DNA from: Myxococcota bacterium
GTDB taxonomy: Bacteria > Myxococcota_A > UBA9160 > SZUA-336
Assembly (NCBI GenBank): GCA_965247115.1
Contig: CBDFGR010000001.1
Coordinates: 248,201-312,200, forward strand
DNA: 64,000 bases
Reading direction: 5' to 3'
In this document: one piece after another, positions 1-64,000 of the stretch
How the letters are laid out: each line of letters opens with the position of its first letter
How positions within the stretch are numbered: position 1 is the stretch's first letter
Notes under the pieces: generated by a model
Told to the model about the DNA's origin: nothing
The model's database searches: none
Seen by the model: the letters and a program-made list of their open reading frames with translations, nothing else
Made by a program: the position numbers and the translations under genes

Positions 1-617
1 CATGTGTCGATCCGGTAGCGTACGTCGTGCTTGTCGAGCGAGGCGATGAGCTCGGGAATCACGTTGTCGGGCACCCAGGTGTCCGTCTCGGCGAAGCCGA
101 AGTACAGCTCGGCCCTGACGCGGTCGGCCAGGAGGTGGGGCGAGTCGAGCTCATCCGTCACGATTCCGACGCCGTAGAGGGATGCGGCCGCGCCGAAGTC
201 CTGCGGAAAGCTCCCGGCGGCAGACACCACGTACTGACCGCTCATGCAGTAGCCGATGCAGCCCTTGGGGCCGGACGCCACCTGCGGCTGGTCCGCGAGG
301 AAGCTCAGCATTCCCCGGGTGTCGCGCACGACGAGCTCGTTGGAGAGGCTCCCCATGGCGGCGAACATGCGCTTGCGCTCCTCGTCGCCAGCAGCGAGAT
401 CGAAGCGCGGTCGGCCCAGGCGGTAGTACATGTCCGGCAGGAGCACGTAGTAGCCCTGGGTGGCGATGCGGCGAGAGAAGTCGCGCAGCTCCTCGCGGAT
501 GCCAGGTGCGTCCATGTAGAGGATCACGGCAGGGAAGGGGCCCTCGCCGTCCGGGTGAGCCGCGAAGCCCTCCATCCGGCCATCCATGGTCTCGATCTCG
601 TGGGTCCGCTCGATCAC
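1..617 (-). CDS. Dienelactone hydrolase family protein (3' end runs off the window)
   Basis: Manual minus-strand translation from GTG617 (SD AGGAGG upstream): VIERTHEIETMDGRMEGFAAHPDGEGPFPAVILYMDAPGIREELRDF...GYYVLLPDMYYR...GYCMSG. Contains the G-x-C-x-x-G nucleophile elbow. Absent from the ORF track because it is truncated. Confidence 0.85.
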   Translation of the reverse strand, partial: MIERTHEIETMDGRMEGFAAHPDGEGPFPAVILYMDAPGIREELRDFSRRIATQGYYVLLPDMYYRLGRPRFDLAAGDEERKRMFAAMGSLSNELVVRDTRGMLSFLADQPQVASGPKGCIGYCMSGQYVVSAAGSFPQDFGAAASLYGVGIVTDELDSPHLLADRVRAELYFGFAETDTWVPDNVIPELIASLDKHDVRYRIDT

Positions 618-729
618 CGCTGCCTCCTCTTGTGCGAGGCACCAGCATCGCACACTGGCCGGGTAGCGTGTGATACGGTCGATCCGCAAGAGACGCCACC
701 GGATCAAACAGCTTGCAGCGGGGGTCACG

Positions 730-2094
730 ATGAGCGAAGAGGCCGAAGGCAGAGAACACAGGAACTTCGCACGCGCCCGTGAAAGTCTCGCCGCGCGCAC
801 TCCTCGCTCCGCTGAGGCAAAGGCAAGGGGATCCAAGGTGCTGGCGATGGAGGTGGTGCAGACAGTCACCATGCCCCATCCGATCTATATCGAAAGCGCC
901 GCCGGCGCGCGCGTCACGGACCTCGATGGAAACACGTACATCGACCTTACGGGCGGCTTTGGTCCACTGGTGCTCGGGCACGGGCCGCAGTGCGTGAAGG
1001 ACGCGCTAGCGGAGCAGCTCGAGCGCGGCTGGCACTTCGGCATTCACAACGCGCGGCAGGCGGAGCTCGCCGAGCTACTGCAGGAGGCAGGCCGGTGCGT
1101 CGATACCGCAGTGTTCGCGAACTCCGGCACCGAGGCCACCATGTACGCCGTCCGCCTCGGCCGCGCCTTCACGAACAAGAGCAAGATCGCGCTCTTCGAT
1201 GGCTCGTACCACGGAGTCCATGACTACGCGCTCATCAAGGCAGACACCGCGAGCCCGCGTTCGCGCCCCACCACGCGCGTCCTCGGCGGTGGTGTACCCG
1301 ACGTGATCAAAGGCGAGACCGTGATCGTTCTCCCCTACCGCGATCCGGCCGCCTACGACCTGATCCGGGAGCACAAGGACGACCTCGCCATGGTGCTGAT
1401 CGAGCCGGTCCAGAGCTCGAATCCAAGACTGGACACCGGCGACTTTCTCCACGGACTGCTCGACGTGTGCCGCGAGAGCAACGTGCTGTTCCTCATGGAC
1501 GAGGTCATCACGGGCTTCCGCATCCAGTACGGCGGCTGCCAGCAGCACTACGACATCACCCCGGACCTCGCGACGTTCGGCAAGGCGATCGGTGGCGGTC
1601 AGCCCATCGGCGCGGTGGGCGGTCGGGGCGACGTGATGAACGGCTTTACGGGCAAAGACGACGCCCCCTTCATCTTCTCCGGGGGAACGTTCTCCGGGAA
1701 CCCGTTGACCATGGCCGCCGGCATTGCAGCGGTGGGCTATATGCGGGAACGCAAGGAGACGCTCTACCCCTACCTGAATGATCAGGGCAATCGCTTCGCC
1801 GAAGCCGTCAACAGCTTCTGCCGCGACAACGACATCCCAGCCCAGGTCATGAACGCGGCCTCGATGTTCCACCTCATATTCCAGGGCGGAGAGATCGGCG
1901 GATCGCGGGACATCACAAACGAGAATCGCACGGCCGAGCGCCAGTTCTACCTACACCTCATGAACCACGGAGTGATCGTTCCGGGCATACACCTGGCGTT
2001 CCTCTCTGCCGCCCATACACCCGCAGACGTCGATGAGGTCATCGAAGCCTTCCAGGCCTCCTTCCTGGACGTGCGCGAAGACGGCTTGCTCTAG
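730..2094 (+). CDS. Class III PLP-dependent aminotransferase, glutamate-1-semialdehyde aminomutase-like
   Basis: Motifs DLDGNTYID, NSGTEATM, GSYHG, DEVITGFR, TFGKAIGGG (PLP lysine) and GGTFSGNP. Confidence 0.9.
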   Translation: MSEEAEGREHRNFARARESLAARTPRSAEAKARGSKVLAMEVVQTVTMPHPIYIESAAGARVTDLDGNTYIDLTGGFGPLVLGHGPQCVKDALAEQLERGWHFGIHNARQAELAELLQEAGRCVDTAVFANSGTEATMYAVRLGRAFTNKSKIALFDGSYHGVHDYALIKADTASPRSRPTTRVLGGGVPDVIKGETVIVLPYRDPAAYDLIREHKDDLAMVLIEPVQSSNPRLDTGDFLHGLLDVCRESNVLFLMDEVITGFRIQYGGCQQHYDITPDLATFGKAIGGGQPIGAVGGRGDVMNGFTGKDDAPFIFSGGTFSGNPLTMAAGIAAVGYMRERKETLYPYLNDQGNRFAEAVNSFCRDNDIPAQVMNAASMFHLIFQGGEIGGSRDITNENRTAERQFYLHLMNHGVIVPGIHLAFLSAAHTPADVDEVIEAFQASFLDVREDGLL

Positions 2095-2103
2095 TCGAGC
2101 GAT

Positions 2104-2166
2104 AAGACCGACGTTCTCCGGTCGAAGACCGACGTTCTTCGGTCTCTGAGACCGACGTTGTCGTCG
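2104..2166. repeat. Three tandem copies of an AGACCGACGTT-core repeat, each an imperfect palindrome
   Basis: aagaccgacgttctccggtc (2104), aagaccgacgttcttcggtc (2125), agaccgacgttgtcgtcgg (2149). Confidence 0.75.
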
Positions 2167-2197
2167 GGGCGGAGAACCTCTACTACTTGCGGGGCGC

Positions 2198-2274
2198 GCT
2201 CCCGTAGCTCATTTGGATAGAGCATTCGCCTCCTAAGCGAAGGGTAGTAGGTTCGAATCCTACCGGGAGCGCCA
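2198..2274 (+). tRNA. tRNA-Arg(CCT)
   Basis: Acceptor stem GCTCCCG/CGGGAGC, anticodon arm TTCGC-CTCCTAA-GCGAA, T-loop TTCGAAT, encoded CCA. Confidence 0.97.
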
Positions 2275-2282
2275 GTCAGCGC

Positions 2283-2621
2283 TCAGAAGAGCAGGATCTG
2301 CTCGTAGAACTCGAGAAACTGCTCCGACGCACCTTCGAAGCGTACGCCAAAGCCCGGACGGGCGTCCGGCTGCTCTAGCTCAGTCGTGCTCCAGACCACG
2401 ATGCGCTCGATCTCGACCTTGCGCCCCTGCTGGGTGTGGAAGAGGACGCGGATCTCACTGCCCGGCTCGGGTAGCACGTCGGAGCGCAGGAAGAGGCCGC
2501 CTTTGCTCACGTTCTTCACGTGACCCTTGCCGCGCACCTCGCCGGACTCGAAAGAGGCCGGGACGCGCGCGACGCTGCGCTTGAGCTTGCGCCGCTCGAT
2601 CCCGCCTGTGCTTCTCGCCAT
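2283..2621 (-). CDS. Single-domain PilZ protein (putative c-di-GMP binding)
   Basis: RxxxR motif (ERRKLKR), NVSKGG motif and the C-terminal GFGVRF strand. Confidence 0.8.
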   Translation of the reverse strand: MARSTGGIERRKLKRSVARVPASFESGEVRGKGHVKNVSKGGLFLRSDVLPEPGSEIRVLFHTQQGRKVEIERIVVWSTTELEQPDARPGFGVRFEGASEQFLEFYEQILLF

Positions 2622-2735
2622 TTGGCCTTCCTCTCCCAGTCGTCGGGCCTATCGGTCCGCGGCCGGGCAGGCTTGACGAGCGCCAGGGACGGAAAAGCGC
2701 CTACTATAGAGTCCGCGCGGGCCTCTGGAGAGCGA

Positions 2736-3707
2736 ATGGAGAAGGCAGACCTCGACGCGGTGCTCCGGCGCCATGGACTGGAGCCACTCACTCGCGCGCG
2801 GGTCGACACTCTGCAGCTGAACGTGACGCTGCGCTGCAACCTCGCCTGCCACCACTGTCACGTGGAGTCCGGGCCCAAGCGCACCGAGGCCATGGACGAG
2901 GCCGTGGTCGCCCGGGTGCTCGATCTCCTCGCGGCGAGTCCCGGCGTGCGGACGCTCGACCTCACGGGCGGCGCTCCGGAGATGCACCCGGATTTCCGGG
3001 TCTTGGTGGAGGGGGCACGGGCGCTGGGACTCGAGGTGATCGACCGCTGCAATCTCACCATCCTCCACGAGCGCGGATATCGGGATCTGCCGGAGTTCCT
3101 CGCCAAGAACGGCGTGACGGTGATCGCTTCGCTGCCCTGCTACACCGGGGAGAACGTCGAGAGCCAACGCGGGCGAGAGGTGTTCGACCGCAGCATCGAG
3201 GCACTGCGCTGGCTGAACAGCCTGGGCTACGGTCGCGCGAGCTCGGACCTGAGTCTCGACCTGGTCCACAACCCGCTTGGTCCCTCGCTTCCGCCTCCGC
3301 AGGGCGAGCTCGAGAAGGAGTACAAGGTCGAGCTCCGGGAGCGCTTCGGGATCGAGTTCCACCGCCTGCTCGCGATCACGAACATGCCGATCAAGCGCTT
3401 CGGCGACATGCTCGTGAGACGCGGCCAGGCTTCCGAGTACCTCTCGCTCCTGGTCAATCACTTCAATCCACGCGTCGTCCCCCAGGTCATGTGCAGAACG
3501 CTCGTCTCGGTGGGACACGACGGACAGCTCTACGATTGCGACTTCAACCTGGCGCTCGAGCTTCCGCTCGCTGGCAAGCGCCGGACGCTGTGGGAGATCG
3601 AGACCCTATCCGAGCTGGAGGGCGATCCCATCGCGACGGCCTCGCACTGCTTCGGCTGCACGGCGGGCGCGGGATCCAGCTGCGGCGGAATCCTCGAGGA
3701 GAGCTAG
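2736..3707 (+). CDS. arsS: ArsS-type radical SAM protein (DUF3641 C-terminus)
   Basis: CNLACHHCH radical SAM motif, LDLTGGAPE, DRCNLT, ASLPCY, LYDCDFN and C-terminal HCFGCTAGAGSSCGG. Confidence 0.85.
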   Translation: MEKADLDAVLRRHGLEPLTRARVDTLQLNVTLRCNLACHHCHVESGPKRTEAMDEAVVARVLDLLAASPGVRTLDLTGGAPEMHPDFRVLVEGARALGLEVIDRCNLTILHERGYRDLPEFLAKNGVTVIASLPCYTGENVESQRGREVFDRSIEALRWLNSLGYGRASSDLSLDLVHNPLGPSLPPPQGELEKEYKVELRERFGIEFHRLLAITNMPIKRFGDMLVRRGQASEYLSLLVNHFNPRVVPQVMCRTLVSVGHDGQLYDCDFNLALELPLAGKRRTLWEIETLSELEGDPIATASHCFGCTAGAGSSCGGILEES

Positions 3708-3955
3708 CGACTCTGCTCGGCCTTGCGCGCTTGCAGGATCGCCCGGAGCAGCTCCTGGGGCGCGTCCTGCGGCGGAGGTCCTTCCGAGATCTGGCAGACG
3801 GACTTCCCGAGTCGCACTGTGGTCTTGTAGCTCTCGAGATAGTCCAGGCACGGCGGGCAGCAGTCCAGGTGCTCCTCGAAGATGCGGGCCTGTGCGGGGG
3901 GCAGCTCCCCGCTCGAGTAGTCGGTCAAGAACTCAACCATTTCTCGACAGGTCAT
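3704..3955 (-). CDS. Zinc-binding anti-sigma factor (zf-HC2)
   Basis: MTCRE...FEEHLDCCPPC (HxxxCxxC). Overlaps the sigma factor gene by 4 nt. Confidence 0.88.
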   Translation of the reverse strand: MTCREMVEFLTDYSSGELPPAQARIFEEHLDCCPPCLDYLESYKTTVRLGKSVCQISEGPPPQDAPQELLRAILQARKAEQSR

Positions 3956-4569
3956 CCCTCGGCTCCCTCGCGCATGTGTGGGTCCAGCAGCGTCCGCAGC
4001 GCCAGCCGGGCCCGGTGAAGGCGGATCTTGACGGCGTTCGGCGTGACCTCGAGCAGGTCGGCTGTCTCCTTGGTGTCCAGCTCTTCGATGTCACGCAGAA
4101 GCAGAACGTTCCGGTAGATCTCCGGAAGCTCGTCGATCAGCTCGCGCACCATCGCTCGTGTCTCCTGACTCTCGAGCACCTCGTGCGCCGTCCTCTTCCA
4201 CTCCACCGGTGTGGTGCTCTGATGACCATCTTCGATAAAGGTCGGGAGCAGCTCTTCGATAGGAGTCTCTGGCCGTCGCTTGCGCGAGCGGATCTTCATG
4301 AGCGCGGCGTTCACGACGATGCGGTGCAGCCAGGTGGAGAGGCGCGAGCCTCCCTCGAAGCGATCGATGGCCCTGAAGGCGGACAGAAACGCATCCTGCA
4401 CGACGTCGTGCGCGTCCTCCTCGCTACCCAGCATGCGTCGCGCCACCGAGAGGAGCCTGCCGGCCTGCTCGTTCACCAGCCGCTCGTAGGCGTCGTCGTC
4501 GCCGGCGCGCAGACGTCCGATGAGCTCGGACTCCTCGAGCCGGTCGGGAGCGGCGCTCGACGTCGTCAT
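3952..4569 (-). CDS. ECF RNA polymerase sigma-70 factor
   Basis: Region 2 DVVQDAFLSAFRAIDRFEGGSRLSTWLHRIVVN and region 4 ETADLLEVTPNAVKIRLHRAR. Confidence 0.92.
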   Translation of the reverse strand: MTTSSAAPDRLEESELIGRLRAGDDDAYERLVNEQAGRLLSVARRMLGSEEDAHDVVQDAFLSAFRAIDRFEGGSRLSTWLHRIVVNAALMKIRSRKRRPETPIEELLPTFIEDGHQSTTPVEWKRTAHEVLESQETRAMVRELIDELPEIYRNVLLLRDIEELDTKETADLLEVTPNAVKIRLHRARLALRTLLDPHMREGAEG

Positions 4570-4644
4570 CCACGCCAGGATACCGCAGCGGGAGACGCGG
4601 AGCCGGCTTGACACCCCCTATGCAGGAGCGAGACTCGCGCGGCA

Positions 4645-5670
4645 ATGCGAATCGGTCTGCTGACTGGGGGTGGGGACTGTCCGGGTTTGAACGGGGTCAT
4701 TCGAGCCGTGGTTCGCCGCGCCGTAGCGCGCGACAGCGAGGTGGTCGGCATCCTCGAGGGCTGGCGCGGACTCATCGAAGGCCACACGCGCACGATCGAG
4801 CCCGAAGAGGTGCGAGGGCTGCTGCGCATGGGCGGTACGGTGCTGCGGACCTCGCGCACCAACCCGTTCCGTGCGCCCGAGGTGTTCGAGCAGATGGCCG
4901 AGAGCTGGAAGCGTCTCGGCCTCGACGCGCTCATTGCGATTGGGGGTGAGGACACCCTCGGCGTGGCTGCCCAGCTCCATCGAGAGCAGAGCTGGCCCGT
5001 CGTGGGAGTTCCGAAGACGATCGACAATGACATCTCCGCTACCGACTACACCTTCGGCTTCGATACTGCGGTCTCGATCGCGACCGAGGCCATCGACCGC
5101 CTCCACACCACCGCGGAGAGTCACAACCGCGTCATGGTCGTCGAGGTCATGGGTCGCCACACCGGCTGGATCGCGATCCACGCTGGGATCGCCGGTGGGG
5201 CCAGCTACATCGCGATTCCCGAGCGCGAGGTGAGCATCGAGGAGATCTGCAACTCACTGGTCGAGCGCGCCGGCTCGGGCCGGAACTACAGCATCGTCGT
5301 GGTTGCCGAGGGCGCCCGCATCCACGGCCTCGAGGGCGGTCGCAGCTCTCGGACCGACGAGTTCGGCCATTCCCTGCTGGGCGGGATCGGCCATGCGCTG
5401 GCGGAACGTGTCGGCGAGCAGACTGGCTTCGAGACGCGCGTGACCGTGCTGGGCCACGTCCAGCGTGGAGGTACGCCGACGGCCTACGATCGCGTGCTCT
5501 CGACTCGTTACGGCGTTCTCGCCTGCGACCTCGTGCACCGGGAACAGTTCGGAACCATGGTGGCCTTGCGGGGGAACGAGGTCCTCGCCGTCGACCTCCA
5601 GCAGGCCGTCGCCGAGCCCAAGACGGTCGATCCCCAGCTGATCGCGCTGGCGGAGATCTTCTTCAACTGA
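4645..5670 (+). CDS. pfkA: 6-phosphofructokinase (group III, probably PPi-dependent)
   Basis: TGGGDCPGLN, GGEDT, PKTIDND, EVMGRH and LGHVQRGG motifs. Confidence 0.93.
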   Translation: MRIGLLTGGGDCPGLNGVIRAVVRRAVARDSEVVGILEGWRGLIEGHTRTIEPEEVRGLLRMGGTVLRTSRTNPFRAPEVFEQMAESWKRLGLDALIAIGGEDTLGVAAQLHREQSWPVVGVPKTIDNDISATDYTFGFDTAVSIATEAIDRLHTTAESHNRVMVVEVMGRHTGWIAIHAGIAGGASYIAIPEREVSIEEICNSLVERAGSGRNYSIVVVAEGARIHGLEGGRSSRTDEFGHSLLGGIGHALAERVGEQTGFETRVTVLGHVQRGGTPTAYDRVLSTRYGVLACDLVHREQFGTMVALRGNEVLAVDLQQAVAEPKTVDPQLIALAEIFFN

Positions 5671-5737
5671 GGCAGATGACGCTCACTCGTGCGCGTCGTC
5701 AACTCCGCAGCTGCGTGCTCCGATACTGCTCGAGAGC

Positions 5738-6391
5738 GTGAGAGAATTCCGCAGCAAGGACACCTGGACGATCTTCCGGATCATGGCCGAGTTCGTCGAG
5801 GGCTTCGAGACCCTCGGCCCCGTCTGGCCGGCGGTATCGATTTTCGGGGGCGCTCGTGTCCAGCGCTCGAATCCCACCTACGCTCTCTCCCGCGAGATCG
5901 CTCGATCCCTCGCAGAGGAGGGCTTCGCAATCGTCACCGGTGGAGGTCCGGGAGCGATGGAGGCCGCGAATCGCGGCGCCAAGGAGGCGAATGCCCCCTC
6001 GATCGGCCTCAACATCAAGCTGCCCAAAGAGCAGGACTCGAACCCCTACGCAGACACGGTGATCCACTTCGACTACTTCTTTGCGCGCAAGGTGATGTTT
6101 GTGAAGTACTCGTGCGCGTTCGTCGGGCTCCCTGGCGGCTTCGGGACGCTCGACGAGATGTTCGAGTGCCTCACGCTCAAGCAGACCGAGAAAATGAGGA
6201 ACTTCCCGGTGATCCTCGTCGACTCGAGCTACTGGGGCGGTCTGGTCGACTGGCTGCACGACGTCGCCTTGCGGCGCGGCATGATCTCGAAGCGCGATCT
6301 GAAGCTCTTTCGCGTGGTCGACACTGCCGAGGAAGTCACGCGACTTGTCGCGCAAAGCTGGAAGCGCCAGCAGCAGCAGCTGCCCGCGTAG
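5738..6391 (+). CDS. LOG family (TIGR00730) nucleotide monophosphate phosphoribohydrolase
   Basis: TGGGPGAMEAANRGA, FFARKVMF and PGGFGTLDE motifs. Confidence 0.9.
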   Translation: MREFRSKDTWTIFRIMAEFVEGFETLGPVWPAVSIFGGARVQRSNPTYALSREIARSLAEEGFAIVTGGGPGAMEAANRGAKEANAPSIGLNIKLPKEQDSNPYADTVIHFDYFFARKVMFVKYSCAFVGLPGGFGTLDEMFECLTLKQTEKMRNFPVILVDSSYWGGLVDWLHDVALRRGMISKRDLKLFRVVDTAEEVTRLVAQSWKRQQQQLPA

Positions 6392-6667
6392 CTATTGCCA
6401 GCGGTACTCGCGGCTGCACGTCCTGCAGAGCAGGCGCTCACCACGCCTGGACAGCGGTGCCCCGCAGTCGCAGCGCCCTGCGAGACGGTGGGCGATAGCC
6501 TCTAGCTCGGCCCCATCGCCGGCACCGACCTCGATCGCAAAGTGGTTTCCCTCTCGCACCACAATCGCGTCCGACACCAAGAGGCGGGTGCATTCTGGCT
6601 CGGCGGTCTCGGGCAGCGTCTCGCGGAGGACGGAAAGGGCACGTCCGGTCAGGTCCTGGATCTTCAT
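6392..6667 (-). CDS. Small hypothetical protein with C-terminal zinc ribbon
   Basis: ATG6667 MKIQDLTG...RCDCGAPL...LLCRTCSREYRW. Fills the gap between neighbouring genes. Confidence 0.55.
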   Translation of the reverse strand: MKIQDLTGRALSVLRETLPETAEPECTRLLVSDAIVVREGNHFAIEVGAGDGAELEAIAHRLAGRCDCGAPLSRRGERLLCRTCSREYRWQ

Positions 6668-6779
6668 GACGTGCGAATACAGCAAAGGCCGTGCCCGCTC
6701 CCGAGTGGCCGGGCGCAGCGCGAGGCGGCGTGAGGGCCAGGAAGCTGCCAAAAAGGGGAAGATCCTTGCCCAGCCCGGG

Positions 6780-7073
6780 CTACTTCAGGACGAAGGTGAT
6801 GTGGGTCTGCCCGATCACGACCTCGTCGCCATCCTCGAGCTCGGCCGAGCGCTGCTTCTTGCCGTTGACCCGGATCCCATTGGTGCTCTGGAGATCCTCG
6901 ATCGTATAGGCGCTGTCCTCCCAGAGGATCACCGCGTGCTCGCGGCTCATACTCTCGTCCTTGAAGCGGAGGTCGTTCGTGGGGGCGCGGCCGATCAGGG
7001 TCTCGGCCGACTGGAGCTGGTAGATCTCGTCCGGATGGCCATCGCGGCGCAGAATCAGCTCAGCTTCCCTCAC
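6780..7073 (-). CDS. FHA domain protein
   Basis: IGRAPTND, MSREHA, DLQSTNG and LEDGDEVVIG are canonical FHA motifs. GTG7073 is the probable start. Confidence 0.88.
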   Translation of the reverse strand: MREAELILRRDGHPDEIYQLQSAETLIGRAPTNDLRFKDESMSREHAVILWEDSAYTIEDLQSTNGIRVNGKKQRSAELEDGDEVVIGQTHITFVLK

Positions 7074-7105
7074 AGATCGGCGATCGGCAGCGCCTCTTCG
7101 CGGCT

Positions 7106-7912
7106 TTAGACGTCGAGCCGCCGGTGCTTGAGCGCGGGAAGGCGGGCCCGAATGTCCTCCAGACGCTGGAAGTCCAGCTCCGCCAGGGCCATCCCCTCGC
7201 CGTCGGCCGCCGTGGCGAGCACGGTGCCCCACGGGTCGATGATGAGCGAGCGTCCGTAAGAGCGCCGCGTGGTGTTGTGCTCTCCGTACTGCGCTGCGGC
7301 CAGCACGAAGGCCTGGTTCTCGATCGCCCGGGCCCGCAGCAATACTTCCCAGTGATCGCGTCCGGTGGGGACCGTGAAGGCGGAGGGAACGAGGAGGATG
7401 CGGGCGCCCCGTGTCGCGAGCTTGCGGTAGAGCTCAGGGAAGCGCATGTCGTAGCAGACCGAAAGGCCGATCGCGCCAAGCGACGTGTCTGCTACTACCA
7501 GCTCGCTGCCTGCTGCCACCGTGCGCGATTCGTGTAGCGACGCGCCCGGGAGCTCCACGTCGAACAAATGGATCTTGCGGTAGACGCCCCGGATCTCGCC
7601 GTCGCTGTCGACCAGGACCGACGTGTTGTAGACACGGGTAGCGTCGTCCGTTCGCTCCGGGAACGTGCCGCCCGCGATCACCACTTGGTGGTGCCGCGCC
7701 AGGTCGCGGAGCAGGCGCGTCAGGGGACCGTCCAGGTCCTGGGCAAAGGGATTCGGCCCCGTTTCGAACTCCTCACGCATGACGAGCAGGTTTTCCGGCA
7801 GAGCGACGAGCTGGGCGCCAGCCCGGGCCGCTCGCTCGATCCAATGGGTAGCGGTCTCGAGGTTACGCTCGGGATCGCCGCCCGATGTGATCTGAACCAC
7901 GGCGGCTATCAT
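7106..7912 (-). CDS. Carbon-nitrogen hydrolase (Nit1-like deaminated glutathione amidase family)
   Basis: E-K-C triad: LPEN, YRKIHLFDV, VCYDMRFPE. Also RARAIENQ and YGRSLIIDPWG. Confidence 0.92.
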   Translation of the reverse strand: MIAAVVQITSGGDPERNLETATHWIERAARAGAQLVALPENLLVMREEFETGPNPFAQDLDGPLTRLLRDLARHHQVVIAGGTFPERTDDATRVYNTSVLVDSDGEIRGVYRKIHLFDVELPGASLHESRTVAAGSELVVADTSLGAIGLSVCYDMRFPELYRKLATRGARILLVPSAFTVPTGRDHWEVLLRARAIENQAFVLAAAQYGEHNTTRRSYGRSLIIDPWGTVLATAADGEGMALAELDFQRLEDIRARLPALKHRRLDV

Positions 7913-7946
7913 GCGCGCTGAGCTTAGCACTCGAGGTGGAGGTGCG

Positions 7947-9200
7947 ATGGGGGAGCTGCTGCGGGTGGACCTGCGCCGCGCCGGCATCAAGCGGGCGGAG
8001 CTCCAGGCCCACGCAGCAACGCTGCGCTCCGCGCGCACGGACCTCTACGACACCGCGGAAGGGGAGTTCCTGCGCCTACCCCACGACAAGGAACTTCTGC
8101 AGCAGATCAGGCGCTACTCCAGGACGCGCCCCGCGGGGGTGACCGACGTGGTACAGCTGGGCATTGGCGGTAGCTCGCTCGGTGCTCGCGCCCTGTGCGC
8201 CGCCCTCGTACCGCCAGGCTCGAACGCGCGTCGCGGAGCCCTGCGCAGCCACTTCCCCGACAACGTTGATCCGGAGCACTTCGGCCCCCTTCTCGAGCTG
8301 CTTGACCCGCGCCGCACGCTGGTCCACGTGGTCAGCAAGTCGGGCAGTACCCTCGAAACGCTCGCGCAGCTCGCGGCCCTGCGCAGCGCCTGGGGAAAGA
8401 GCGCCAGGCTCGACCACTTCATTGTCACCACCCAAGCAAAGAGCGAGCTGGCGAGGTACGCGCTCAAGGAGGGCATCTCGCACGTCCTCACCTTTCCCAA
8501 ACACGTTGCCGGACGCTTCTCCGTGTTCACCGCCAGCGGACTCCTGGTGCCGACACTGTGCGGTGTAAACGTGAGCCGGGTCCTCGCGGGAGCGCGTGCC
8601 ATGGAGTCGCGCTGCCGCCGCGACCCGCTCGCTGGCCCAGCGGGCAGACTCGCAGCCACCCAGTTCCTGCACGAGCGCCGCGGCCGCCCGATCCACGTGG
8701 AGATGATCTACGCAGACGCCCTTCTCCCGCTCGGCGACTGGTTCCGCCAGATCTGGGCCGAGAGCCTCGGCAAGGGAGGGAAGGGCGCCACTCCCGTCGT
8801 CGCCCGTGGTGCCACCGATCAGCACTCCCAGCTCCAGCTCTACGTCGCCGGCCCGGACGACAAGCTCTACACCCTGGTCCTGGTGGACAAGCTCCGCGCC
8901 GGCCGCCGTATCACCCGCCGCACCGAATCCCCGGTTCTCCATGGCCGCGACCTCGGCGAGATCCTGCGCGCCGAAGCGCAAGGCACGCGCGAAGCCCTCC
9001 TAGAAGCCAACCGCCCCCTCATCGAGCTCCACCTCCCCCGCATCACCCCGGAGATCGTCGGCGAGCTACTGCTGATGCAGCAATACCAAACGGCCCTGGC
9101 AGGAGCCCTCTACGGAGTAAACCCCTTTGACCAACCCGGCGTAGAATCCGGCAAACAAGCCACCCTCCACCTCCTCAAACAACCCCCAAAGAAAACCTAG
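7947..9200 (+). CDS. pgi: Glucose-6-phosphate isomerase (short form)
   Basis: GIGGSSLG, VSKSGSTLET, GRFSVFT, QIWAESLGK, DQHSQLQ and NPFDQPGVESGK motifs. Confidence 0.93.
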   Translation: MGELLRVDLRRAGIKRAELQAHAATLRSARTDLYDTAEGEFLRLPHDKELLQQIRRYSRTRPAGVTDVVQLGIGGSSLGARALCAALVPPGSNARRGALRSHFPDNVDPEHFGPLLELLDPRRTLVHVVSKSGSTLETLAQLAALRSAWGKSARLDHFIVTTQAKSELARYALKEGISHVLTFPKHVAGRFSVFTASGLLVPTLCGVNVSRVLAGARAMESRCRRDPLAGPAGRLAATQFLHERRGRPIHVEMIYADALLPLGDWFRQIWAESLGKGGKGATPVVARGATDQHSQLQLYVAGPDDKLYTLVLVDKLRAGRRITRRTESPVLHGRDLGEILRAEAQGTREALLEANRPLIELHLPRITPEIVGELLLMQQYQTALAGALYGVNPFDQPGVESGKQATLHLLKQPPKKT

Positions 9201-9231
9201 AGACACTCTCCAACCCACAAGCAGGCAAGGA

Positions 9232-9347
9232 GGCCGGAGGTCGGGGACACTTCCCTTGGCGGACCGTGTAGCGCTGTCGGAAGCAACCCCCACCTCTGCA
9301 CCGGCAAAAGCGAGGTCCGCCAAGGGAAGTGTCCCCGACCTCCGGCC
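9232..9347. repeat. Perfect 34-bp inverted repeat with a 48-nt spacer between convergent genes (REP/MITE-like or bidirectional terminator)
   Basis: ggccggaggtcggggacacttcccttggcggacc (9232-9265) is the exact reverse complement of 9314-9347. Confidence 0.9.
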
Positions 9348-9356
9348 GGCCTACCG

Positions 9357-10391
9357 CTACTTCCGAAAATCCTGCGGATTAATAGAATTCCGCCGCATCA
9401 CGTCGTAAAAATCCTTCCGATCCTTCTTCGCGATGCGCGCCGCCCGACTGATATTCCCCTTGCAGAGCCGCAGAATCCGCGTCACGTACTGACGCTCGAA
9501 GGCGCGCTTGGCATCCCGGAACGACGCCATCTCCTCCGTCGATGCCTCCGTCCCGAGCAAGAGATTCTCGCTGCCCACTTCTTCGCCCTGGGCCAGCCGC
9601 AGCGCCGAGCGGATCTGTTCGCGGAGCTCCCGTTCGTTGGCGGGCCAGTCGTGATCGCGCAGTCGCTCCAGCGCCTCACGCGTGAACCCCCGCACGGAGC
9701 ACGGACGTCCCAGCTCTGCCTCGATCTCCTCTCGTGCCTCGGCCAGCGCGTGCGCCGCGAGCGGCAGGATGTCCTCACGCCGCTCGCGCAACGACTGGAG
9801 CTCGATGTTGAGCACGAGGCGCCGACCCAGCTCGGGCACGATGCGCCCAGCCCCGGTCAGCTGGGCGAGCGGCTCCGTGCTGGAGCCGATCAGCCGACAC
9901 TCCAGCGGTTGTGGCTGCCCCCCACCCAGGCGCCGGAAAGATCCCTCCTCGATGGCTGCGCCGAGCAGCTGCTGCAAATCCTTGGGAACGGCCTCCAGGT
10001 GCTCGAGCAGCACAGTGCCCGCTCCCACCCTGCTGAAGGCGCCGATCGATTCCGAGGGCAGGGAGGTAATCGCGTCTTCCTCGCTGCCAAAGAGCTCCCG
10101 CCCCAGGAGCGCTTCGGGAACGAGCGAGGCGTCGAGCGCGAAGAAGCCTCCTGCGGCCCACTCGCTCGCACTGTGAATCAGGCGTCCCACGAGCTCTTTG
10201 TCCACGCCATCTTCGGCGTTCACAAAGACCGGGAAGCGTCCGCGTCCCGCAACGGCAATCTGCTCCTGAGCACGCTGCACGGAACGGCTCGTCCCAATCA
10301 GCCGCTCGCTCCTACGACGAGTGCTCTTCTCCGCTGAAGCCAGCTCCGACTCGCCCGCAGCGCCCCCCGGCGCGGTCGGTGAGCTCGACAT
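9357..10391 (-). CDS. Sigma-54 activator-like AAA+/Fis-HTH protein with degenerate ATPase motifs
   Basis: LRERREDI, HDWPANEREL and the C-terminal HTH GNISRAARIA are present. Walker A reads AEDGVDKE, the GAFTGA position reads DAITSL, and Walker B reads LLEHLE. Confidence 0.82.
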   Translation of the reverse strand: MSSSPTAPGGAAGESELASAEKSTRRRSERLIGTSRSVQRAQEQIAVAGRGRFPVFVNAEDGVDKELVGRLIHSASEWAAGGFFALDASLVPEALLGRELFGSEEDAITSLPSESIGAFSRVGAGTVLLEHLEAVPKDLQQLLGAAIEEGSFRRLGGGQPQPLECRLIGSSTEPLAQLTGAGRIVPELGRRLVLNIELQSLRERREDILPLAAHALAEAREEIEAELGRPCSVRGFTREALERLRDHDWPANERELREQIRSALRLAQGEEVGSENLLLGTEASTEEMASFRDAKRAFERQYVTRILRLCKGNISRAARIAKKDRKDFYDVMRRNSINPQDFRK

Positions 10392-10538
10392 TGCTTCTCC
10401 CCCCATTCCCCAAGAGGTTGACCAGGCTCACTGTCTGTCAGTGGATGTTTTCGCTTCCCGGGATGGGATGCCCGCAGTGCATGGTACCTTCTGGCAACAC
10501 AATCGTACCGCGTCCGAAGGCCTGACAGGGGGAAAAAG

Positions 10539-12278
10539 GTGTCGGAGGTCCGCGTTTTACCGGACGATCTCGTCAATCAGATCGCCGCTGGAGAGGTCGT
10601 CGAACGCCCGGCCTCGGTCGTCAAGGAGCTGGTTGAAAATGCCCTCGACGCCGAGGCCACCCGCGTCCGTATCGCGATCGCGGAGGGCGGAATGCGCCTG
10701 ATCGCTGTGGATGACGACGGCCGTGGCATGGACCGCGCCGATGCGGAGCTGGCCTTCCGACGCCACGCCACGAGCAAGATCCGGCGCGCGGAGGATCTCT
10801 CCCGGGTCGCCACGCTCGGCTTTCGCGGCGAGGCCTTGCCGAGCATCGCGGCCGTCGCCTCGCTGCGCATGCGCACGCGGCAAGCGGACGCAGCACTCGG
10901 TGTGGAGCTGGTCGGGACGGGCGACGGCATCGATTCGGTGCGAGAGCTGGCCTGTCCGCTCGGAACCCACGTCGAGGTGGGGGAGCTGTTTGGCAACATT
11001 CCGGCGCGGCGCAAGTTCCTGAAGACCGCCATGACCGAGTCCTCGCACGTGGTGCGCTGGCTCGAGCGCATCGCGCTGGCGCGACCGGACGTGCGCTTCG
11101 AGCTCGAGCGGGACGGACGGCGCACACTCTTCTTTCCCCCGACGGCGGATCCGCGCGAGCGGGCGCTGGCAGTCCTGCCGCACAGCATCGGCGGCCGTCT
11201 CGTCCAGGTAGAGGGTCGGTCTCCCGGAGCGCGGCTGTTTGGCTTCGCGACCCCGACCGACGTCTCGCGCGGGACCACGAGCGATGTCCACCTGTTCGTG
11301 AACGCGCGCCCGGTGCGTGACCGGCTCCTGCTGCAAGCCGTGCGACAGGCGTACCGCGATGCGCTCCCACCGGGCCGGCACCCCGTCGCGGTCCTCTTCG
11401 TCGAGGTGGATCCCGGCGAGGTCGACGTGAACGTGCACCCCGCGAAGTCCGAGGTGCGTTTCCGCGACCCACGCGCGCTGAGCGCGCTCGTCCGCCGTAG
11501 CCTGGTCGGGGCTCTCGGCGTGCGTGGGCGCAGCGCCGAGCGTGCTCCCCAGATATTCCCCGGGGAAGCATCGAAGGTAGGGGAAGAGCTGACGCCGGCC
11601 GACTACGCGTGGGCTCCCGAGCTCCCGCTGAGCTCGACTCCTGGCGCTCCGGGTGCCCCGTTCTCCTTCGCGGCCCTGCGCTACGTGGGGCAGGTGCTCG
11701 CCACCTTCCTCGTCCTTGAGGGCGACGACCAGCTCGTGCTCTTGGATCAACACGCGGCTCACGAACGCGTGTTGTTCGAGCGCATGCGCCAGGCACTTCT
11801 GGACGGCAAGCTGGAGCGCCAGAACCTCCTGACGCCCATCTGGCTCGAGCTCGCGCGGAGCGATGCGGACGCGCTGCTATCGAACCGTGCGAGCCTCGGC
11901 AGTTCAGGCTTCGAGATCGAGGGCGGGGAGGGCACACTCGCCGGGGGCGTGCGGGTGGGCGTCCGCTCCGTGCCCGCCGTGCTAGCGCATGGCGCGAAGG
12001 TCGACTGGCCAGAGCTGCTGGAGGAGACCGCCCGCGGGCTGCGCGACCCGGCCGCCCGGGATGCGCGCGACGGGCTCGAGGGGGCCCTGCACGGGATCCT
12101 CGCGACCGCTGCCTGCCACGCCGCAACGCGCAAGGGCGACAGGCTCGAGGCGCCCGAAGTCCACTCGCTGCTCGCGGCCCTGGATGACACCATCTGGTTT
12201 CCGAACTGCCCACACGGGCGCCCGATCCTGAGCGCGCTCGACGGGGCCGAGCTCGGGCGCCGCTTTCTCCGGCGGTAG
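10539..12278 (+). CDS. mutL: DNA mismatch repair endonuclease MutL
   Basis: NQIAAGEVVERPASVVKELVENALDA, GFRGEALPSI, DQHAAHER, ACH and CPHGRP motifs. Confidence 0.97.
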   Translation: MSEVRVLPDDLVNQIAAGEVVERPASVVKELVENALDAEATRVRIAIAEGGMRLIAVDDDGRGMDRADAELAFRRHATSKIRRAEDLSRVATLGFRGEALPSIAAVASLRMRTRQADAALGVELVGTGDGIDSVRELACPLGTHVEVGELFGNIPARRKFLKTAMTESSHVVRWLERIALARPDVRFELERDGRRTLFFPPTADPRERALAVLPHSIGGRLVQVEGRSPGARLFGFATPTDVSRGTTSDVHLFVNARPVRDRLLLQAVRQAYRDALPPGRHPVAVLFVEVDPGEVDVNVHPAKSEVRFRDPRALSALVRRSLVGALGVRGRSAERAPQIFPGEASKVGEELTPADYAWAPELPLSSTPGAPGAPFSFAALRYVGQVLATFLVLEGDDQLVLLDQHAAHERVLFERMRQALLDGKLERQNLLTPIWLELARSDADALLSNRASLGSSGFEIEGGEGTLAGGVRVGVRSVPAVLAHGAKVDWPELLEETARGLRDPAARDARDGLEGALHGILATAACHAATRKGDRLEAPEVHSLLAALDDTIWFPNCPHGRPILSALDGAELGRRFLRR

Positions 12279-12280
12279 CC

Positions 12281-13207
12281 GTGAGCCCCGCGCCGCCCAC
12301 TCAGCCTCAGGTGCTGGCTGTCGTCGGGCCCACGGGCACGGGCAAGACCGAGCTCGCCTGTGAGCTCGCGCGGCGTGCCGACGCCGAGATCATCAGCTGC
12401 GACTCGCTGCAGGTCTATCGCGGCATGGACATCGGCACGGCCAAGCCGTCTCCGGCGCTGCGGACCGAGATTCCCCATCACGCGATCGACATCGTGTCTC
12501 CCGACGAGGAGATGTCTGCCGGCCGCTTCGCAGAGCATGCGCGCAAGGCCGCTTTCGAGATTCATGCGCGCGGTCGCTGCGTGATCCTGTGCGGCGGTGC
12601 CGGTCTGTACGCCCGCGCGTTTGCGGGCGGCTTGATCTCGAACGCAGAGGCCGATCCCGACCTGCGCACCGAGCTGGAGGCGCGCGCTACGGAGTCCCTG
12701 CAGCAGGAGCTGCGGCAGAACGATCCGATCAGCGCTGCGCGGATCCCGGCCGGCGACCGGGTACGTCTGGTGCGCGCGCTCGAGATCTCCCGCCTGCACG
12801 GCAGCCCGGTCTCCGAGGTCCACGCGCGCCACGGCTTTTCCGATCGTCCCTTCGACGTTCGCTGGCTTGGCATCGACCTGGATCGGAAGGCCCTGTGGCA
12901 CAGGTTGCGGCAACGCGTAGAGCGCATGTTCGCGGAAGGTCTGGTTGAAGAGGTTCGCTCCCTACACTCGGCAGGCTACACTACGAAGTTTCGCCCGCTT
13001 CGATCGATCGGTTACCGGGAAGTCGCGAGCCTGCTCGAAGGACAGGGCACCGAGACCGAGGCGCAGGACGCGATCTCGCTGGCGACGCGGCGCTACGCCA
13101 AGCGCCAGCGCACCTGGTTTCGCGCGGAGCCGGAGCTCCACTGGGTCGACGGTCAGGATCCGGAGGCGGCTCTACTCCGCGGACTGCGAGAGCTCCGCAG
13201 CGGGTGA
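12281..13207 (+). CDS. miaA: tRNA dimethylallyltransferase
   Basis: GPTGTGKT, DSLQVYRGMDIGTAKP and TRRYAKRQRTWF motifs. Follows mutL, the usual synteny. Confidence 0.96.
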   Translation: MSPAPPTQPQVLAVVGPTGTGKTELACELARRADAEIISCDSLQVYRGMDIGTAKPSPALRTEIPHHAIDIVSPDEEMSAGRFAEHARKAAFEIHARGRCVILCGGAGLYARAFAGGLISNAEADPDLRTELEARATESLQQELRQNDPISAARIPAGDRVRLVRALEISRLHGSPVSEVHARHGFSDRPFDVRWLGIDLDRKALWHRLRQRVERMFAEGLVEEVRSLHSAGYTTKFRPLRSIGYREVASLLEGQGTETEAQDAISLATRRYAKRQRTWFRAEPELHWVDGQDPEAALLRGLRELRSG

Positions 13208-13666
13208 GGGCGGCTCGGAGCCGGAGAGAATGCTCCAGTAGCTGGTGCCGACGCGGACGGGGCAGGGCCCGAGCTCGGTGCGATAGATCTGGGGAGCCTC
13301 GTCCTGCTGCGCGAAGAGCGGCCCGCCGGCCTCCTCGGCGAAGAGGCTGAACAGACCGGGCAAGATCTCGAAGGCGCCCGAGACGATCCGCAGCACTGTT
13401 CCTCCCACCTGGATGACGATGAAGACGGGGTAGCTCGGAAGGAACGAGACCCAGAGCTTGTACGGCTCCCCCGTCTCGGAGAGAGCCTTGTAGGCGTCTC
13501 GACCCGAGATGTACGGCGCAAACAGGATGTCGGTGGGCGCGAGCGTGATCGAGCTGAAGGCGCGGCAGAGCTGCGTGGGATCGGCACGGGCTTCGCCGAG
13601 CGGCGCCCCCAGCAGGATTCCGACGAGAGCAAAGGCGAGTGTGGCGCGGAGCAGCGAGCTTGACAT
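13172..13666 (-). CDS. Hypothetical exported/membrane protein
   Basis: Signal peptide-like N-terminus (…GEARA) with hydrophobic segments. Fills the miaA-der gap. Confidence 0.6.
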   Translation of the reverse strand: MSSSLLRATLAFALVGILLGAPLGEARADPTQLCRAFSSITLAPTDILFAPYISGRDAYKALSETGEPYKLWVSFLPSYPVFIVIQVGGTVLRIVSGAFEILPGLFSLFAEEAGGPLFAQQDEAPQIYRTELGPCPVRVGTSYWSILSGSEPPSPAAELSQSAE

Positions 13667-13696
13667 CTGGTTCCTCTGAGCGAGCGTGAGGATGCC

Positions 13697-15058
13697 GTGA
13701 GCGCCTCGAGCATGTCAAAGGCGGCGGATGCGCTGCCGCTGGTCGCCGTCATCGGACGGGCCAACGTCGGCAAGTCGACGCTGTTCAACCGGCTGCTGCG
13801 AGAGGGACGCTCTCTCGTCGAAGACACCCCCGGCGTCACTCGCGATCGCGTGGCCGCGAACGCCTGGATCGAGCGACGCGAGGTGCTGCTCGTGGATACG
13901 GGAGGTCTGGACCCGGACGCCGAGGTCGGCATTCCCGCGGCCATCCGGGCCCAGGTGGGCGAGATCCTCGAGAGCGCGACGGTGATCCTGTTCGTCGTCG
14001 ATGCGCGAGACGGTCCGCTCCCGCAGGACACGGAGATCGCAGCTCTCCTGCGCCGGGCCAAGTCCCAGGTGATCGTTGCGGCGAACAAGGCAGACGGGCC
14101 GCCCCAGGATCTGGCCAGCGGGGAGTTCCATGCACTCGGCTTTCCGGAAGTCCTGCCCGTCTCCGCTGAGCACCGGCGCGGGCTGGCCGACCTCGAGCTC
14201 GCGATTGCAGAGCGGCTGCCGCCGCTCGAAGAGCGTGAGACCCCGCCCGATCCGAGCCCCAGGATCGCGATCGTCGGGCGGCCCAACGTGGGGAAGTCGT
14301 CGCTCCTGAACCGGTTGCTCGGCGCGGAGCGCAACATCGTGGCCGGCGAGCCCGGAACGACCCGAGACGCCACGGACTCGGCGCTGGAGCTGGGCGGGAA
14401 GCGCATCGTACTCGTCGACACGGCAGGGATACGCCGGCTCGGAAAGCGGCGTCAACATCTGGAGCGGGGCAGTGCGTTCATGTCGCTCCGCTCGATCGAG
14501 CGGGCAGACCTCGTACTGCTCGTGCTGGACGCCGCGGTGGGGGTTACCGATCAGGACGCGAAGATTGCGCGTCTGGCCCTCGACCGCGGCCGCGGCCTGA
14601 TCCTGGTCCTGAACAAGTGGGACCTGGTCGCGGGCACCGATCAGGAAGCGCGCGTGGCAGGTCAGCTCGAGCGAAAGCTCGGCTTCGTCCCGGATCCTGT
14701 CGTGCTGCGCACGAGTGCGACGACGGGACTCCGCGTCCGTCAGCTCGTCCCGCGTGCGCTCGAGCTCCTGGCTGAGCTCTGGCTCGACATCCCCACGGCA
14801 GAGGTGAATCGCGCGCTCGAAGATGCGGTCGGGCGCTACGCGCCACCTCTGAAAGGGCGGCGGCAGGCCCGCTTCTACTACGCGACTCAAACCTCAAGCA
14901 GACCTCTGACATTCCTGGTCTTCGCGAACAATCCAGACCTGATTCCAACGAATTACCGCCGATACATCGAGTCATTCTTGCGAAAACGATTCGGCCTGCG
15001 CTCGGCACCACTGCGGGTCCGCTTTCGAGCGCGGCGCAAGGCGGATCGGGAGCGCTAG
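13697..15058 (+). CDS. der: Ribosome biogenesis GTPase Der (EngA)
   Basis: Tandem GTPase domains (GRANVGKS/DTGG/NKAD and GRPNVGKS/DTAG/NKWD) plus a KH-like C-terminus. Confidence 0.96.
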   Translation: MSASSMSKAADALPLVAVIGRANVGKSTLFNRLLREGRSLVEDTPGVTRDRVAANAWIERREVLLVDTGGLDPDAEVGIPAAIRAQVGEILESATVILFVVDARDGPLPQDTEIAALLRRAKSQVIVAANKADGPPQDLASGEFHALGFPEVLPVSAEHRRGLADLELAIAERLPPLEERETPPDPSPRIAIVGRPNVGKSSLLNRLLGAERNIVAGEPGTTRDATDSALELGGKRIVLVDTAGIRRLGKRRQHLERGSAFMSLRSIERADLVLLVLDAAVGVTDQDAKIARLALDRGRGLILVLNKWDLVAGTDQEARVAGQLERKLGFVPDPVVLRTSATTGLRVRQLVPRALELLAELWLDIPTAEVNRALEDAVGRYAPPLKGRRQARFYYATQTSSRPLTFLVFANNPDLIPTNYRRYIESFLRKRFGLRSAPLRVRFRARRKADRER

Positions 15059-15096
15059 AATCTCGCGCGAATCGGGGCGGAGGGCGCTCGACGGCA

Positions 15097-15885
15097 ATGA
15101 CTCAGCCATCGTTACAGCACGGGGACACCGAGACCCGGCTGAAGGGCTTTGATGCGGTCCTGGAGCGCCTGTTCGAGCGAGCGAGCGAACATGCTCGCTC
15201 GCTCGCGATCGGCCTGGGGGTGGTGGTGGTCATGGGCGTGGCCGCGGCCGTCCTGTACGACAGGGCTAAGGGCGCGCAGGAGGAGGCGGCGAGCGCGCTG
15301 GCAGTCGTCGAGGCCCAGTTCAGCGCGGCCATGGGCGCGCCGCCGGGAGAGCCGCTGCCGCCCGAGCCCGCGAACGCGAACATTGCCCGCCTGGCGCGGG
15401 AGGCCGCGCTCGAAGACCTCGAGCTCGTGATCTCCCAACACGAAGGCAGCCAGGCCGCCCGGATCGCGGCGATCCGTGCCGCCGAGATGGAGATCGACCT
15501 GGGTCGGCTCGACGCCGCCAGCGAGCGCTTGCGGGAGTTGCCCGCGCGACTCGCTCTGGACGACCCCAAGCGCGCCGTGGCGCTGCGCCTCGCGGGCTAT
15601 GTGCTCGATGAGCAGGGCGAGCCACTCGCTGCTGCAGAGGCCTATGAGCTGGGCGCACAAGTCACGACGTATCCCGGCCGTCCCATGCTCCTGCACGCAG
15701 CGGCGGAGGCGTACGAGAGGGCTGGCGAGTACCAGAGGGCGATCGAGGCCTACCAGCAATCGCTCTCCGTGGCTGCAGAGGAGCTGGGGCAGCCAACGCG
15801 AATCCTGCGCCGGATCGAGGCGCTGGAGTACTGGCTGGGAGACGGACCCACCTCAGGGGCCGATAAGGAACATTCTGTTAAATAG
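15097..15885 (+). CDS. Membrane-anchored TPR protein (YfgM-like)
   Basis: Single N-terminal TM helix followed by Ala-rich TPR-like helices. Adjacent to der. Confidence 0.65.
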   Translation: MTQPSLQHGDTETRLKGFDAVLERLFERASEHARSLAIGLGVVVVMGVAAAVLYDRAKGAQEEAASALAVVEAQFSAAMGAPPGEPLPPEPANANIARLAREAALEDLELVISQHEGSQAARIAAIRAAEMEIDLGRLDAASERLRELPARLALDDPKRAVALRLAGYVLDEQGEPLAAAEAYELGAQVTTYPGRPMLLHAAAEAYERAGEYQRAIEAYQQSLSVAAEELGQPTRILRRIEALEYWLGDGPTSGADKEHSVK

Positions 15886-15988
15886 AATAGATCCTGGGCC
15901 TTGCCGTGGTGACCGGGAGTGTTATATGAGCCCCCTGCCCACAGCCACGCCAAGGCGTGCGTGGGGCTTGAAAGGAGCGGCATTTCGG

Positions 15989-16330
15989 ATGGAGGCTGAG
16001 CGGAAGGAAAGACTGGGAACAAAGTGGACCTGCTATTCGTGCGGAATCAGGTTCTACGACCTGAAGAAGCCCGAGCCCACCTGCCCGAAGTGCCAGGCCG
16101 ACCAGCGCGAGTCGCCGTTGCTGGAGAAGAAGCCGACGCGGGCACGCGCGACCAAGAAGAAGACCGCCCGCAAGAAGAAGACGGCCAAAGCCAAGAAGAC
16201 GAAGGTCTCAGCGCTGGCCGCCCTCGATGACAATGAGACGACCGTCAAGCCCGACGAAGACCGGGTCCGGCCGGTCGACGAGATCGATCCGAATGAGGTG
16301 AGGTCCGAGATCGCGGGAGACGACGCGTAG
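15989..16330 (+). CDS. FYDLN acid domain protein (TIGR02300-like)
   Basis: LGTKWTCYSCGIRFYDLKKPEPTCPKC zinc-ribbon signature, then Lys-rich and acidic tails. Confidence 0.85.
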   Translation: MEAERKERLGTKWTCYSCGIRFYDLKKPEPTCPKCQADQRESPLLEKKPTRARATKKKTARKKKTAKAKKTKVSALAALDDNETTVKPDEDRVRPVDEIDPNEVRSEIAGDDA

Positions 16331-16345
16331 CGCGACGGCTGCGTC

Positions 16346-16765
16346 CTACAGGCTGAGAACGCGGCGCTTCATCCGGTTCCAGGGCTTGTCGAGTCCTCGA
16401 TCGCGGATCGACTGCTCTCGTTCCAGCTCCTTCAGGGCCCCCTCCTGCTCGAACAGCTCCGCACGACGATTGCGCCAGGTCTGGTTGTACAGCTGGAAGC
16501 TCTCGAAGCCTCGCACCCTGCCGTGGATGTCGGACGGCGCGAAGCCGTCGACTTCATCCTGTCCGTGCGGGGCCTCACTCACCTGGGCGGCCAGCTGCGT
16601 TACCTGCTGCTGGTACGCCTCGATCAGCGCTACCAGATTCTCGTCGGACATGTCCGCATAGGTGCGATTCTGAAGCTCGGTATCGAGGTGCTCGTTGCGG
16701 CGGTAATTCAGGAACCCACCCGCGCACAGGCCGACGATCAACAGGACCAGGAGGAATTTCCACAT
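16346..16765 (-). CDS. Hypothetical membrane-anchored coiled-coil protein
   Basis: MWKFLLVLLIVGLCAGGFLNY N-terminal anchor followed by a helical body. Confidence 0.65.
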   Translation of the reverse strand: MWKFLLVLLIVGLCAGGFLNYRRNEHLDTELQNRTYADMSDENLVALIEAYQQQVTQLAAQVSEAPHGQDEVDGFAPSDIHGRVRGFESFQLYNQTWRNRRAELFEQEGALKELEREQSIRDRGLDKPWNRMKRRVLSL

Positions 16766-16833
16766 GCACGACGGATCGGCGCAACACAGGGCGGGGTTGA
16801 GCCCGCCTTTCCGCAACGGCTAGCGCCGGAGCG

Positions 16834-18882
16834 TCAGGGGCGACCGTCGTAGAGGAGCTGGTAGATACGGCGGGAACGGACCACGCGGCGCAGGTAGCGA
16901 CGCGTCTCGCTGTAAGGTACGGACTCTACGAAGACGTCCTTTGCCTGTCGGCCATCGCGCTCGAGCCAGCGCGACACGATGTTCGGTCCGGCGTTGTACG
17001 CCGCGATCGCGAGCTCCTCCGAACCCCGGAAGCGTCCGACGAGCCGCTTCAGGTAGAACGTGCCGAAGCGGATGTTCGTGTCGGGCTCGAGCAGGATGTC
17101 GGCCTGGAACGCTGGCACGCCAAGCGAGCTCGCGATGCGGTCGCCCGTCTGCGGAATGATCTGCATGAGTCCCATCGCGCCCGCAGGAGAGGCGATTTCC
17201 GGCCGGTAGGTGCTCTCTTCCCGCATGACCGCGTAGACCAGGGCGGAATCGAATTCGAACTCCGCAGTGGCCCGCCGAACGGGCCTGTCGAACGGACGAG
17301 GCCAGGCCAGCTGCCACGCCTCGCGCCAGGCGGGATCGATGCCCTGCTCTAGCGCTCCCCCGAAGCCGTTGATCACCGTCCGCACCGCTCGGAAGTGGTC
17401 GCCGAGCGTGTGAAGCAGCTCTGCCGCGGTCAGGCTCGACTCCCGATCGAGGTCAGAGCCGCGCAGCCAGCTCTCGACCTCGTCGGTCGCCAGATCGGAG
17501 AAGCCGGCTTCAATGAGCAGCTTCGCACGATCGGCATGCCGATCGCTCGAGGCGCTGCGCTGACCTACGAACGACCGTTCCAGTCGGGGATTCATGCCGA
17601 GGCGGCTCGACGCGATGAGCCCGTAGTACGAGAGCGGGAGTGAGCTCGCGAGCTGCTGCAGATCCTCTCGGCCCGCCGCTTCGTCGAGCTGCATGCGGGC
17701 CATGGCGTGCCAGTAGCGCGCTCTCTGGACCTCGATGTCCCATTGGGAGCCGCGCGTCAGCGGACGAAGGTGCCGGAGTGCGGCGTGGTGGTCCCCGCGC
17801 ATCAGATCCGCCCACCCGAGCTCCCAGCGTGCGGCACGCCGGAGCTCGGGCACCAGGGCCTGCTTCTCTACTCCGCGGAACAGCTCCTCGGCCTGCGCCG
17901 GCTGCTGGTCCTGAAGCAGGACCGCGCTCAGGTACTGCGCTCGCGTGCGCAGCGCCGGGTCCGGGCCCTTCGCGATGCTCGCGAACTGCTTGAGCGCCAT
18001 GTTCGTCTTGCCGGAACGAGCCTGTGCGCGTGCGGAGCGGATGGCCGCGTTCCCGTTGCTGGGGTCTGTCTCCACGATGCGGGCAAAGGCGTCCTGCGCC
18101 TCGGGGTAGCGGCGCTGATTGAAGAGACAGTTTGCCCGGCCCTCCTCCGCCTCGCCCCGGCCTTCGCCATCGGCCTCCGCTCGCGCCAGCACCTCCTCGT
18201 AGAGCAAGAGCGCGCGCCCGCAGTGTGCCGAGGCTCGCAGGCGCTCGGCGAATTCGAGCAGCCAGCCGAGCGCCGGCTCTGGCGCCCCCGTCGCAGCCGT
18301 GAGCTCTACACTCCGCACATACGCTGCCTCGGCCACCTTGGAGAGTGGCCAGCGTCGCCAGGTCTTCCGGTACAGACGCAGGGCATCGCCAGGCAGGGGC
18401 TTCTGATCGAACGCCTGCGCCGCCTCCAGCATCAGCGAGGCAGAGTTCTCGGGGTCGCGCGAGCTCTCCCACGCGAGCCGCTGCTCGCGGTAGCCAGCGA
18501 GCAGGTCGCCCTGTTCGAGCCGGAGCTGCGCGATCTCGTGGTGCAGCCGCGACTCGACCTCGGAAGGAGGATCTCGCTGCAGACCGTGCCTGGCCGCCGC
18601 AATCGAGTCCTCGACCTTGCCCTGCTCGCGCAGGATCCGGGCCCGAATGAGCGCAACGTGGTCCGCCAGATCGCTCTCTTCCAGAATGGCGAGACGCGCC
18701 AGCGCATGGTCGAGCTCTCCCTCGCTCCAGTCGTGACGCACCTCGACGAGCACCGTCGCGGGGTCGGCGATCTTGCCCGGGACCGCCGCCGTACCCAGCA
18801 GCAGCAGCAGGGCGAGCGCCCCTCGCGCGCCAGCGCGCGTAGACAGGCCGTCTCCGCGGTCTCTCATCCCGTGCCCCTTCAT
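16834..18882 (-). CDS. Soluble lytic murein transglycosylase (Slt-like, TPR superhelix + SLT domain)
   Basis: AVMREES (catalytic Glu), GAMGLMQI, AAYNAG and ETRRY motifs. Confidence 0.92.
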   Translation of the reverse strand: MKGHGMRDRGDGLSTRAGARGALALLLLLGTAAVPGKIADPATVLVEVRHDWSEGELDHALARLAILEESDLADHVALIRARILREQGKVEDSIAAARHGLQRDPPSEVESRLHHEIAQLRLEQGDLLAGYREQRLAWESSRDPENSASLMLEAAQAFDQKPLPGDALRLYRKTWRRWPLSKVAEAAYVRSVELTAATGAPEPALGWLLEFAERLRASAHCGRALLLYEEVLARAEADGEGRGEAEEGRANCLFNQRRYPEAQDAFARIVETDPSNGNAAIRSARAQARSGKTNMALKQFASIAKGPDPALRTRAQYLSAVLLQDQQPAQAEELFRGVEKQALVPELRRAARWELGWADLMRGDHHAALRHLRPLTRGSQWDIEVQRARYWHAMARMQLDEAAGREDLQQLASSLPLSYYGLIASSRLGMNPRLERSFVGQRSASSDRHADRAKLLIEAGFSDLATDEVESWLRGSDLDRESSLTAAELLHTLGDHFRAVRTVINGFGGALEQGIDPAWREAWQLAWPRPFDRPVRRATAEFEFDSALVYAVMREESTYRPEIASPAGAMGLMQIIPQTGDRIASSLGVPAFQADILLEPDTNIRFGTFYLKRLVGRFRGSEELAIAAYNAGPNIVSRWLERDGRQAKDVFVESVPYSETRRYLRRVVRSRRIYQLLYDGRP

Positions 18883-18960
18883 CGTGTGAGGGTAACGCTG
18901 GCCAATGTCGCTGCCATTCGCGAGGTGGCCGCCCTACTCTGCTACGTTTTCAGCGCCGAC

Positions 18961-20127
18961 ATGAGTCTGCGTCTGCTGCCAGCTCTCCTGTTTCTCGCCC
19001 TCGCCTGCGGCGAACGCAGCGCCGAGTTCGCGGAGCCGCGCCGCGCGCTGTGGGTGCTGGCGGAGGGAACGCATCGCACGCTCGAGGATCCTGCAAAGAT
19101 CGACCAGCTCGTTCGCGATGCGGTCGAGCTCCACGTGAGCGACTTGTTCGTGCAGGTGTATCGCTCGGGCAAGAGCTGGTTTCCATCGGAGCGGGCCGAC
19201 GACTCGCCCTATCGGGCGATTCGAGCTGCGGGGCACGACGACCCCCTGCCACGCGTCGTCGAGCGAGCGCACGCTGCCGGGCTGCGCGTGCACGCCTGGT
19301 TCAATGCACTGTCCCTGGCCCGAAACGAGCGTGCCCCCCTGCTGGTGCGACTGGGACGCGACGCCGTGCTCGTGGATCGCGTCGGTCGCAACCTGCTCGA
19401 CTACCCCCGGTACGACGTGCCCCGTTCGCCCGACTTCTACACGCGCCTGGGGACCCCGGGAATCTGGCTGGATCCCGCGGGGCCGGGGGTGATCGAGTAC
19501 CTCGAGGGAACCGTAGACGACCTCGTGAAAAGCGCCCCCGATCTGGACGGTCTGCACCTGGACTACATTCGCCATCCGATCACGCTGCCCATGCTCCCCG
19601 GCTCGCGCTTCCGCGGCCTGGACTTCGGCTACGGCGCCGCGTCCAAGGAAGGATTCGTGGCCGAGCGCGGCGGCTTCCGTCTGGGCGATACCTGGGACGT
19701 CTACCGGCGCGAGCAAGTGGGCGAGGTTGTGCGTCGCCTCGGCGCGCGCCTGCCCGCAACCTGGGAGCACTCCGCTGCGGTCATGAGCTACGCGGATCGA
19801 GCGTACCTGACGGCAATGCAGGACTGGCGCCACTGGCTCGAGCAGGGTTGGCTCGACTTTGCCGTGGCCATGGCGTACACCAGGGATGACACATTGTTGC
19901 GTTACATGATCGGCGAGCTGCGGGGAGGCGTGGCTGGCGACCGCGTCTGGATCGGTGTCGGCTCCTGGCTGTTCGTCGCAGAGCCCGAACGCGCGGCTGC
20001 GCAGCTGGACGCCGCGCTGGCGGCGGTGCCGATGGGCGTGGCGATCTTCTCCTATGACGCGATCGCAGCGGCCCCGGAGGCACGGGCTGCGCTTGGGCCT
20101 CGGCCCAGGGTGGGAGCGGCGGAGTGA
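18961..20127 (+). CDS. Glycoside hydrolase-like family 10 (GHL10) lipoprotein
   Basis: Lipobox LALAC, RRALWV, LFVQV, RVHAWFN, WLDPA, DGLHLDYIR and QDWRHW motifs. Confidence 0.85.
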   Translation: MSLRLLPALLFLALACGERSAEFAEPRRALWVLAEGTHRTLEDPAKIDQLVRDAVELHVSDLFVQVYRSGKSWFPSERADDSPYRAIRAAGHDDPLPRVVERAHAAGLRVHAWFNALSLARNERAPLLVRLGRDAVLVDRVGRNLLDYPRYDVPRSPDFYTRLGTPGIWLDPAGPGVIEYLEGTVDDLVKSAPDLDGLHLDYIRHPITLPMLPGSRFRGLDFGYGAASKEGFVAERGGFRLGDTWDVYRREQVGEVVRRLGARLPATWEHSAAVMSYADRAYLTAMQDWRHWLEQGWLDFAVAMAYTRDDTLLRYMIGELRGGVAGDRVWIGVGSWLFVAEPERAAAQLDAALAAVPMGVAIFSYDAIAAAPEARAALGPRPRVGAAE

Positions 20128-21110
20128 TCCAGAAGGCAGACCTCGAGTACGAGCTGCCTCCCGGGCGGATCGCTCAACGCCCCGTCGAGCCGCGCGATGC
20201 GGCGCGGCTCCTCGTGCTCGAGCGAGCGAGTGGGCAGCTCAGCGAGCTGCGCTTCTCCGAACTTCCAGCGCACTTCGGCCCTCATGATCTCGCGATCGTG
20301 AACGACACCCGGGTCATTCCGGCGCGCCTGCGCGGTTGCAAGGTCTCGGGGGGCCAGGCCGAGGTCCTGCTCGTGGAGCGCGAGTCCGACGGGAGCTGGC
20401 TCGCCCTGCTCCGGACGGGCGGGCGCTTGCGAGCCGGTCTCCTGCTCCGCTTCGGTGAGCTCGAGGCGCGTGTCGAAGCGGTGCTGCCGGATGGAAGCTG
20501 CCGTCTGCGCCTCGACAAGGAGGAGCTGCTCGAGCAGCTCGGGGAGGTGCCGCTGCCGCCCTACATTCGGCGCGACGCGCCGCTGGCCAGCGACCCCGAA
20601 GACTACCAGAGCGTCTTCGCCGAAATTCCGGGCGCGGTGGCCGCCCCTACCGCCTCACTCCACTTCACGCCGGAGCTTGCGGCGCGGCTGCAGATTGCCA
20701 GGGTCACGCTCCACGTAGGGCCCGGCACGTTTCGGCCCATCCGCTGCGAGCGACTCGAGGACCACCGGATCGATCCCGAGCGTTTCGAGGTCCCCGCGGA
20801 GACGGCGTCTGCCATCGGCAGGGCGCGAGCGGTCGGTGGTTGCGTGACCGCGGTGGGAACCACGGTCGTGCGCGCGCTGGAAACCTCGGGAGAGCAGGCC
20901 GCATCGGGGCGCACGGGCCTGGTGATCTTGCCGGGCCACGAGTTCCGCGTTGTCGACTCGCTCATCACGAACTTTCACATGCCCGGCTCGAGCCTGCTTG
21001 CGCTGGTGCAGGCCTTTGCGGGTGTCGAGGCGACGAAGCGGGCATACGCACACGCCATCCGCGAAGGGTTTCGCTTCTATTCCTACGGAGACGCCATGTG
21101 GATTCGCTAG
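20124..21110 (+). CDS. queA: S-adenosylmethionine:tRNA ribosyltransferase-isomerase
   Basis: NDTRVIPARL, PLPPYI, GAVAAPTASLHF, TLHVGPGTF, TNFH and FRFYSYGDAM motifs. Confidence 0.96.
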   Translation: MIQKADLEYELPPGRIAQRPVEPRDAARLLVLERASGQLSELRFSELPAHFGPHDLAIVNDTRVIPARLRGCKVSGGQAEVLLVERESDGSWLALLRTGGRLRAGLLLRFGELEARVEAVLPDGSCRLRLDKEELLEQLGEVPLPPYIRRDAPLASDPEDYQSVFAEIPGAVAAPTASLHFTPELAARLQIARVTLHVGPGTFRPIRCERLEDHRIDPERFEVPAETASAIGRARAVGGCVTAVGTTVVRALETSGEQAASGRTGLVILPGHEFRVVDSLITNFHMPGSSLLALVQAFAGVEATKRAYAHAIREGFRFYSYGDAMWIR

Positions 21111-22264
21111 CCGCGATCCCACCCCGCTTCGAGACCCTCGCCCGTGACGGTGCGGCGCGCGTCGGTCAACTGCACACGACCCACGGCGTTCTCCACACGC
21201 CGGCCTTCCTGCCCGTGGGTACCTACGGGGCGGTGCGTGGTCTCACTCCCAGCGAGCTCCGCGAGGTGGGCGTGGAGGGCATCCTCACCAACACCTATCA
21301 CCTGCACCTGCGTCCGGGCGAGGAGTCCGTTTCCCGCCTCGGCGGCCTGCACCGCTTCATGGGCTGGAGTGGCCCGATCGCGACGGACTCCGGGGGCTTC
21401 CAGGTCTACTCGCTCGATCACCTGTGCCGGCGCAGCGAGGGCGGCGTCGAGTTCAAGAGCCCCATCGATGGGTCAACGCGCAGCCTGACGCCGGAGAGCT
21501 GCATCGAGATCCAGGAGCGTCTCGGGGCGGATCTGATCCTGGCGCTGGACGAGTTCGAGCCGATCCCGCGCGAGGGTTCCGCCGAGCAGGCCCGGCCGAT
21601 GATGGAGCGTACGCTTCGCTGGGCTGAGCGCTGCCGCGTGGCAGCCACACGAGCGGATCAGCTGCTATTCGGCATCGTGCAGGGGGGCGGCGCCGGCGCG
21701 CTTCGCGCGGAGAGCGCCCGAGAAACGGCGGCACTCGGCTTTGAGGCCTTCGCCATTGGCGGCCTCGGGCTTGGGGAGTCTCTGGAGCAACGTCGCGCCC
21801 TGGTAGACGTCGTGGTCGCCGAGCTGCCGGAGAGTCGGCCACGCTACTTGATGGGGGTCGGCCCGCCAGAGGACCTGATCCAGGCCGTGTCTCAAGGGAC
21901 GGATCTGTTCGACTGCGTCGTCCCCACGCGGGACGGGCGACACGGTTCCGTGTTTACCCGAGAGGGCCGGATCAATCTGCGCAACGCGCGCTTCCGCGAT
22001 GATGGGGGCCCGCTCGATCCGGAGTGCGGCGGTCCCTGCTGCGCGCACTACTCCCGCGCCTACCTACGGCACTTGCTCCGCTCCGGAGAGTTCCTGGCAC
22101 AGCGTCTCGTGAGCCTTCACAACCTCGCCTTCTACATGAGCTTGATGCGTGAAATGCGAGATTCCATCGCCGCCGGCAAACTTCAAGCATGGGTTGAAGG
22201 ATGGCGCGCTCGCTATGGGACATCCGCGGCGGCGACCACTTCGGCTACACACAGCGCGGCGTAG
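21098..22264 (+). CDS. tgt: tRNA-guanine transglycosylase
   Basis: TPAFLPVGT, NTYHL, TDSGGFQV, GIVQGG, RYLMGVG and DLFDCVVPTR motifs. GTG start overlaps the end of queA. Confidence 0.95.
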   Translation: MDSLAAIPPRFETLARDGAARVGQLHTTHGVLHTPAFLPVGTYGAVRGLTPSELREVGVEGILTNTYHLHLRPGEESVSRLGGLHRFMGWSGPIATDSGGFQVYSLDHLCRRSEGGVEFKSPIDGSTRSLTPESCIEIQERLGADLILALDEFEPIPREGSAEQARPMMERTLRWAERCRVAATRADQLLFGIVQGGGAGALRAESARETAALGFEAFAIGGLGLGESLEQRRALVDVVVAELPESRPRYLMGVGPPEDLIQAVSQGTDLFDCVVPTRDGRHGSVFTREGRINLRNARFRDDGGPLDPECGGPCCAHYSRAYLRHLLRSGEFLAQRLVSLHNLAFYMSLMREMRDSIAAGKLQAWVEGWRARYGTSAAATTSATHSAA

Positions 22265-23196
22265 GCGGGCAGCTTCGCCCCGAGCGCGCCTGCCTCGATG
22301 CGCACGTCAGCATGCACCGGCCAGAGCCGCTCCGACACACGAGCGCGTAGGTCGTCGAGGAACAGGTCCGCGTTTCGCTCAACGATCGTGCCGAGCACGA
22401 TTCTCTCCGGGTCCAGGCCGATCACGACTCCTGCCAGTCCCGTGGCGAGGTGATCGAGGAACTCTGCTCGGAGGGCGAGGGCGTACGGGTCGCCCGCTCG
22501 CAAGGACTCGACCCAGAGCCGCGTGCTGACTCTTGCCGGATCTCCCCCGGCCCTGGCCAGGATCTCGGGCGCCTGCCCCTCCTCGATGTCCTCGCGGATC
22601 CGTTCGGCCAGCCCGGCCCCGCTGACGTAGGCCTCGAGACACCCGCGCAGCCCACAGGAGCAGGGCCGACCACCCGGCACGATGGCAACATGCCCGATCT
22701 CGCCCGCGGAGAAGTGCGCGCCCCTGTAGAGTCGCGAGTCCAGGATCAAGCCAGCTCCGACTCCCGTGCTCATCGTCAGGTACACCATGTGAGCGCTGCC
22801 CTGCCCTGCCCCGAAGCGCCACTCTGCCAGCGCAGCCGCGTTGGCGTCGTTCTCGAGCCCACCCCGCAGGCCAAGTGCGGAGGAGAGCTCGGCTACGAGT
22901 GGCACGTCGTGCCAGCCGGGCAGGTTCGGGGCCTCCAGCACCACGCCGCGCACCGGATCGAGGGGACCAGGAGCGCACAGGCCCAGTGCATCCACCTCGG
23001 AAGACGAGACGCCGGTCTCGCGGAGCAGATGTCCTGCCTGCGCCTCGAGGGCTCCGAGATCCGCCTGCCAGGACCCGCTCGTCCAGTCCTCCCGGCGGGA
23101 TTCAGCCACGATCTCGCCGTTCGCGCGCCCGAGGGCGGCGACCGTCTTCGTACCGCCAATGTCCAGTCCCAGGAGCAAACGCTTCGGTTCTGGCAA
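22213..23196 (-). CDS. ROK family sugar kinase (glucokinase-like)
   Basis: GLDIGGTK, ENDANAAALAE, STGVGAG, GEIGH and CSCGLRGCLE motifs. Probable TTG start at 23196. Confidence 0.92.
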   Translation of the reverse strand: MPEPKRLLLGLDIGGTKTVAALGRANGEIVAESRREDWTSGSWQADLGALEAQAGHLLRETGVSSSEVDALGLCAPGPLDPVRGVVLEAPNLPGWHDVPLVAELSSALGLRGGLENDANAAALAEWRFGAGQGSAHMVYLTMSTGVGAGLILDSRLYRGAHFSAGEIGHVAIVPGGRPCSCGLRGCLEAYVSGAGLAERIREDIEEGQAPEILARAGGDPARVSTRLWVESLRAGDPYALALRAEFLDHLATGLAGVVIGLDPERIVLGTIVERNADLFLDDLRARVSERLWPVHADVRIEAGALGAKLPAYAALCVAEVVAAADVP

Positions 23197-23270
23197 CCCA
23201 CTCTCCCGTACAGGTCTAGGACGTGAAAATGCCACTTCGTGAATGAGCGGTCCCGTCCGATAGGAGGGGA

Positions 23271-23729
23271 ATGCACAACCGAGTCGTCCCGATCCTGATT
23301 CTGGCGAGCGTGACCCTGGCTGGCTGCTCACTTGGCCGGGGCAACCCGGAGTTCCTGATCCCAGCCAAGCGCGTGGCTGTGGTGCGGGATACCGCGGAGC
23401 GCTACGGCGACAATCTGCGCTGGGGACGGCTGGACGCGGCGCTCGGGATGGTCGAGCCGGACCGCCGAGCGATGTTTCTCGCGACCTTCCGCGATGCGAA
23501 CCCCCCACTGCGCTTCACGAATTTCGAGATCGTCACGGTCGAGCTCGGCACCTCGCGAGAGGAGGTGGAGGTGCTGGCGAGCTTTCGACTCTACCGCCTG
23601 CCGAACCTCTCAGAGCGGAGCGTTCACGAGCTGCAAGTCTGGCGCTTCGACCCGGCACGAGGCCGCTGGTACATCCGTCCGGACCTGTCGCTGTTTCTCG
23701 ATTCCGGAGTCAGTGCGGGCGGTCGCTGA
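23271..23729 (+). CDS. Hypothetical lipoprotein
   Basis: Lipobox LAGC and strong SD (GGAGG). Confidence 0.7.
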   Translation: MHNRVVPILILASVTLAGCSLGRGNPEFLIPAKRVAVVRDTAERYGDNLRWGRLDAALGMVEPDRRAMFLATFRDANPPLRFTNFEIVTVELGTSREEVEVLASFRLYRLPNLSERSVHELQVWRFDPARGRWYIRPDLSLFLDSGVSAGGR

Positions 23730-24189
23730 TATAGATGAGCGGCTTATCGCCTCGTGAGACGACCGTGTGCGGCGTCATGATGCCGTTGCGAGTGAGATAC
23801 CGCCTGCGATCGACGTAGATCGGCTCGTCCCGCTCGGGATCCACCTGGAGCACGATTGCATCGTCGATCTGCAGCCCGAGCGTGACGCTGTGGTTGGACT
23901 TCTCTGGCTTCGCCGGCCTTGAGACCGCCGGCGCCTCGGGCACAGGGAGCGTGGTCAGCGCGGTGGCAATGGAGGCGCCGTGCTGGGCGACGGACAGCCG
24001 CTCGTAGTCCGCAAGCGCTCGATCGTCCTGTCTCTCGGCCCGGTCCGCGTAGCGGGCCGGAATCCGTGCGGCGTCATCGGTGAACGAGAGGACGCCGCTT
24101 TCGGTCTCGTACTGATAGAAGTCGGCTGACGCCGCCATCGGCGTCAGCAGTAGCGCCGCGGCGAGCGCCGTTCGCAGAGTAGCCGTCAT
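23710..24189 (-). CDS. DUF4124-domain exported protein
   Basis: Signal peptide ...ASA|DFYQYETESGVLSFTDD...IPARY. Confidence 0.75.
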   Translation of the reverse strand: MTATLRTALAAALLLTPMAASADFYQYETESGVLSFTDDAARIPARYADRAERQDDRALADYERLSVAQHGASIATALTTLPVPEAPAVSRPAKPEKSNHSVTLGLQIDDAIVLQVDPERDEPIYVDRRRYLTRNGIMTPHTVVSRGDKPLIYISDRPH

Positions 24190-24466
24190 TCGCTTCCCTC
24201 CCCTAGCTGACACAAGGCTACTCATGTGTCGCCGCAAGTCCACAACAAAGTGTCGCCCTAGGGGCGCATGCGCTCGCAACACTGCTGGCTACGAGGGCGT
24301 CTGCACAGCGGAAACGAGAATCGTCAGATGTCTGTCTTCGAGATGGCGTCTCGCAGGCAACCCGTCCCGAACGCGATCCACCACGGCGTCAAGTCGGCCG
24401 TCAGTTCAGTCGATGAACGCCTGAGGAGCGGCGGCTCGATGGCCCTCCGAGTATGGAAGGTGAGAG

Positions 24467-24784
24467 ATGCTGAAAGACGCCGAAGTCAAGCGAGTCATCG
24501 AGGCGATTACCGAGTACAGAGAGCTGGTGGAGCATTCCACCGACATGCGCGACCAGCTGGAGTCGCTGCACGAACGCTGGCATGGGCTCAAGGAGGAGCG
24601 GGATGGTCTCCGAGTCAGTCTCGACAAGCTCCATCAGACCCTCTCGCAGCTCAAAGCAGACTACCAGGTGATGATGAAAAGGGTGAACGATCTTTCCTCG
24701 ACAGAAGACACCGTGCTCGACAACGTGAAGTTCCTGATCGACGAGTTGGACTCCACCCTGCGAAAGCACGAAACCCCGAGCTAG
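24467..24784 (+). CDS. Small coiled-coil protein
   Basis: 105 aa heptad-rich ORF, first gene of a tight three-gene run. Confidence 0.7.
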   Translation: MLKDAEVKRVIEAITEYRELVEHSTDMRDQLESLHERWHGLKEERDGLRVSLDKLHQTLSQLKADYQVMMKRVNDLSSTEDTVLDNVKFLIDELDSTLRKHETPS

Positions 24785-24800
24785 GCTGCCACACGACGGC

Positions 24801-25817
24801 ATGACGCTGATGTTTTGGAAGGCATCCAGTCCCTTCACAGACGAGGGCCAGATCGAGGTCGAAGGGCAGAAGGACGGCGAGCGGAACATCCCCGACATGG
24901 GATCGTACCAGCCTGCGCAGTTCGAGCAGGCGCTGGTCGCCCACGGAGAGCGGGACGTCCAGCGGATCTACGAGAAGTCCTCGCAGAAGATCGCGAAGCT
25001 GCAGCCCATCTTTCAGGCCTGCCAGCGGCGCCTCACAGACCTCGAGACGCGCCTCCAGGCTGTCGGTAATCGCTACAAGGCAAGGAAGAGCGAGCTCGGC
25101 CGAGACTTTGCCAGCCGCTTCCCGCACAAGTATCACGTCGCCCTGATCATCTTCCTTGGAGTGGGCGAGTTTCCGCTCAACACGATCGTGTTCCGACTGT
25201 TCGGTGAGCCGGAGTTCCTGACCTACGTGATGGCATCGACGCTCGCCATTACCATCCCCCTACTCGGGCTGTTCATCGGCATCCACCTTCGCCAAACCGT
25301 GCCAGCCACCATCGGAAACATCCTGATCGGCGTCTTGACACCCGGCGTTGCGGCGGCCTCCCTGTTCTCGATCAGCCAGCTGAGAAACACCTACATTGTC
25401 TCTCAGGCCACCGATATCGCGGACGCCGCGTTCACCGGCCAAGACGAGCTGGCCTTTGCCCTCTTCGCCCTGAACGCCCTGGTGTTCTGTGGTGCGATGG
25501 TGAGCGCCTTCTTTTCCCACGATGCCGATGAGAAGCTCGACTCCTGCCACGGCTCGCTAGCAGTACTCGATCGGAAGACCAACACGGTTCGAAGACAGCA
25601 GCTCAAGATCGGCACCAGGATCAACGGCGAGATCCAACGCGCCAAGAGCAAGGTCGAGCAGGTGAGAGCGCTGTCGAGCGAGCGCATTGCCCTCTACCGA
25701 CGCACGAACATCCGTTGCCGCAGCCTCCTACCGCCGCCCTCCTTCCGAAAGAGCCCCGACTATGCCGAGCTGGACTGGTGGCCCGAGGTTGCGCTCAACA
25801 CGGGAAACCGCTCGTGA
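24801..25817 (+). CDS. Four-TM membrane protein with flanking coiled coils
   Basis: Four hydrophobic segments between N- and C-terminal helical regions. Confidence 0.75.
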   Translation: MTLMFWKASSPFTDEGQIEVEGQKDGERNIPDMGSYQPAQFEQALVAHGERDVQRIYEKSSQKIAKLQPIFQACQRRLTDLETRLQAVGNRYKARKSELGRDFASRFPHKYHVALIIFLGVGEFPLNTIVFRLFGEPEFLTYVMASTLAITIPLLGLFIGIHLRQTVPATIGNILIGVLTPGVAAASLFSISQLRNTYIVSQATDIADAAFTGQDELAFALFALNALVFCGAMVSAFFSHDADEKLDSCHGSLAVLDRKTNTVRRQQLKIGTRINGEIQRAKSKVEQVRALSSERIALYRRTNIRCRSLLPPPSFRKSPDYAELDWWPEVALNTGNRS

Positions 25818-26599
25818 GACTGCGCCCCCGCCTCTCCCTCCTACTCCTCGCTGGTTCTCTCGCCGGGACCGCATGCTTCGTCTCGTCAACGGCCGTGGAC
25901 TCCGTCGCGAAGGAGATCATCATCTTCGTGGACTTCTCGGAGAGCATCCGGGGCGAGAACATGTCTTTGATCCAGCAGGACTTCGCGGAGCTCATCCTCC
26001 CTTCTCTCGGGCCTGGCGATCGCATCCTGGTGGCCCCGATCAATGAGAGGACCCTCACGAGCTTTCACCCGCTGATCGATGCGACCCTCCCGGCGAAGCC
26101 CGCGTTCAACGGCTGGGCGGACAACACCCTGGCCTACAACAAGGAGGTGAAGGTCGTCGAGGAGGAGGTTGCGCGCGTTCGCGAGCAGCTGTCCACGCAG
26201 GTGCCCGAAGCGTTGGCCCAAGGAGGCTCCAGCCTGAAGACCGACATCTTCAGCTCGCTCCTGATGGCCGAGAAGCTTTTCGAGGACGAGCCGACCCGAA
26301 AGGTCCTGATCCTCATGTCCGACATGATCGTCGACTACCCGCCCTATCGCTTCGACAAGATCGCTTGGACCCCCGAGAAGAACAAGGAGCTGCTCCGCGA
26401 GCTTGTCGAGAAGGGCATGATGCCCGACCTCTCCGGCGTGTGCGTCTACGTGTCCGGAGCCTCCGCCGGAACCGCAGAGCTGGCCGGCCAGATCAGCGCC
26501 TTTTGGCACGCTTTCTTTACGCTCAGCAACGCGAACCTCGACTCGAGCCGCTACGCCCATGTGCTCCTGCACTGGCCTCCGCCCGAGGCCTGCAGCTAG
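25814..26599 (+). CDS. Exported vWA-like (MIDAS) protein
   Basis: GTGA overlap with the upstream gene, signal/lipobox-like N-terminus, DxSxS (VDFSESI), KTDIFSSL and LILMSDM. Confidence 0.7.
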   Translation: MRLRPRLSLLLLAGSLAGTACFVSSTAVDSVAKEIIIFVDFSESIRGENMSLIQQDFAELILPSLGPGDRILVAPINERTLTSFHPLIDATLPAKPAFNGWADNTLAYNKEVKVVEEEVARVREQLSTQVPEALAQGGSSLKTDIFSSLLMAEKLFEDEPTRKVLILMSDMIVDYPPYRFDKIAWTPEKNKELLRELVEKGMMPDLSGVCVYVSGASAGTAELAGQISAFWHAFFTLSNANLDSSRYAHVLLHWPPPEACS

Positions 26600-27327
26600 G
26601 GCGCCAGCCCCGTCCCCAGACGAGCCAGGTAGCTGCGGATCCGAGCGGCGTTCTTTCCGACGTCGCTCTGCCCGACTCGCGACAGCGAACGCACGTCGAC
26701 CCTGCTCCCGGACGCGCTGGCTGCCACTCGGATCACCACGTCGTCTACGAAACCAAACCAGAACGTGGTGTCCGAGGCCTCGACTCGACCCTCGCCTTCG
26801 CTCGCGTCGACGATCGTCCAGCCCATCGCCTCGGCCGCGCCAAGGGCCGCCTCGAAGACTCGCCCCGGCTCCAGGTCGTAGCTGGCGGTAGCGATATCTG
26901 GATAGGCCTCTAACTGCTGCGCCGCGAGCTCCGCTCCGCCGTACTCCGCAGAGTTCGGTGCGTCCGCCCGCAGCGGCAGGATCGCGACGAAGGCCGGGGG
27001 GTCGGCCGTATCCGTGGTGATGTCGTGTATCGGCGGCACCGCCCGGGCCACCCGCAGGTAGCCTAGAGGAACGGTGAACGCGGGCACGGCAAGCACTACT
27101 CCGAGCAGCCCCAAGAGCCCAGTGCGTCTCCTTTTCCCTGCCACCCCACCAACCCCGCCGATCGCCGAGACGACGGCCGCTCCAATCGCACCGTACACGG
27201 CCCAGCGGAGCACGACAAAGCTCGATCCCAGTCCCCAGAGGCCCAGCTGGTATCCAACCCCGGAGAACGCTGCGGTGAACGCACTGAAGACGGCCACAGC
27301 GAGACCGAGCATCGCGACATGTCTCAT
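26596..27327 (-). CDS. DUF1499 domain membrane protein
   Basis: PPIHDITTD, FWFGFVDDVVIRV and DVRSLSRVGQSDVGKNAARI motifs. Confidence 0.9.
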   Translation of the reverse strand: MRHVAMLGLAVAVFSAFTAAFSGVGYQLGLWGLGSSFVVLRWAVYGAIGAAVVSAIGGVGGVAGKRRRTGLLGLLGVVLAVPAFTVPLGYLRVARAVPPIHDITTDTADPPAFVAILPLRADAPNSAEYGGAELAAQQLEAYPDIATASYDLEPGRVFEAALGAAEAMGWTIVDASEGEGRVEASDTTFWFGFVDDVVIRVAASASGSRVDVRSLSRVGQSDVGKNAARIRSYLARLGTGLAP

Positions 27328-27354
27328 AGCGGCGATTCTATCCGCTGGGCAGAA

Positions 27355-27382
27355 TTGACAGATCCGCCAGCCCAGATAGACT
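27355..27382 (+). promoter_or_regulatory. Sigma-70-type promoter for tRNA-fMet
   Basis: TTGACA (27355-27360), 16-nt spacer, TAGACT (27377-27382), 15 nt before the tRNA. Confidence 0.65.
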
Positions 27383-27393
27383 CGCCGGTCGCC

Positions 27394-27474
<81 letters not shown>

Positions 27475-27479
27475 TGTAA

Positions 27480-27508
27480 GCCCCCGGAATCATTTAGATT
27501 CCGGGGGC
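27480..27508 (+). terminator. 12-bp hairpin directly after tRNA-fMet
   Basis: GCCCCCGGAATC-attta-GATTCCGGGGGC. There is no strong U-tract, so it could also be an att-associated hairpin. Confidence 0.55.
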
Positions 27509-27591
27509 TCTCCGCGGCTCCGCAAAGAGTGGGTCTTGGGAGTTCGTTGGGACTTTTGGTTGGAGGTCGACCCCAGGAGGATCAGTCGCGA

Positions 27592-28457
27592 ATGGCACGT
27601 CGGAAGGCACCAGGACCGCCACCGATCGAAATGCGCCAGTTTACGGAGCCCGAGCTGGTCGACGGAATCCGTAAACTCCGGCGGCGTATCGCCCAAGTCC
27701 AAGGACTCGACCCCGAAGCGATCAGCTTTGACGACGCACGGGTACACACCGTCGAGTCGAATGTCCACGTAACGATCAGAGAGGTCTTTGGCTCGAACTC
27801 GCCCGAGTTCGATGAGCACCAGTACACCACATCTGGCACGGTGGTATCAACGTGATGGATGACAACTACGTCCGGCAGGGCAAGTTTGCGGAAGGCATTC
27901 CTCAAACAGTCGCGATGCTCGAAGGCTTGGTGGAAAGGCTTGAAGAGAAGAGGAGCGATCTCGCAGATGACCGACCATTCTGGACCTCGGGCGGGCTGGA
28001 GCCGGTGACGGATTCAAGGCGTGTTTTCCTCGTTCACGGGCATGATGAAGCAGCGCGCGAGAGCGTTGCTCGGCTGCTTGAGAAGTTGGATCTGGAAGTC
28101 GTCATACTCCACGAGAAGGCGAACTCTGGCGGGACTCTGATCGAGAAGTTTGAGAAGAACGCCGACGTTGCCTTTGCCGTAGTACTCCTGACGCCGGACG
28201 ACTTCGATCGCGCTCAGGGAGAACCCGCTGAGGTCGAGGAGCATCGCGCGCGCCAGAATGTGATTTTGGAGCTCGGTTACTTCATTGGTAGGCTCGGCCG
28301 CAACCGGGTTTGTCCGCTCTATAAAGAAGGCGTTGTGCTTCCAGGCGATTTCGCCGGAGTGACCTACGTTCCGCTCGACGATAGCGGGGGATGGCAGCTC
28401 AAGTTGGCGAGGGAGCTACGCGAAGCGGGCCTAGACGTAGACCTCAATCGGATCTAG
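27592..28457 (+). pseudogene. TIR-like nucleotide-binding protein (CAP12/Pycsar-effector TIR family), split by a 1-nt frameshift near 27825
   Basis: C-terminal part has RVFLVHGHD, ILHEKANSGGTLIEKFE, FAVVLLTPDD and RARQNVILELGYF. Adding one C in tac(c)accacatc joins both ORFs into 288 aa (…HQYHHIWHGGINVMDD…). Confidence 0.8.
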
Positions 28458-28984
28458 AGCGAGGAAGCTCTCAGCGCTGTCTCAACTGCTGACAGTAGGT
28501 CGGCCGGCACGTCTGCTTTGCCGAGGTCTAACGGCTGCCTGTACGCTGAGCCACCGGCCCATTTGGCATAGTGCCTCGCCGTCACCGCAACGTCAGCGTG
28601 ACCGAGCTGCTGCGAGACGTAGCCGAGCTGTACCCCGACCGTGAGCAGCTGGCTCGCGAATGTGTCGCGGAGATCCTTCGGCCGTCGCCTCCCGATTCCC
28701 GCAGCCTTGCAGACGTGAGTGAAGTGGCGACTCCGGTAGTTCGAGGAGTCGGCATCGAGCACGACGATCTCGTCGGGTCCGGGGCGCCCGGCCTCGAGAT
28801 ATCGCTTCTGGAGGAGCTGGCGCAACCGCCGTGACAGCGCCACCGCCCGCGATCGCCCGCTCTTCGTCGTGCCTTCGTGGCGACCTCGTGCCTTCGTCGT
28901 CGCGATCGTGAGTCCCCGCGAAGTATCGGAGGCATCCCGCCCCCACCAGACGTCGCCCCACCGAAGCCCGAGCGCTTCGCCTAG
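28454..28984 (-). pseudogene. Tyrosine recombinase/integrase C-terminal fragment A, truncated by IS
   Basis: LGEALGLRWGDV, KDLRDTFAS and QQLGHADVAVTARHY motifs. The N-terminus and first catalytic Arg are missing at the IS junction. Confidence 0.85.
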
Positions 28985-30259
28985 CAGGCTGCTGAAAAAC
29001 TCCTCATCGAAGGGTACCTTGGGAGCGAGCCCCAAAGGGGGAGGCGTGAGAGGACAGGGGACGCTTCAGGGCGGGATGTTCAGCTACGTGTCGCTGGAGT
29101 CGCGGATTCCGGATGATCATCCGCTTCGAGCGATGCGGCGCATGGTCGACACGGCGCTGCAGCGGCTATCGCCGCGCTTCGACGCGATCTACGCCAGAGG
29201 CGTAGGGCGCCCGTCCGTGCCCCCGGAGCAGCTGCTGCGCGCCCTGCTGCTGCAGGTGCTCTACACCATCCGGAGCGAGCGGCAGCTGGTGGAGCAGCTG
29301 GAGTACAACCTGCTGTATCGCTGGTTCGTGGGTCTGGAGCTTGACGAGGTGGTGTTCAGCGCCACGGTGTTCACGAAGAACCGAGACCGGCTGCTCAAGG
29401 GCGAGATTGCCGAGCACTTCTTCGACGCAGTGCTGGAGCAGGCCGAGACCGAGGGATGGGTGTCGTTGGAGCACTTCACGGTAGACGGGACGCTGATCGA
29501 GGCGTGGGCGAGCCAGAAGAGCTTCGTACGGAAGGACGAGGAACGGAGAGACGACGATGACCCGGGCAACCCGACGGTGAACTTCCGAGGCGAGAAGCGG
29601 AGCAACCAGACGCATGCGTCGACGACGGATCCCGACGCACGACTCGCCGGTATGAGAGGCCAAGGCGCCCGACTCGCGTACCAGGGACACGTGGTGACGG
29701 AGAACCGGAACGGCTTGGTGGTCGCGGCGAAGCTCACGCAGGCGTCGGGATATGCGGAGCGCGAAGCGGCGCTCGAGATGGTGGAAGGTCTGGGAGGCGG
29801 GCGTCGGAGGACATTGGGCGGAGACAAGGGCTTCGACACGAAGGGGTTCGTGGAAGAGCTTCGAGAGTTGGGCGTGACCCCACACGTGGCGCAGAACACG
29901 ACGAATCGACGCAGCGCGATCGACGGGCGGACGACGCGCCACCGGGGCTACGAACTGAGTCAGCGTTTTCGCAAACGGGTGGAAGAGGTCTTCGGCTGGA
30001 TGAAGACCGTGGGGCTGATGCGCAAGACCCGACACCGCGGCACGGATCGGGTCGGCTGGGTCTTCACCTTCACGGCCGCAGCCTACAACCTGATCCGGAT
30101 CCGCAAGCTGCTGGAGGCCACGTAGGTCATGTGCGAAACCGCCCCGCGATCAGCGGAGCCCAAGACCGGTTCGAACCGGGAATCGCGCCCCGCCCCTCGG
30201 CCGGTGAACCCCCTCGTCGGAAGGACCACCCCTCAACCAGTCACTTTCTCCGCAGCCTG
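28985..30259 (+). mobile_element. IS5-family insertion sequence, copy 1 (1275 bp)
   Basis: Imperfect terminal IRs CAGGCTGCTGAAAAA and (reverse complement) CAGGCTGCGGAGAAA. CTAG on both sides (28981-28984, 30260-30263). Matches 56393-57667. Confidence 0.95.
29046..30125 (+). CDS. IS5-family DDE transposase
   Basis: MFSYVSLESRIPDDHPLR, GRPSVPPEQL, TVDGTLIEAWAS, GGDKGFD and RKRVEEVFGWMK motifs. Confidence 0.95.
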   Translation: MRGQGTLQGGMFSYVSLESRIPDDHPLRAMRRMVDTALQRLSPRFDAIYARGVGRPSVPPEQLLRALLLQVLYTIRSERQLVEQLEYNLLYRWFVGLELDEVVFSATVFTKNRDRLLKGEIAEHFFDAVLEQAETEGWVSLEHFTVDGTLIEAWASQKSFVRKDEERRDDDDPGNPTVNFRGEKRSNQTHASTTDPDARLAGMRGQGARLAYQGHVVTENRNGLVVAAKLTQASGYAEREAALEMVEGLGGGRRRTLGGDKGFDTKGFVEELRELGVTPHVAQNTTNRRSAIDGRTTRHRGYELSQRFRKRVEEVFGWMKTVGLMRKTRHRGTDRVGWVFTFTAAAYNLIRIRKLLEAT

Positions 30260-30772
30260 CTAGGCGCGGTCGAGCTACTGATCCGACCAGGAGAGATCCG
30301 CGCACTCAACGTCGCCGATTACAGAGACGGGAAGATCACCGTCGCGCACGCGATCAAGGGACCGAACGCGGATTCTCCCAGACGGGGGACCAAGACTGGC
30401 GAGTACCGCGTGCTCCCGGTGAGCGACCGCCTCGCGGAGTGGCTCGAGCGCCATGTACCGCGTGACCCGGCGAACCTGCAGGCGCCGCTCTTCATGAACG
30501 ATCGCGCGAACCGCGCCCAGAACCCGGAGGGTCGCTGGCTGGCGAATGCAGTCTGGGCTGAGTGGAAGCGTGCGGTGAGCGCAGCGGGCCTACCGGACGT
30601 CAAGATGTACGAGGGCACGAAGCACTCGACCGCGACAGCGCTGAGGCGCGCTGGAGTGCCCCTGGACGTGATCCAGCAGGCGGCTGGGCATAAGGACAGG
30701 CGCTCAACCGAGAGATACGCGAAGCTGGCTGAGGAGGGAGTGGTAGAAGCGCTCAGGCGGCTGAGGCCATGA
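30260..30772 (+). pseudogene. Tyrosine recombinase/integrase C-terminal fragment B, truncated by IS
   Basis: IRPGEIRALNVADY, TKTG, GTKHSTAT and AGHKDRRSTERY motifs. Ends 65 nt from the 3' end of tRNA-Leu. Confidence 0.85.
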
Positions 30773-30837
30773 AATTCTGTCGACGCGGTTGCGACGATTT
30801 CGTATGTCCTCATAACTATGCGATTATGCAGAGCTTT

Positions 30838-31164
30838 TGGTGCCCGGGGCGGGATTTGAACCCGCATGGGGCTTTCGCCCCGAAGGATTTTACGCTTTCC
30901 CCGACGGTTTCCCGTCGGCGCGGACTATCTCTTCACCCACGTGGGGTGCCGGGCGCTCGTCGGCGGGGATTATTGTTGGGACTCACCCCGCTAGTCTCTG
31001 CACCTTCCGCGGAACCTCTGCCCTCCGCGGCTTGGCTCAGGATTACCATGGCCGGAACACCCGGCTGTAGGCTTCCCTGAATTCACCCGGTTTCTTACCC
31101 GCGCGTTGCCGCGCGGGAGACCCGTCCTCGAGTCCTCTGTGTCTGCCAGTTCCACCACCCGGGC
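30838..31164 (-). tRNA. tRNA-Leu(TAA) interrupted by an intron (exons 31164-31131 and 30892-30838)
   Basis: Spliced sequence GCCCGGGTGGTGGAACTGGCAGACACAGAGGACT^TAAAATCCTTCGGGGCGAAAGCCCCATGCGGGTTCAAATCCCGCCCCGGGCACCA has an acceptor stem, long variable arm and anticodon loop CTTAAAA. Confidence 0.93.
30893..31130 (-). ncRNA. Group I self-splicing intron (238 nt)
   Basis: P1 GGACU^CG-AGGA-CG-GGUCU with U.G at the splice site. P2 CCCGCGCG-GCAA-CGCGCGGG, P3 CCGGGUG/CGCCCGG, P AAUUCAGGGAA, Q AAUCCUGAG, R CAGAGACUA, S AAGAGAUAGUCC, P9 CCGACGG-GAAA-CCGUCGG, terminal G. Confidence 0.93.
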
Positions 31165-31408
31165 ACACATAGGGACTATACGGCCTCGCGAAGCCCCGTG
31201 CCCCTTCCGAGATCTGAACTTGGCCGGTAGACCTGCGCGGCGAATGCTGGCCGCTCGCCGCCCGGATGCACGCTCTCGGGGTTGAGTTGCGCGCTCTCGG
31301 AGTGCCTTCTCCCCAGCACGCGACGCATGCGCAGCTAGCGGACAGAAGGTTCAAGATCCGCCGGGCGCCGGACGATGACCTCTGCATGAAGGTCTCGTTG
31401 GCTACAGC

Positions 31409-34400
31409 GTGACCGTGCTACCCCCCTGGCACGGCTTTGCCCGCATTGCGGGATCGCGCGCTTTCGCCGCACTCCTCGTGCTGCTGCTCTGCGCGGTCGC
31501 GCTGGACGCGAACGCCGCGGACGGAGACTTCATCATCGTTCGCGAGGCCACCGCGGGTGACGGGATCACCACCGAGAATTCGTGGGCCACGCTCGACTGG
31601 GACACCACGGTCAAGGACGAGGGCGCCGCGCGCCCCACCCTCTCCGGTGGGAACCAGATCCTCCTCGACGCGGGTCACCATCTCATCCTTTACTCGGTCA
31701 AGGCCACCCAAGCCAGCGGCGCCAACGACCGCACGGCGTGGGCGAACCGGCTCCAGCTGGCGGGCGGGACGCTCGCCTACGGCTACGGCTTCGCGTACAT
31801 GCGCGACAACGAAGGCGCCCAGGGCGCGGCCTCGTTCGGCGGGGCGATCATCGACGTGGCGACAGATGATGACGCCCTCACGCTGCAGTGGGCGCGCCAG
31901 GACAGTAACTCCGGCAGCAGCGTCACGCGCGATGCGAACGCCAGCGGCCTGCAGGTGCTCAAGCTCGCCGACTCGCTCGACTACCTGCGCATCCGGGAGG
32001 TCGGCGGCGGCCAGGACTTCAACACGACGACGTTCACCTCGGTCGACTGGGACACCTCGGACGAGACCGACACAGGCAGCTTCGGGTTCACACCCAGCTC
32101 GACGAATATCACCCTCAAGGGCCCAAGCGGCACTCTGTTTCTCACCTTTGCCAACGTCGGACTGACTGGCACCAGCGTCCGAAAGAACACCGAGCTCGCG
32201 TTCTTCCTGGACGGCTCCGAGCTCGCCGGGAGCCGCACCACAGCCTACGACCGCGGCAGCGGCAACATCAACGAGGCCTGGCTGAGCGGGGCATTCCTGA
32301 TCGCGAAGACCAGCGCTTCCGACCAGACCCTGACGGTTCGCGCCCGCCGGGAGGACACGAACGCGGGCGCGATCACGGTCCGGGGGGGAGAGACGGGCCT
32401 CACGATCGTGGCGCTGCCAGCCGACGCGGAGGCGATCCGGCTCACGCATAGCGCGGTCCAGGACTTGAACACGGCCGGACCCGACACGTTCCCCTGGGAC
32501 ACGGAGGACCAGGAGGACGCCGCGGCGTTCACTCACGATCCGGTGACGAACAACAGCCGCATCGCGGTCGACGTTGCTGACGACTATCTGTTCTTCGCGC
32601 AAGCCTACGCGGAGAACAACGGGGTCTCGCGCGTCAGGCCTTTGATACGGCTCCGCAAGAACGGCGGCTCCGACCTTCCCTACGCCATGGGCATGGGGTA
32701 CGGGCGAAACTCGGAAGGGTCCGTGAACGCAGGCGTGTGGGTCGGAACGATCGCGGAGGACCTGGTCGCGAACGACTATTTCGAGGCCACCCACACCCGC
32801 GGCGCCACGAACACGGGCGCCTTCAACAGCGACCAGCTCTACTTCTGGGGCCTCAGAATCGGGAGCCTGAGCGGGGGCGGAGACTGGTATGCGTCCGCCT
32901 GGCCGTACCGCAAGACGATCACGATCGACTCCGCGCAGGTGCCATCGGATCAGACGAACTTCCCCGTCCTCATCTCCTTAGGCGACTCGCACATCGGAGC
33001 GAACGCGCGCGCGGACGGCTTCGACCTGCTCTTCACCGACACCGACGGCGTGACCAAGCTCGATCACGAGATCGAGACGTACACCACAGCCGATGGCACA
33101 GTCGTCGCGTGGGTCCGAGTCCCGCTGCTCACGAGCGCGACCGACAAGGTGATCCATCTCTACTACGGGAACTCCGGGGCTTCGGACCAGCAGAACGCCG
33201 CCGGTGTCTGGGACTCCGACTACGTGGGCGTGTGGCACCTGAAAGAGGATCCGGGACCCGGGAGCCCGGGCGACATCAAGGACTCCACCGGCAACGCCTT
33301 TCACGGCACCACCATCGACCCGATGACTTCCGGGGATCAGGGCCCCGGCCAGATCAACGGCAGCATCGACTTCACGGCAACCGGGGACGAGATCATCGGC
33401 CCCACGAATGCAGCACTCGATCTGATCGCGACGGACTTCACGATCTCCGCGTGGGCGCTGAATCCCGTCAGCTCATGGAAGACGATCGTGGCCAACGCCC
33501 AGGGCGACACGAATGGCTGGAGCTTCCGGACCAGCGCCTCCGGCCAGATCGAGCTGGTGCTCGGGAACGGCAGCTCCGGGACGTACACAACCGGGACCAC
33601 GACCGCCCCGGCCGGGTGGGTCCACATGACGGCCACCTTCGTCGATTCGTCGAACACGGTGAGCTTCTTCCTGAACGGTGCCGCGGACGGCACGGACACC
33701 TTCACGAGCACGCTCACGGCCTCTGACTACCTGGCCATCGGCCGGCGACCGACCGGTGGCAACTCTTACGACAACTGGCTCGACGAGGTCCGCATCTCCA
33801 AGAAGTCGCGCTCCGCGGACTGGATCCAGACCGAGTACAACAACCAGAGCAATGCTGGCATTGGCGGCTTCCTCTCCGGTGTCGGCGACTCCGAGACGGA
33901 GGACTCCTGGTACGACGCGGACTGGCAGCGCCGCAAGAAGATCACGATCGACTCCACCCAGGTCATCGCGGATGAGACGAACTTCCCCGTCCTGATCTCC
34001 TTTACCGATGGCCAGGTCGGCGCCAGCTCGCGGGCCGACGGGTTCGACCTTCTCTTCACCGATACCGACGGGATCACGAAGCTCGACCACGAGATCGAGA
34101 CGTTCACCACGCCCGCCGGCACCCTCGTTGCGTGGGTCCGGATCCCGCTGCTCACGAGCTCCGTCGACAAGGTGATCTACCTCTACTACGGGAACTCCGG
34201 GGCCGCGGATCAGCAGAACGCCTCCGACGTCTGGGACACCAGCTACATTGGCGTCTGGCACCTGAAGGAGGATCCTGCAGGTGGAGCACCGCAGGCCAAA
34301 GACAGCACCACAAGTGCGAAGCACGGCACGTCTGCCGGTGGGATGACCAGCGGAGACCAGATCCCGGGCGCCATCAACGGGAGTCTCGACTTCGACGCGG

Positions 34401-37400
34401 ACGACCGTATCGACGTGGGCAATCACCCCGAGTTTGACCTGCCCGTCTACTCCTGGTCCATGTGGGTCAAGGGAACGGTTGCGCCGGACTCCTCAGGCCC
34501 GAACGAGCACGTGTTGTGGAACGGGGACTACAACTTCTCGTTCGCCTGGGGACACAGCGCGGCCTTCATGCAGGCCGCCACCCACAAGGATTCCGAAGCC
34601 TGGCAAGCCGCCCAGATCGCCACGACGCTCGTGGCAGACACCTGGTACTACATCACCGGAACCTATGACAGCGCCAACATCCGGGTCTATCTGAACGGGG
34701 GTCTGGAGGACACGCAGGCTGCCGGAACGCCAGTCGCCACAACGGACGTGCTGATGATCGGCTATGCCGATATCGCGGCTTTCGCGGGTCAGATCGACGA
34801 GGTCCGCGTCTCTGACAGCGCCCGCTCCGCCTCCTGGATCCAGACCTCCTACAACAACCAGAGTGCCCCGGGCGGATTCGGGAGCGTCGGTGACGAGGTC
34901 TACCCCTCCCAGGCCTCGGCCTCCGTAGGCGGAACGATCATCTCATCGGTCACTGACAGCGACATCGTCACGGGTGGAAAGACGCTCGTGATCACGCTGA
35001 CGGGCGATACGTGGGTGGCGGCAGGTGGCACTTGCAACGGAGCTGTCGGCGACGTCTGTGGTGATGGGACAGTCTACGCGGGTACGTCACCTGACGGCAG
35101 TGTGGATATGTGGGTCACCCGATGTGATGAAGGACAATCCTGGACTGGCAGCTGCACCGGTACCCGATCTCTGTATAGCTGGAACAATGGCACAACAAAT
35201 TGGACCACTACTGGGATTAACAACTTCATAACAGGTAAAGCCAACACCACGGCGCTCGACGTTCTAGTAGACGCGGGCTCTGGCTATCTGGCTGCCGAGG
35301 CCTGTGAAGCGTTGAGTCTCAATGGACACACAGATTGGTATCTGCCCGCTCACGATGAGATGGAGGTGATGTATACCAATAGAGTCGCAATCGGAGGCTT
35401 TGACACCAGCCAATATTGGTCGTCCTCGGAGGACGATAACAACGGCGTCTGGGAAATCAGCTTCTCTGATGGCAGTTGGAACGCCGGGGGCGGCAACAAA
35501 TCCTTCTCAGACACTGTCCGGTGTGCGAGGACTGGTGCCGGAGGAGGTGGGGCTTTTGATTCTGAGCGGCAGAACATCATCAACGGATTGACTTCTGCAC
35601 AGTCTGAAACGACTGGATGGAATAACGAGGTAAGAGACAAGCAACTTGTCGGTGGCGTTGTGCGGACCAGCGACACCGTGGTCACGATCACGCTGGACGC
35701 GCAGGCCAGTTATGACATTACAGCCAGTGAAACGATCGAGTCGACGATTCCTGCCACGGCACTGGTAACATCCGGCAGTGCACTTACGGCGACACCAACG
35801 TTTGATATCACGGCCGTCGTGGTTGGAGCTGCGGAGTGGGAGTTCGACGATGGCAGCGGCCAGACCGCGGCCGACTCGTCGGGCAACTCCCGCGACGCGA
35901 CGCTCGGCAGCACGGGCTCCTCCGACACCAATGATCCCGCCTGGCTGACCTGCGCCATTGGCGGCAGCGTGCTCGAGTTCGACGGCGTGAACGACTACGT
36001 CGAGGACGCCGATGGCGAGCTCTACATCAACAGCCTGGACAAGTTCACGCTCTCGGCCTGGATCAAGGCCGACGCCGTCGGCACGGACAGGGGCTTCGTC
36101 CACACGATCGTCCCGGACAACAGCGACAGCCAACTCGGCATCCGGCACGACTCCTCCGGTTCGCTGGGAGGCGGCACGAACGTCTTCAAGGTCGGTCTCG
36201 ACGTGAATAGCGTGCCCGGGGCCCAGCAGCTCGAGAGCTCCAATAGCGCTCAGACAACGAGCTGGCAGCACGTCGCCGTGGTGTGGAAGAGCGGTGATCC
36301 GCTCAAGCTGTACATCGACGGCAACCTGGACACGCCGACCTACAACAGCGCCGGAGTCGTCGGCACCGTCACCAACGCTACCACGCTGCGCATCGGTCAG
36401 GGCGGAAAGGACGACGTCCTGGGTGGCTGGGACGGTCTAGTCGACCAGGTCCGTTTCTTCGACACCAACCTGAACGCGTCGGAGATCAGCGCACTCGCAG
36501 CCACGGCGCCATCGGGCTGTGCTGCGGGGCCGGTAGCCCACTGGGACTTCGACGAGGGCAGCGGCCAGACGGCAGCCGACTCCTCGGGGTTCGGTAACGA
36601 CGGTCAGCTCGGGAGCACGACCGGCGTGGACGCGAATGATCCGACCTGGGAGTGCGTCACCGGTGGCTACGCATTGGATTTCAACGGGACCAGCGATTAT
36701 GTGGACCTGGGAAGTCCTGCTTCGCTGAATCTCACTACCACATACAGCGTTGCCGGATGGGTCAAATGGAAAGGGGGAAACCCTAATGCCGTCATCTACG
36801 CATCTGGCGATGCAAATGCCGATCATTATCGAGTTGATGTAAACAACTGCACGGCCAATGGGCTAAGCCTGCGAGAGGATGGCGACGCCTGCCACCCGGC
36901 AACCAGTGACCTCCTGCCCGCCGATACCTGGCATCACATCGCGGTCATCAAAGACGGTGATACGGGAACGAATCTAGCTTTCTACCTGGATGGAGTAAGT
37001 GATGGCACTGCTTCAGCCGGCACCTCTGGAGCCACTGGACTGAAGAGAATCGGGGCTCGAACAGAAGCCACAGACATGTTCTTCGATGGCGTCCTCGACG
37101 ATCTTCGCATCTACGACCGCGCTTTGAGCGGGGCCGAGGTCAGCGCCCTCGCCGCATCCCCGCCTGCTGCATGCCCGATGGCCCTCGTCGCTCGCTACTG
37201 GATGGAGGAGGTTGCGAGCGGCCAGAGTCCGGCACAGCTGATTGACGATCAGGTGAGTCCGCTCGACCTGTCCATCACCTATGACGGCGCGAATCCTACC
37301 TACATCGCACCGTCGACCGGAAGGGGCTGGTCCTCTGCGACCACCACCAACAATGGGCGCGCATCCATTCTGGCTGATAGTACGAAGATCCAGACAGCTC

Positions 37401-40400
37401 TGGACGGCTCGACAAAGGCCAGTATCGAGCTCGTCGTGCGCGTGGATGCGGCCAGCTCCAGTGGTACGCGCCTCATCCATATCGGAAGCTCCACGGAGTC
37501 GGGCCATTTCACAGTCGAAGCAAGCCCGACCAAGATTGAATTCTACTTGTTCGGCGAGACGATCAGGGGAGAGTGGAATCCCGCCTGGGATGCCACGCGG
37601 ATGGCGTTCCACCTGGTGTACGACTCCACCCAGCCGACAGCAGCTGATCGCGTGAAGCTCTACAAGAACGGCGTATTGCTCTCGAAGACCGGCGGCACCG
37701 ACCCACCTCTGAACGAGACCATCAGTGTTCCGGCGGGCAAGTACTTCGTGATCGGCAACCGCGAAGTCGGTGGTCGATCCCTTGACGGCGACATCACGTA
37801 CGCTGCAGTCTACGACGGAGCGCTAAGCGCATCCGAGATCTCCAGCCAAGCGACTGCTCTCTTGGCGAATGATGACTCTGTACCGGCCGCGGCAGGAACC
37901 CTCTACCGCTCCGTTGGAACGAACGGGACTGACCTCAATACGAGCGCCCGTACCGTCGAAGTCTCCGGTACAACGGCGACCTTCAGTGGAAGCATGCCCG
38001 CCAATGTCGGCGTCGGCGACGTGCTCCAGTACCAGGTCGCAGCAACGTGGTACGTCGCCGTCATCTCCGGCCGGACGAGCAACACCGTCTACACCGTTAA
38101 GAGCGCGAGCGGCGCCACGCCTCAGGCGGCTGTGGCTGGGACGGCTGTGAACGTGTACCGGGCGTACACCTCGCTCAACAAGTGGGAGTCCCAGAACGAG
38201 AACGACTCTCTCAACGATCTTGTCGAGGACTTTGACACCTCCACGGACCTGGTCACCGCCAATACGATCATGCAGGTCGCGGCGTACGCAGACGGGGTAG
38301 AGACCGACGGGGGCGCCCTCTCCATCGATGGATGGACTACGGGGCCGACCAACTACATTCGGATCTACACGCCGGTTTCGAGCAGCGAGGTCGGTATCAG
38401 CCAGCGCCACACGGGTGTGGCAGGAACTGGCTACGTGCGCCGACCAACGACCGCGACAACGGCGACTTGCTATAGCCTTCTTGACATCAGAGAGAGCCAC
38501 GTCCGCGTCGAAGGCCTCGAGCTCGACGGCTCCGGCGTCACCACCGGCCGATCCCTGCGGGGCATTCACACGGACTCCCAGGCAGCCGGAAACGACATCC
38601 GCATCTCACATAACCTGATCCACGACATCCGCAACTCGACCGCGGATGACAGCGCTGCGCGCTCCGTCGAAGGTATCTATGTACAAGCTGCAAGCGGCGA
38701 TACCTACAGCATTTCGAACAACATCATCTATGCAATCGAGAATCTCTCCGCGCACGTCTGGTCAAATGTTCGGGGTATGTGGCTGGATACTGGAGCTGCT
38801 GGTACCTCGTACGTCTTCAACAACACCGTCTACGACGTCTTGAACAGTGGCAGCGCAAACGACGGTGTAGGGATCAAGCTCAGGACTGACTCTCACACCT
38901 ACCAGCTCAAGAACAACTACGTCGGGAAGATCACCATGTCGGGCGGCATCCCGACTGCCTACGAGGTACCCGGAGCGCCGACGATTGTCGCCAACAACAA
39001 CGTCTCCTCGGATGCGACGGCCGACGACTTCGGTGGCGCCGGCAACGTGATCAACCAGAGCACCTACGCGAGCTATTTCACAAATGTAACAGCAGGCAGC
39101 GAGGACCTGCACCTGGTGGCCGACTCAAACGCGCTCTGGGGCACCTATGGTGAGGATCTCGATAGCGACCCGAACTTGCCGGTGACGCTCGACATCGATG
39201 GTGATACGCGGGACAGCGGTCAGCCCGATGTCGGCGCGGACGAGGTCTCGCTGACTGGGATGACGACGACCTCGACCGATGGGATCTGGTCGGGAACCGA
39301 GCGCTACATCCATCACGCCAACGGCAACTACTGGGCGGTCTTCTATGACGGCTCGGAGGGCGTGATCTTCTCGTCCGCGGACGGCTCGAGCTGGACGTCG
39401 CAGGGCAACGTGAACGTGACGGCGAGTGAGATCGAGCAGCCGTCAGACATCTCGGCCCGCTTCTCGGGGACCACGGTCATCGTGGCCTACGGCGACGACA
39501 ACGCACCGATTCCCTACAACCAGCTGTACTACCGCCACGGCACGCTCAATGCCGGCGGGACGGTGACCTGGTGGCCCGCAGCAAGCGACGAGCTGATCAT
39601 CCAGGCCGGGAATCACGAAAAGCGCACGCACGCGGCCTTCGACAGCAACAGCTTGCCCTGGATTGGGGGCGCTGGCGATGACGAGGAGCGCTTCAACGTG
39701 CACCGCGGAAGCGCAGCACAGAGCCCCACGTGGACGGACCGGAGCACTACCAACTATGGCGGAACCACGCAGGGCGGGCCGCACTCGACCGTGCTCTTCC
39801 CGACCGCAAATCCCGGCGACATGTACGGCCTCACGAACTCCAACGCCGGGGCGTCAGACCGGGACATCATCGGGGCCGGCTGGGACGATAGCGCAGGCTC
39901 GTGGGGCGCGTGGCAGGAGGTCGTATCGAACGATCTCTCCAACTGCGCTGACAATGCGGACGACTGCATGCGGAGGTGGTCGGCGGTCAGGACCAGCCTC
40001 GGAGAGATCCACCTGGCCTACATCAACGATGCGGGCGTCATTGTGCATCGCAAGGGCACGAACGCGCTCGCGCCAACCTGGTCCACGCCCAACGCGAATA
40101 TCACCGGACTGACGTCGCACAGCAAGGTCACGCTCGCGGCGAACAACAACGACCTCACCCTCTTCTACGACAAGAGCGACGACAAGATCTACTACCGCGA
40201 GTTCGACGGCTCGAGCTGGGGAGGCGAGACCGAGCTCAAGTCGGACACCACTCCGATCCAGGGCGGCATCTCGGCGTACGAGTCGATCCAGAACGGCCAG
40301 ATCGGTGTGATCTGGGCCGAGGGCTCCGCGAGCCCGTACGCCGTCCAGTTTGCACTGATGACCCCCTCGGTGTCCTCGGGCTCGGGCGCTGTAGGTGGAA

Positions 40401-43400
40401 CCGTCACCGCCAGCGCGGCCGAGAGCGACATCGTCACGGGTGGGAAGACGGTCGTCATCACCTTGACCGATGACACCTGGGTGGCCGCCGGGGCTACGTT
40501 CGACGCACAGCGCCAGAACATCATCAACGGGCTCGACTCCGCGCAGTCCGAGGGCACTGGCTGGGATGCGGTGGTGAAGGCCGGCCTCTCCGTGACGGAC
40601 GTCGCGCGCACGAGCAGCACGGTCGTGACCATCACGCTACCCGCATTCGGGAGCTACGAGATCACCGCGAACGAGACCATCACCGCGACCCTGCCCGCGA
40701 CCGCTCTCACGGGCGCGAGTCAGATCGTGGCGACGCCAGCCTTCCTCGTCGCGGTAGACCCCGAAGCAGCCGTCAGCGGCACGATCACGTCCGCGAACGA
40801 GGACCAGATCCGAACCGGTGGGCGGACCCTGCTCCTCACGCTGACCGGGGATACGTGGGTGACCTCGGGAGGAACCTTCGACGCCCAGCGCCAGAACATC
40901 ATCAACGGCCTGGACTCAGCGCAGGTGGAAGCGACCGGCTGGGACGCAGTCGTCAAGGCCGGCCTCGCGGTCACGGACGTCGTGCGGACGAGCAACACCG
41001 TGGTGACCATCACGCTGCCGGCCTTCGGCAGCTACGACATCACCGGGGCGGAGACGATCACGGCGACCGTACCCGCGACCGCCGTCACGAGTGCGAGCGT
41101 GATCATCGCCACTCCTAGCTTCATCATCAACACCACGAACGTCAGCGGCCAGCAGGAGTTCGTGGACGACGGCGTCTTCACGGTCCCGGGCGGCGTGACC
41201 CAGTTCACGATCAAGTCGTGGGGCGGCGGCGGCGGCGGTGGGTCCAAGGACACTGCGGCCGGCGGCGATGGGGGCGGCGGCGGCTACGTCGAGCACCTCG
41301 TCACCGGGGTCTCGGGAGGTGACACCTTCAGCGTCGCCATCGGCCGGGGCGGTGAGGGCGGAAACACGTGTGGTACCCACGCCGGCGGGGCTGGCGGCTA
41401 TCAGGGCGGAGACGGAGTAGTCAGCAGCCGCGGCAACGATGGCGGCGGCGGCGGCACCGCCTGGAGCGCGTTCTGGGGCGGCGACGGCGGGCCGGGCTGC
41501 GCTGTGAATGGCGGCGACGGCTCGACCAACGGCTCGGGCGGCGGCGGGGGCGGAGCCTGCGTTGGACAGACCCCGCAGAATGGCTCGGGTCGAAGCCCGG
41601 GCAACTCGGCGGAGGCGGCCGGCGCCGGCCAGGGGGGATTGGGTAACAGCACGACCTGCGCCCAGAAGAACGCAGCGGACGGCAAGGTGATCTTCATCTG
41701 GGGCAGCGGTGCGATGGCCGGGCTCAGCGGCAGCCTGATCCCGAATGCACTCCAATCGGAGGTCATTGCGGGGGGCGAAACCTTGGTGATCACGCTCACG
41801 GGCGACACCTGGGATCCGACGATCGGCGCAGACAACGCGCTCACCACGGCACTCATCAACGGTCTCGTCTCGGCGGGCGGAGGCGCGACGGGCTGGAACG
41901 CCGAGGTCAAGGCGAACCTCACGTACAACGAGGTGGTCCGGACGAGCAACACCGTCGTGACGCTCACTCTCCCGGCGCGACCGAGCTACGGTATCACGGC
42001 GAGCGAGGTCATCACCGTGACGGTCCCCGCAGCGACCGTCGTTGGTGGAACCGAGATCGTCGCGGCGCCGCCCTTCTCCGTCCTGCCTGCTTCAGCCAAA
42101 ACGGAGAGCCGCGTTGCCGCGTCTAGCGACGATGCCGAGGAGCTACTCAGCACGAACGCAGTAACGCTCGGCAGCCTGGACCTTCAGCTCATCGACAGCG
42201 GCGGTGCTCAGGAAGTCGGCATGCGCTTCCTGAACGTCCTGATCCCGCCTGGGGCCAGTATCACGAACGCGTACATCGAGTTCACCACGACCGTTGCGCA
42301 GTCCGGAGCCACGGACCTGACGCTGCGAGCGGAGGCGGTCGACGACTCGACGACCTTTGCCTCGGCGGCCTCGGACGTCTCGACTCGCGCCAAGACGACG
42401 GCAAGCGTGGCCTGGAGCAGCGTCCCGAGCTGGAACACCGTAGGCGAGACACATCAGACACCCAATCTCTCTGCCATCATCCAGGAGGTCGTCGACCGCG
42501 GCGGCTGGGTCGCCGGCAAGTCGATCTCGATCTTCGTCACCGGAACGGGAGCGCGCACCGCGACCTCGTACGACGGCAACTCCGCGGAGGCCCCGCTGCT
42601 GCACGTCGACTTCAATCCCGGCACTCCTCTGCCGCCTCCCAACACGCTCGGCCTGCGCGTCTCGGCCTCGACCGATGATGCCGAGGAGATGGTCAGCACC
42701 GGTGCGGTCGATCTCGTAAGTCCGACTCTGGAGCTCGTGGATGACGGCGGTGCCCAGCAGGTCGGCATGCGTTTCCAGAACGTGGCGATCGACCCCGGGT
42801 CGATCATCACGCGCGCCTACCTCGAGTTCACGGCCGACGTCGCGAACTTCGGGACGACGAACCTGACCGTCGAGGGCCAGGCCTCCGACAACGCCCCCAC
42901 GTTCACGAGCGGAGCGAACGACCTCTCGACCCGACTCAAGACCGCGACCTCAGTGGACTGGAGCAACGCCGCGGCCTGGGCCACGGGCGGCCAGACCTAC
43001 CAGAGCGTGGACCTGTCGCCGATCATCCAGGAGCTGATCGACCGGTCCGGCTGGGTCAGCGGGAACTCCGTCGCACTCTTTGTCACGGGCGGTGGTCGCC
43101 GTACCGGTGAATCCTGGGACGGAAACGCGGCCGCAGCTCCGCTCCTGCATCTGGAGTTCATGGCGCCCCCGGTCATGCCATCGACCACGGTGGAGGTCCG
43201 CATCTCGGGGAACAACGACGACGCGGAGGAGTTCGTCAGCGGCGGCGCGGTCAACAGGACGAGCACCGATCTCGAGTTCGTGGCGGACCCCGGCGATCAG
43301 ATCGTCGGCATGCGCTGGGCGAGTCTCCCCGTGCCTCCTGGCGTGACGATCACGAACGCGTACATCGAGCTCACGACGGACGAGACCGGTCCGAACCCCA

Positions 43401-46400
43401 CGACCAACCTGACCTTCTGGGCCCAGGCGGCGGACAGCCCCATCGAGTTCTCGGCCACGACCTCCGACATCTCGAACCGGCCAAAGACAACGGCGAGTGT
43501 CGCCTGGAACGGCATTCCGAGCTGGACGACGACGAACGAGACACACCAGACTCCGGACCTCGCCGCGATCATCCAGGAGGTGATCGACCGACCAGGCTGG
43601 GCGAGCGGAAACGCGATCGTGGTAATCAGCGAAGGGACCGGCGAGAGAATCGCCCACTCCCACGATGGCGTGCCCAGCGCGGCCGCTCTCCTCCACGTGG
43701 AGTACGCTCCGATCTGCGACGACGGGAACATCTGTACGGTCGACGTATGGGACTTCACGACCCAGAGCTGCGGCACTGACGCGGCCGCTGCAGACGGGTT
43801 TGCCTGCAGTGACAGTCTCTACTGCACCACAGGAAACTTCTGCTCGGCCGGCGTCTGCGGGGCGCCCGTCGACTGCTCCTACCTGGACGGCATCTGCACG
43901 GTCGGCTTCTGCGACGAGGGCGCCGATGCCTGCGTGAAGCAGGACAGCATCACCTGGTTCGATCCGAGCTGGCAGTTCCGCAAGCCCATCACCGTTGACT
44001 CCACCAAGGTCACGGGCGACCTCGACGACTTCCCCGTACTGGTCTCGATCACCGATACGGATCTCGCAGCTGCCGCCCGCGCGGACGGCTTCGACATCGC
44101 GTTCACGGACAGCGACGGCTTCGCAAAGCTGGACCACGAGATCGAGAAGTACGACGGCGGCTCGGGCGAGCTCGTCGCCTGGGTCCGGGTCCGACTCAGC
44201 TCGAGCACAGACAAGACCATCTACATGTACTACGGGAACGCCGGGGCCTCGGACCAGCAGAACGCTTCCGGCGTCTGGGATCCCAACTACGTCGGCGTCT
44301 GGCACTTGAGGGAAGACCAGGCAGGGACGGGGAACAACGCTCTCTATCGAGACTCCACCAGCAACAGCTACCACGGAGATGATGAGATCTCGGCAACAGG
44401 TCAGACCGGCAAGCTCGGTGCCGGGCAGCAGGTCGACGGGACCGATGACTACGTCGATCTGCCCTCCGCCGCAACGAGCGGACTGAGCCAGTTCGCTTTC
44501 TCGATGTGGGTCAAGACCACCGAAAGCGGAACCAACGGGGCCTACTGGCAGCGACCTACTCTGTTCGGCCAATCCACTAGCGGGCAGCCAACCGGAGACT
44601 TCGGAGTCAACACGAACAATGGATACATCGGGTTCTGGAGCGGCGTAACACCGGGCTCAGACTCCAGCTATCTTTCGAGCACTCTCCAGGTAAACGACGA
44701 TGCATGGCATCACATCCTCGTCGCCAACGACGGGGCGAACGCAAGTCTCTATGTGGATGGAGCGTTCCAGAGTTCTCTCGGTACAGGCTTGTCGCTCAAT
44801 AGCACCGCGTTTTGGCTCGGCGGTTTGGGCGGCCCAGAAGCACCGGGATCTCATCACGGTGGCAGCATCGACGAGCTCCGGGTCTCGGCTGCCGCGCGTT
44901 CTGCCGCGTGGATCCAGACGGAGTACAACAATCAGAACTCGCCCGGCACCTTCCACAGTGTGGGCGCGGAGCAGGGGCAACTGGCGACGTGCCAGGACTG
45001 CGACGACGGTAATCCTTGTACCGTGGATACGTACAACTCCGGTACGCAGACCTGCACCAATGATGTCGGAGCAGCGGATGGCCTGGCCTGCAACGACGGC
45101 CTGTTCTGCACGATCGGAAGCACTTGCTCGACCGGGGTCTGCGGGGCGGCGACAGACTGCTCCTCGCTCGACAGCGCATGTGCGGTCGGCGTCTGCGACG
45201 AGGCCGCGGACTCCTGCGTTTCCCAAAGCACGGGGACCTGGTACGACGCGAGCTGGACGCTGCGGAAGCCCGTCACGGTCGACTCCGCACGGGTGACCGC
45301 GGACCTGACCGACTTCCCGGTCCTCGTGTCAGTCACAGACACGGATCTTGCGGCGGCTGCGCGGGCGGACGGCTGGGACATCGTCTTCACCGATGACGAC
45401 GAGACCACGAAGCTCGCGTACGAGATCGAGCGCTATAACCCCGCGACGGGGGAGCTCGTCGCCTGGGTGAAGGTGCCGAACCTCACCGGCAGCACCGACA
45501 AGGTGCTCTACATGTACTACGGCAACGCGAGCTCGGCGGACCAGCAGAACGCTTCGGCGGTGTGGGACGCGGACTTCGTCAGCGTGCACCACCTGAAGGA
45601 GTCCCCGTCCGGGGGCGGCCCCTCGTGTATTGCGGGGCCGACCGTGTACGCGAGTGCCACTGCCTCAGCTACGTACGTAGTTCCGACGGGATGCGATACG
45701 CTGACCATCAAGGCGTGGGGGGCCGGTGGCGGCGCTGGCGGCGGTGGCGGCGGCGACGATGGTGGCAACGGCGGCGGCGGCGGTTTCGCGCAGGCCGACA
45801 TCTCGGTGACCCCATCCGAGTCTCTCGATATCGTATTGGGCGGCGGCGGACCTGGTGGAACCGGTGCGCCCGGGGGTTGCTCTACACCGCCGACGGGTGG
45901 TGACGGCGGCGGCGGCAATGCGACAACGGCCGCCGGTGGCGGCACCGGCGGGAAGGGCTGCGACTCCGACGGCGGCTCTGGAGGAGGAGGCGGCGGCTAT
46001 GCCGCGGTCAAGAGAGGCGGTGCGTTCCTCGTCGAGGCCGGCGGCGGCGGTGGAGGCGGCGGCGGCGGCAAGGAGAGCGACGGCGGGAAGGGTGGCGCAG
46101 GCGGCGGCTCGAGCGGTGTTGCAGGCTCCAACGCCAGTGGCGGTGGCGGTGGCGGTGGCGGTGGCACGACGTCAGCCGGCGGCTCCGGCGGATCTGGAGG
46201 TGGATCGACGGGAGCGGCGAACTCAGGCGGCAACGGCGCAGACAGTAACAACAGCAATGATGATGGCGGCGGCGGCGGTGGAGGCCGCTTCGGGGGCGGC
46301 GGCGGTGGCGACGGCGATGACGAGGGCGGCGGTGGTGGCGGCGGCGGCTCGAGCCTCGTCAGCGGCACGAACACGACGCTGACCGCCGGCTCCGGGACAA

Positions 46401-49400
46401 CGCCCGCCAACAACGCGGACCCTGACTACGCGGGGAGCGCTGGTGTGGGCGGGAGCGCCAACGGCGGCGGCGGCAGCCCCGGACGGATCGTCCTGATTCC
46501 GAGTGGCCCAGGCAGCGGCCCCGGAAGCTCCGTCGCGGACTCGACGGCGAACGCCAACGACGGCGTGACCAACGGCGGGATGGACGCCGCGGACCAGGTG
46601 ACTGGGCAGATCGGCTACGCCCTCGACTTCGACGGAACCGACGACTACGCCAACGTTTCGCACCACGCAGACTACGAGACGAACGATCGGACGCTCTCGG
46701 CCTGGGTCTACAACACGGATTCCGGTGGCGAGTATCGCGGTATCTTCGGAAAGAACCGCGAGGGCTCCACTTCGGAATGGCTGGCCATGTTCCGGAGCAA
46801 CGATGCGAGCGGCCTCTGGCACGCGAGGTCCGGCGGCTCGAGTTCGGATGGCACCGGTGCTGCAACGGGAACGTGGACCTACCTGGTGATGACGAACTCC
46901 CGCGGTGGTGGGGTGACCCTCTACCGAAACGGCTCGAACGTGGACGTCTCGTTCACGAACGGCGCCGGGGAGCCGGTCTCGGCCAGCTACGACGTCTCGA
47001 TCGGCCGTGTGAAGAGCGTCTCGGAGTTCTTCCAGGGCCGGATCGACGAGGCACGCTGGTCCAAGGTCCTGCGCTCCACGGCCTGGATCCAGACCGAGTA
47101 CAACAACCAGTCGGCGCCGGTCACCTTCCTCAGCCTGGGCGCCGAAGAGGACGCCGCGACCGCCTGCGGCAGCTGCGACGACGGCAACTCGTGCACGACC
47201 GATACCTGGGACTCCGGAACGTCGACCTGCATCTACGACTCGTCCGGGACGGATGGACTGGCGTGTTCCGACGGGCTGTTCTGCACGACGGGCAACATCT
47301 GCGCGGCCGGCGTGTGCGGCGCAACCACGGACTGCAGCTTCCTCGACGGCTCCTGCCAGATCGGCATCTGCGACGAGCCCTCCGACAGCTGCGTCCCGCA
47401 GCTGCAGGGCGTCTGCAACTGTGATGACGGAAACGCCTGTACTGTGGACTCGTTCGACACGCTTACCTTCACCTGCATCCACGACCCCGCCCCGGTCGAC
47501 GGCCTCGCTTGTGACGACGGCCTCTTCTGTACGCTGGGTGAGACTTGCTCGGCGGGCTTCTGCCGTAGCTCGGTGACCTACGACTGCACCTCACTCGACG
47601 GTCAGTGCCAGACCGGCGTCTGCGACGAGGGCACCGACGCCTGCGTGGCCGAGTGGCACGGCACCTGGAAGGACCCGCTCTGGGGCTTCCGCAAGACCAT
47701 TACGGTGGACCAGACCAAGGTGCCCTCCGACCTGACCGACTACCCGATGCTGGTCTCGCTCACGGATGCCGACCTGGCTGCCGAGGCTCGCTCCGACGGT
47801 CGGGACATCTTCTTCACGGAGATCGACGGAATCACGAAGCTCGACCACGAGCTCGAGCGCTACCAGAGCGGGAGTGGAACGATCGTTGCTTGGGTGCGGA
47901 TCCCGAGCCTGACCAGCAGCGCAGACAAGCAGATCTACATGTACTACGGGAACTCCGGAGCCTCCGCGCAGGAGAATCCGACGGCGGTCTGGGATGCGAG
48001 CTACAAGAGCGTCTACCACATGGACCAGGATCCGAGCAGCTCCGCTCTGGGCTACGTGACGCGCGGAACCGACTGGACGACGGGAACCTCCCACACGGTG
48101 GGCGCCGGCGACGACCGCCTGCTGCTGTTCGTGACGGGCCACGAGAAGGCCAGCGCAGACACCGATGTCACGTCCGTCAGCTACGGCGGCCAGTCGCTGA
48201 CGCAGATCACGCAGGTGGCGGGAGGAGGACCGGGAGCGATCGACGAACGCGTGAGCGCGGGCAGCAACGATTCCGAGGAGACGGTGGGCAGCGGCGCCAT
48301 CAACCGCACCAGCGGCGACCTCGCGATGGTCCTCACGACTGGTGGCGCCGGCACCGTTGCTCGCGTCGGCTCCTGGACGAACGGGACCTCGCACACGGTG
48401 GGCGCAGGATCGGATCGGGTGCTCGTGTTCGCGACCGGGTACGAGAACGGAAGCTCGAATGACACCGACGTCACCGCTGTCAGCTATGGCGGCCAGGCGT
48501 TGACGCCGATCGGCCAGTCGGTGGCCGGCACGACAACGCTGGCTCGGGTAGAGCTCTGGTACCTGAACGAGGCGGGAATCCAGGCGTCCAGCGGCACCAC
48601 CTTCAACGTGACGTACGGGAACGGTTCGCCCAGCAACGCAATGCACGCGGCTGCGACCTATCAGAACGTCGACCAGGCCACTCCAATCGCAGACACCGAT
48701 GTCGACACGACGACGAGCGTCGATCCGATCGATGCGGTCGTCAACGTCACGGCGGGGGCCATGGCCATCTCGGGCGCTGTCTGCGGAAACAGTGGGACGT
48801 ACGCATGGGGCAACGGGTGGGCCGAAGGTACGGATCAGGATGGTGGGAGCTCGACCATGTCCACCGCGGACAACCCTGCCACGGGCAGCGGCACGGATAC
48901 CGCTAGCGCGAACCACTCGTCCAGTATCAACCGCCAGGTCATCGTTGCCGCCACGCTCAACCCCTCATCTTCGGGCTCGAGCCGGCTGGTCGCGATGCGG
49001 TCACCAGCGTGGGCCTTCCGCAGGGCGCGAACATCACCAACGCGTACATCGAGTTCCGGGCAGACGAGAGCGACACGGGAACGACGAATCTGACCTTCCA
49101 GGCCCAGGACGTCGACGATGCTCCATCGTTGACGACGACCGCCTTCGACATCTCGAATCGCGTGCGGACCACGGCGAGCACTGCATGGAACAGCGTTCCA
49201 GCCTGGACCACGGGGACGAAGTACCAGACTCCGGATCTGTCAGCCGTCATCCAGGAGGTCGTGAACCGCGGCGGCTGGTCGAGCGGCAATGATATCGTCG
49301 TCATCGTCAGCGGAACGGGTAACAGAGTCGCGGACTCGTACGAGGGCTCAAGCTCCAACGCCCCCCTTCTCCACATCGACTACGACCAGTCCGACTACAT

Positions 49401-52400
49401 CCGAGCGGAGCTCTGGTACCTGAACGAGGCCGGCATCCAGGCCGCGAGCGGGAGCACCTTCTCGCTCGGCTACAGCAACGGCTCGCCGGACAACTCGAGG
49501 CACGCGGCGGCGACCTACCGCACGGTGGACCAGAGCAACCCGATCGGAGACAGCGACAACCAGGCCACCTTCACCTCCGATCCCATCACCCGGAGCGTGA
49601 GCGTGTCGACGGGTTCCATGGCTGTAGCGGGCGCCGTCTCCGCGGACAGCAGCTCCTACACCTGGGGCAACAGCTGGACCGAGGGAACTGACAACTCGAG
49701 CGGCTCCATGCGGATGTCCGCCGCCGACCATCCGGCCGCGAGCGGGGGCACCGACACCGCCAGCGCGAACTACGGCGGCACCCTGAACGCACAGTTGCTC
49801 GTCGTTGCAGCCCTCAACCCGGAGACGGGAGGCGCCATCATCCAGGACTCCACGTCGAACAACAACGACGGCCAGACCTACGGCTCCTGGAACAGCAGTG
49901 ACCGCCTGGACGCGATGTTCGGCTACGGTCTGGAGTTCGACAAGAACGACGAGTACATCGAAGTAAAGCACTCGACGGACTACGAGAACAGCAACGGCAC
50001 GGTGGAGCTCTGGTTCCGGCCCGACGTTCTGTCCAGCGACATGGGACTCTGGTCCAAGGACTCGAGTGGCTACGATTCCGGCGGCCACCTGACGATCGAG
50101 GCGCTGGGCAGCGACTTCCCGCAGGCTCATCTGCAGAGCTCGAGCGCGAACAACGTCGTGAGCGGAGCGTCGATCTCGACGGGCACCTGGTACAACAGCG
50201 CGCTCACGTTCGGCGGCGGTGGCATGAAATTCTACCGCAACGGCGGGCAGACCACGAACGGCTACACGGGCGGCATGTCCTCGAACACTGAGCCCATCGC
50301 GATCGGCGCCTCTACCGCGTCCAGCGGCAACGGCATCGCTGGTGCACTGAACGAGTACTTCGATGGCCGGATCGACGAGGTCCGGGTCTCGAGCGTGGCC
50401 CGCTCGCAGGACTGGATCACGACCCAGTACAGCAACTACGCGACCCCCGGGACCTTCTACTCGGTCTCCGTGGAGGAGCCCCTCGGCTCGAACAACTGTG
50501 CCACTCCGGACTGCAACGATGCGGACGTCTGCACGGTCGACTGGTGGGACGTCGGGACCTCGACCTGCGTCTTCGACACGGTCGCCGCCGAGGGCTTCTC
50601 CTGTACACCCCCCCAGGCCTGTGCTCCCGGCGGCGTCTGCACGCTCGGTGCCTGCGCCTCGCTGCCCGTGAGCAACACGCCGACGATCACGATCGACTCC
50701 ACGAAGGTGGTGGAGGATCTGACCAACTACCCGCTCCTCGTCTCCATCACGGACGGAGACCTGCAGGCCAACGCGCGATCGGACGGCTGGGACATCTGGT
50801 TCGCCGATTCCGACACCGTGACGAAGCTCGATCACGAGATCGAGAGCTACGACAGCGCCACGGGGACTCTCGTCGCCTGGGTCCGGATCCCGCTCCTCTC
50901 GAGCAGTACCGACAAGGTGATCTACCTGAACTACGGGAACCCCTCGTCACCGGACCAGTCGAACCCGCCAGGCGTGTGGGACTCCACATTCGCGGGAGTC
51001 TGGCACCTGAACGAGGACCCCTCGGGTGGAGCACCGCAGTCGATGGACAGCACGTCGAACAACAACGATGGCAGCTCCAACAACATGACGAGCGGGGATC
51101 TCGTGACCGGCAAGATGGCCGGGGCGCTCGACTTCGACGGCACGAACGACTGGGTCCAGGTCCCGCACAGCTCGAGCGTGAACCTCACGGGAACCGGAAT
51201 GACCCTGAGTGGCTGGGTGAGCTCGGACGGTCAGACTGCTGATGTCGGCATCCTGCTCAAGTCGACCAGCAGCTATCAGATCCACCTGGGCATCGAGTCC
51301 GGCGAGACCGGCAACTTCCGAGTCAACACACCGGACGCGGGCTACACCCGCCTCGATACGACGAGCACGGTGCCGACGAACGGGACGTGGACTTACCTGA
51401 CGGCAACCTACGACGGAGCAACGGCGAGGATCTACTTCAACGCCAGCGAGCAGGCCACGGACCCCCGCACCGGCAACATCGATGCGACGACCGAGCCGGT
51501 GCTCATCGGTCGGCGGGCCATTGGCGACGCCCGCTACCTGAACGGCCGCATCGATGAGGTCCGGATGTCCAACGTCGCGCGCTCGGCGGGCTGGATCCAG
51601 ACGGAGTACAACAACCAGTCGTCCCCCTCCACGTTCCTCACGTTGACGCCGGGAGGCGGAGCTTGTGCGGTCGGCGATCACTTCGTGATCACGCACGACG
51701 GGAACGGCATCAACTGCCTGCCCGAAACCATCACGGTCACGGTGGTCGATGGAGCGGGCGCGACCGTCACGGACTACATCAAGCCCGTCGTGCTATCCAC
51801 CCAGAACGGCAAGGGAACCTGGATCAACGGCGGCAGCAACAACGGCACGTTCAGCGACCCGACCGCCAACGATGGCCTCGCCACCTACACCTTCGTGACC
51901 GCCGACAACGGAGTCGCCACCTTCGCGCTGGACTACCAGGAGGGTCCAGCCCTGGTCGACATCGACGTCTTCGACCCGGCCATCCCGACCTTCCGGGATG
52001 ACGACACCGAGGGCCTGATCACCTTCTCGCCAAGCAACTTCACCGTGACACAGAACGGTCTCTCCAACCCGCCGCCGGGCACGATCAACGACCCGATCCT
52101 GACTCAGACCGCGGGCAAGGACTTCCCGATCCACCTCGCAGCCTTCGGGCAGACGGCAAACCATCCAGTATGCGGTGTGATCGAGGCCTACGACGGCTCG
52201 AAGTCGCTGAAGTTCTGGTCCACTTACTCCAACCCCCTCACCGGAACCGTCAAGGTCAGCGTGGACGGTACGGTCATCGCGCAGAGCGAAGCGGCCGCGA
52301 CCGCCATGAGCATGGACTTCTCGTCCGGACAGGGCGATGTGATCGTCAAGTACAAGGACGTCGGCCAGATCCAGATCACCATGAAGGACGAGAACGTAGT

Positions 52401-53751
52401 CGAGCCGGTCGGCGGGATCACAGGCGCCACGAACCAGTTCGTGGTCATTCCCGCAGACTTCGACATCACGGTCAAGCGAATGGACGGCTCCGCCAACCCG
52501 GCCGGCGATACACCTGGCGGAGCAATCCTGACGACCGCCGGGGCCCCCTTCGAGGCGATCGTGGAGGTCCGCGACCTGGAGGGCTCGCTCACACCGAACT
52601 ACGGGAACGAGATCGCCCCCGAGGGCATCAAGATCGTCTCATCGACCCTGGTGGCACCGGCCGGCGGACGGAACGGAACGAACAACGATGGCGCGATCGG
52701 AAACAACCGCTCCTTCGCGCCGCTGGCGCCCGCCGGCACGTTCAGCGGGAATGCCTTCTACTTCGACGAGGTCGGCGCCATCAAGCTTCAGGCGAGCATC
52801 GGAGATGCAGACTACCTGGGAGCCGGAAACGTCACAGGACAAGAGACGGGCTCGGTGGGTCGCTTCACGCCGGACTACCTCGACACCTCACAGAACACGC
52901 CCGTATTCCAGACGGCCTGCGGTGCCGGCAGCTATACGTACCTCGGAGACACCTTCGACTACACGACCAGCCCCATGGTCACGGTGACCGCCAAGAACGC
53001 CGCCGGGAGCACGACGGAGAACTACGACGGGACCTGGTTCAAGCTCACGGTCGGTGCGCTGACCGGGATCAGCTACACGACCGCCACGGGCACACTCAGC
53101 TCCGGGGCGCCGAACGCCCCGACGGTCGTGAATCAGGGCGCGGGCGTAGGCACGGTCAGCTTCAACAACGGGCCGCAGCTGAGCTTCCTCCGCAGCGCAC
53201 CCGAGGCCGCGTTTGACGGCGAGATAGCTCTCGACCTGAACGTGTTCGACACGGACGCCATCGCCGCCCCCTCGAACCCGCTCTCCTTCGGAACGGCAGC
53301 CGCCGGCGGCGGAATCGCCTTCAGCTCCGGCAAGCAGCAGCGCTTCGGGCGGGCCGTACTGACGAACGCGCATGGTTCAGAGCTCCTGCCGCTGCCGGTA
53401 CCGCTGAAGACGCAGTACTACGACGGCAACAACTTCGTGGACCACGTTGCGGACGCCTGCACCACCTTCGTAGCCGGAAGCCTCAGCCTGACCCCGAACC
53501 CGGGCGGGCTGAGCAGCACGGCGAGCATCGGCAACAGCCCGCTCGTGGGAGGAGATGCAGCCCTCTCGTTGACCGCCACCGGAGCGAACAACACGGGCTA
53601 CTTCGACCTGGCCTATGCCCTCACCGGCCAATCCTACCTGCTCGGCGACTGGGACGGCGACTCCAGCTACGACGACGACCCCGTCTCCCGAGCTACCTTC
53701 GGCATCTTCAAGGGAAGCGACATGCTCATCTATTCCCGCGAAATCTACTAG
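31409..53751 (+). CDS. Giant secreted mosaic adhesin-like protein (~7,450 aa if joined): DUF2341/LamG modules with a MshQ-like DUF6701 C-terminus; single frameshift near 49001
   Basis: ORFs 31409-49093 and 49009-53751 join if one T is restored (atgcggt(t)cacc gives VAMRFTSVGLPQGANITNAYIEF), matching three intact sister repeats. Sec-type signal peptide. C-terminus has YKDVGQIQI, TPNYGNE, VGRFTPDY, RFGRAVLTNAHGSELLPLPVP and SRATFGIFKGSDMLIYSREIY. Confidence 0.9.
34960..42080 (+). repeat. Four 'ITLTGDTW...RQNIINGL...VVRTSNTVVTITL' repeats (near 34960, 40420, 40795, 41755)
   Basis: Direct protein-level repeats. The first copy is split by an inserted domain. Confidence 0.85.
42105..49389 (+). repeat. 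Four 'DDAEE...VGMRF...ITNAYIEF...QTPDLSAIIQEVVxRxGW...APLLH' beta-sandwich repeats (three tandem at 42105-43710, one split at 48236-49389)
   Basis: Direct protein-level repeats. Carbohydrate-binding-module-like by inference. Confidence 0.85.
43715..50660 (+). repeat. Five Cys-rich 'CDDGNxCTxD' repeats (near 43715, 44999, 47173, 47418, 50511)
   Basis: CDDGNICTVD, CDDGNPCTVD, CDDGNSCTTD, CDDGNACTVD and CNDADVCTVD, mostly followed by DGLxCT. This is a myxobacterial/Dictyostelium-type Cys repeat. Confidence 0.85.
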
Positions 53752-53939
53752 GCGCTCTATATCAAATGTGTAGCGGGCACCGGCCCCTTCTCTCTCATAG
53801 AAGCGGGATCCAGCCCGGACATCCGGTTGTCACCCTCGGTCCGCCAACGAGGCGATTCTGCGGAGCTTCACTCCGAAGTCCAGGCCCCCGATAGGGCGTG
53901 AAGGCCGGCGATCGAGCGCGGTCCAGAGGAAGCTCGAGC

Positions 53940-54566
53940 ATGAAGACCGACATGGACATCTTCCTGCGGACACCCGAACACGAGATGCTCTATCCGGGCA
54001 AGGTCTCCGCAACGACCGACAAGGGCTACAACGCCGTGTTCGAGGGATGGGCGTTCGGCCTCGAGGACGGGGCGGAAGTGCTCGTGTTTTACGAGATCGG
54101 CCGCTGCTTCATGCAGCAGCCCGTCCGGGTTCTCTCCGTGGTCGAGAAGAAGAACGACGACGACGGGACCCGCATAACGCTCGAGCTCGAGACCACCGGA
54201 GACCCGATCTCTGCCGAGAACCGCCAGTGCTACCGTGTGTCCTGCTACTCGGCGGACGTCGAGGCCCAGCTCGGGGAGGACCCCGAGATGTGCGAGGTGG
54301 TCGATGTGAGCGAGACCGGCTTTGCGATCTTCTCCGACGCGGAGTACACCGTCGGCCAGAATCTGCAGGCGACCCTGTACCACAACGGCACTCCCGTGCA
54401 CGGGACGGCCGTCGTCCAGAGCTACAGGGCCTTCGGCAAGAAGAACCGCTACGGGCTACGAGCCGTGGACGACGAGCGCCCGAAGGCCACGCTCAAGAAG
54501 GACCTGTATCGCATCAACCTTGTAGTTCAGCGCGAGCAGTTGGCCCGGCTCTCCGGCAACCGCTGA
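53940..54566 (+). CDS. PilZ-domain protein (YcgR-like two-domain)
   Basis: ENRQCYR (RxxxR) and DVSETG (D/NxSxxG) in the C-terminal half. Confidence 0.8.
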   Translation: MKTDMDIFLRTPEHEMLYPGKVSATTDKGYNAVFEGWAFGLEDGAEVLVFYEIGRCFMQQPVRVLSVVEKKNDDDGTRITLELETTGDPISAENRQCYRVSCYSADVEAQLGEDPEMCEVVDVSETGFAIFSDAEYTVGQNLQATLYHNGTPVHGTAVVQSYRAFGKKNRYGLRAVDDERPKATLKKDLYRINLVVQREQLARLSGNR

Positions 54567-54693
54567 TTCGCGAGCTCAAGTCAGGCAGCTGCCGATCGCC
54601 CGGTGATGCCTCGCCGCTGCCGCGCGCTCAGGAATCATCAGACGCTCCCGATACGTAGCGATTGAGCTGCAGCGTGTATGGAGCCAGGGGACC

Positions 54694-56073
<1,380 letters not shown>

Positions 56074-56388
56074 CTGGCTCCCTAACAGGGATCGCCTACA
56101 CGCCCGCAACGGGCAACCTGAGTGCCGGCGCTCCAGAGGCAGCCTTTGACGCCAAGGTAGCCCTAGACCGGAACTTGCTCGACACGGATGGGATCGCACC
56201 GCCCTCGAACCCGCTCAACTTTGGCACGGCCACCGCCGGGGGCGGGATCGCATACAGCTCGGGGAAGCAGCAGCGCTTCGGGCGCGCCGTTCTCATGAAC
56301 ACCCACGGCTCCGAGCTCGTGCCGCTCCCTGTCCCGCTCAACTTCAACGGGTCACGGGAGCGAACAACACGGGCTACTTCGACCTCTC
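56074..56388 (+). pseudogene. Decayed paralogous fragment of the DUF6701 C-terminus of the giant gene
   Basis: LTGIAYTPATGNLSAGA/PEAAFDAKVALD..PSNPLNFGTATAGGGIAYSSGKQQRFGRAVLMNTHGSELVPLPVPL..GANNTGYFDL parallels 53058-53610, with two internal deletions. Cut off by the IS. Confidence 0.88.
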
Positions 56389-56392
56389 CTAG

Positions 56393-57667
56393 CAGGCTGC
56401 TGAAAAACTCCTCATCGAAGGGTACCTTGGGAGCGAGCCCCAAAGGGGGAGGCGTGAGAGGACAGGGGACGCTTCAGGGCGGGATGTTCAGCTACGTGTC
56501 GCTGGAGTCGCGGATTCCGGATGATCATCCGCTTCGAGCGATGCGGCGCATGGTCGACACGGCGCTGCAGCGGCTATCGCCGCGCTTCGACGCGATCTAC
56601 GCCAGAGGCGTAGGGCGCCCGTCCGTGCCCCCGGAGCAGCTGCTGCGCGCCCTGCTGCTGCAGGTGCTCTACACCATCCGGAGCGAGCGGCAGCTGGTGG
56701 AGCAGCTGGAGTACAACCTGCTGTATCGCTGGTTCGTGGGTCTGGAGCTTGACGAGGTGGTGTTCAGCGCCACGGTGTTCACGAAGAACCGAGACCGGCT
56801 GCTCAAGGGCGAGATTGCCGAGCACTTCTTCGACGCAGTGCTGGAGCAGGCCGAGACCGAGGGATGGGTGTCGTTGGAGCACTTCACGGTAGACGGGACG
56901 CTGATCGAGGCGTGGGCGAGCCAGAAGAGCTTCGTACGGAAGGACGAGGAACGGAGAGACGACGATGACCCGGGCAACCCGACGGTGAACTTCCGAGGCG
57001 AGAAGCGGAGCAACCAGACGCATGCGTCGACGACGGATCCCGACGCACGACTCGCCGGTATGAGAGGCCAAGGCGCCCGACTCGCGTACCAGGGACACGT
57101 GGTGACGGAGAACCGGAACGGCTTGGTGGTCGCGGCGAAGCTCACGCAGGCGTCGGGATATGCGGAGCGCGAAGCGGCGCTCGAGATGGTGGAAGGTCTG
57201 GGAGGCGGGCGTCGGAGGACATTGGGCGGAGACAAGGGCTTCGACACGAAGGGGTTCGTGGAAGAGCTTCGAGAGTTGGGCGTGACCCCACACGTGGCGC
57301 AGAACACGACGAATCGACGCAGCGCGATCGACGGGCGGACGACGCGCCACCGGGGCTACGAACTGAGTCAGCGTTTTCGCAAACGGGTGGAAGAGGTCTT
57401 CGGCTGGATGAAGACCGTGGGGCTGATGCGCAAGACCCGACACCGCGGCACGGATCGGGTCGGCTGGGTCTTCACCTTCACGGCCGCAGCCTACAACCTG
57501 ATCCGGATCCGCAAGCTGCTGGAGGCCACGTAGGTCATGTGCGAAACCGCCCCGCGATCAGCGGAGCCCAAGACCGGTTCGAACCGGGAATCGCGCCCCG
57601 CCCCTCGGCCGGTGAACCCCCTCGTCGGAAGGACCACCCCTCAACCAGTCACTTTCTCCGCAGCCTG
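56393..57667 (+). mobile_element. IS5-family insertion sequence, copy 2
   Basis: Same length, ends and transposase sequence as 28985-30259 (offset 27408). CTAG on both sides. Confidence 0.95.
56454..57533 (+). CDS. IS5-family DDE transposase
   Basis: Protein identical to 29046-30125. Confidence 0.95.
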   Translation: MRGQGTLQGGMFSYVSLESRIPDDHPLRAMRRMVDTALQRLSPRFDAIYARGVGRPSVPPEQLLRALLLQVLYTIRSERQLVEQLEYNLLYRWFVGLELDEVVFSATVFTKNRDRLLKGEIAEHFFDAVLEQAETEGWVSLEHFTVDGTLIEAWASQKSFVRKDEERRDDDDPGNPTVNFRGEKRSNQTHASTTDPDARLAGMRGQGARLAYQGHVVTENRNGLVVAAKLTQASGYAEREAALEMVEGLGGGRRRTLGGDKGFDTKGFVEELRELGVTPHVAQNTTNRRSAIDGRTTRHRGYELSQRFRKRVEEVFGWMKTVGLMRKTRHRGTDRVGWVFTFTAAAYNLIRIRKLLEAT

Positions 57668-57731
57668 CTAGGGGCCGGCGCTGCGGCCCCTAGCCTTCGA
57701 CACGAAGAGCACGAAGAGACAGGAGATTCCC

Positions 57732-58313
57732 ATGGCGAGATTGAAGGGCGTGAGCGACGAGGAGGCGAGCTTCGTCACGAGGTCGGTCTTCCGGGCGGCT
57801 GCCAAGAAGACGGGCAAGGTCCCCGACCCGCTGCGCATCTTGGCGCGCAACAGCGGCGTGATGTGGGCGGCCGGCGGCTTCGAGATGGGCTGGGGACGCG
57901 CCCGCAGCGTCCCTCCGAGCCTCAAGTCCCTGGCCTCCCTGAAGGCGGCCTCGATGATCGGCTGCCTCTTCTGAATCGACATCAACTCTGCCGTGGGCAG
58001 AGCCAAAGGCCTGAGCGAGGCCCAGGTGATGGCGATCTCCGACTACGCGGAGAGCGAGGTCTTCAGCGATCTCGAGAAGCGCGTCCTCGACTACGCGGCC
58101 GCCCTCACCCGCACCCCCGCCGACGCGAGCGACGAGCTGATCGCCGGCCTGCGCGCGCACCTGAGCGACGAGCAGCTGGTGGAGATCACGGCGATGATCG
58201 CGTGGGATAACTTCCGGGCGCGGTTCAACCGGGGGTTCGATGTTGCGGCGCAGGACTTCTCGGAGGGGGCGTGCTGCCCGCTGCCGGAGCGGCCCGCTAC
58301 GGCGGGGGAGTAG
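57732..58313 (+). CDS. AhpD/carboxymuconolactone decarboxylase-family protein, probable selenoprotein (UGA at 57972-57974 read as Sec)
   Basis: ORFs 57732-57974 and 57993-58313 are in one frame: ...AASMIGCLF-UGA-IDINSAVGRAKGLSE...FSDLEKRVLDYAAALT...QLVEITAMIAWDNFRARFN. The UGA occupies the second Cys position of the family CxxC. Confidence 0.85.
57986..58002 (+). promoter_or_regulatory. Bacterial SECIS-like hairpin
   Basis: CTCTGCC-GTG-GGCAGAG begins 11 nt after the UGA and has GU in the apical loop. Confidence 0.7.
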
Positions 58314-58399
58314 AGGAGAGGGAGGGAGTGGCCGGGGGGCATCCCCTCGGGCCACGTCGTGGAGGTCGGACCCAACTGACACGTGCCGTGGGAAGCCCG

Positions 58400-58581
58400 A
58401 AGGCCCTGGTTCGTGCCTTGCTCGGGAAGATCGAGCTCGAGTCGACGAAGGGCGAGATCGGGCGGCCCTGTTAGATGGCCCGAACCTCGCTCGACACCCC
58501 GGCGCTGCTCGCGCCGCCCCCGGCGAGGAGCCCGGAAGGCGGTTCGAATTCCTTGCGATGATGGAGGCGGCGGGAATCGAA
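58400..58581 (+). pseudogene. Remnant resembling the C-terminal tail of a site-specific recombinase, ending in a tmRNA 3'-end att fragment
   Basis: Reads ALVRALLGKIELESTKGEIGRPC*MARTSLDTPALLAPP...GGSNSLR*WRRRES. 58562-58581 is the reverse complement of TTCGATTCCCGCCGCCTCCA. Confidence 0.5.
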
Positions 58582-58901
58582 AGCGCTTCCGCCGTCCCGG
58601 AAGATCAGTTTTTCCAACAACTTACGATCCCACAGCGTGGAGTGCGACTGGAGTGCAGAGGGGTGATCATCTGGGGCGCTACTGCGGTGTACGGGTCCGG
58701 CGCTCCGGTGGGATCGGCGGTTCCTTCTTCAACGAGGCCAGAATGCTCCGTGAGTAGCCCGGATGCGGCTTTCGGTACCCAGGTGTTGGGGAACAGCACG
58801 TTCTCACGCTCCGGGGGTCGCTGAGCAGGTTGTCGTTACCCATGTAGACGATGAAGCCCTCGCGACCGGAAACAAGGTGATGCACGCGAGCCCGAGCGTG
58901 A

Positions 58902-59321
58902 CTATCGGCTCTCGACGGGATCAAGGCGCAGGAATCGCTGCGGTGCGAACCCGACCATGATCTTGAACACGATCCCGTTTCCGATCTCCGCCGCCACCCG
59001 TTCGTGCTCTTCGTCGTCGACGGGAACAGCGATGTAGTCGACAGTCGTTCCGTCCATAGTCACCTGTACGCGCGGGTTCTCCAGTGCGTTGTTGTACCAG
59101 GCGCGTGGCCAGTGGTTCGCCGATGCATAGTGCTTTCCGCCGGCAAAGTCGCGCCCGAGCACGCGGTCGGTCGAGACGCCATCGGCATTTGTCGTCGTAA
59201 TGACGATGGTGTCTCCGATGTCGGGCTGCAGGACCCCGAGCCACGTCTCGAATACGACGACCAACGCCACATACGCGAGGAGCCCGAATCCGACGGTCCT
59301 CGCAGCGCGTGAGAACTCCAT
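58902..59321 (-). CDS. Membrane-anchored split-barrel protein (deazaflavin-dependent nitroreductase/DUF385-like)
   Basis: N-terminal TM segment, ITTT...R, RAWYNNALENPRVQV and C-terminal FLRLDP. Confidence 0.65.
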   Translation of the reverse strand: MEFSRAARTVGFGLLAYVALVVVFETWLGVLQPDIGDTIVITTTNADGVSTDRVLGRDFAGGKHYASANHWPRAWYNNALENPRVQVTMDGTTVDYIAVPVDDEEHERVAAEIGNGIVFKIMVGFAPQRFLRLDPVESR

Positions 59322-59900
59322 TGCATCCCTCTGAATCGGCTCGCGGCCGAGCTTCGAACTTCTACCACACCTCGGGCGTCGGTCGCCCGGGGCCCTCCGA
59401 GCGCGGGGCGACAGCTGTCTCCAGGATGGCAGACCGGAAGGTGATTCGAGCCTGTTCGATGGTGGAGGAAGTGTAGAGTTCACGCAATCCACGCTCCTTT
59501 ACTACTGACATGCGTAATCCGTTGATTTGCTGAGCCTTACGAGTGTCAATGGATGTTTCGCCGAGATCCTACGGGCGGAAGTCTTTTCTGCTCCAATTTC
59601 CTCCGCTCAACGAATCATTGAGGGCGCTGTCCAGTCAGCCAGGGCGGAAGCGGTGTAAACACCACTTCCGCTGACGACTTTCGGACGTGGGTTCGATCCC
59701 CACTGGTTTGATTCAGCCGTTTCCCGACACGGAGACCAGAATGCCCGGATCGTCTTTCTGGACGCTGTTCGTCCCGCTGCTGACGGTGCGCCTCTCGTAG
59801 GGGCCGGCACGTGGTTCACGCACCAGCTCGAGGAACCACGGGACGCCTAGCCAGCCCATAAACCTGCCGACAAGGTCGGTACGCGTGTAAGCAACTTCAT

Positions 59901-62900
59901 CTAATTGGCCAACCGATCTGCCATTTCGAGATAACGGCAGAAGGCACTTGCCAGTTGAATCTGCCGTGGCGTCCGGCATTCCGCTTCGAAGATGCGAGGT
60001 GAGCTGACCATGATTGACAAACATTTGGCCCGAGACGTCGCCACGTTAAGTCGGTTGAGACTGTACAAGAATTCCATGCCCCTGGGCGCATCTGCATGGC
60101 TCGACGTTGCAGTTGAATAGATAGAAATCGGCGCTTCCTGGCCCTGGAACTTGTCCACCGTGCCAACCCGCGCTCCCGGCAAGCGGCGTTGAATCTCAAA
60201 AACCTGTGCGTTGTAAGGCGCGATGATAACGATGTCGTCGAGCACAATGGACCGTTCCTTACCGTCACGATCCACCCAAGTGGCGTTGCTTTCCAGAATG
60301 TCGTTCACAAGGCTGCCGACCGCTTGCGCCTCTTCGGGCGAGCAGTTGTGATTGCCGTGATGTTCTACGGGCAAGTAGCGCAAACCGGAACCGCTGATCG
60401 CTCCCGCCGACTTGATGATCTGTTGTTCCAAACCAACCCTTGAACTGAGCTTGCCCTCGTAGAAGAGCTCCGAGGTGTACGCGGATGTTTCAGGATGCAG
60501 CCGCCAAGTCTCTTCGAGGAACAATCCTTTATCTGGAGGTATGGTTCTTACACCGGCCAGGATGTGATCCAGCGCAGAGACGTCCGTGCCGTCCGGATGA
60601 CTGCCCTGCATCGGTTGATCGAGCTGCTGCGGATCGCCGATCAGCACTACGGCTTTGGCAGCTTGCGACACGGCTAACACATTCGCGAGCGACATTTGCG
60701 CGGCTTCATCTACAAATAGGACATCGATGGTCTCGAATGCTTCCGGACGCGACCATAGCCAAGCGGTTCCACCACCCACAGATACGGTCGTTCCAAGTGC
60801 AGCGAACAGGTCGTCGTTTTTCTTGGCAAAGCAAAGGCGGTGCTGGGCTTCCTCCAGTTCAGCAGCCTTGTGGCAACACTGCAGGTCCACGTCCATCTCA
60901 TCTGCTGCGTCAATTGCTGCATCAATCAGATTGCGGATAACCTTGTGACTATTCGCTGTGATGCCGACTGTCTTGCCCTGGCGCACGAACTCACAAATCA
61001 TGCGCGCCCCCGTGAAGGTCTTGCCTGCGCCTGGGGGGCCCTGCATGGGAAGAATTCCTTGAGAGAGATGCCCACATAGTCTCATGGCTGCCTTGACGGT
61101 CGTTTCTCCTTCACGGTGAAGCTCCTGTCCGCCGACACGCGGGGTCTCTTTCAGCAAGAGATCGCGGCCAGCCTGATAGGGCCCTTCTCCTCGCAGGCCA
61201 TTCTGAGCCACGTATTCGCCAAGTCGCACGAGCGAATCCTTGAGTACCTGAGCATTGACGTATGTATGTGCAAAGACGGCTTTCGGGTGGGTCGCGATGC
61301 TGTCCTTACGCTTCTTGATATCAATCGTGCAGTCTGCAAAGGAAATTGCCTCGGATTTCCCAAGCGGGTCTCCACCAAGATTTCGGAGATCTTCGCCGCC
61401 ACGTAGTTCGGTCTCCTGAGGCGGGAACTTGTAACGGTGAATGGGCGCTCTAGCCGTGCCGCCGTTCTGTCTCGCAAAAATGAGACCGGAGAGCCCAGCC
61501 CGCTCATCCAGCAGGTCCTCGTCTGAGAGATCAGCCAACCGGAAATACTCCCACCACACCGATTTTTCCTCTCTGCGGTGCCAGTCAAGGATGTTGGCCA
61601 GTATCCACCGCGCGTGTTGCTCCTCATCCCTCTCTTCTGGGTCCGCAGGAACATCCGCGCTGAGACGTTCGATCAGCGCGTTTATCCGAATCAGCCACTC
61701 GCTAATATTCTCGCTGGGGTCGCGTTCTCCCGGTTCCGGGCGGGGCACATCTACTCCATCAGCGACAAGCTGCGCCCGCAACGTTTCAAGCCAGTCCCGC
61801 AGACCAGCGGCAGAGCGGCAATCATCCTTGTTGTAGAAAACCACAGTCGACTTGGTTTCATCTGCAATTGAGGGAATGTCACTGAGTTCGAGGTTCGCAT
61901 GGAGATTCGCTAGAGCGGCATTTGCATCGGCCAATGCCGTCTCACGTTCGAAGGCATAGAACGGTTCCAACTTCTTGATGGAGTAGCTTTCGACGCTTGC
62001 GCGAACGCCCCGGCGGACAACTTGATAGAGATCCACAAATAGCCCCGCGCGGAGCATTTGGTCGATCTCTTCTTGCCGCGTCGCGTAACGACCCATTAGA
62101 CGTTTCAACGCCGACGGTTCATAAGGGGCGTAGTGATAGATATGCATGCTGGGAAACTGCTCCCAGCGCGCCATACGAAATCGACAAACTCCTCGAAGAC
62201 AAGCTTTTCATCGGCACGGGAAAGAGCCCATTCACTCTTGTACACAGCCTTTCCGGATTCATCGATGAACAGGTAGCCAAAAAGATATTCAAGGCCGTGC
62301 TCGCCGACGAATGGATCTCCCTCCAGATCGAAGAACATGTCGCCGTCCGACGGTTCGGGGAGGCGGGTAAGGCCGAATCCATTCTCCACCGGAAGCAGTT
62401 CGAATTTGCCCTCGCCGGCCTCACGACCTTCGACCTGAACACGCGCCTGCTCGCGGATGTGGCCATAGGACTCAGCTGCACCCCGGTCCGGTTTCCAATC
62501 CAGCGGTACGGGCATACCGGCCAAGGCCTTTACCGTACGAATTCGGCGCTGTTTCAGTTCGTTGATCTGAAGCTTCGAGATTCCTGCCACAAGGCAAAGA
62601 TGGTCATCGCTGCGGCGGCGCTTTTCGCAAGTCTCCCGCCATCTACATATATCGCAGTGTTCTATCGGATCGGGATAAGTCTCTGCCCCGTCTCGTTCTG
62701 CCAGGGCCGTCAACAAACCGTGCTTCACCTTCCGAAAATAGGCCGCGTAGTCCGCGAATCGATATTGCTGTAGCTCAAATTCTGACCACGGCGTGACAAC
62801 GTACATGTACTCAGGCTCCACGCCTTGAGTCCTTGTCAGCAAATCGGAATAGAGACAAAGCTGAAGTACGGCTCCCGCTTTTGTTTCACGCGCGAGCTTT

Positions 62901-63304
62901 GTATCGACTACCTCGTACGACCAGTGGCCAATGTTGCTCGGGGCTTCGATACGGCACAGAATGTCGGCACGTCCGATCCAATGGTCGTGGGACAACGCAC
63001 CCTGAACAATCACCTGCACGCCTTGTTTCATAGCCGCAAGCGTTTGAGAGACGGCTTCGTCTGTAACCTCGACTCCATCGATTCTGATAGGTTCTAGACC
63101 GTTCTTTGCCAGGTGCTCGACATAGTTCTGCTCGTGGACGGAACCTCGCTCCCAAAGAAGCTGTAGAAGGGGATTATCCCGGACTCTGGGTTTCGCCAAA
63201 GCACCTTCGGCGACCGCACGGTCTAGTTCGGAGAGATGACGGCAATTCAGGTATCCGACTAAGTCGCTCGCGCTTAGCTCTAGGGAATCTTTGATTCGCT
63301 TCAC
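59901..63304 (-). CDS. TM0106-family RecB-like nuclease fused to RNase H-like and UPF1-like SF1 helicase domains; 1-nt frameshift near 62175
   Basis: GRADIL..YEVVDTKLA..QLCLY (PD-(D/E)xK), FFDLEGDP, HIYHYAPYE, YNKDDC, QGPPGAGKT, VDEAAQ, GDPQQL, TVDKFQGQE and NRLNVATSRA. The ORFs join at DFV/MARW to give ~1,134 aa. Confidence 0.88.
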
Positions 63305-63522
63305 AAGAGGAAGGCCTCGCTAGGGACGTTGCCGATTACCCCGATCTTGGCGCAGGATAGCCAGATCGTCGTTGCGGATGTTGTTCGCCCTCGTGCTGAC
63401 AGCGTGCCGCTTATCGGGGGCCGGCGCGGGGTTCACGCACCGACTCGAAGGGCCACGGGACCGGCGACGTCGGATCGATCCAGTCGTCAAACCAGTCCCG
63501 CATGACAAGCCGCATTCTCGAG

Positions 63523-63570
63523 TGGGCCGGAATAAGCCGGGATGAGCCAGAATGGGCCGGAATGAGCCAA
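63523..63570. repeat. Five tandem degenerate 10-bp units (T[G/A][G/A]GCC[G/A]G[A/G]A)
   Basis: tgggccggaa taagccggga tgagccagaa tgggccggaa tgagccaa. Confidence 0.7.
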
Positions 63571-63754
63571 CCCGCAGTCCTACAAGGGTTTCCAACGTGC
63601 TCCCCTACCGCGTCCCATCGATTTAGCCAGTCCCCGAGCCTTTAGGGTGGCGAGGTCTTCCCGCAATCGCCGCTCGTTGGTCTGCGGCCCCAGCTCGGAA
63701 CGGATTTCACGTAGCGCCAACGCTCGGTCTGACTTATCCAGCAAATCAAGGACT

Positions 63755-64000
63755 GCCCGCTGCCGCTCGGAACAGGACGCCGTCGCGGATCAGTCCGAGC
63801 CCCCGCAGCAGAGGTCCTCGGGTTCCGGCTGCCGGGCTCGTTCAGTCGGCCGTTTCGCACCGCCTCGGCCACAGTATTACGGACCTCGGCCACATCCAGG
63901 TCCTCGACCGTCCACCCGGTGGCGGGCTGGTTCTCCCACCGCTGCTCGCTGTGCATGCGCTCGAAGAGCATCTGGTTGTACTCGTCGGCGGACATCGTCA
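63755..64000 (-). pseudogene. Fragment of an AlbA_2/RecG-C-type ATP-binding protein, frameshifted and truncated (5' part outside the window)
   Basis: MLFERMHSEQRWENQPATGWTVEDLDVAEVRNTVAEAVRNGRL, then in a shifted frame LLRGLGLIRDGVLFRAAA, after which coding character is lost. Confidence 0.55.

Follow-up and report, generated by a model that had tools for sequence, protein, structure and literature searches.

The 64,000-nucleotide stretch of DNA analysed here (the window) carries on its forward strand a giant MshQ-like gene (31409-53751), made up of two ORFs (31409-49093 and 49009-53751) that are split by a single frameshift; with X placed at that position, the read-through protein has ~7,450 aa. 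The protein has a signal-peptide-like N-terminal segment and, at its C-terminus, a DUF6701 domain (52105-53748; PF20419, 345 bits, E 1.5e-102, above the Pfam cut-off) with a conserved extreme C-terminal tail, the same as that of six msh-type relatives and of both paralogues in G002, a genome of the same genus. It is the sole full DUF6701 gene of the genome and, unlike those of its relatives, is not adjacent to mshDOP: the msh operon (C2:469118-477527) stops at mshP, and the giant gene is on C1. As it does not directly follow mshDOP, its product is called MshQ-like rather than MshQ. Copies of IS5 flank the gene, and since the genome holds 28 near-identical IS5 copies no composite transposon is claimed.

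Four forward-strand DUF2341-LamG modules, here numbered as slots, differ in the content of one LamG loop. Slots 1 (43952-44962) and 4 (50683-51657) have an empty loop, slot 2 (45236-47149) carries a Gly-rich passenger (45611-46516), and slot 3 carries, in the same loop, the nest described below. Besides the nest, the gene contains two further domain inserts, the Gly-rich passenger and an Lcl_C-bearing insert (35021-35554) that splits domain D (34904-35818) and has a foreign base composition (GC3 0.58 vs 0.81-0.92 in the nest). End-to-end repeats are also present, including three intact tandem C domains (42095-43711) that serve as reference copies, D repeats, LamG pairs and Cys-linked A modules. 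A preliminary description of this DNA held that the gene grows by insertion rather than by end-to-end duplication; the exclusion is overstated, because these tandem repeats coexist with the inserts in the same gene.

The four-level nest

Slot 3 holds domains within domains in the order A[B[C[B']C]B]A, as the preliminary description had proposed. The host A opens with a whole DUF2341 domain and the first LamG strand (47666-48043; Pfam DUF2341, E 1.6e-14), followed by the N half of an outer B domain (B_N, 48044-48229), ending at a predicted beta-hairpin turn, the N part of a CBM96-like domain C (C_N, 48230-48340) and an innermost B' (48341-48979, the domain itself being 48341-48970) with short Gly/Ser linkers. 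C then resumes (C_C, ~48980-49386, crossing the frameshift), as do the outer B (B_C, from about 49387-49396 to 49827) and the remaining LamG (49828-50478; Pfam Laminin_G_3, E 2.1e-21). The breaks and resumptions first read for A (48043/49828), B (~48229/~49390-49396) and C (~48340/~48980) hold, and B' is as whole as had been claimed. The 'module A' that was said to break does so, but it consists of two domains, of which DUF2341 is whole and LamG is broken, after its first strand as aligned to PDB 4QVS. Judged from sequence, the break in C maps to what is probably a turn of variable length.

In each split domain the halves align in order, and without overlap, with an intact sibling, as the nested order implied: residues 4-63 and 69-210 of B' for the two parts of outer B, 5-35 and 41-176 of intact C, and 1-125 and 133-327 of an intact A. 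The half-versus-intact score was unmatched by any of 500 shuffles in 11/11 tests, two of them on domain D. The nest of four whole domains (LamG, B, CBM96-like C and B') is thus real. In profile annotation B and C have no Pfam match and the split LamG appears as two loose pieces. The three intact C copies have no Pfam match at E 0.05, and their Atlas features reach 0.95 to CBM96 clusters (ranks 7-10). No Pfam match to a Hint/intein domain was found at insert ends in the pieces scanned.

Intact B folds alone in structure prediction (model pLDDT 94.6), and the break in the outer copy would fall in the turn between modelled strands 50-57 and 61-70. A complex model of the two halves, which covered the B and C parts, scored 0.86, the best of three controls scoring 0.00; the score mark is reached by 116/157 solved and 2/215 mismatched pairs. 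At least 77% of contacts recur between runs, and partner pLDDT is at least 82. B_N is predicted to pair with B_C, and the model supports re-formation of the outer B fold. For C this is partly supported, as confident contacts of C_N occur only at its first strand (chain 1 residues 63-72), and neither residues 73-99 nor the strand that follows B' takes part in them. The branched, tree-like shape proposed earlier is accordingly predicted in part, for split B but incompletely for C. AlphaFold2 in single-sequence mode on the intact A[B[C]] of G002 was uninformative (mean pLDDT 30.7).

The frameshift is a one-base deletion (49000-49003, one base missing near 49001), either a sequencing error or a real lesion, that lies just past the strand resuming C and seven codons beyond the right-hand end of B'; the preliminary description had read the protein through it without locating it. 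In run X1 a single Logan unitig spans 47926-50800 with 0 differences, and in run X2 two unitigs span 48016-50800; both runs are of one sample, possibly the source. Their match to the nest excludes a join error, though not independently, and the earlier worry about mis-assembly is met by the X1 unitig, which crosses the nest unchanged. The unitigs share the frameshift, so this copy of the gene may be a pseudogene. A rough scan gave about 55 frameshift candidates in the 5.2-Mb genome and the G002 copies of the giant gene break at other positions, which places one indel in 22 kb near background. Two apparent frameshifts among 28 compared ORFs proved to be off-frame queries over intact ribosomal genes.

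Simpler stages in relatives

In relatives the nest occurs in simpler stages, as A[B], A[C] and A[B[C]]. The slots here read empty / Gly / B[C[B']] / empty, and those of the two G002 paralogues Gly / B / B[C] / empty and Gly / Gly2 / B[C] / empty; the order is empty / B / C in P0216, empty / B / B[C] in P0331 with P0363, and Gly / B in P0188. Slot 1, empty here, thus has a Gly-rich passenger in G002 and P0188, and slot 2 in relatives holds B or a different Gly-rich domain. The C of the G002 A[B[C]] is uninterrupted and is the empty-site homologue of C[B']. Matched by position, the LamG hosts are orthologues that differ in what their loops carry: host N parts are 71-93% alike by position vs 52-68% off-position, with the exception of P0216 slot 3 (58%), and the slot-2 LamG here is identical at 166/208 positions to the LamG that follows a B in P0277. 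Inserts are therefore present or absent at matched loops of homologous giants, and the claim of in-frame insertion of whole domains into loops is borne out by the same hosts being empty or having fewer levels. The simpler stages indicate that whole domains likely move between surface loops, building a branched, variable, putative binding protein.

No intact four-level relative was found in searches that included 61 genomes, the last of these searches being limited to proteins of 358-2000 aa; the four-level form occurs in 1/61 genomes searched. Placed A modules were unbroken in 116/116 cases, in a length-limited set that disfavours inserts, and four apparent A-loop inserts were tandem LamG pairs. 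A first metagenome scan found no relative; the 21 B loci of a second include no split B (19/21 unbroken, two cut by contig ends). An empty-site BLAST test was noisy, 125/150 passing among the matches listed with many self or linker matches, and gives leads only.

Origin of B' and spread of domain B

In the B tree, which includes one mis-cut sequence on a long branch (P0332_505), B' is sister to the slot-2 B of G002 (support 98/96), and the outer Bs form a separate 100/100 clade. B' is identical to the G002 slot-2 B at 492/611 nt (80%), against 65-72% nt identity with outer B. B' was not copied from outer B and has its origin in the slot-2 lineage; as sister to the neighbouring-slot B of a relative, it likely moved from one loop to another. 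Neither this origin nor the exchange of passengers between slots was part of the preliminary description, which had the insertion itself.

The unnamed B domain is widespread (3,233 cluster representatives at E 0.001), and its fold is shared with phage minor tail proteins. It lies in a split A or B host in 14/209 B-bearing proteins by rule and two more by eye, and it is also found nested within other hosts and, to a depth of three, within B itself. Among PDB structures Foldseek found nothing close to the B fold (best TM about 0.3), and VIA-align gave half-domain jelly-roll matches only (best Z 8.0 over 92 residues), which show no function.

Mechanism and alternative explanations

The preferred reading, with a probability of about 0.75, is that a four-level nest in a likely type IV pilus tip adhesin grew stepwise by whole domains moved into surface loops. 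Recombination across the repeated DUF2341-LamG flanks (52-68% aa alike) would carry passengers from one LamG slot to another, and entry into a new loop, the C hairpin for example, may need rare illegitimate, perhaps microhomology-guided, events, a route that we infer; junction microhomology is weak (7/9 nt in register, background 17/1870 pairs, stand-ins ~20% diverged). Only in-frame inserts at domain boundaries would survive selection, because an inner domain is completed before its host, which closes around it. The likely payoff would be new, putative glycan- or receptor-binding heads shown as side branches, with retention of the backbone and of the C-terminal strand through which such proteins are predicted to attach to the pilus tip. 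The putative order of events, A[B] or A[C] to A[B[C]] to A[B[C[B']]], is read from a few genomes and fragments.

It is also conceivable that A[B[C]] is what works and that the gene is decaying, its innermost level having arisen recently by accident and without selection, with C[B'] unfolded or not made. The frameshift so close to B', shared by the unitigs, the confinement of the four-level form to one genome and the partial closure of C agree with this, but B' keeps the reading frame and its conserved residues, is bounded by domain ends and sits at a variable turn, the remainder of the 22-kb gene is open, and the indel load is near background, which makes an accident unlikely. A more ambitious reading, in which LamG, DUF2341, B and C loops are standard sockets and dedicated recombination swaps binding domains within populations to give branched adhesin trees on the pilus tip, is a long shot of similar weight. 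Decidedly improbable is a dedicated, programmed system that shifts whole domains between loop slots as a domain-scale diversity generator. Insert ends at domain boundaries, passengers that change from relative to relative, few as these are, wherever a slot is filled, and the one insert of foreign base composition would fit it, as would a tyrosine-recombinase remnant upstream of the giant gene (30131-30772) and a short match to the recombinase C-terminal end upstream of G002 gene 2. The recombinase, however, is only a fragment behind an IS5, with no tRNA found at the remnant; linkers vary from junction to junction, X1/X2 have no alternative slot content (contigs drop rare variants), and proteins of unrelated architecture show comparable nesting.

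Local tandem duplication or internal repeats without insertion are very improbable: the gene has many tandem repeats, and B[B] self-nests (order N N C C; P0162, P0317) are formally possible by doubling each half, but three unrelated domain types are interleaved symmetrically here, and at this locus the B tree largely refutes the duplication reading. An assembly artefact can be dismissed almost entirely, for although the gene is repeat-rich and the metagenome-type assembly has at least one indel, a unitig spans the nest without differences, the repeats are just 65-72% alike in DNA and three of the four levels are common to relatives.

Implications and comparison with known systems

Domain insertion is usually regarded as rare, old and fixed. 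Among close relatives of the giant, a near-complete series runs from empty to one, two and three inserts deep, and passengers change place between matched hosts, which together make the origin of discontinuous domains testable; one family could serve for the study of junctions, folding order and direction. The series also points to a second mode of adhesin variation, by side branches that profile annotation misses, and for domain display the tolerant loops and the unnamed B domain offer natural scaffolds.

MshQ of MSHA type IV pili, predicted to be a PilY1-like tip adhesin (PMC12918778), resembles the giant in its C-terminal DUF6701, conserved tail, signal-like N-terminus, DUF2341-LamG modules and an msh operon in the genome. 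The giant, too, probably serves as a tip adhesin of type IV pili, but it is one of ~7,450 aa, vs roughly 1,100-1,700 aa in the six relatives read, unlinked from mshDOP and bearing nested passengers. With PilY1/PilC tip adhesins, as far as the same source describes them (PMC12918778), it shares a conserved C-terminal docking part and a long, variable N-terminal array; it differs in having no PilY1 propeller match and in varying by loop insertion beyond linear addition. The 7,651-aa adhesin of Mobiluncus mulieris, a giant of the linear repeat type, is similar in size and modular build, but is described as blocks of repeat domains, in a passage from which the term 'nested' is absent (PMC10619420).

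The depth of nesting, of which the preliminary description knew no account in an adhesin, is not new among proteins, since a six-level recursive insertion is published for SI3 of cyanobacterial RNA polymerase beta' (PMC13114784); for adhesins the statement stands in the literature searched, where no such nesting was found. The recursive A1-B1-C-B2-A2 arrangement of SI3 is alike and deeper, but SI3 belongs to an intracellular enzyme and is built mainly from one hybrid-motif family, whereas the giant is secreted, combines three unrelated beta domains and has passengers that differ between close relatives. What differs here is that the loop cassettes of a cellular adhesin are heterologous and exchangeable, and that the intermediate stages are at hand.

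Nested architecture of the giant protein

The giant gene spans two ORFs (31409-49093 and 49009-53751) linked via a one-base deletion near 49001, and placing X at the frameshift gives a read-through product of about 7,450 aa with Pfam matches to DUF2341, LamG, Lcl_C and, at the C terminus, DUF6701. This protein contains a real four-level nest of domains, A[B[C[B']C]B]A, whose order was derived from self-comparison and is that of a preliminary description, at about the coordinates claimed there. The DUF2341-LamG module A breaks at 48043 and resumes at 49828-50478; domain B occupies 48044-48229 and 49387-49827; domain C occupies 48230-48340 and 48980-49386; and the innermost B (B') lies at 48341-48970. 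The halves proved collinear with their intact siblings, as had been proposed, each aligning to the corresponding, non-overlapping portion with a score never equalled by any of 500 shuffles (11/11 tests). Module A (DUF2341/LamG) had been described as broken; the break is inside LamG, and DUF2341 is whole, since the alignment of the solved LamG-type chain 4QVS starts at the strand immediately preceding the break. A single unitig of run X1 also spans the nest, covering 47926-50800 with 0 differences from the assembly; X1 and X2 are one sample and possibly the assembly's own source.

The deletion near 49001 is also present in the unitigs and may be a sequencing error or a real lesion. A rough genome scan gave approximately 55 frameshift candidates in 5.2 Mb, including that of the giant itself, and the giant copies of the same-genus genome G002 are broken at other positions. 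A second probable frameshift in the window affects a TM0106-family nuclease/helicase gene (59904-63304, reverse strand), present as two overlapping ORFs near 62150.

Structure of the split domains

Domain B (~205 aa) has no Pfam match, has 3,233 homologous cluster representatives at E 0.001, and is predicted to form an all-beta fold (pLDDT 94.6), in which the break falls on the turn linking strand 50-57 to strand 61-70. Structure searches found no full-length fold match among solved chains; the fold resembles predicted phage proteins (TM up to 0.85), several of which are annotated as minor tail proteins. Domain C (~175 aa) had no match in a Pfam search, is similar to CBM96 clusters by model features (0.95), and is broken at a turn whose length varies in the alignment. 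These resemblances suggest that B and C may bind glycans or receptors.

When the two sides of the frameshift (the N parts of B and C with B', and the C parts of C and B) were modelled as a complex, the score was 0.86, compared with 0.00 for the best of three controls, although split-gene halves tend to pass and the modelled job included the intact B'. That mark is reached by 116/157 solved and 2/215 mismatched pairs, figures that apply roughly, as our own alignments were used. Runs agree in at least 77% of contacts, with partner pLDDT of at least 82. Confident contacts join the N part of the outer B (residues 2-58) to its C part, not to B', and for C involve the first strand only.

Stages of nesting in relatives

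B' matched 4 of the 61 genomes searched, strongly only in the source genome (G000) and G002, the closest named match being locus L018 (84%). G002 encodes two giant paralogues (G002:C28, L026-L029), which are near-identical over a long middle stretch and diverge at the N terminus, in the passenger of slot 2 and in the LamG cores. Slots 1-4, the four Cys-linked DUF2341-LamG modules preceding DUF6701, are empty, Gly-rich, B[C[B']] and empty in G000; Gly, B, B[C] and empty in G002 gene 1; and Gly, Gly2 (both Gly-rich passengers), B[C] and empty in gene 2. Among database proteins, the slots read empty, B and C in P0216, Gly and B in P0188, and empty, B and B[C] in P0331 and P0363 (two records whose longest contigs are equal in length, treated as one gene), so that homologous giants have the same loops empty or with different inserts.

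Host N parts match at 71-93% by position versus 52-68% off position, with the exception of P0216 slot 3 (58%). LamG cores match by position in some pairs only, indicating that cores were exchanged too; the G000 slot-2 LamG is identical at 166/208 positions to the LamG following a B in P0277, and its Gly-rich passenger is 69-70% identical to the relatives' slot-1 passengers.

B' shares 492/611 nt with the slot-2 B of G002 and 65-72% with the outer B, and in a 36-row tree it is sister to the former (98/96), outer Bs forming a separate clade (100/100). These data would be most simply explained by transfer or copying of B' from slot 2 into the turn of C in a pre-existing A[B[C]], a direction suggested by the consensus turn, which is retained in C of G002 and lost in C of the G000 nest.

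Possible routes of insertion

Repeated flanks could mediate the exchange of passengers from slot to slot, but not their insertion into a new loop. At the right junction, the linker length in G000 equals that of the donor, and donor and acceptor share 7/9 bases in register, a weak hint of microhomology given that 2/170 in-frame sites of C match equally well (background 17/1870 pairs); none was visible by eye at the left junction. The precise insert ends might be made by a dedicated enzyme or recombination system, to which a tyrosine-recombinase remnant upstream of the giant gene, behind IS5, could belong, or would instead be the outcome of selection for frame and folding. We favour selection.

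The region 30131-31080 holds the remnant and, after it, a stretch that is tRNA-like by eye and not called by ARAGORN; a short match to the remnant lies upstream of G002 gene 2 (L029:9970-10365). Two IS5-family copies flank the giant (28977-30250 and 56385-57658). Genome-wide there are 28 such near-identical copies, which suggests a recent expansion.

Generality of loop inserts

Elsewhere in the giant gene, the Gly-rich domain of slot 2 occupies the same LamG loop, and another repeat domain, D (34904-35818), is interrupted by a piece that carries Lcl_C and whose GC3 of 0.58, compared with 0.81-0.92 in the nest, suggests a likely recent arrival from a foreign source. A full B is present in 209 of the 219 B-bearing proteins examined, and lies inside a split A or B host in 14 of these by rule and in a further two on visual inspection, using two different sites in A and three in B; hosts tested were A, B, C and D, so the count misses others. 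P0317 reaches B[B[B]]. Self-nesting of B occurs at three different loops (P0317, P0162, P0169, P0204, P0265 and L025), one loop of P0169 holding two B-like domains, and empty-site matches place B apparently within other, unnamed repeat domains (P0166, P0183, P0315, P0340, P0173 and P0309). Most Bs are linear (unbroken in 19/21 metagenome loci, cut in 2/21), A modules are unbroken in 116/116 cases of a length-limited set, and the four-level form was seen only in G000.

Probable association with the msh pilus

DUF6701 is present in 43/225 genomes of the class, and the six genes examined encode approximately 1,100-1,700 aa; three of the six clearly follow genes for msh pilins. The G000 msh operon (C2:469118-477527) ends at mshP, without mshQ; the giant is the only full DUF6701 gene in this genome and, lacking synteny with the operon, lies on another contig. 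These features, together with the conserved C-terminal tail of the giant and the docking of the MshQ tail on MshP predicted, by analogy with PilY1, in PMC12918778, make it likely that the giant serves as a tip adhesin in trans.

Immediately before the downstream IS5 copy, a diverged second-DUF6701 fragment (56128-56340, ~80% nt) suggests a lost paralogue. Two other genomes carry several diverged DUF6701 genes in tandem (G048:C54 and G017:C92), another route to varying the same protein. The short ORF at 27852-28457, close to tRNA-Met (27398-27474), has a Cap12-like match (nucleotide-binding, TIR-type).

Comparison with known nested proteins

According to PMC13114784, domain insertions occur in 20% of multidomain proteins, with nesting in a minority, and cyanobacterial RNA polymerase beta' reaches six levels, deeper than in the giant, so that depth by itself sets no record. 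The preliminary description was aware of no adhesin described with nesting this deep, and a literature search, with most subscription papers outside its reach, found no published nested-domain adhesin. The new element is that the nest belongs to a cellular protein of pilus type, that its passengers are unrelated to one another and exchangeable, and that its stages survive in close relatives.
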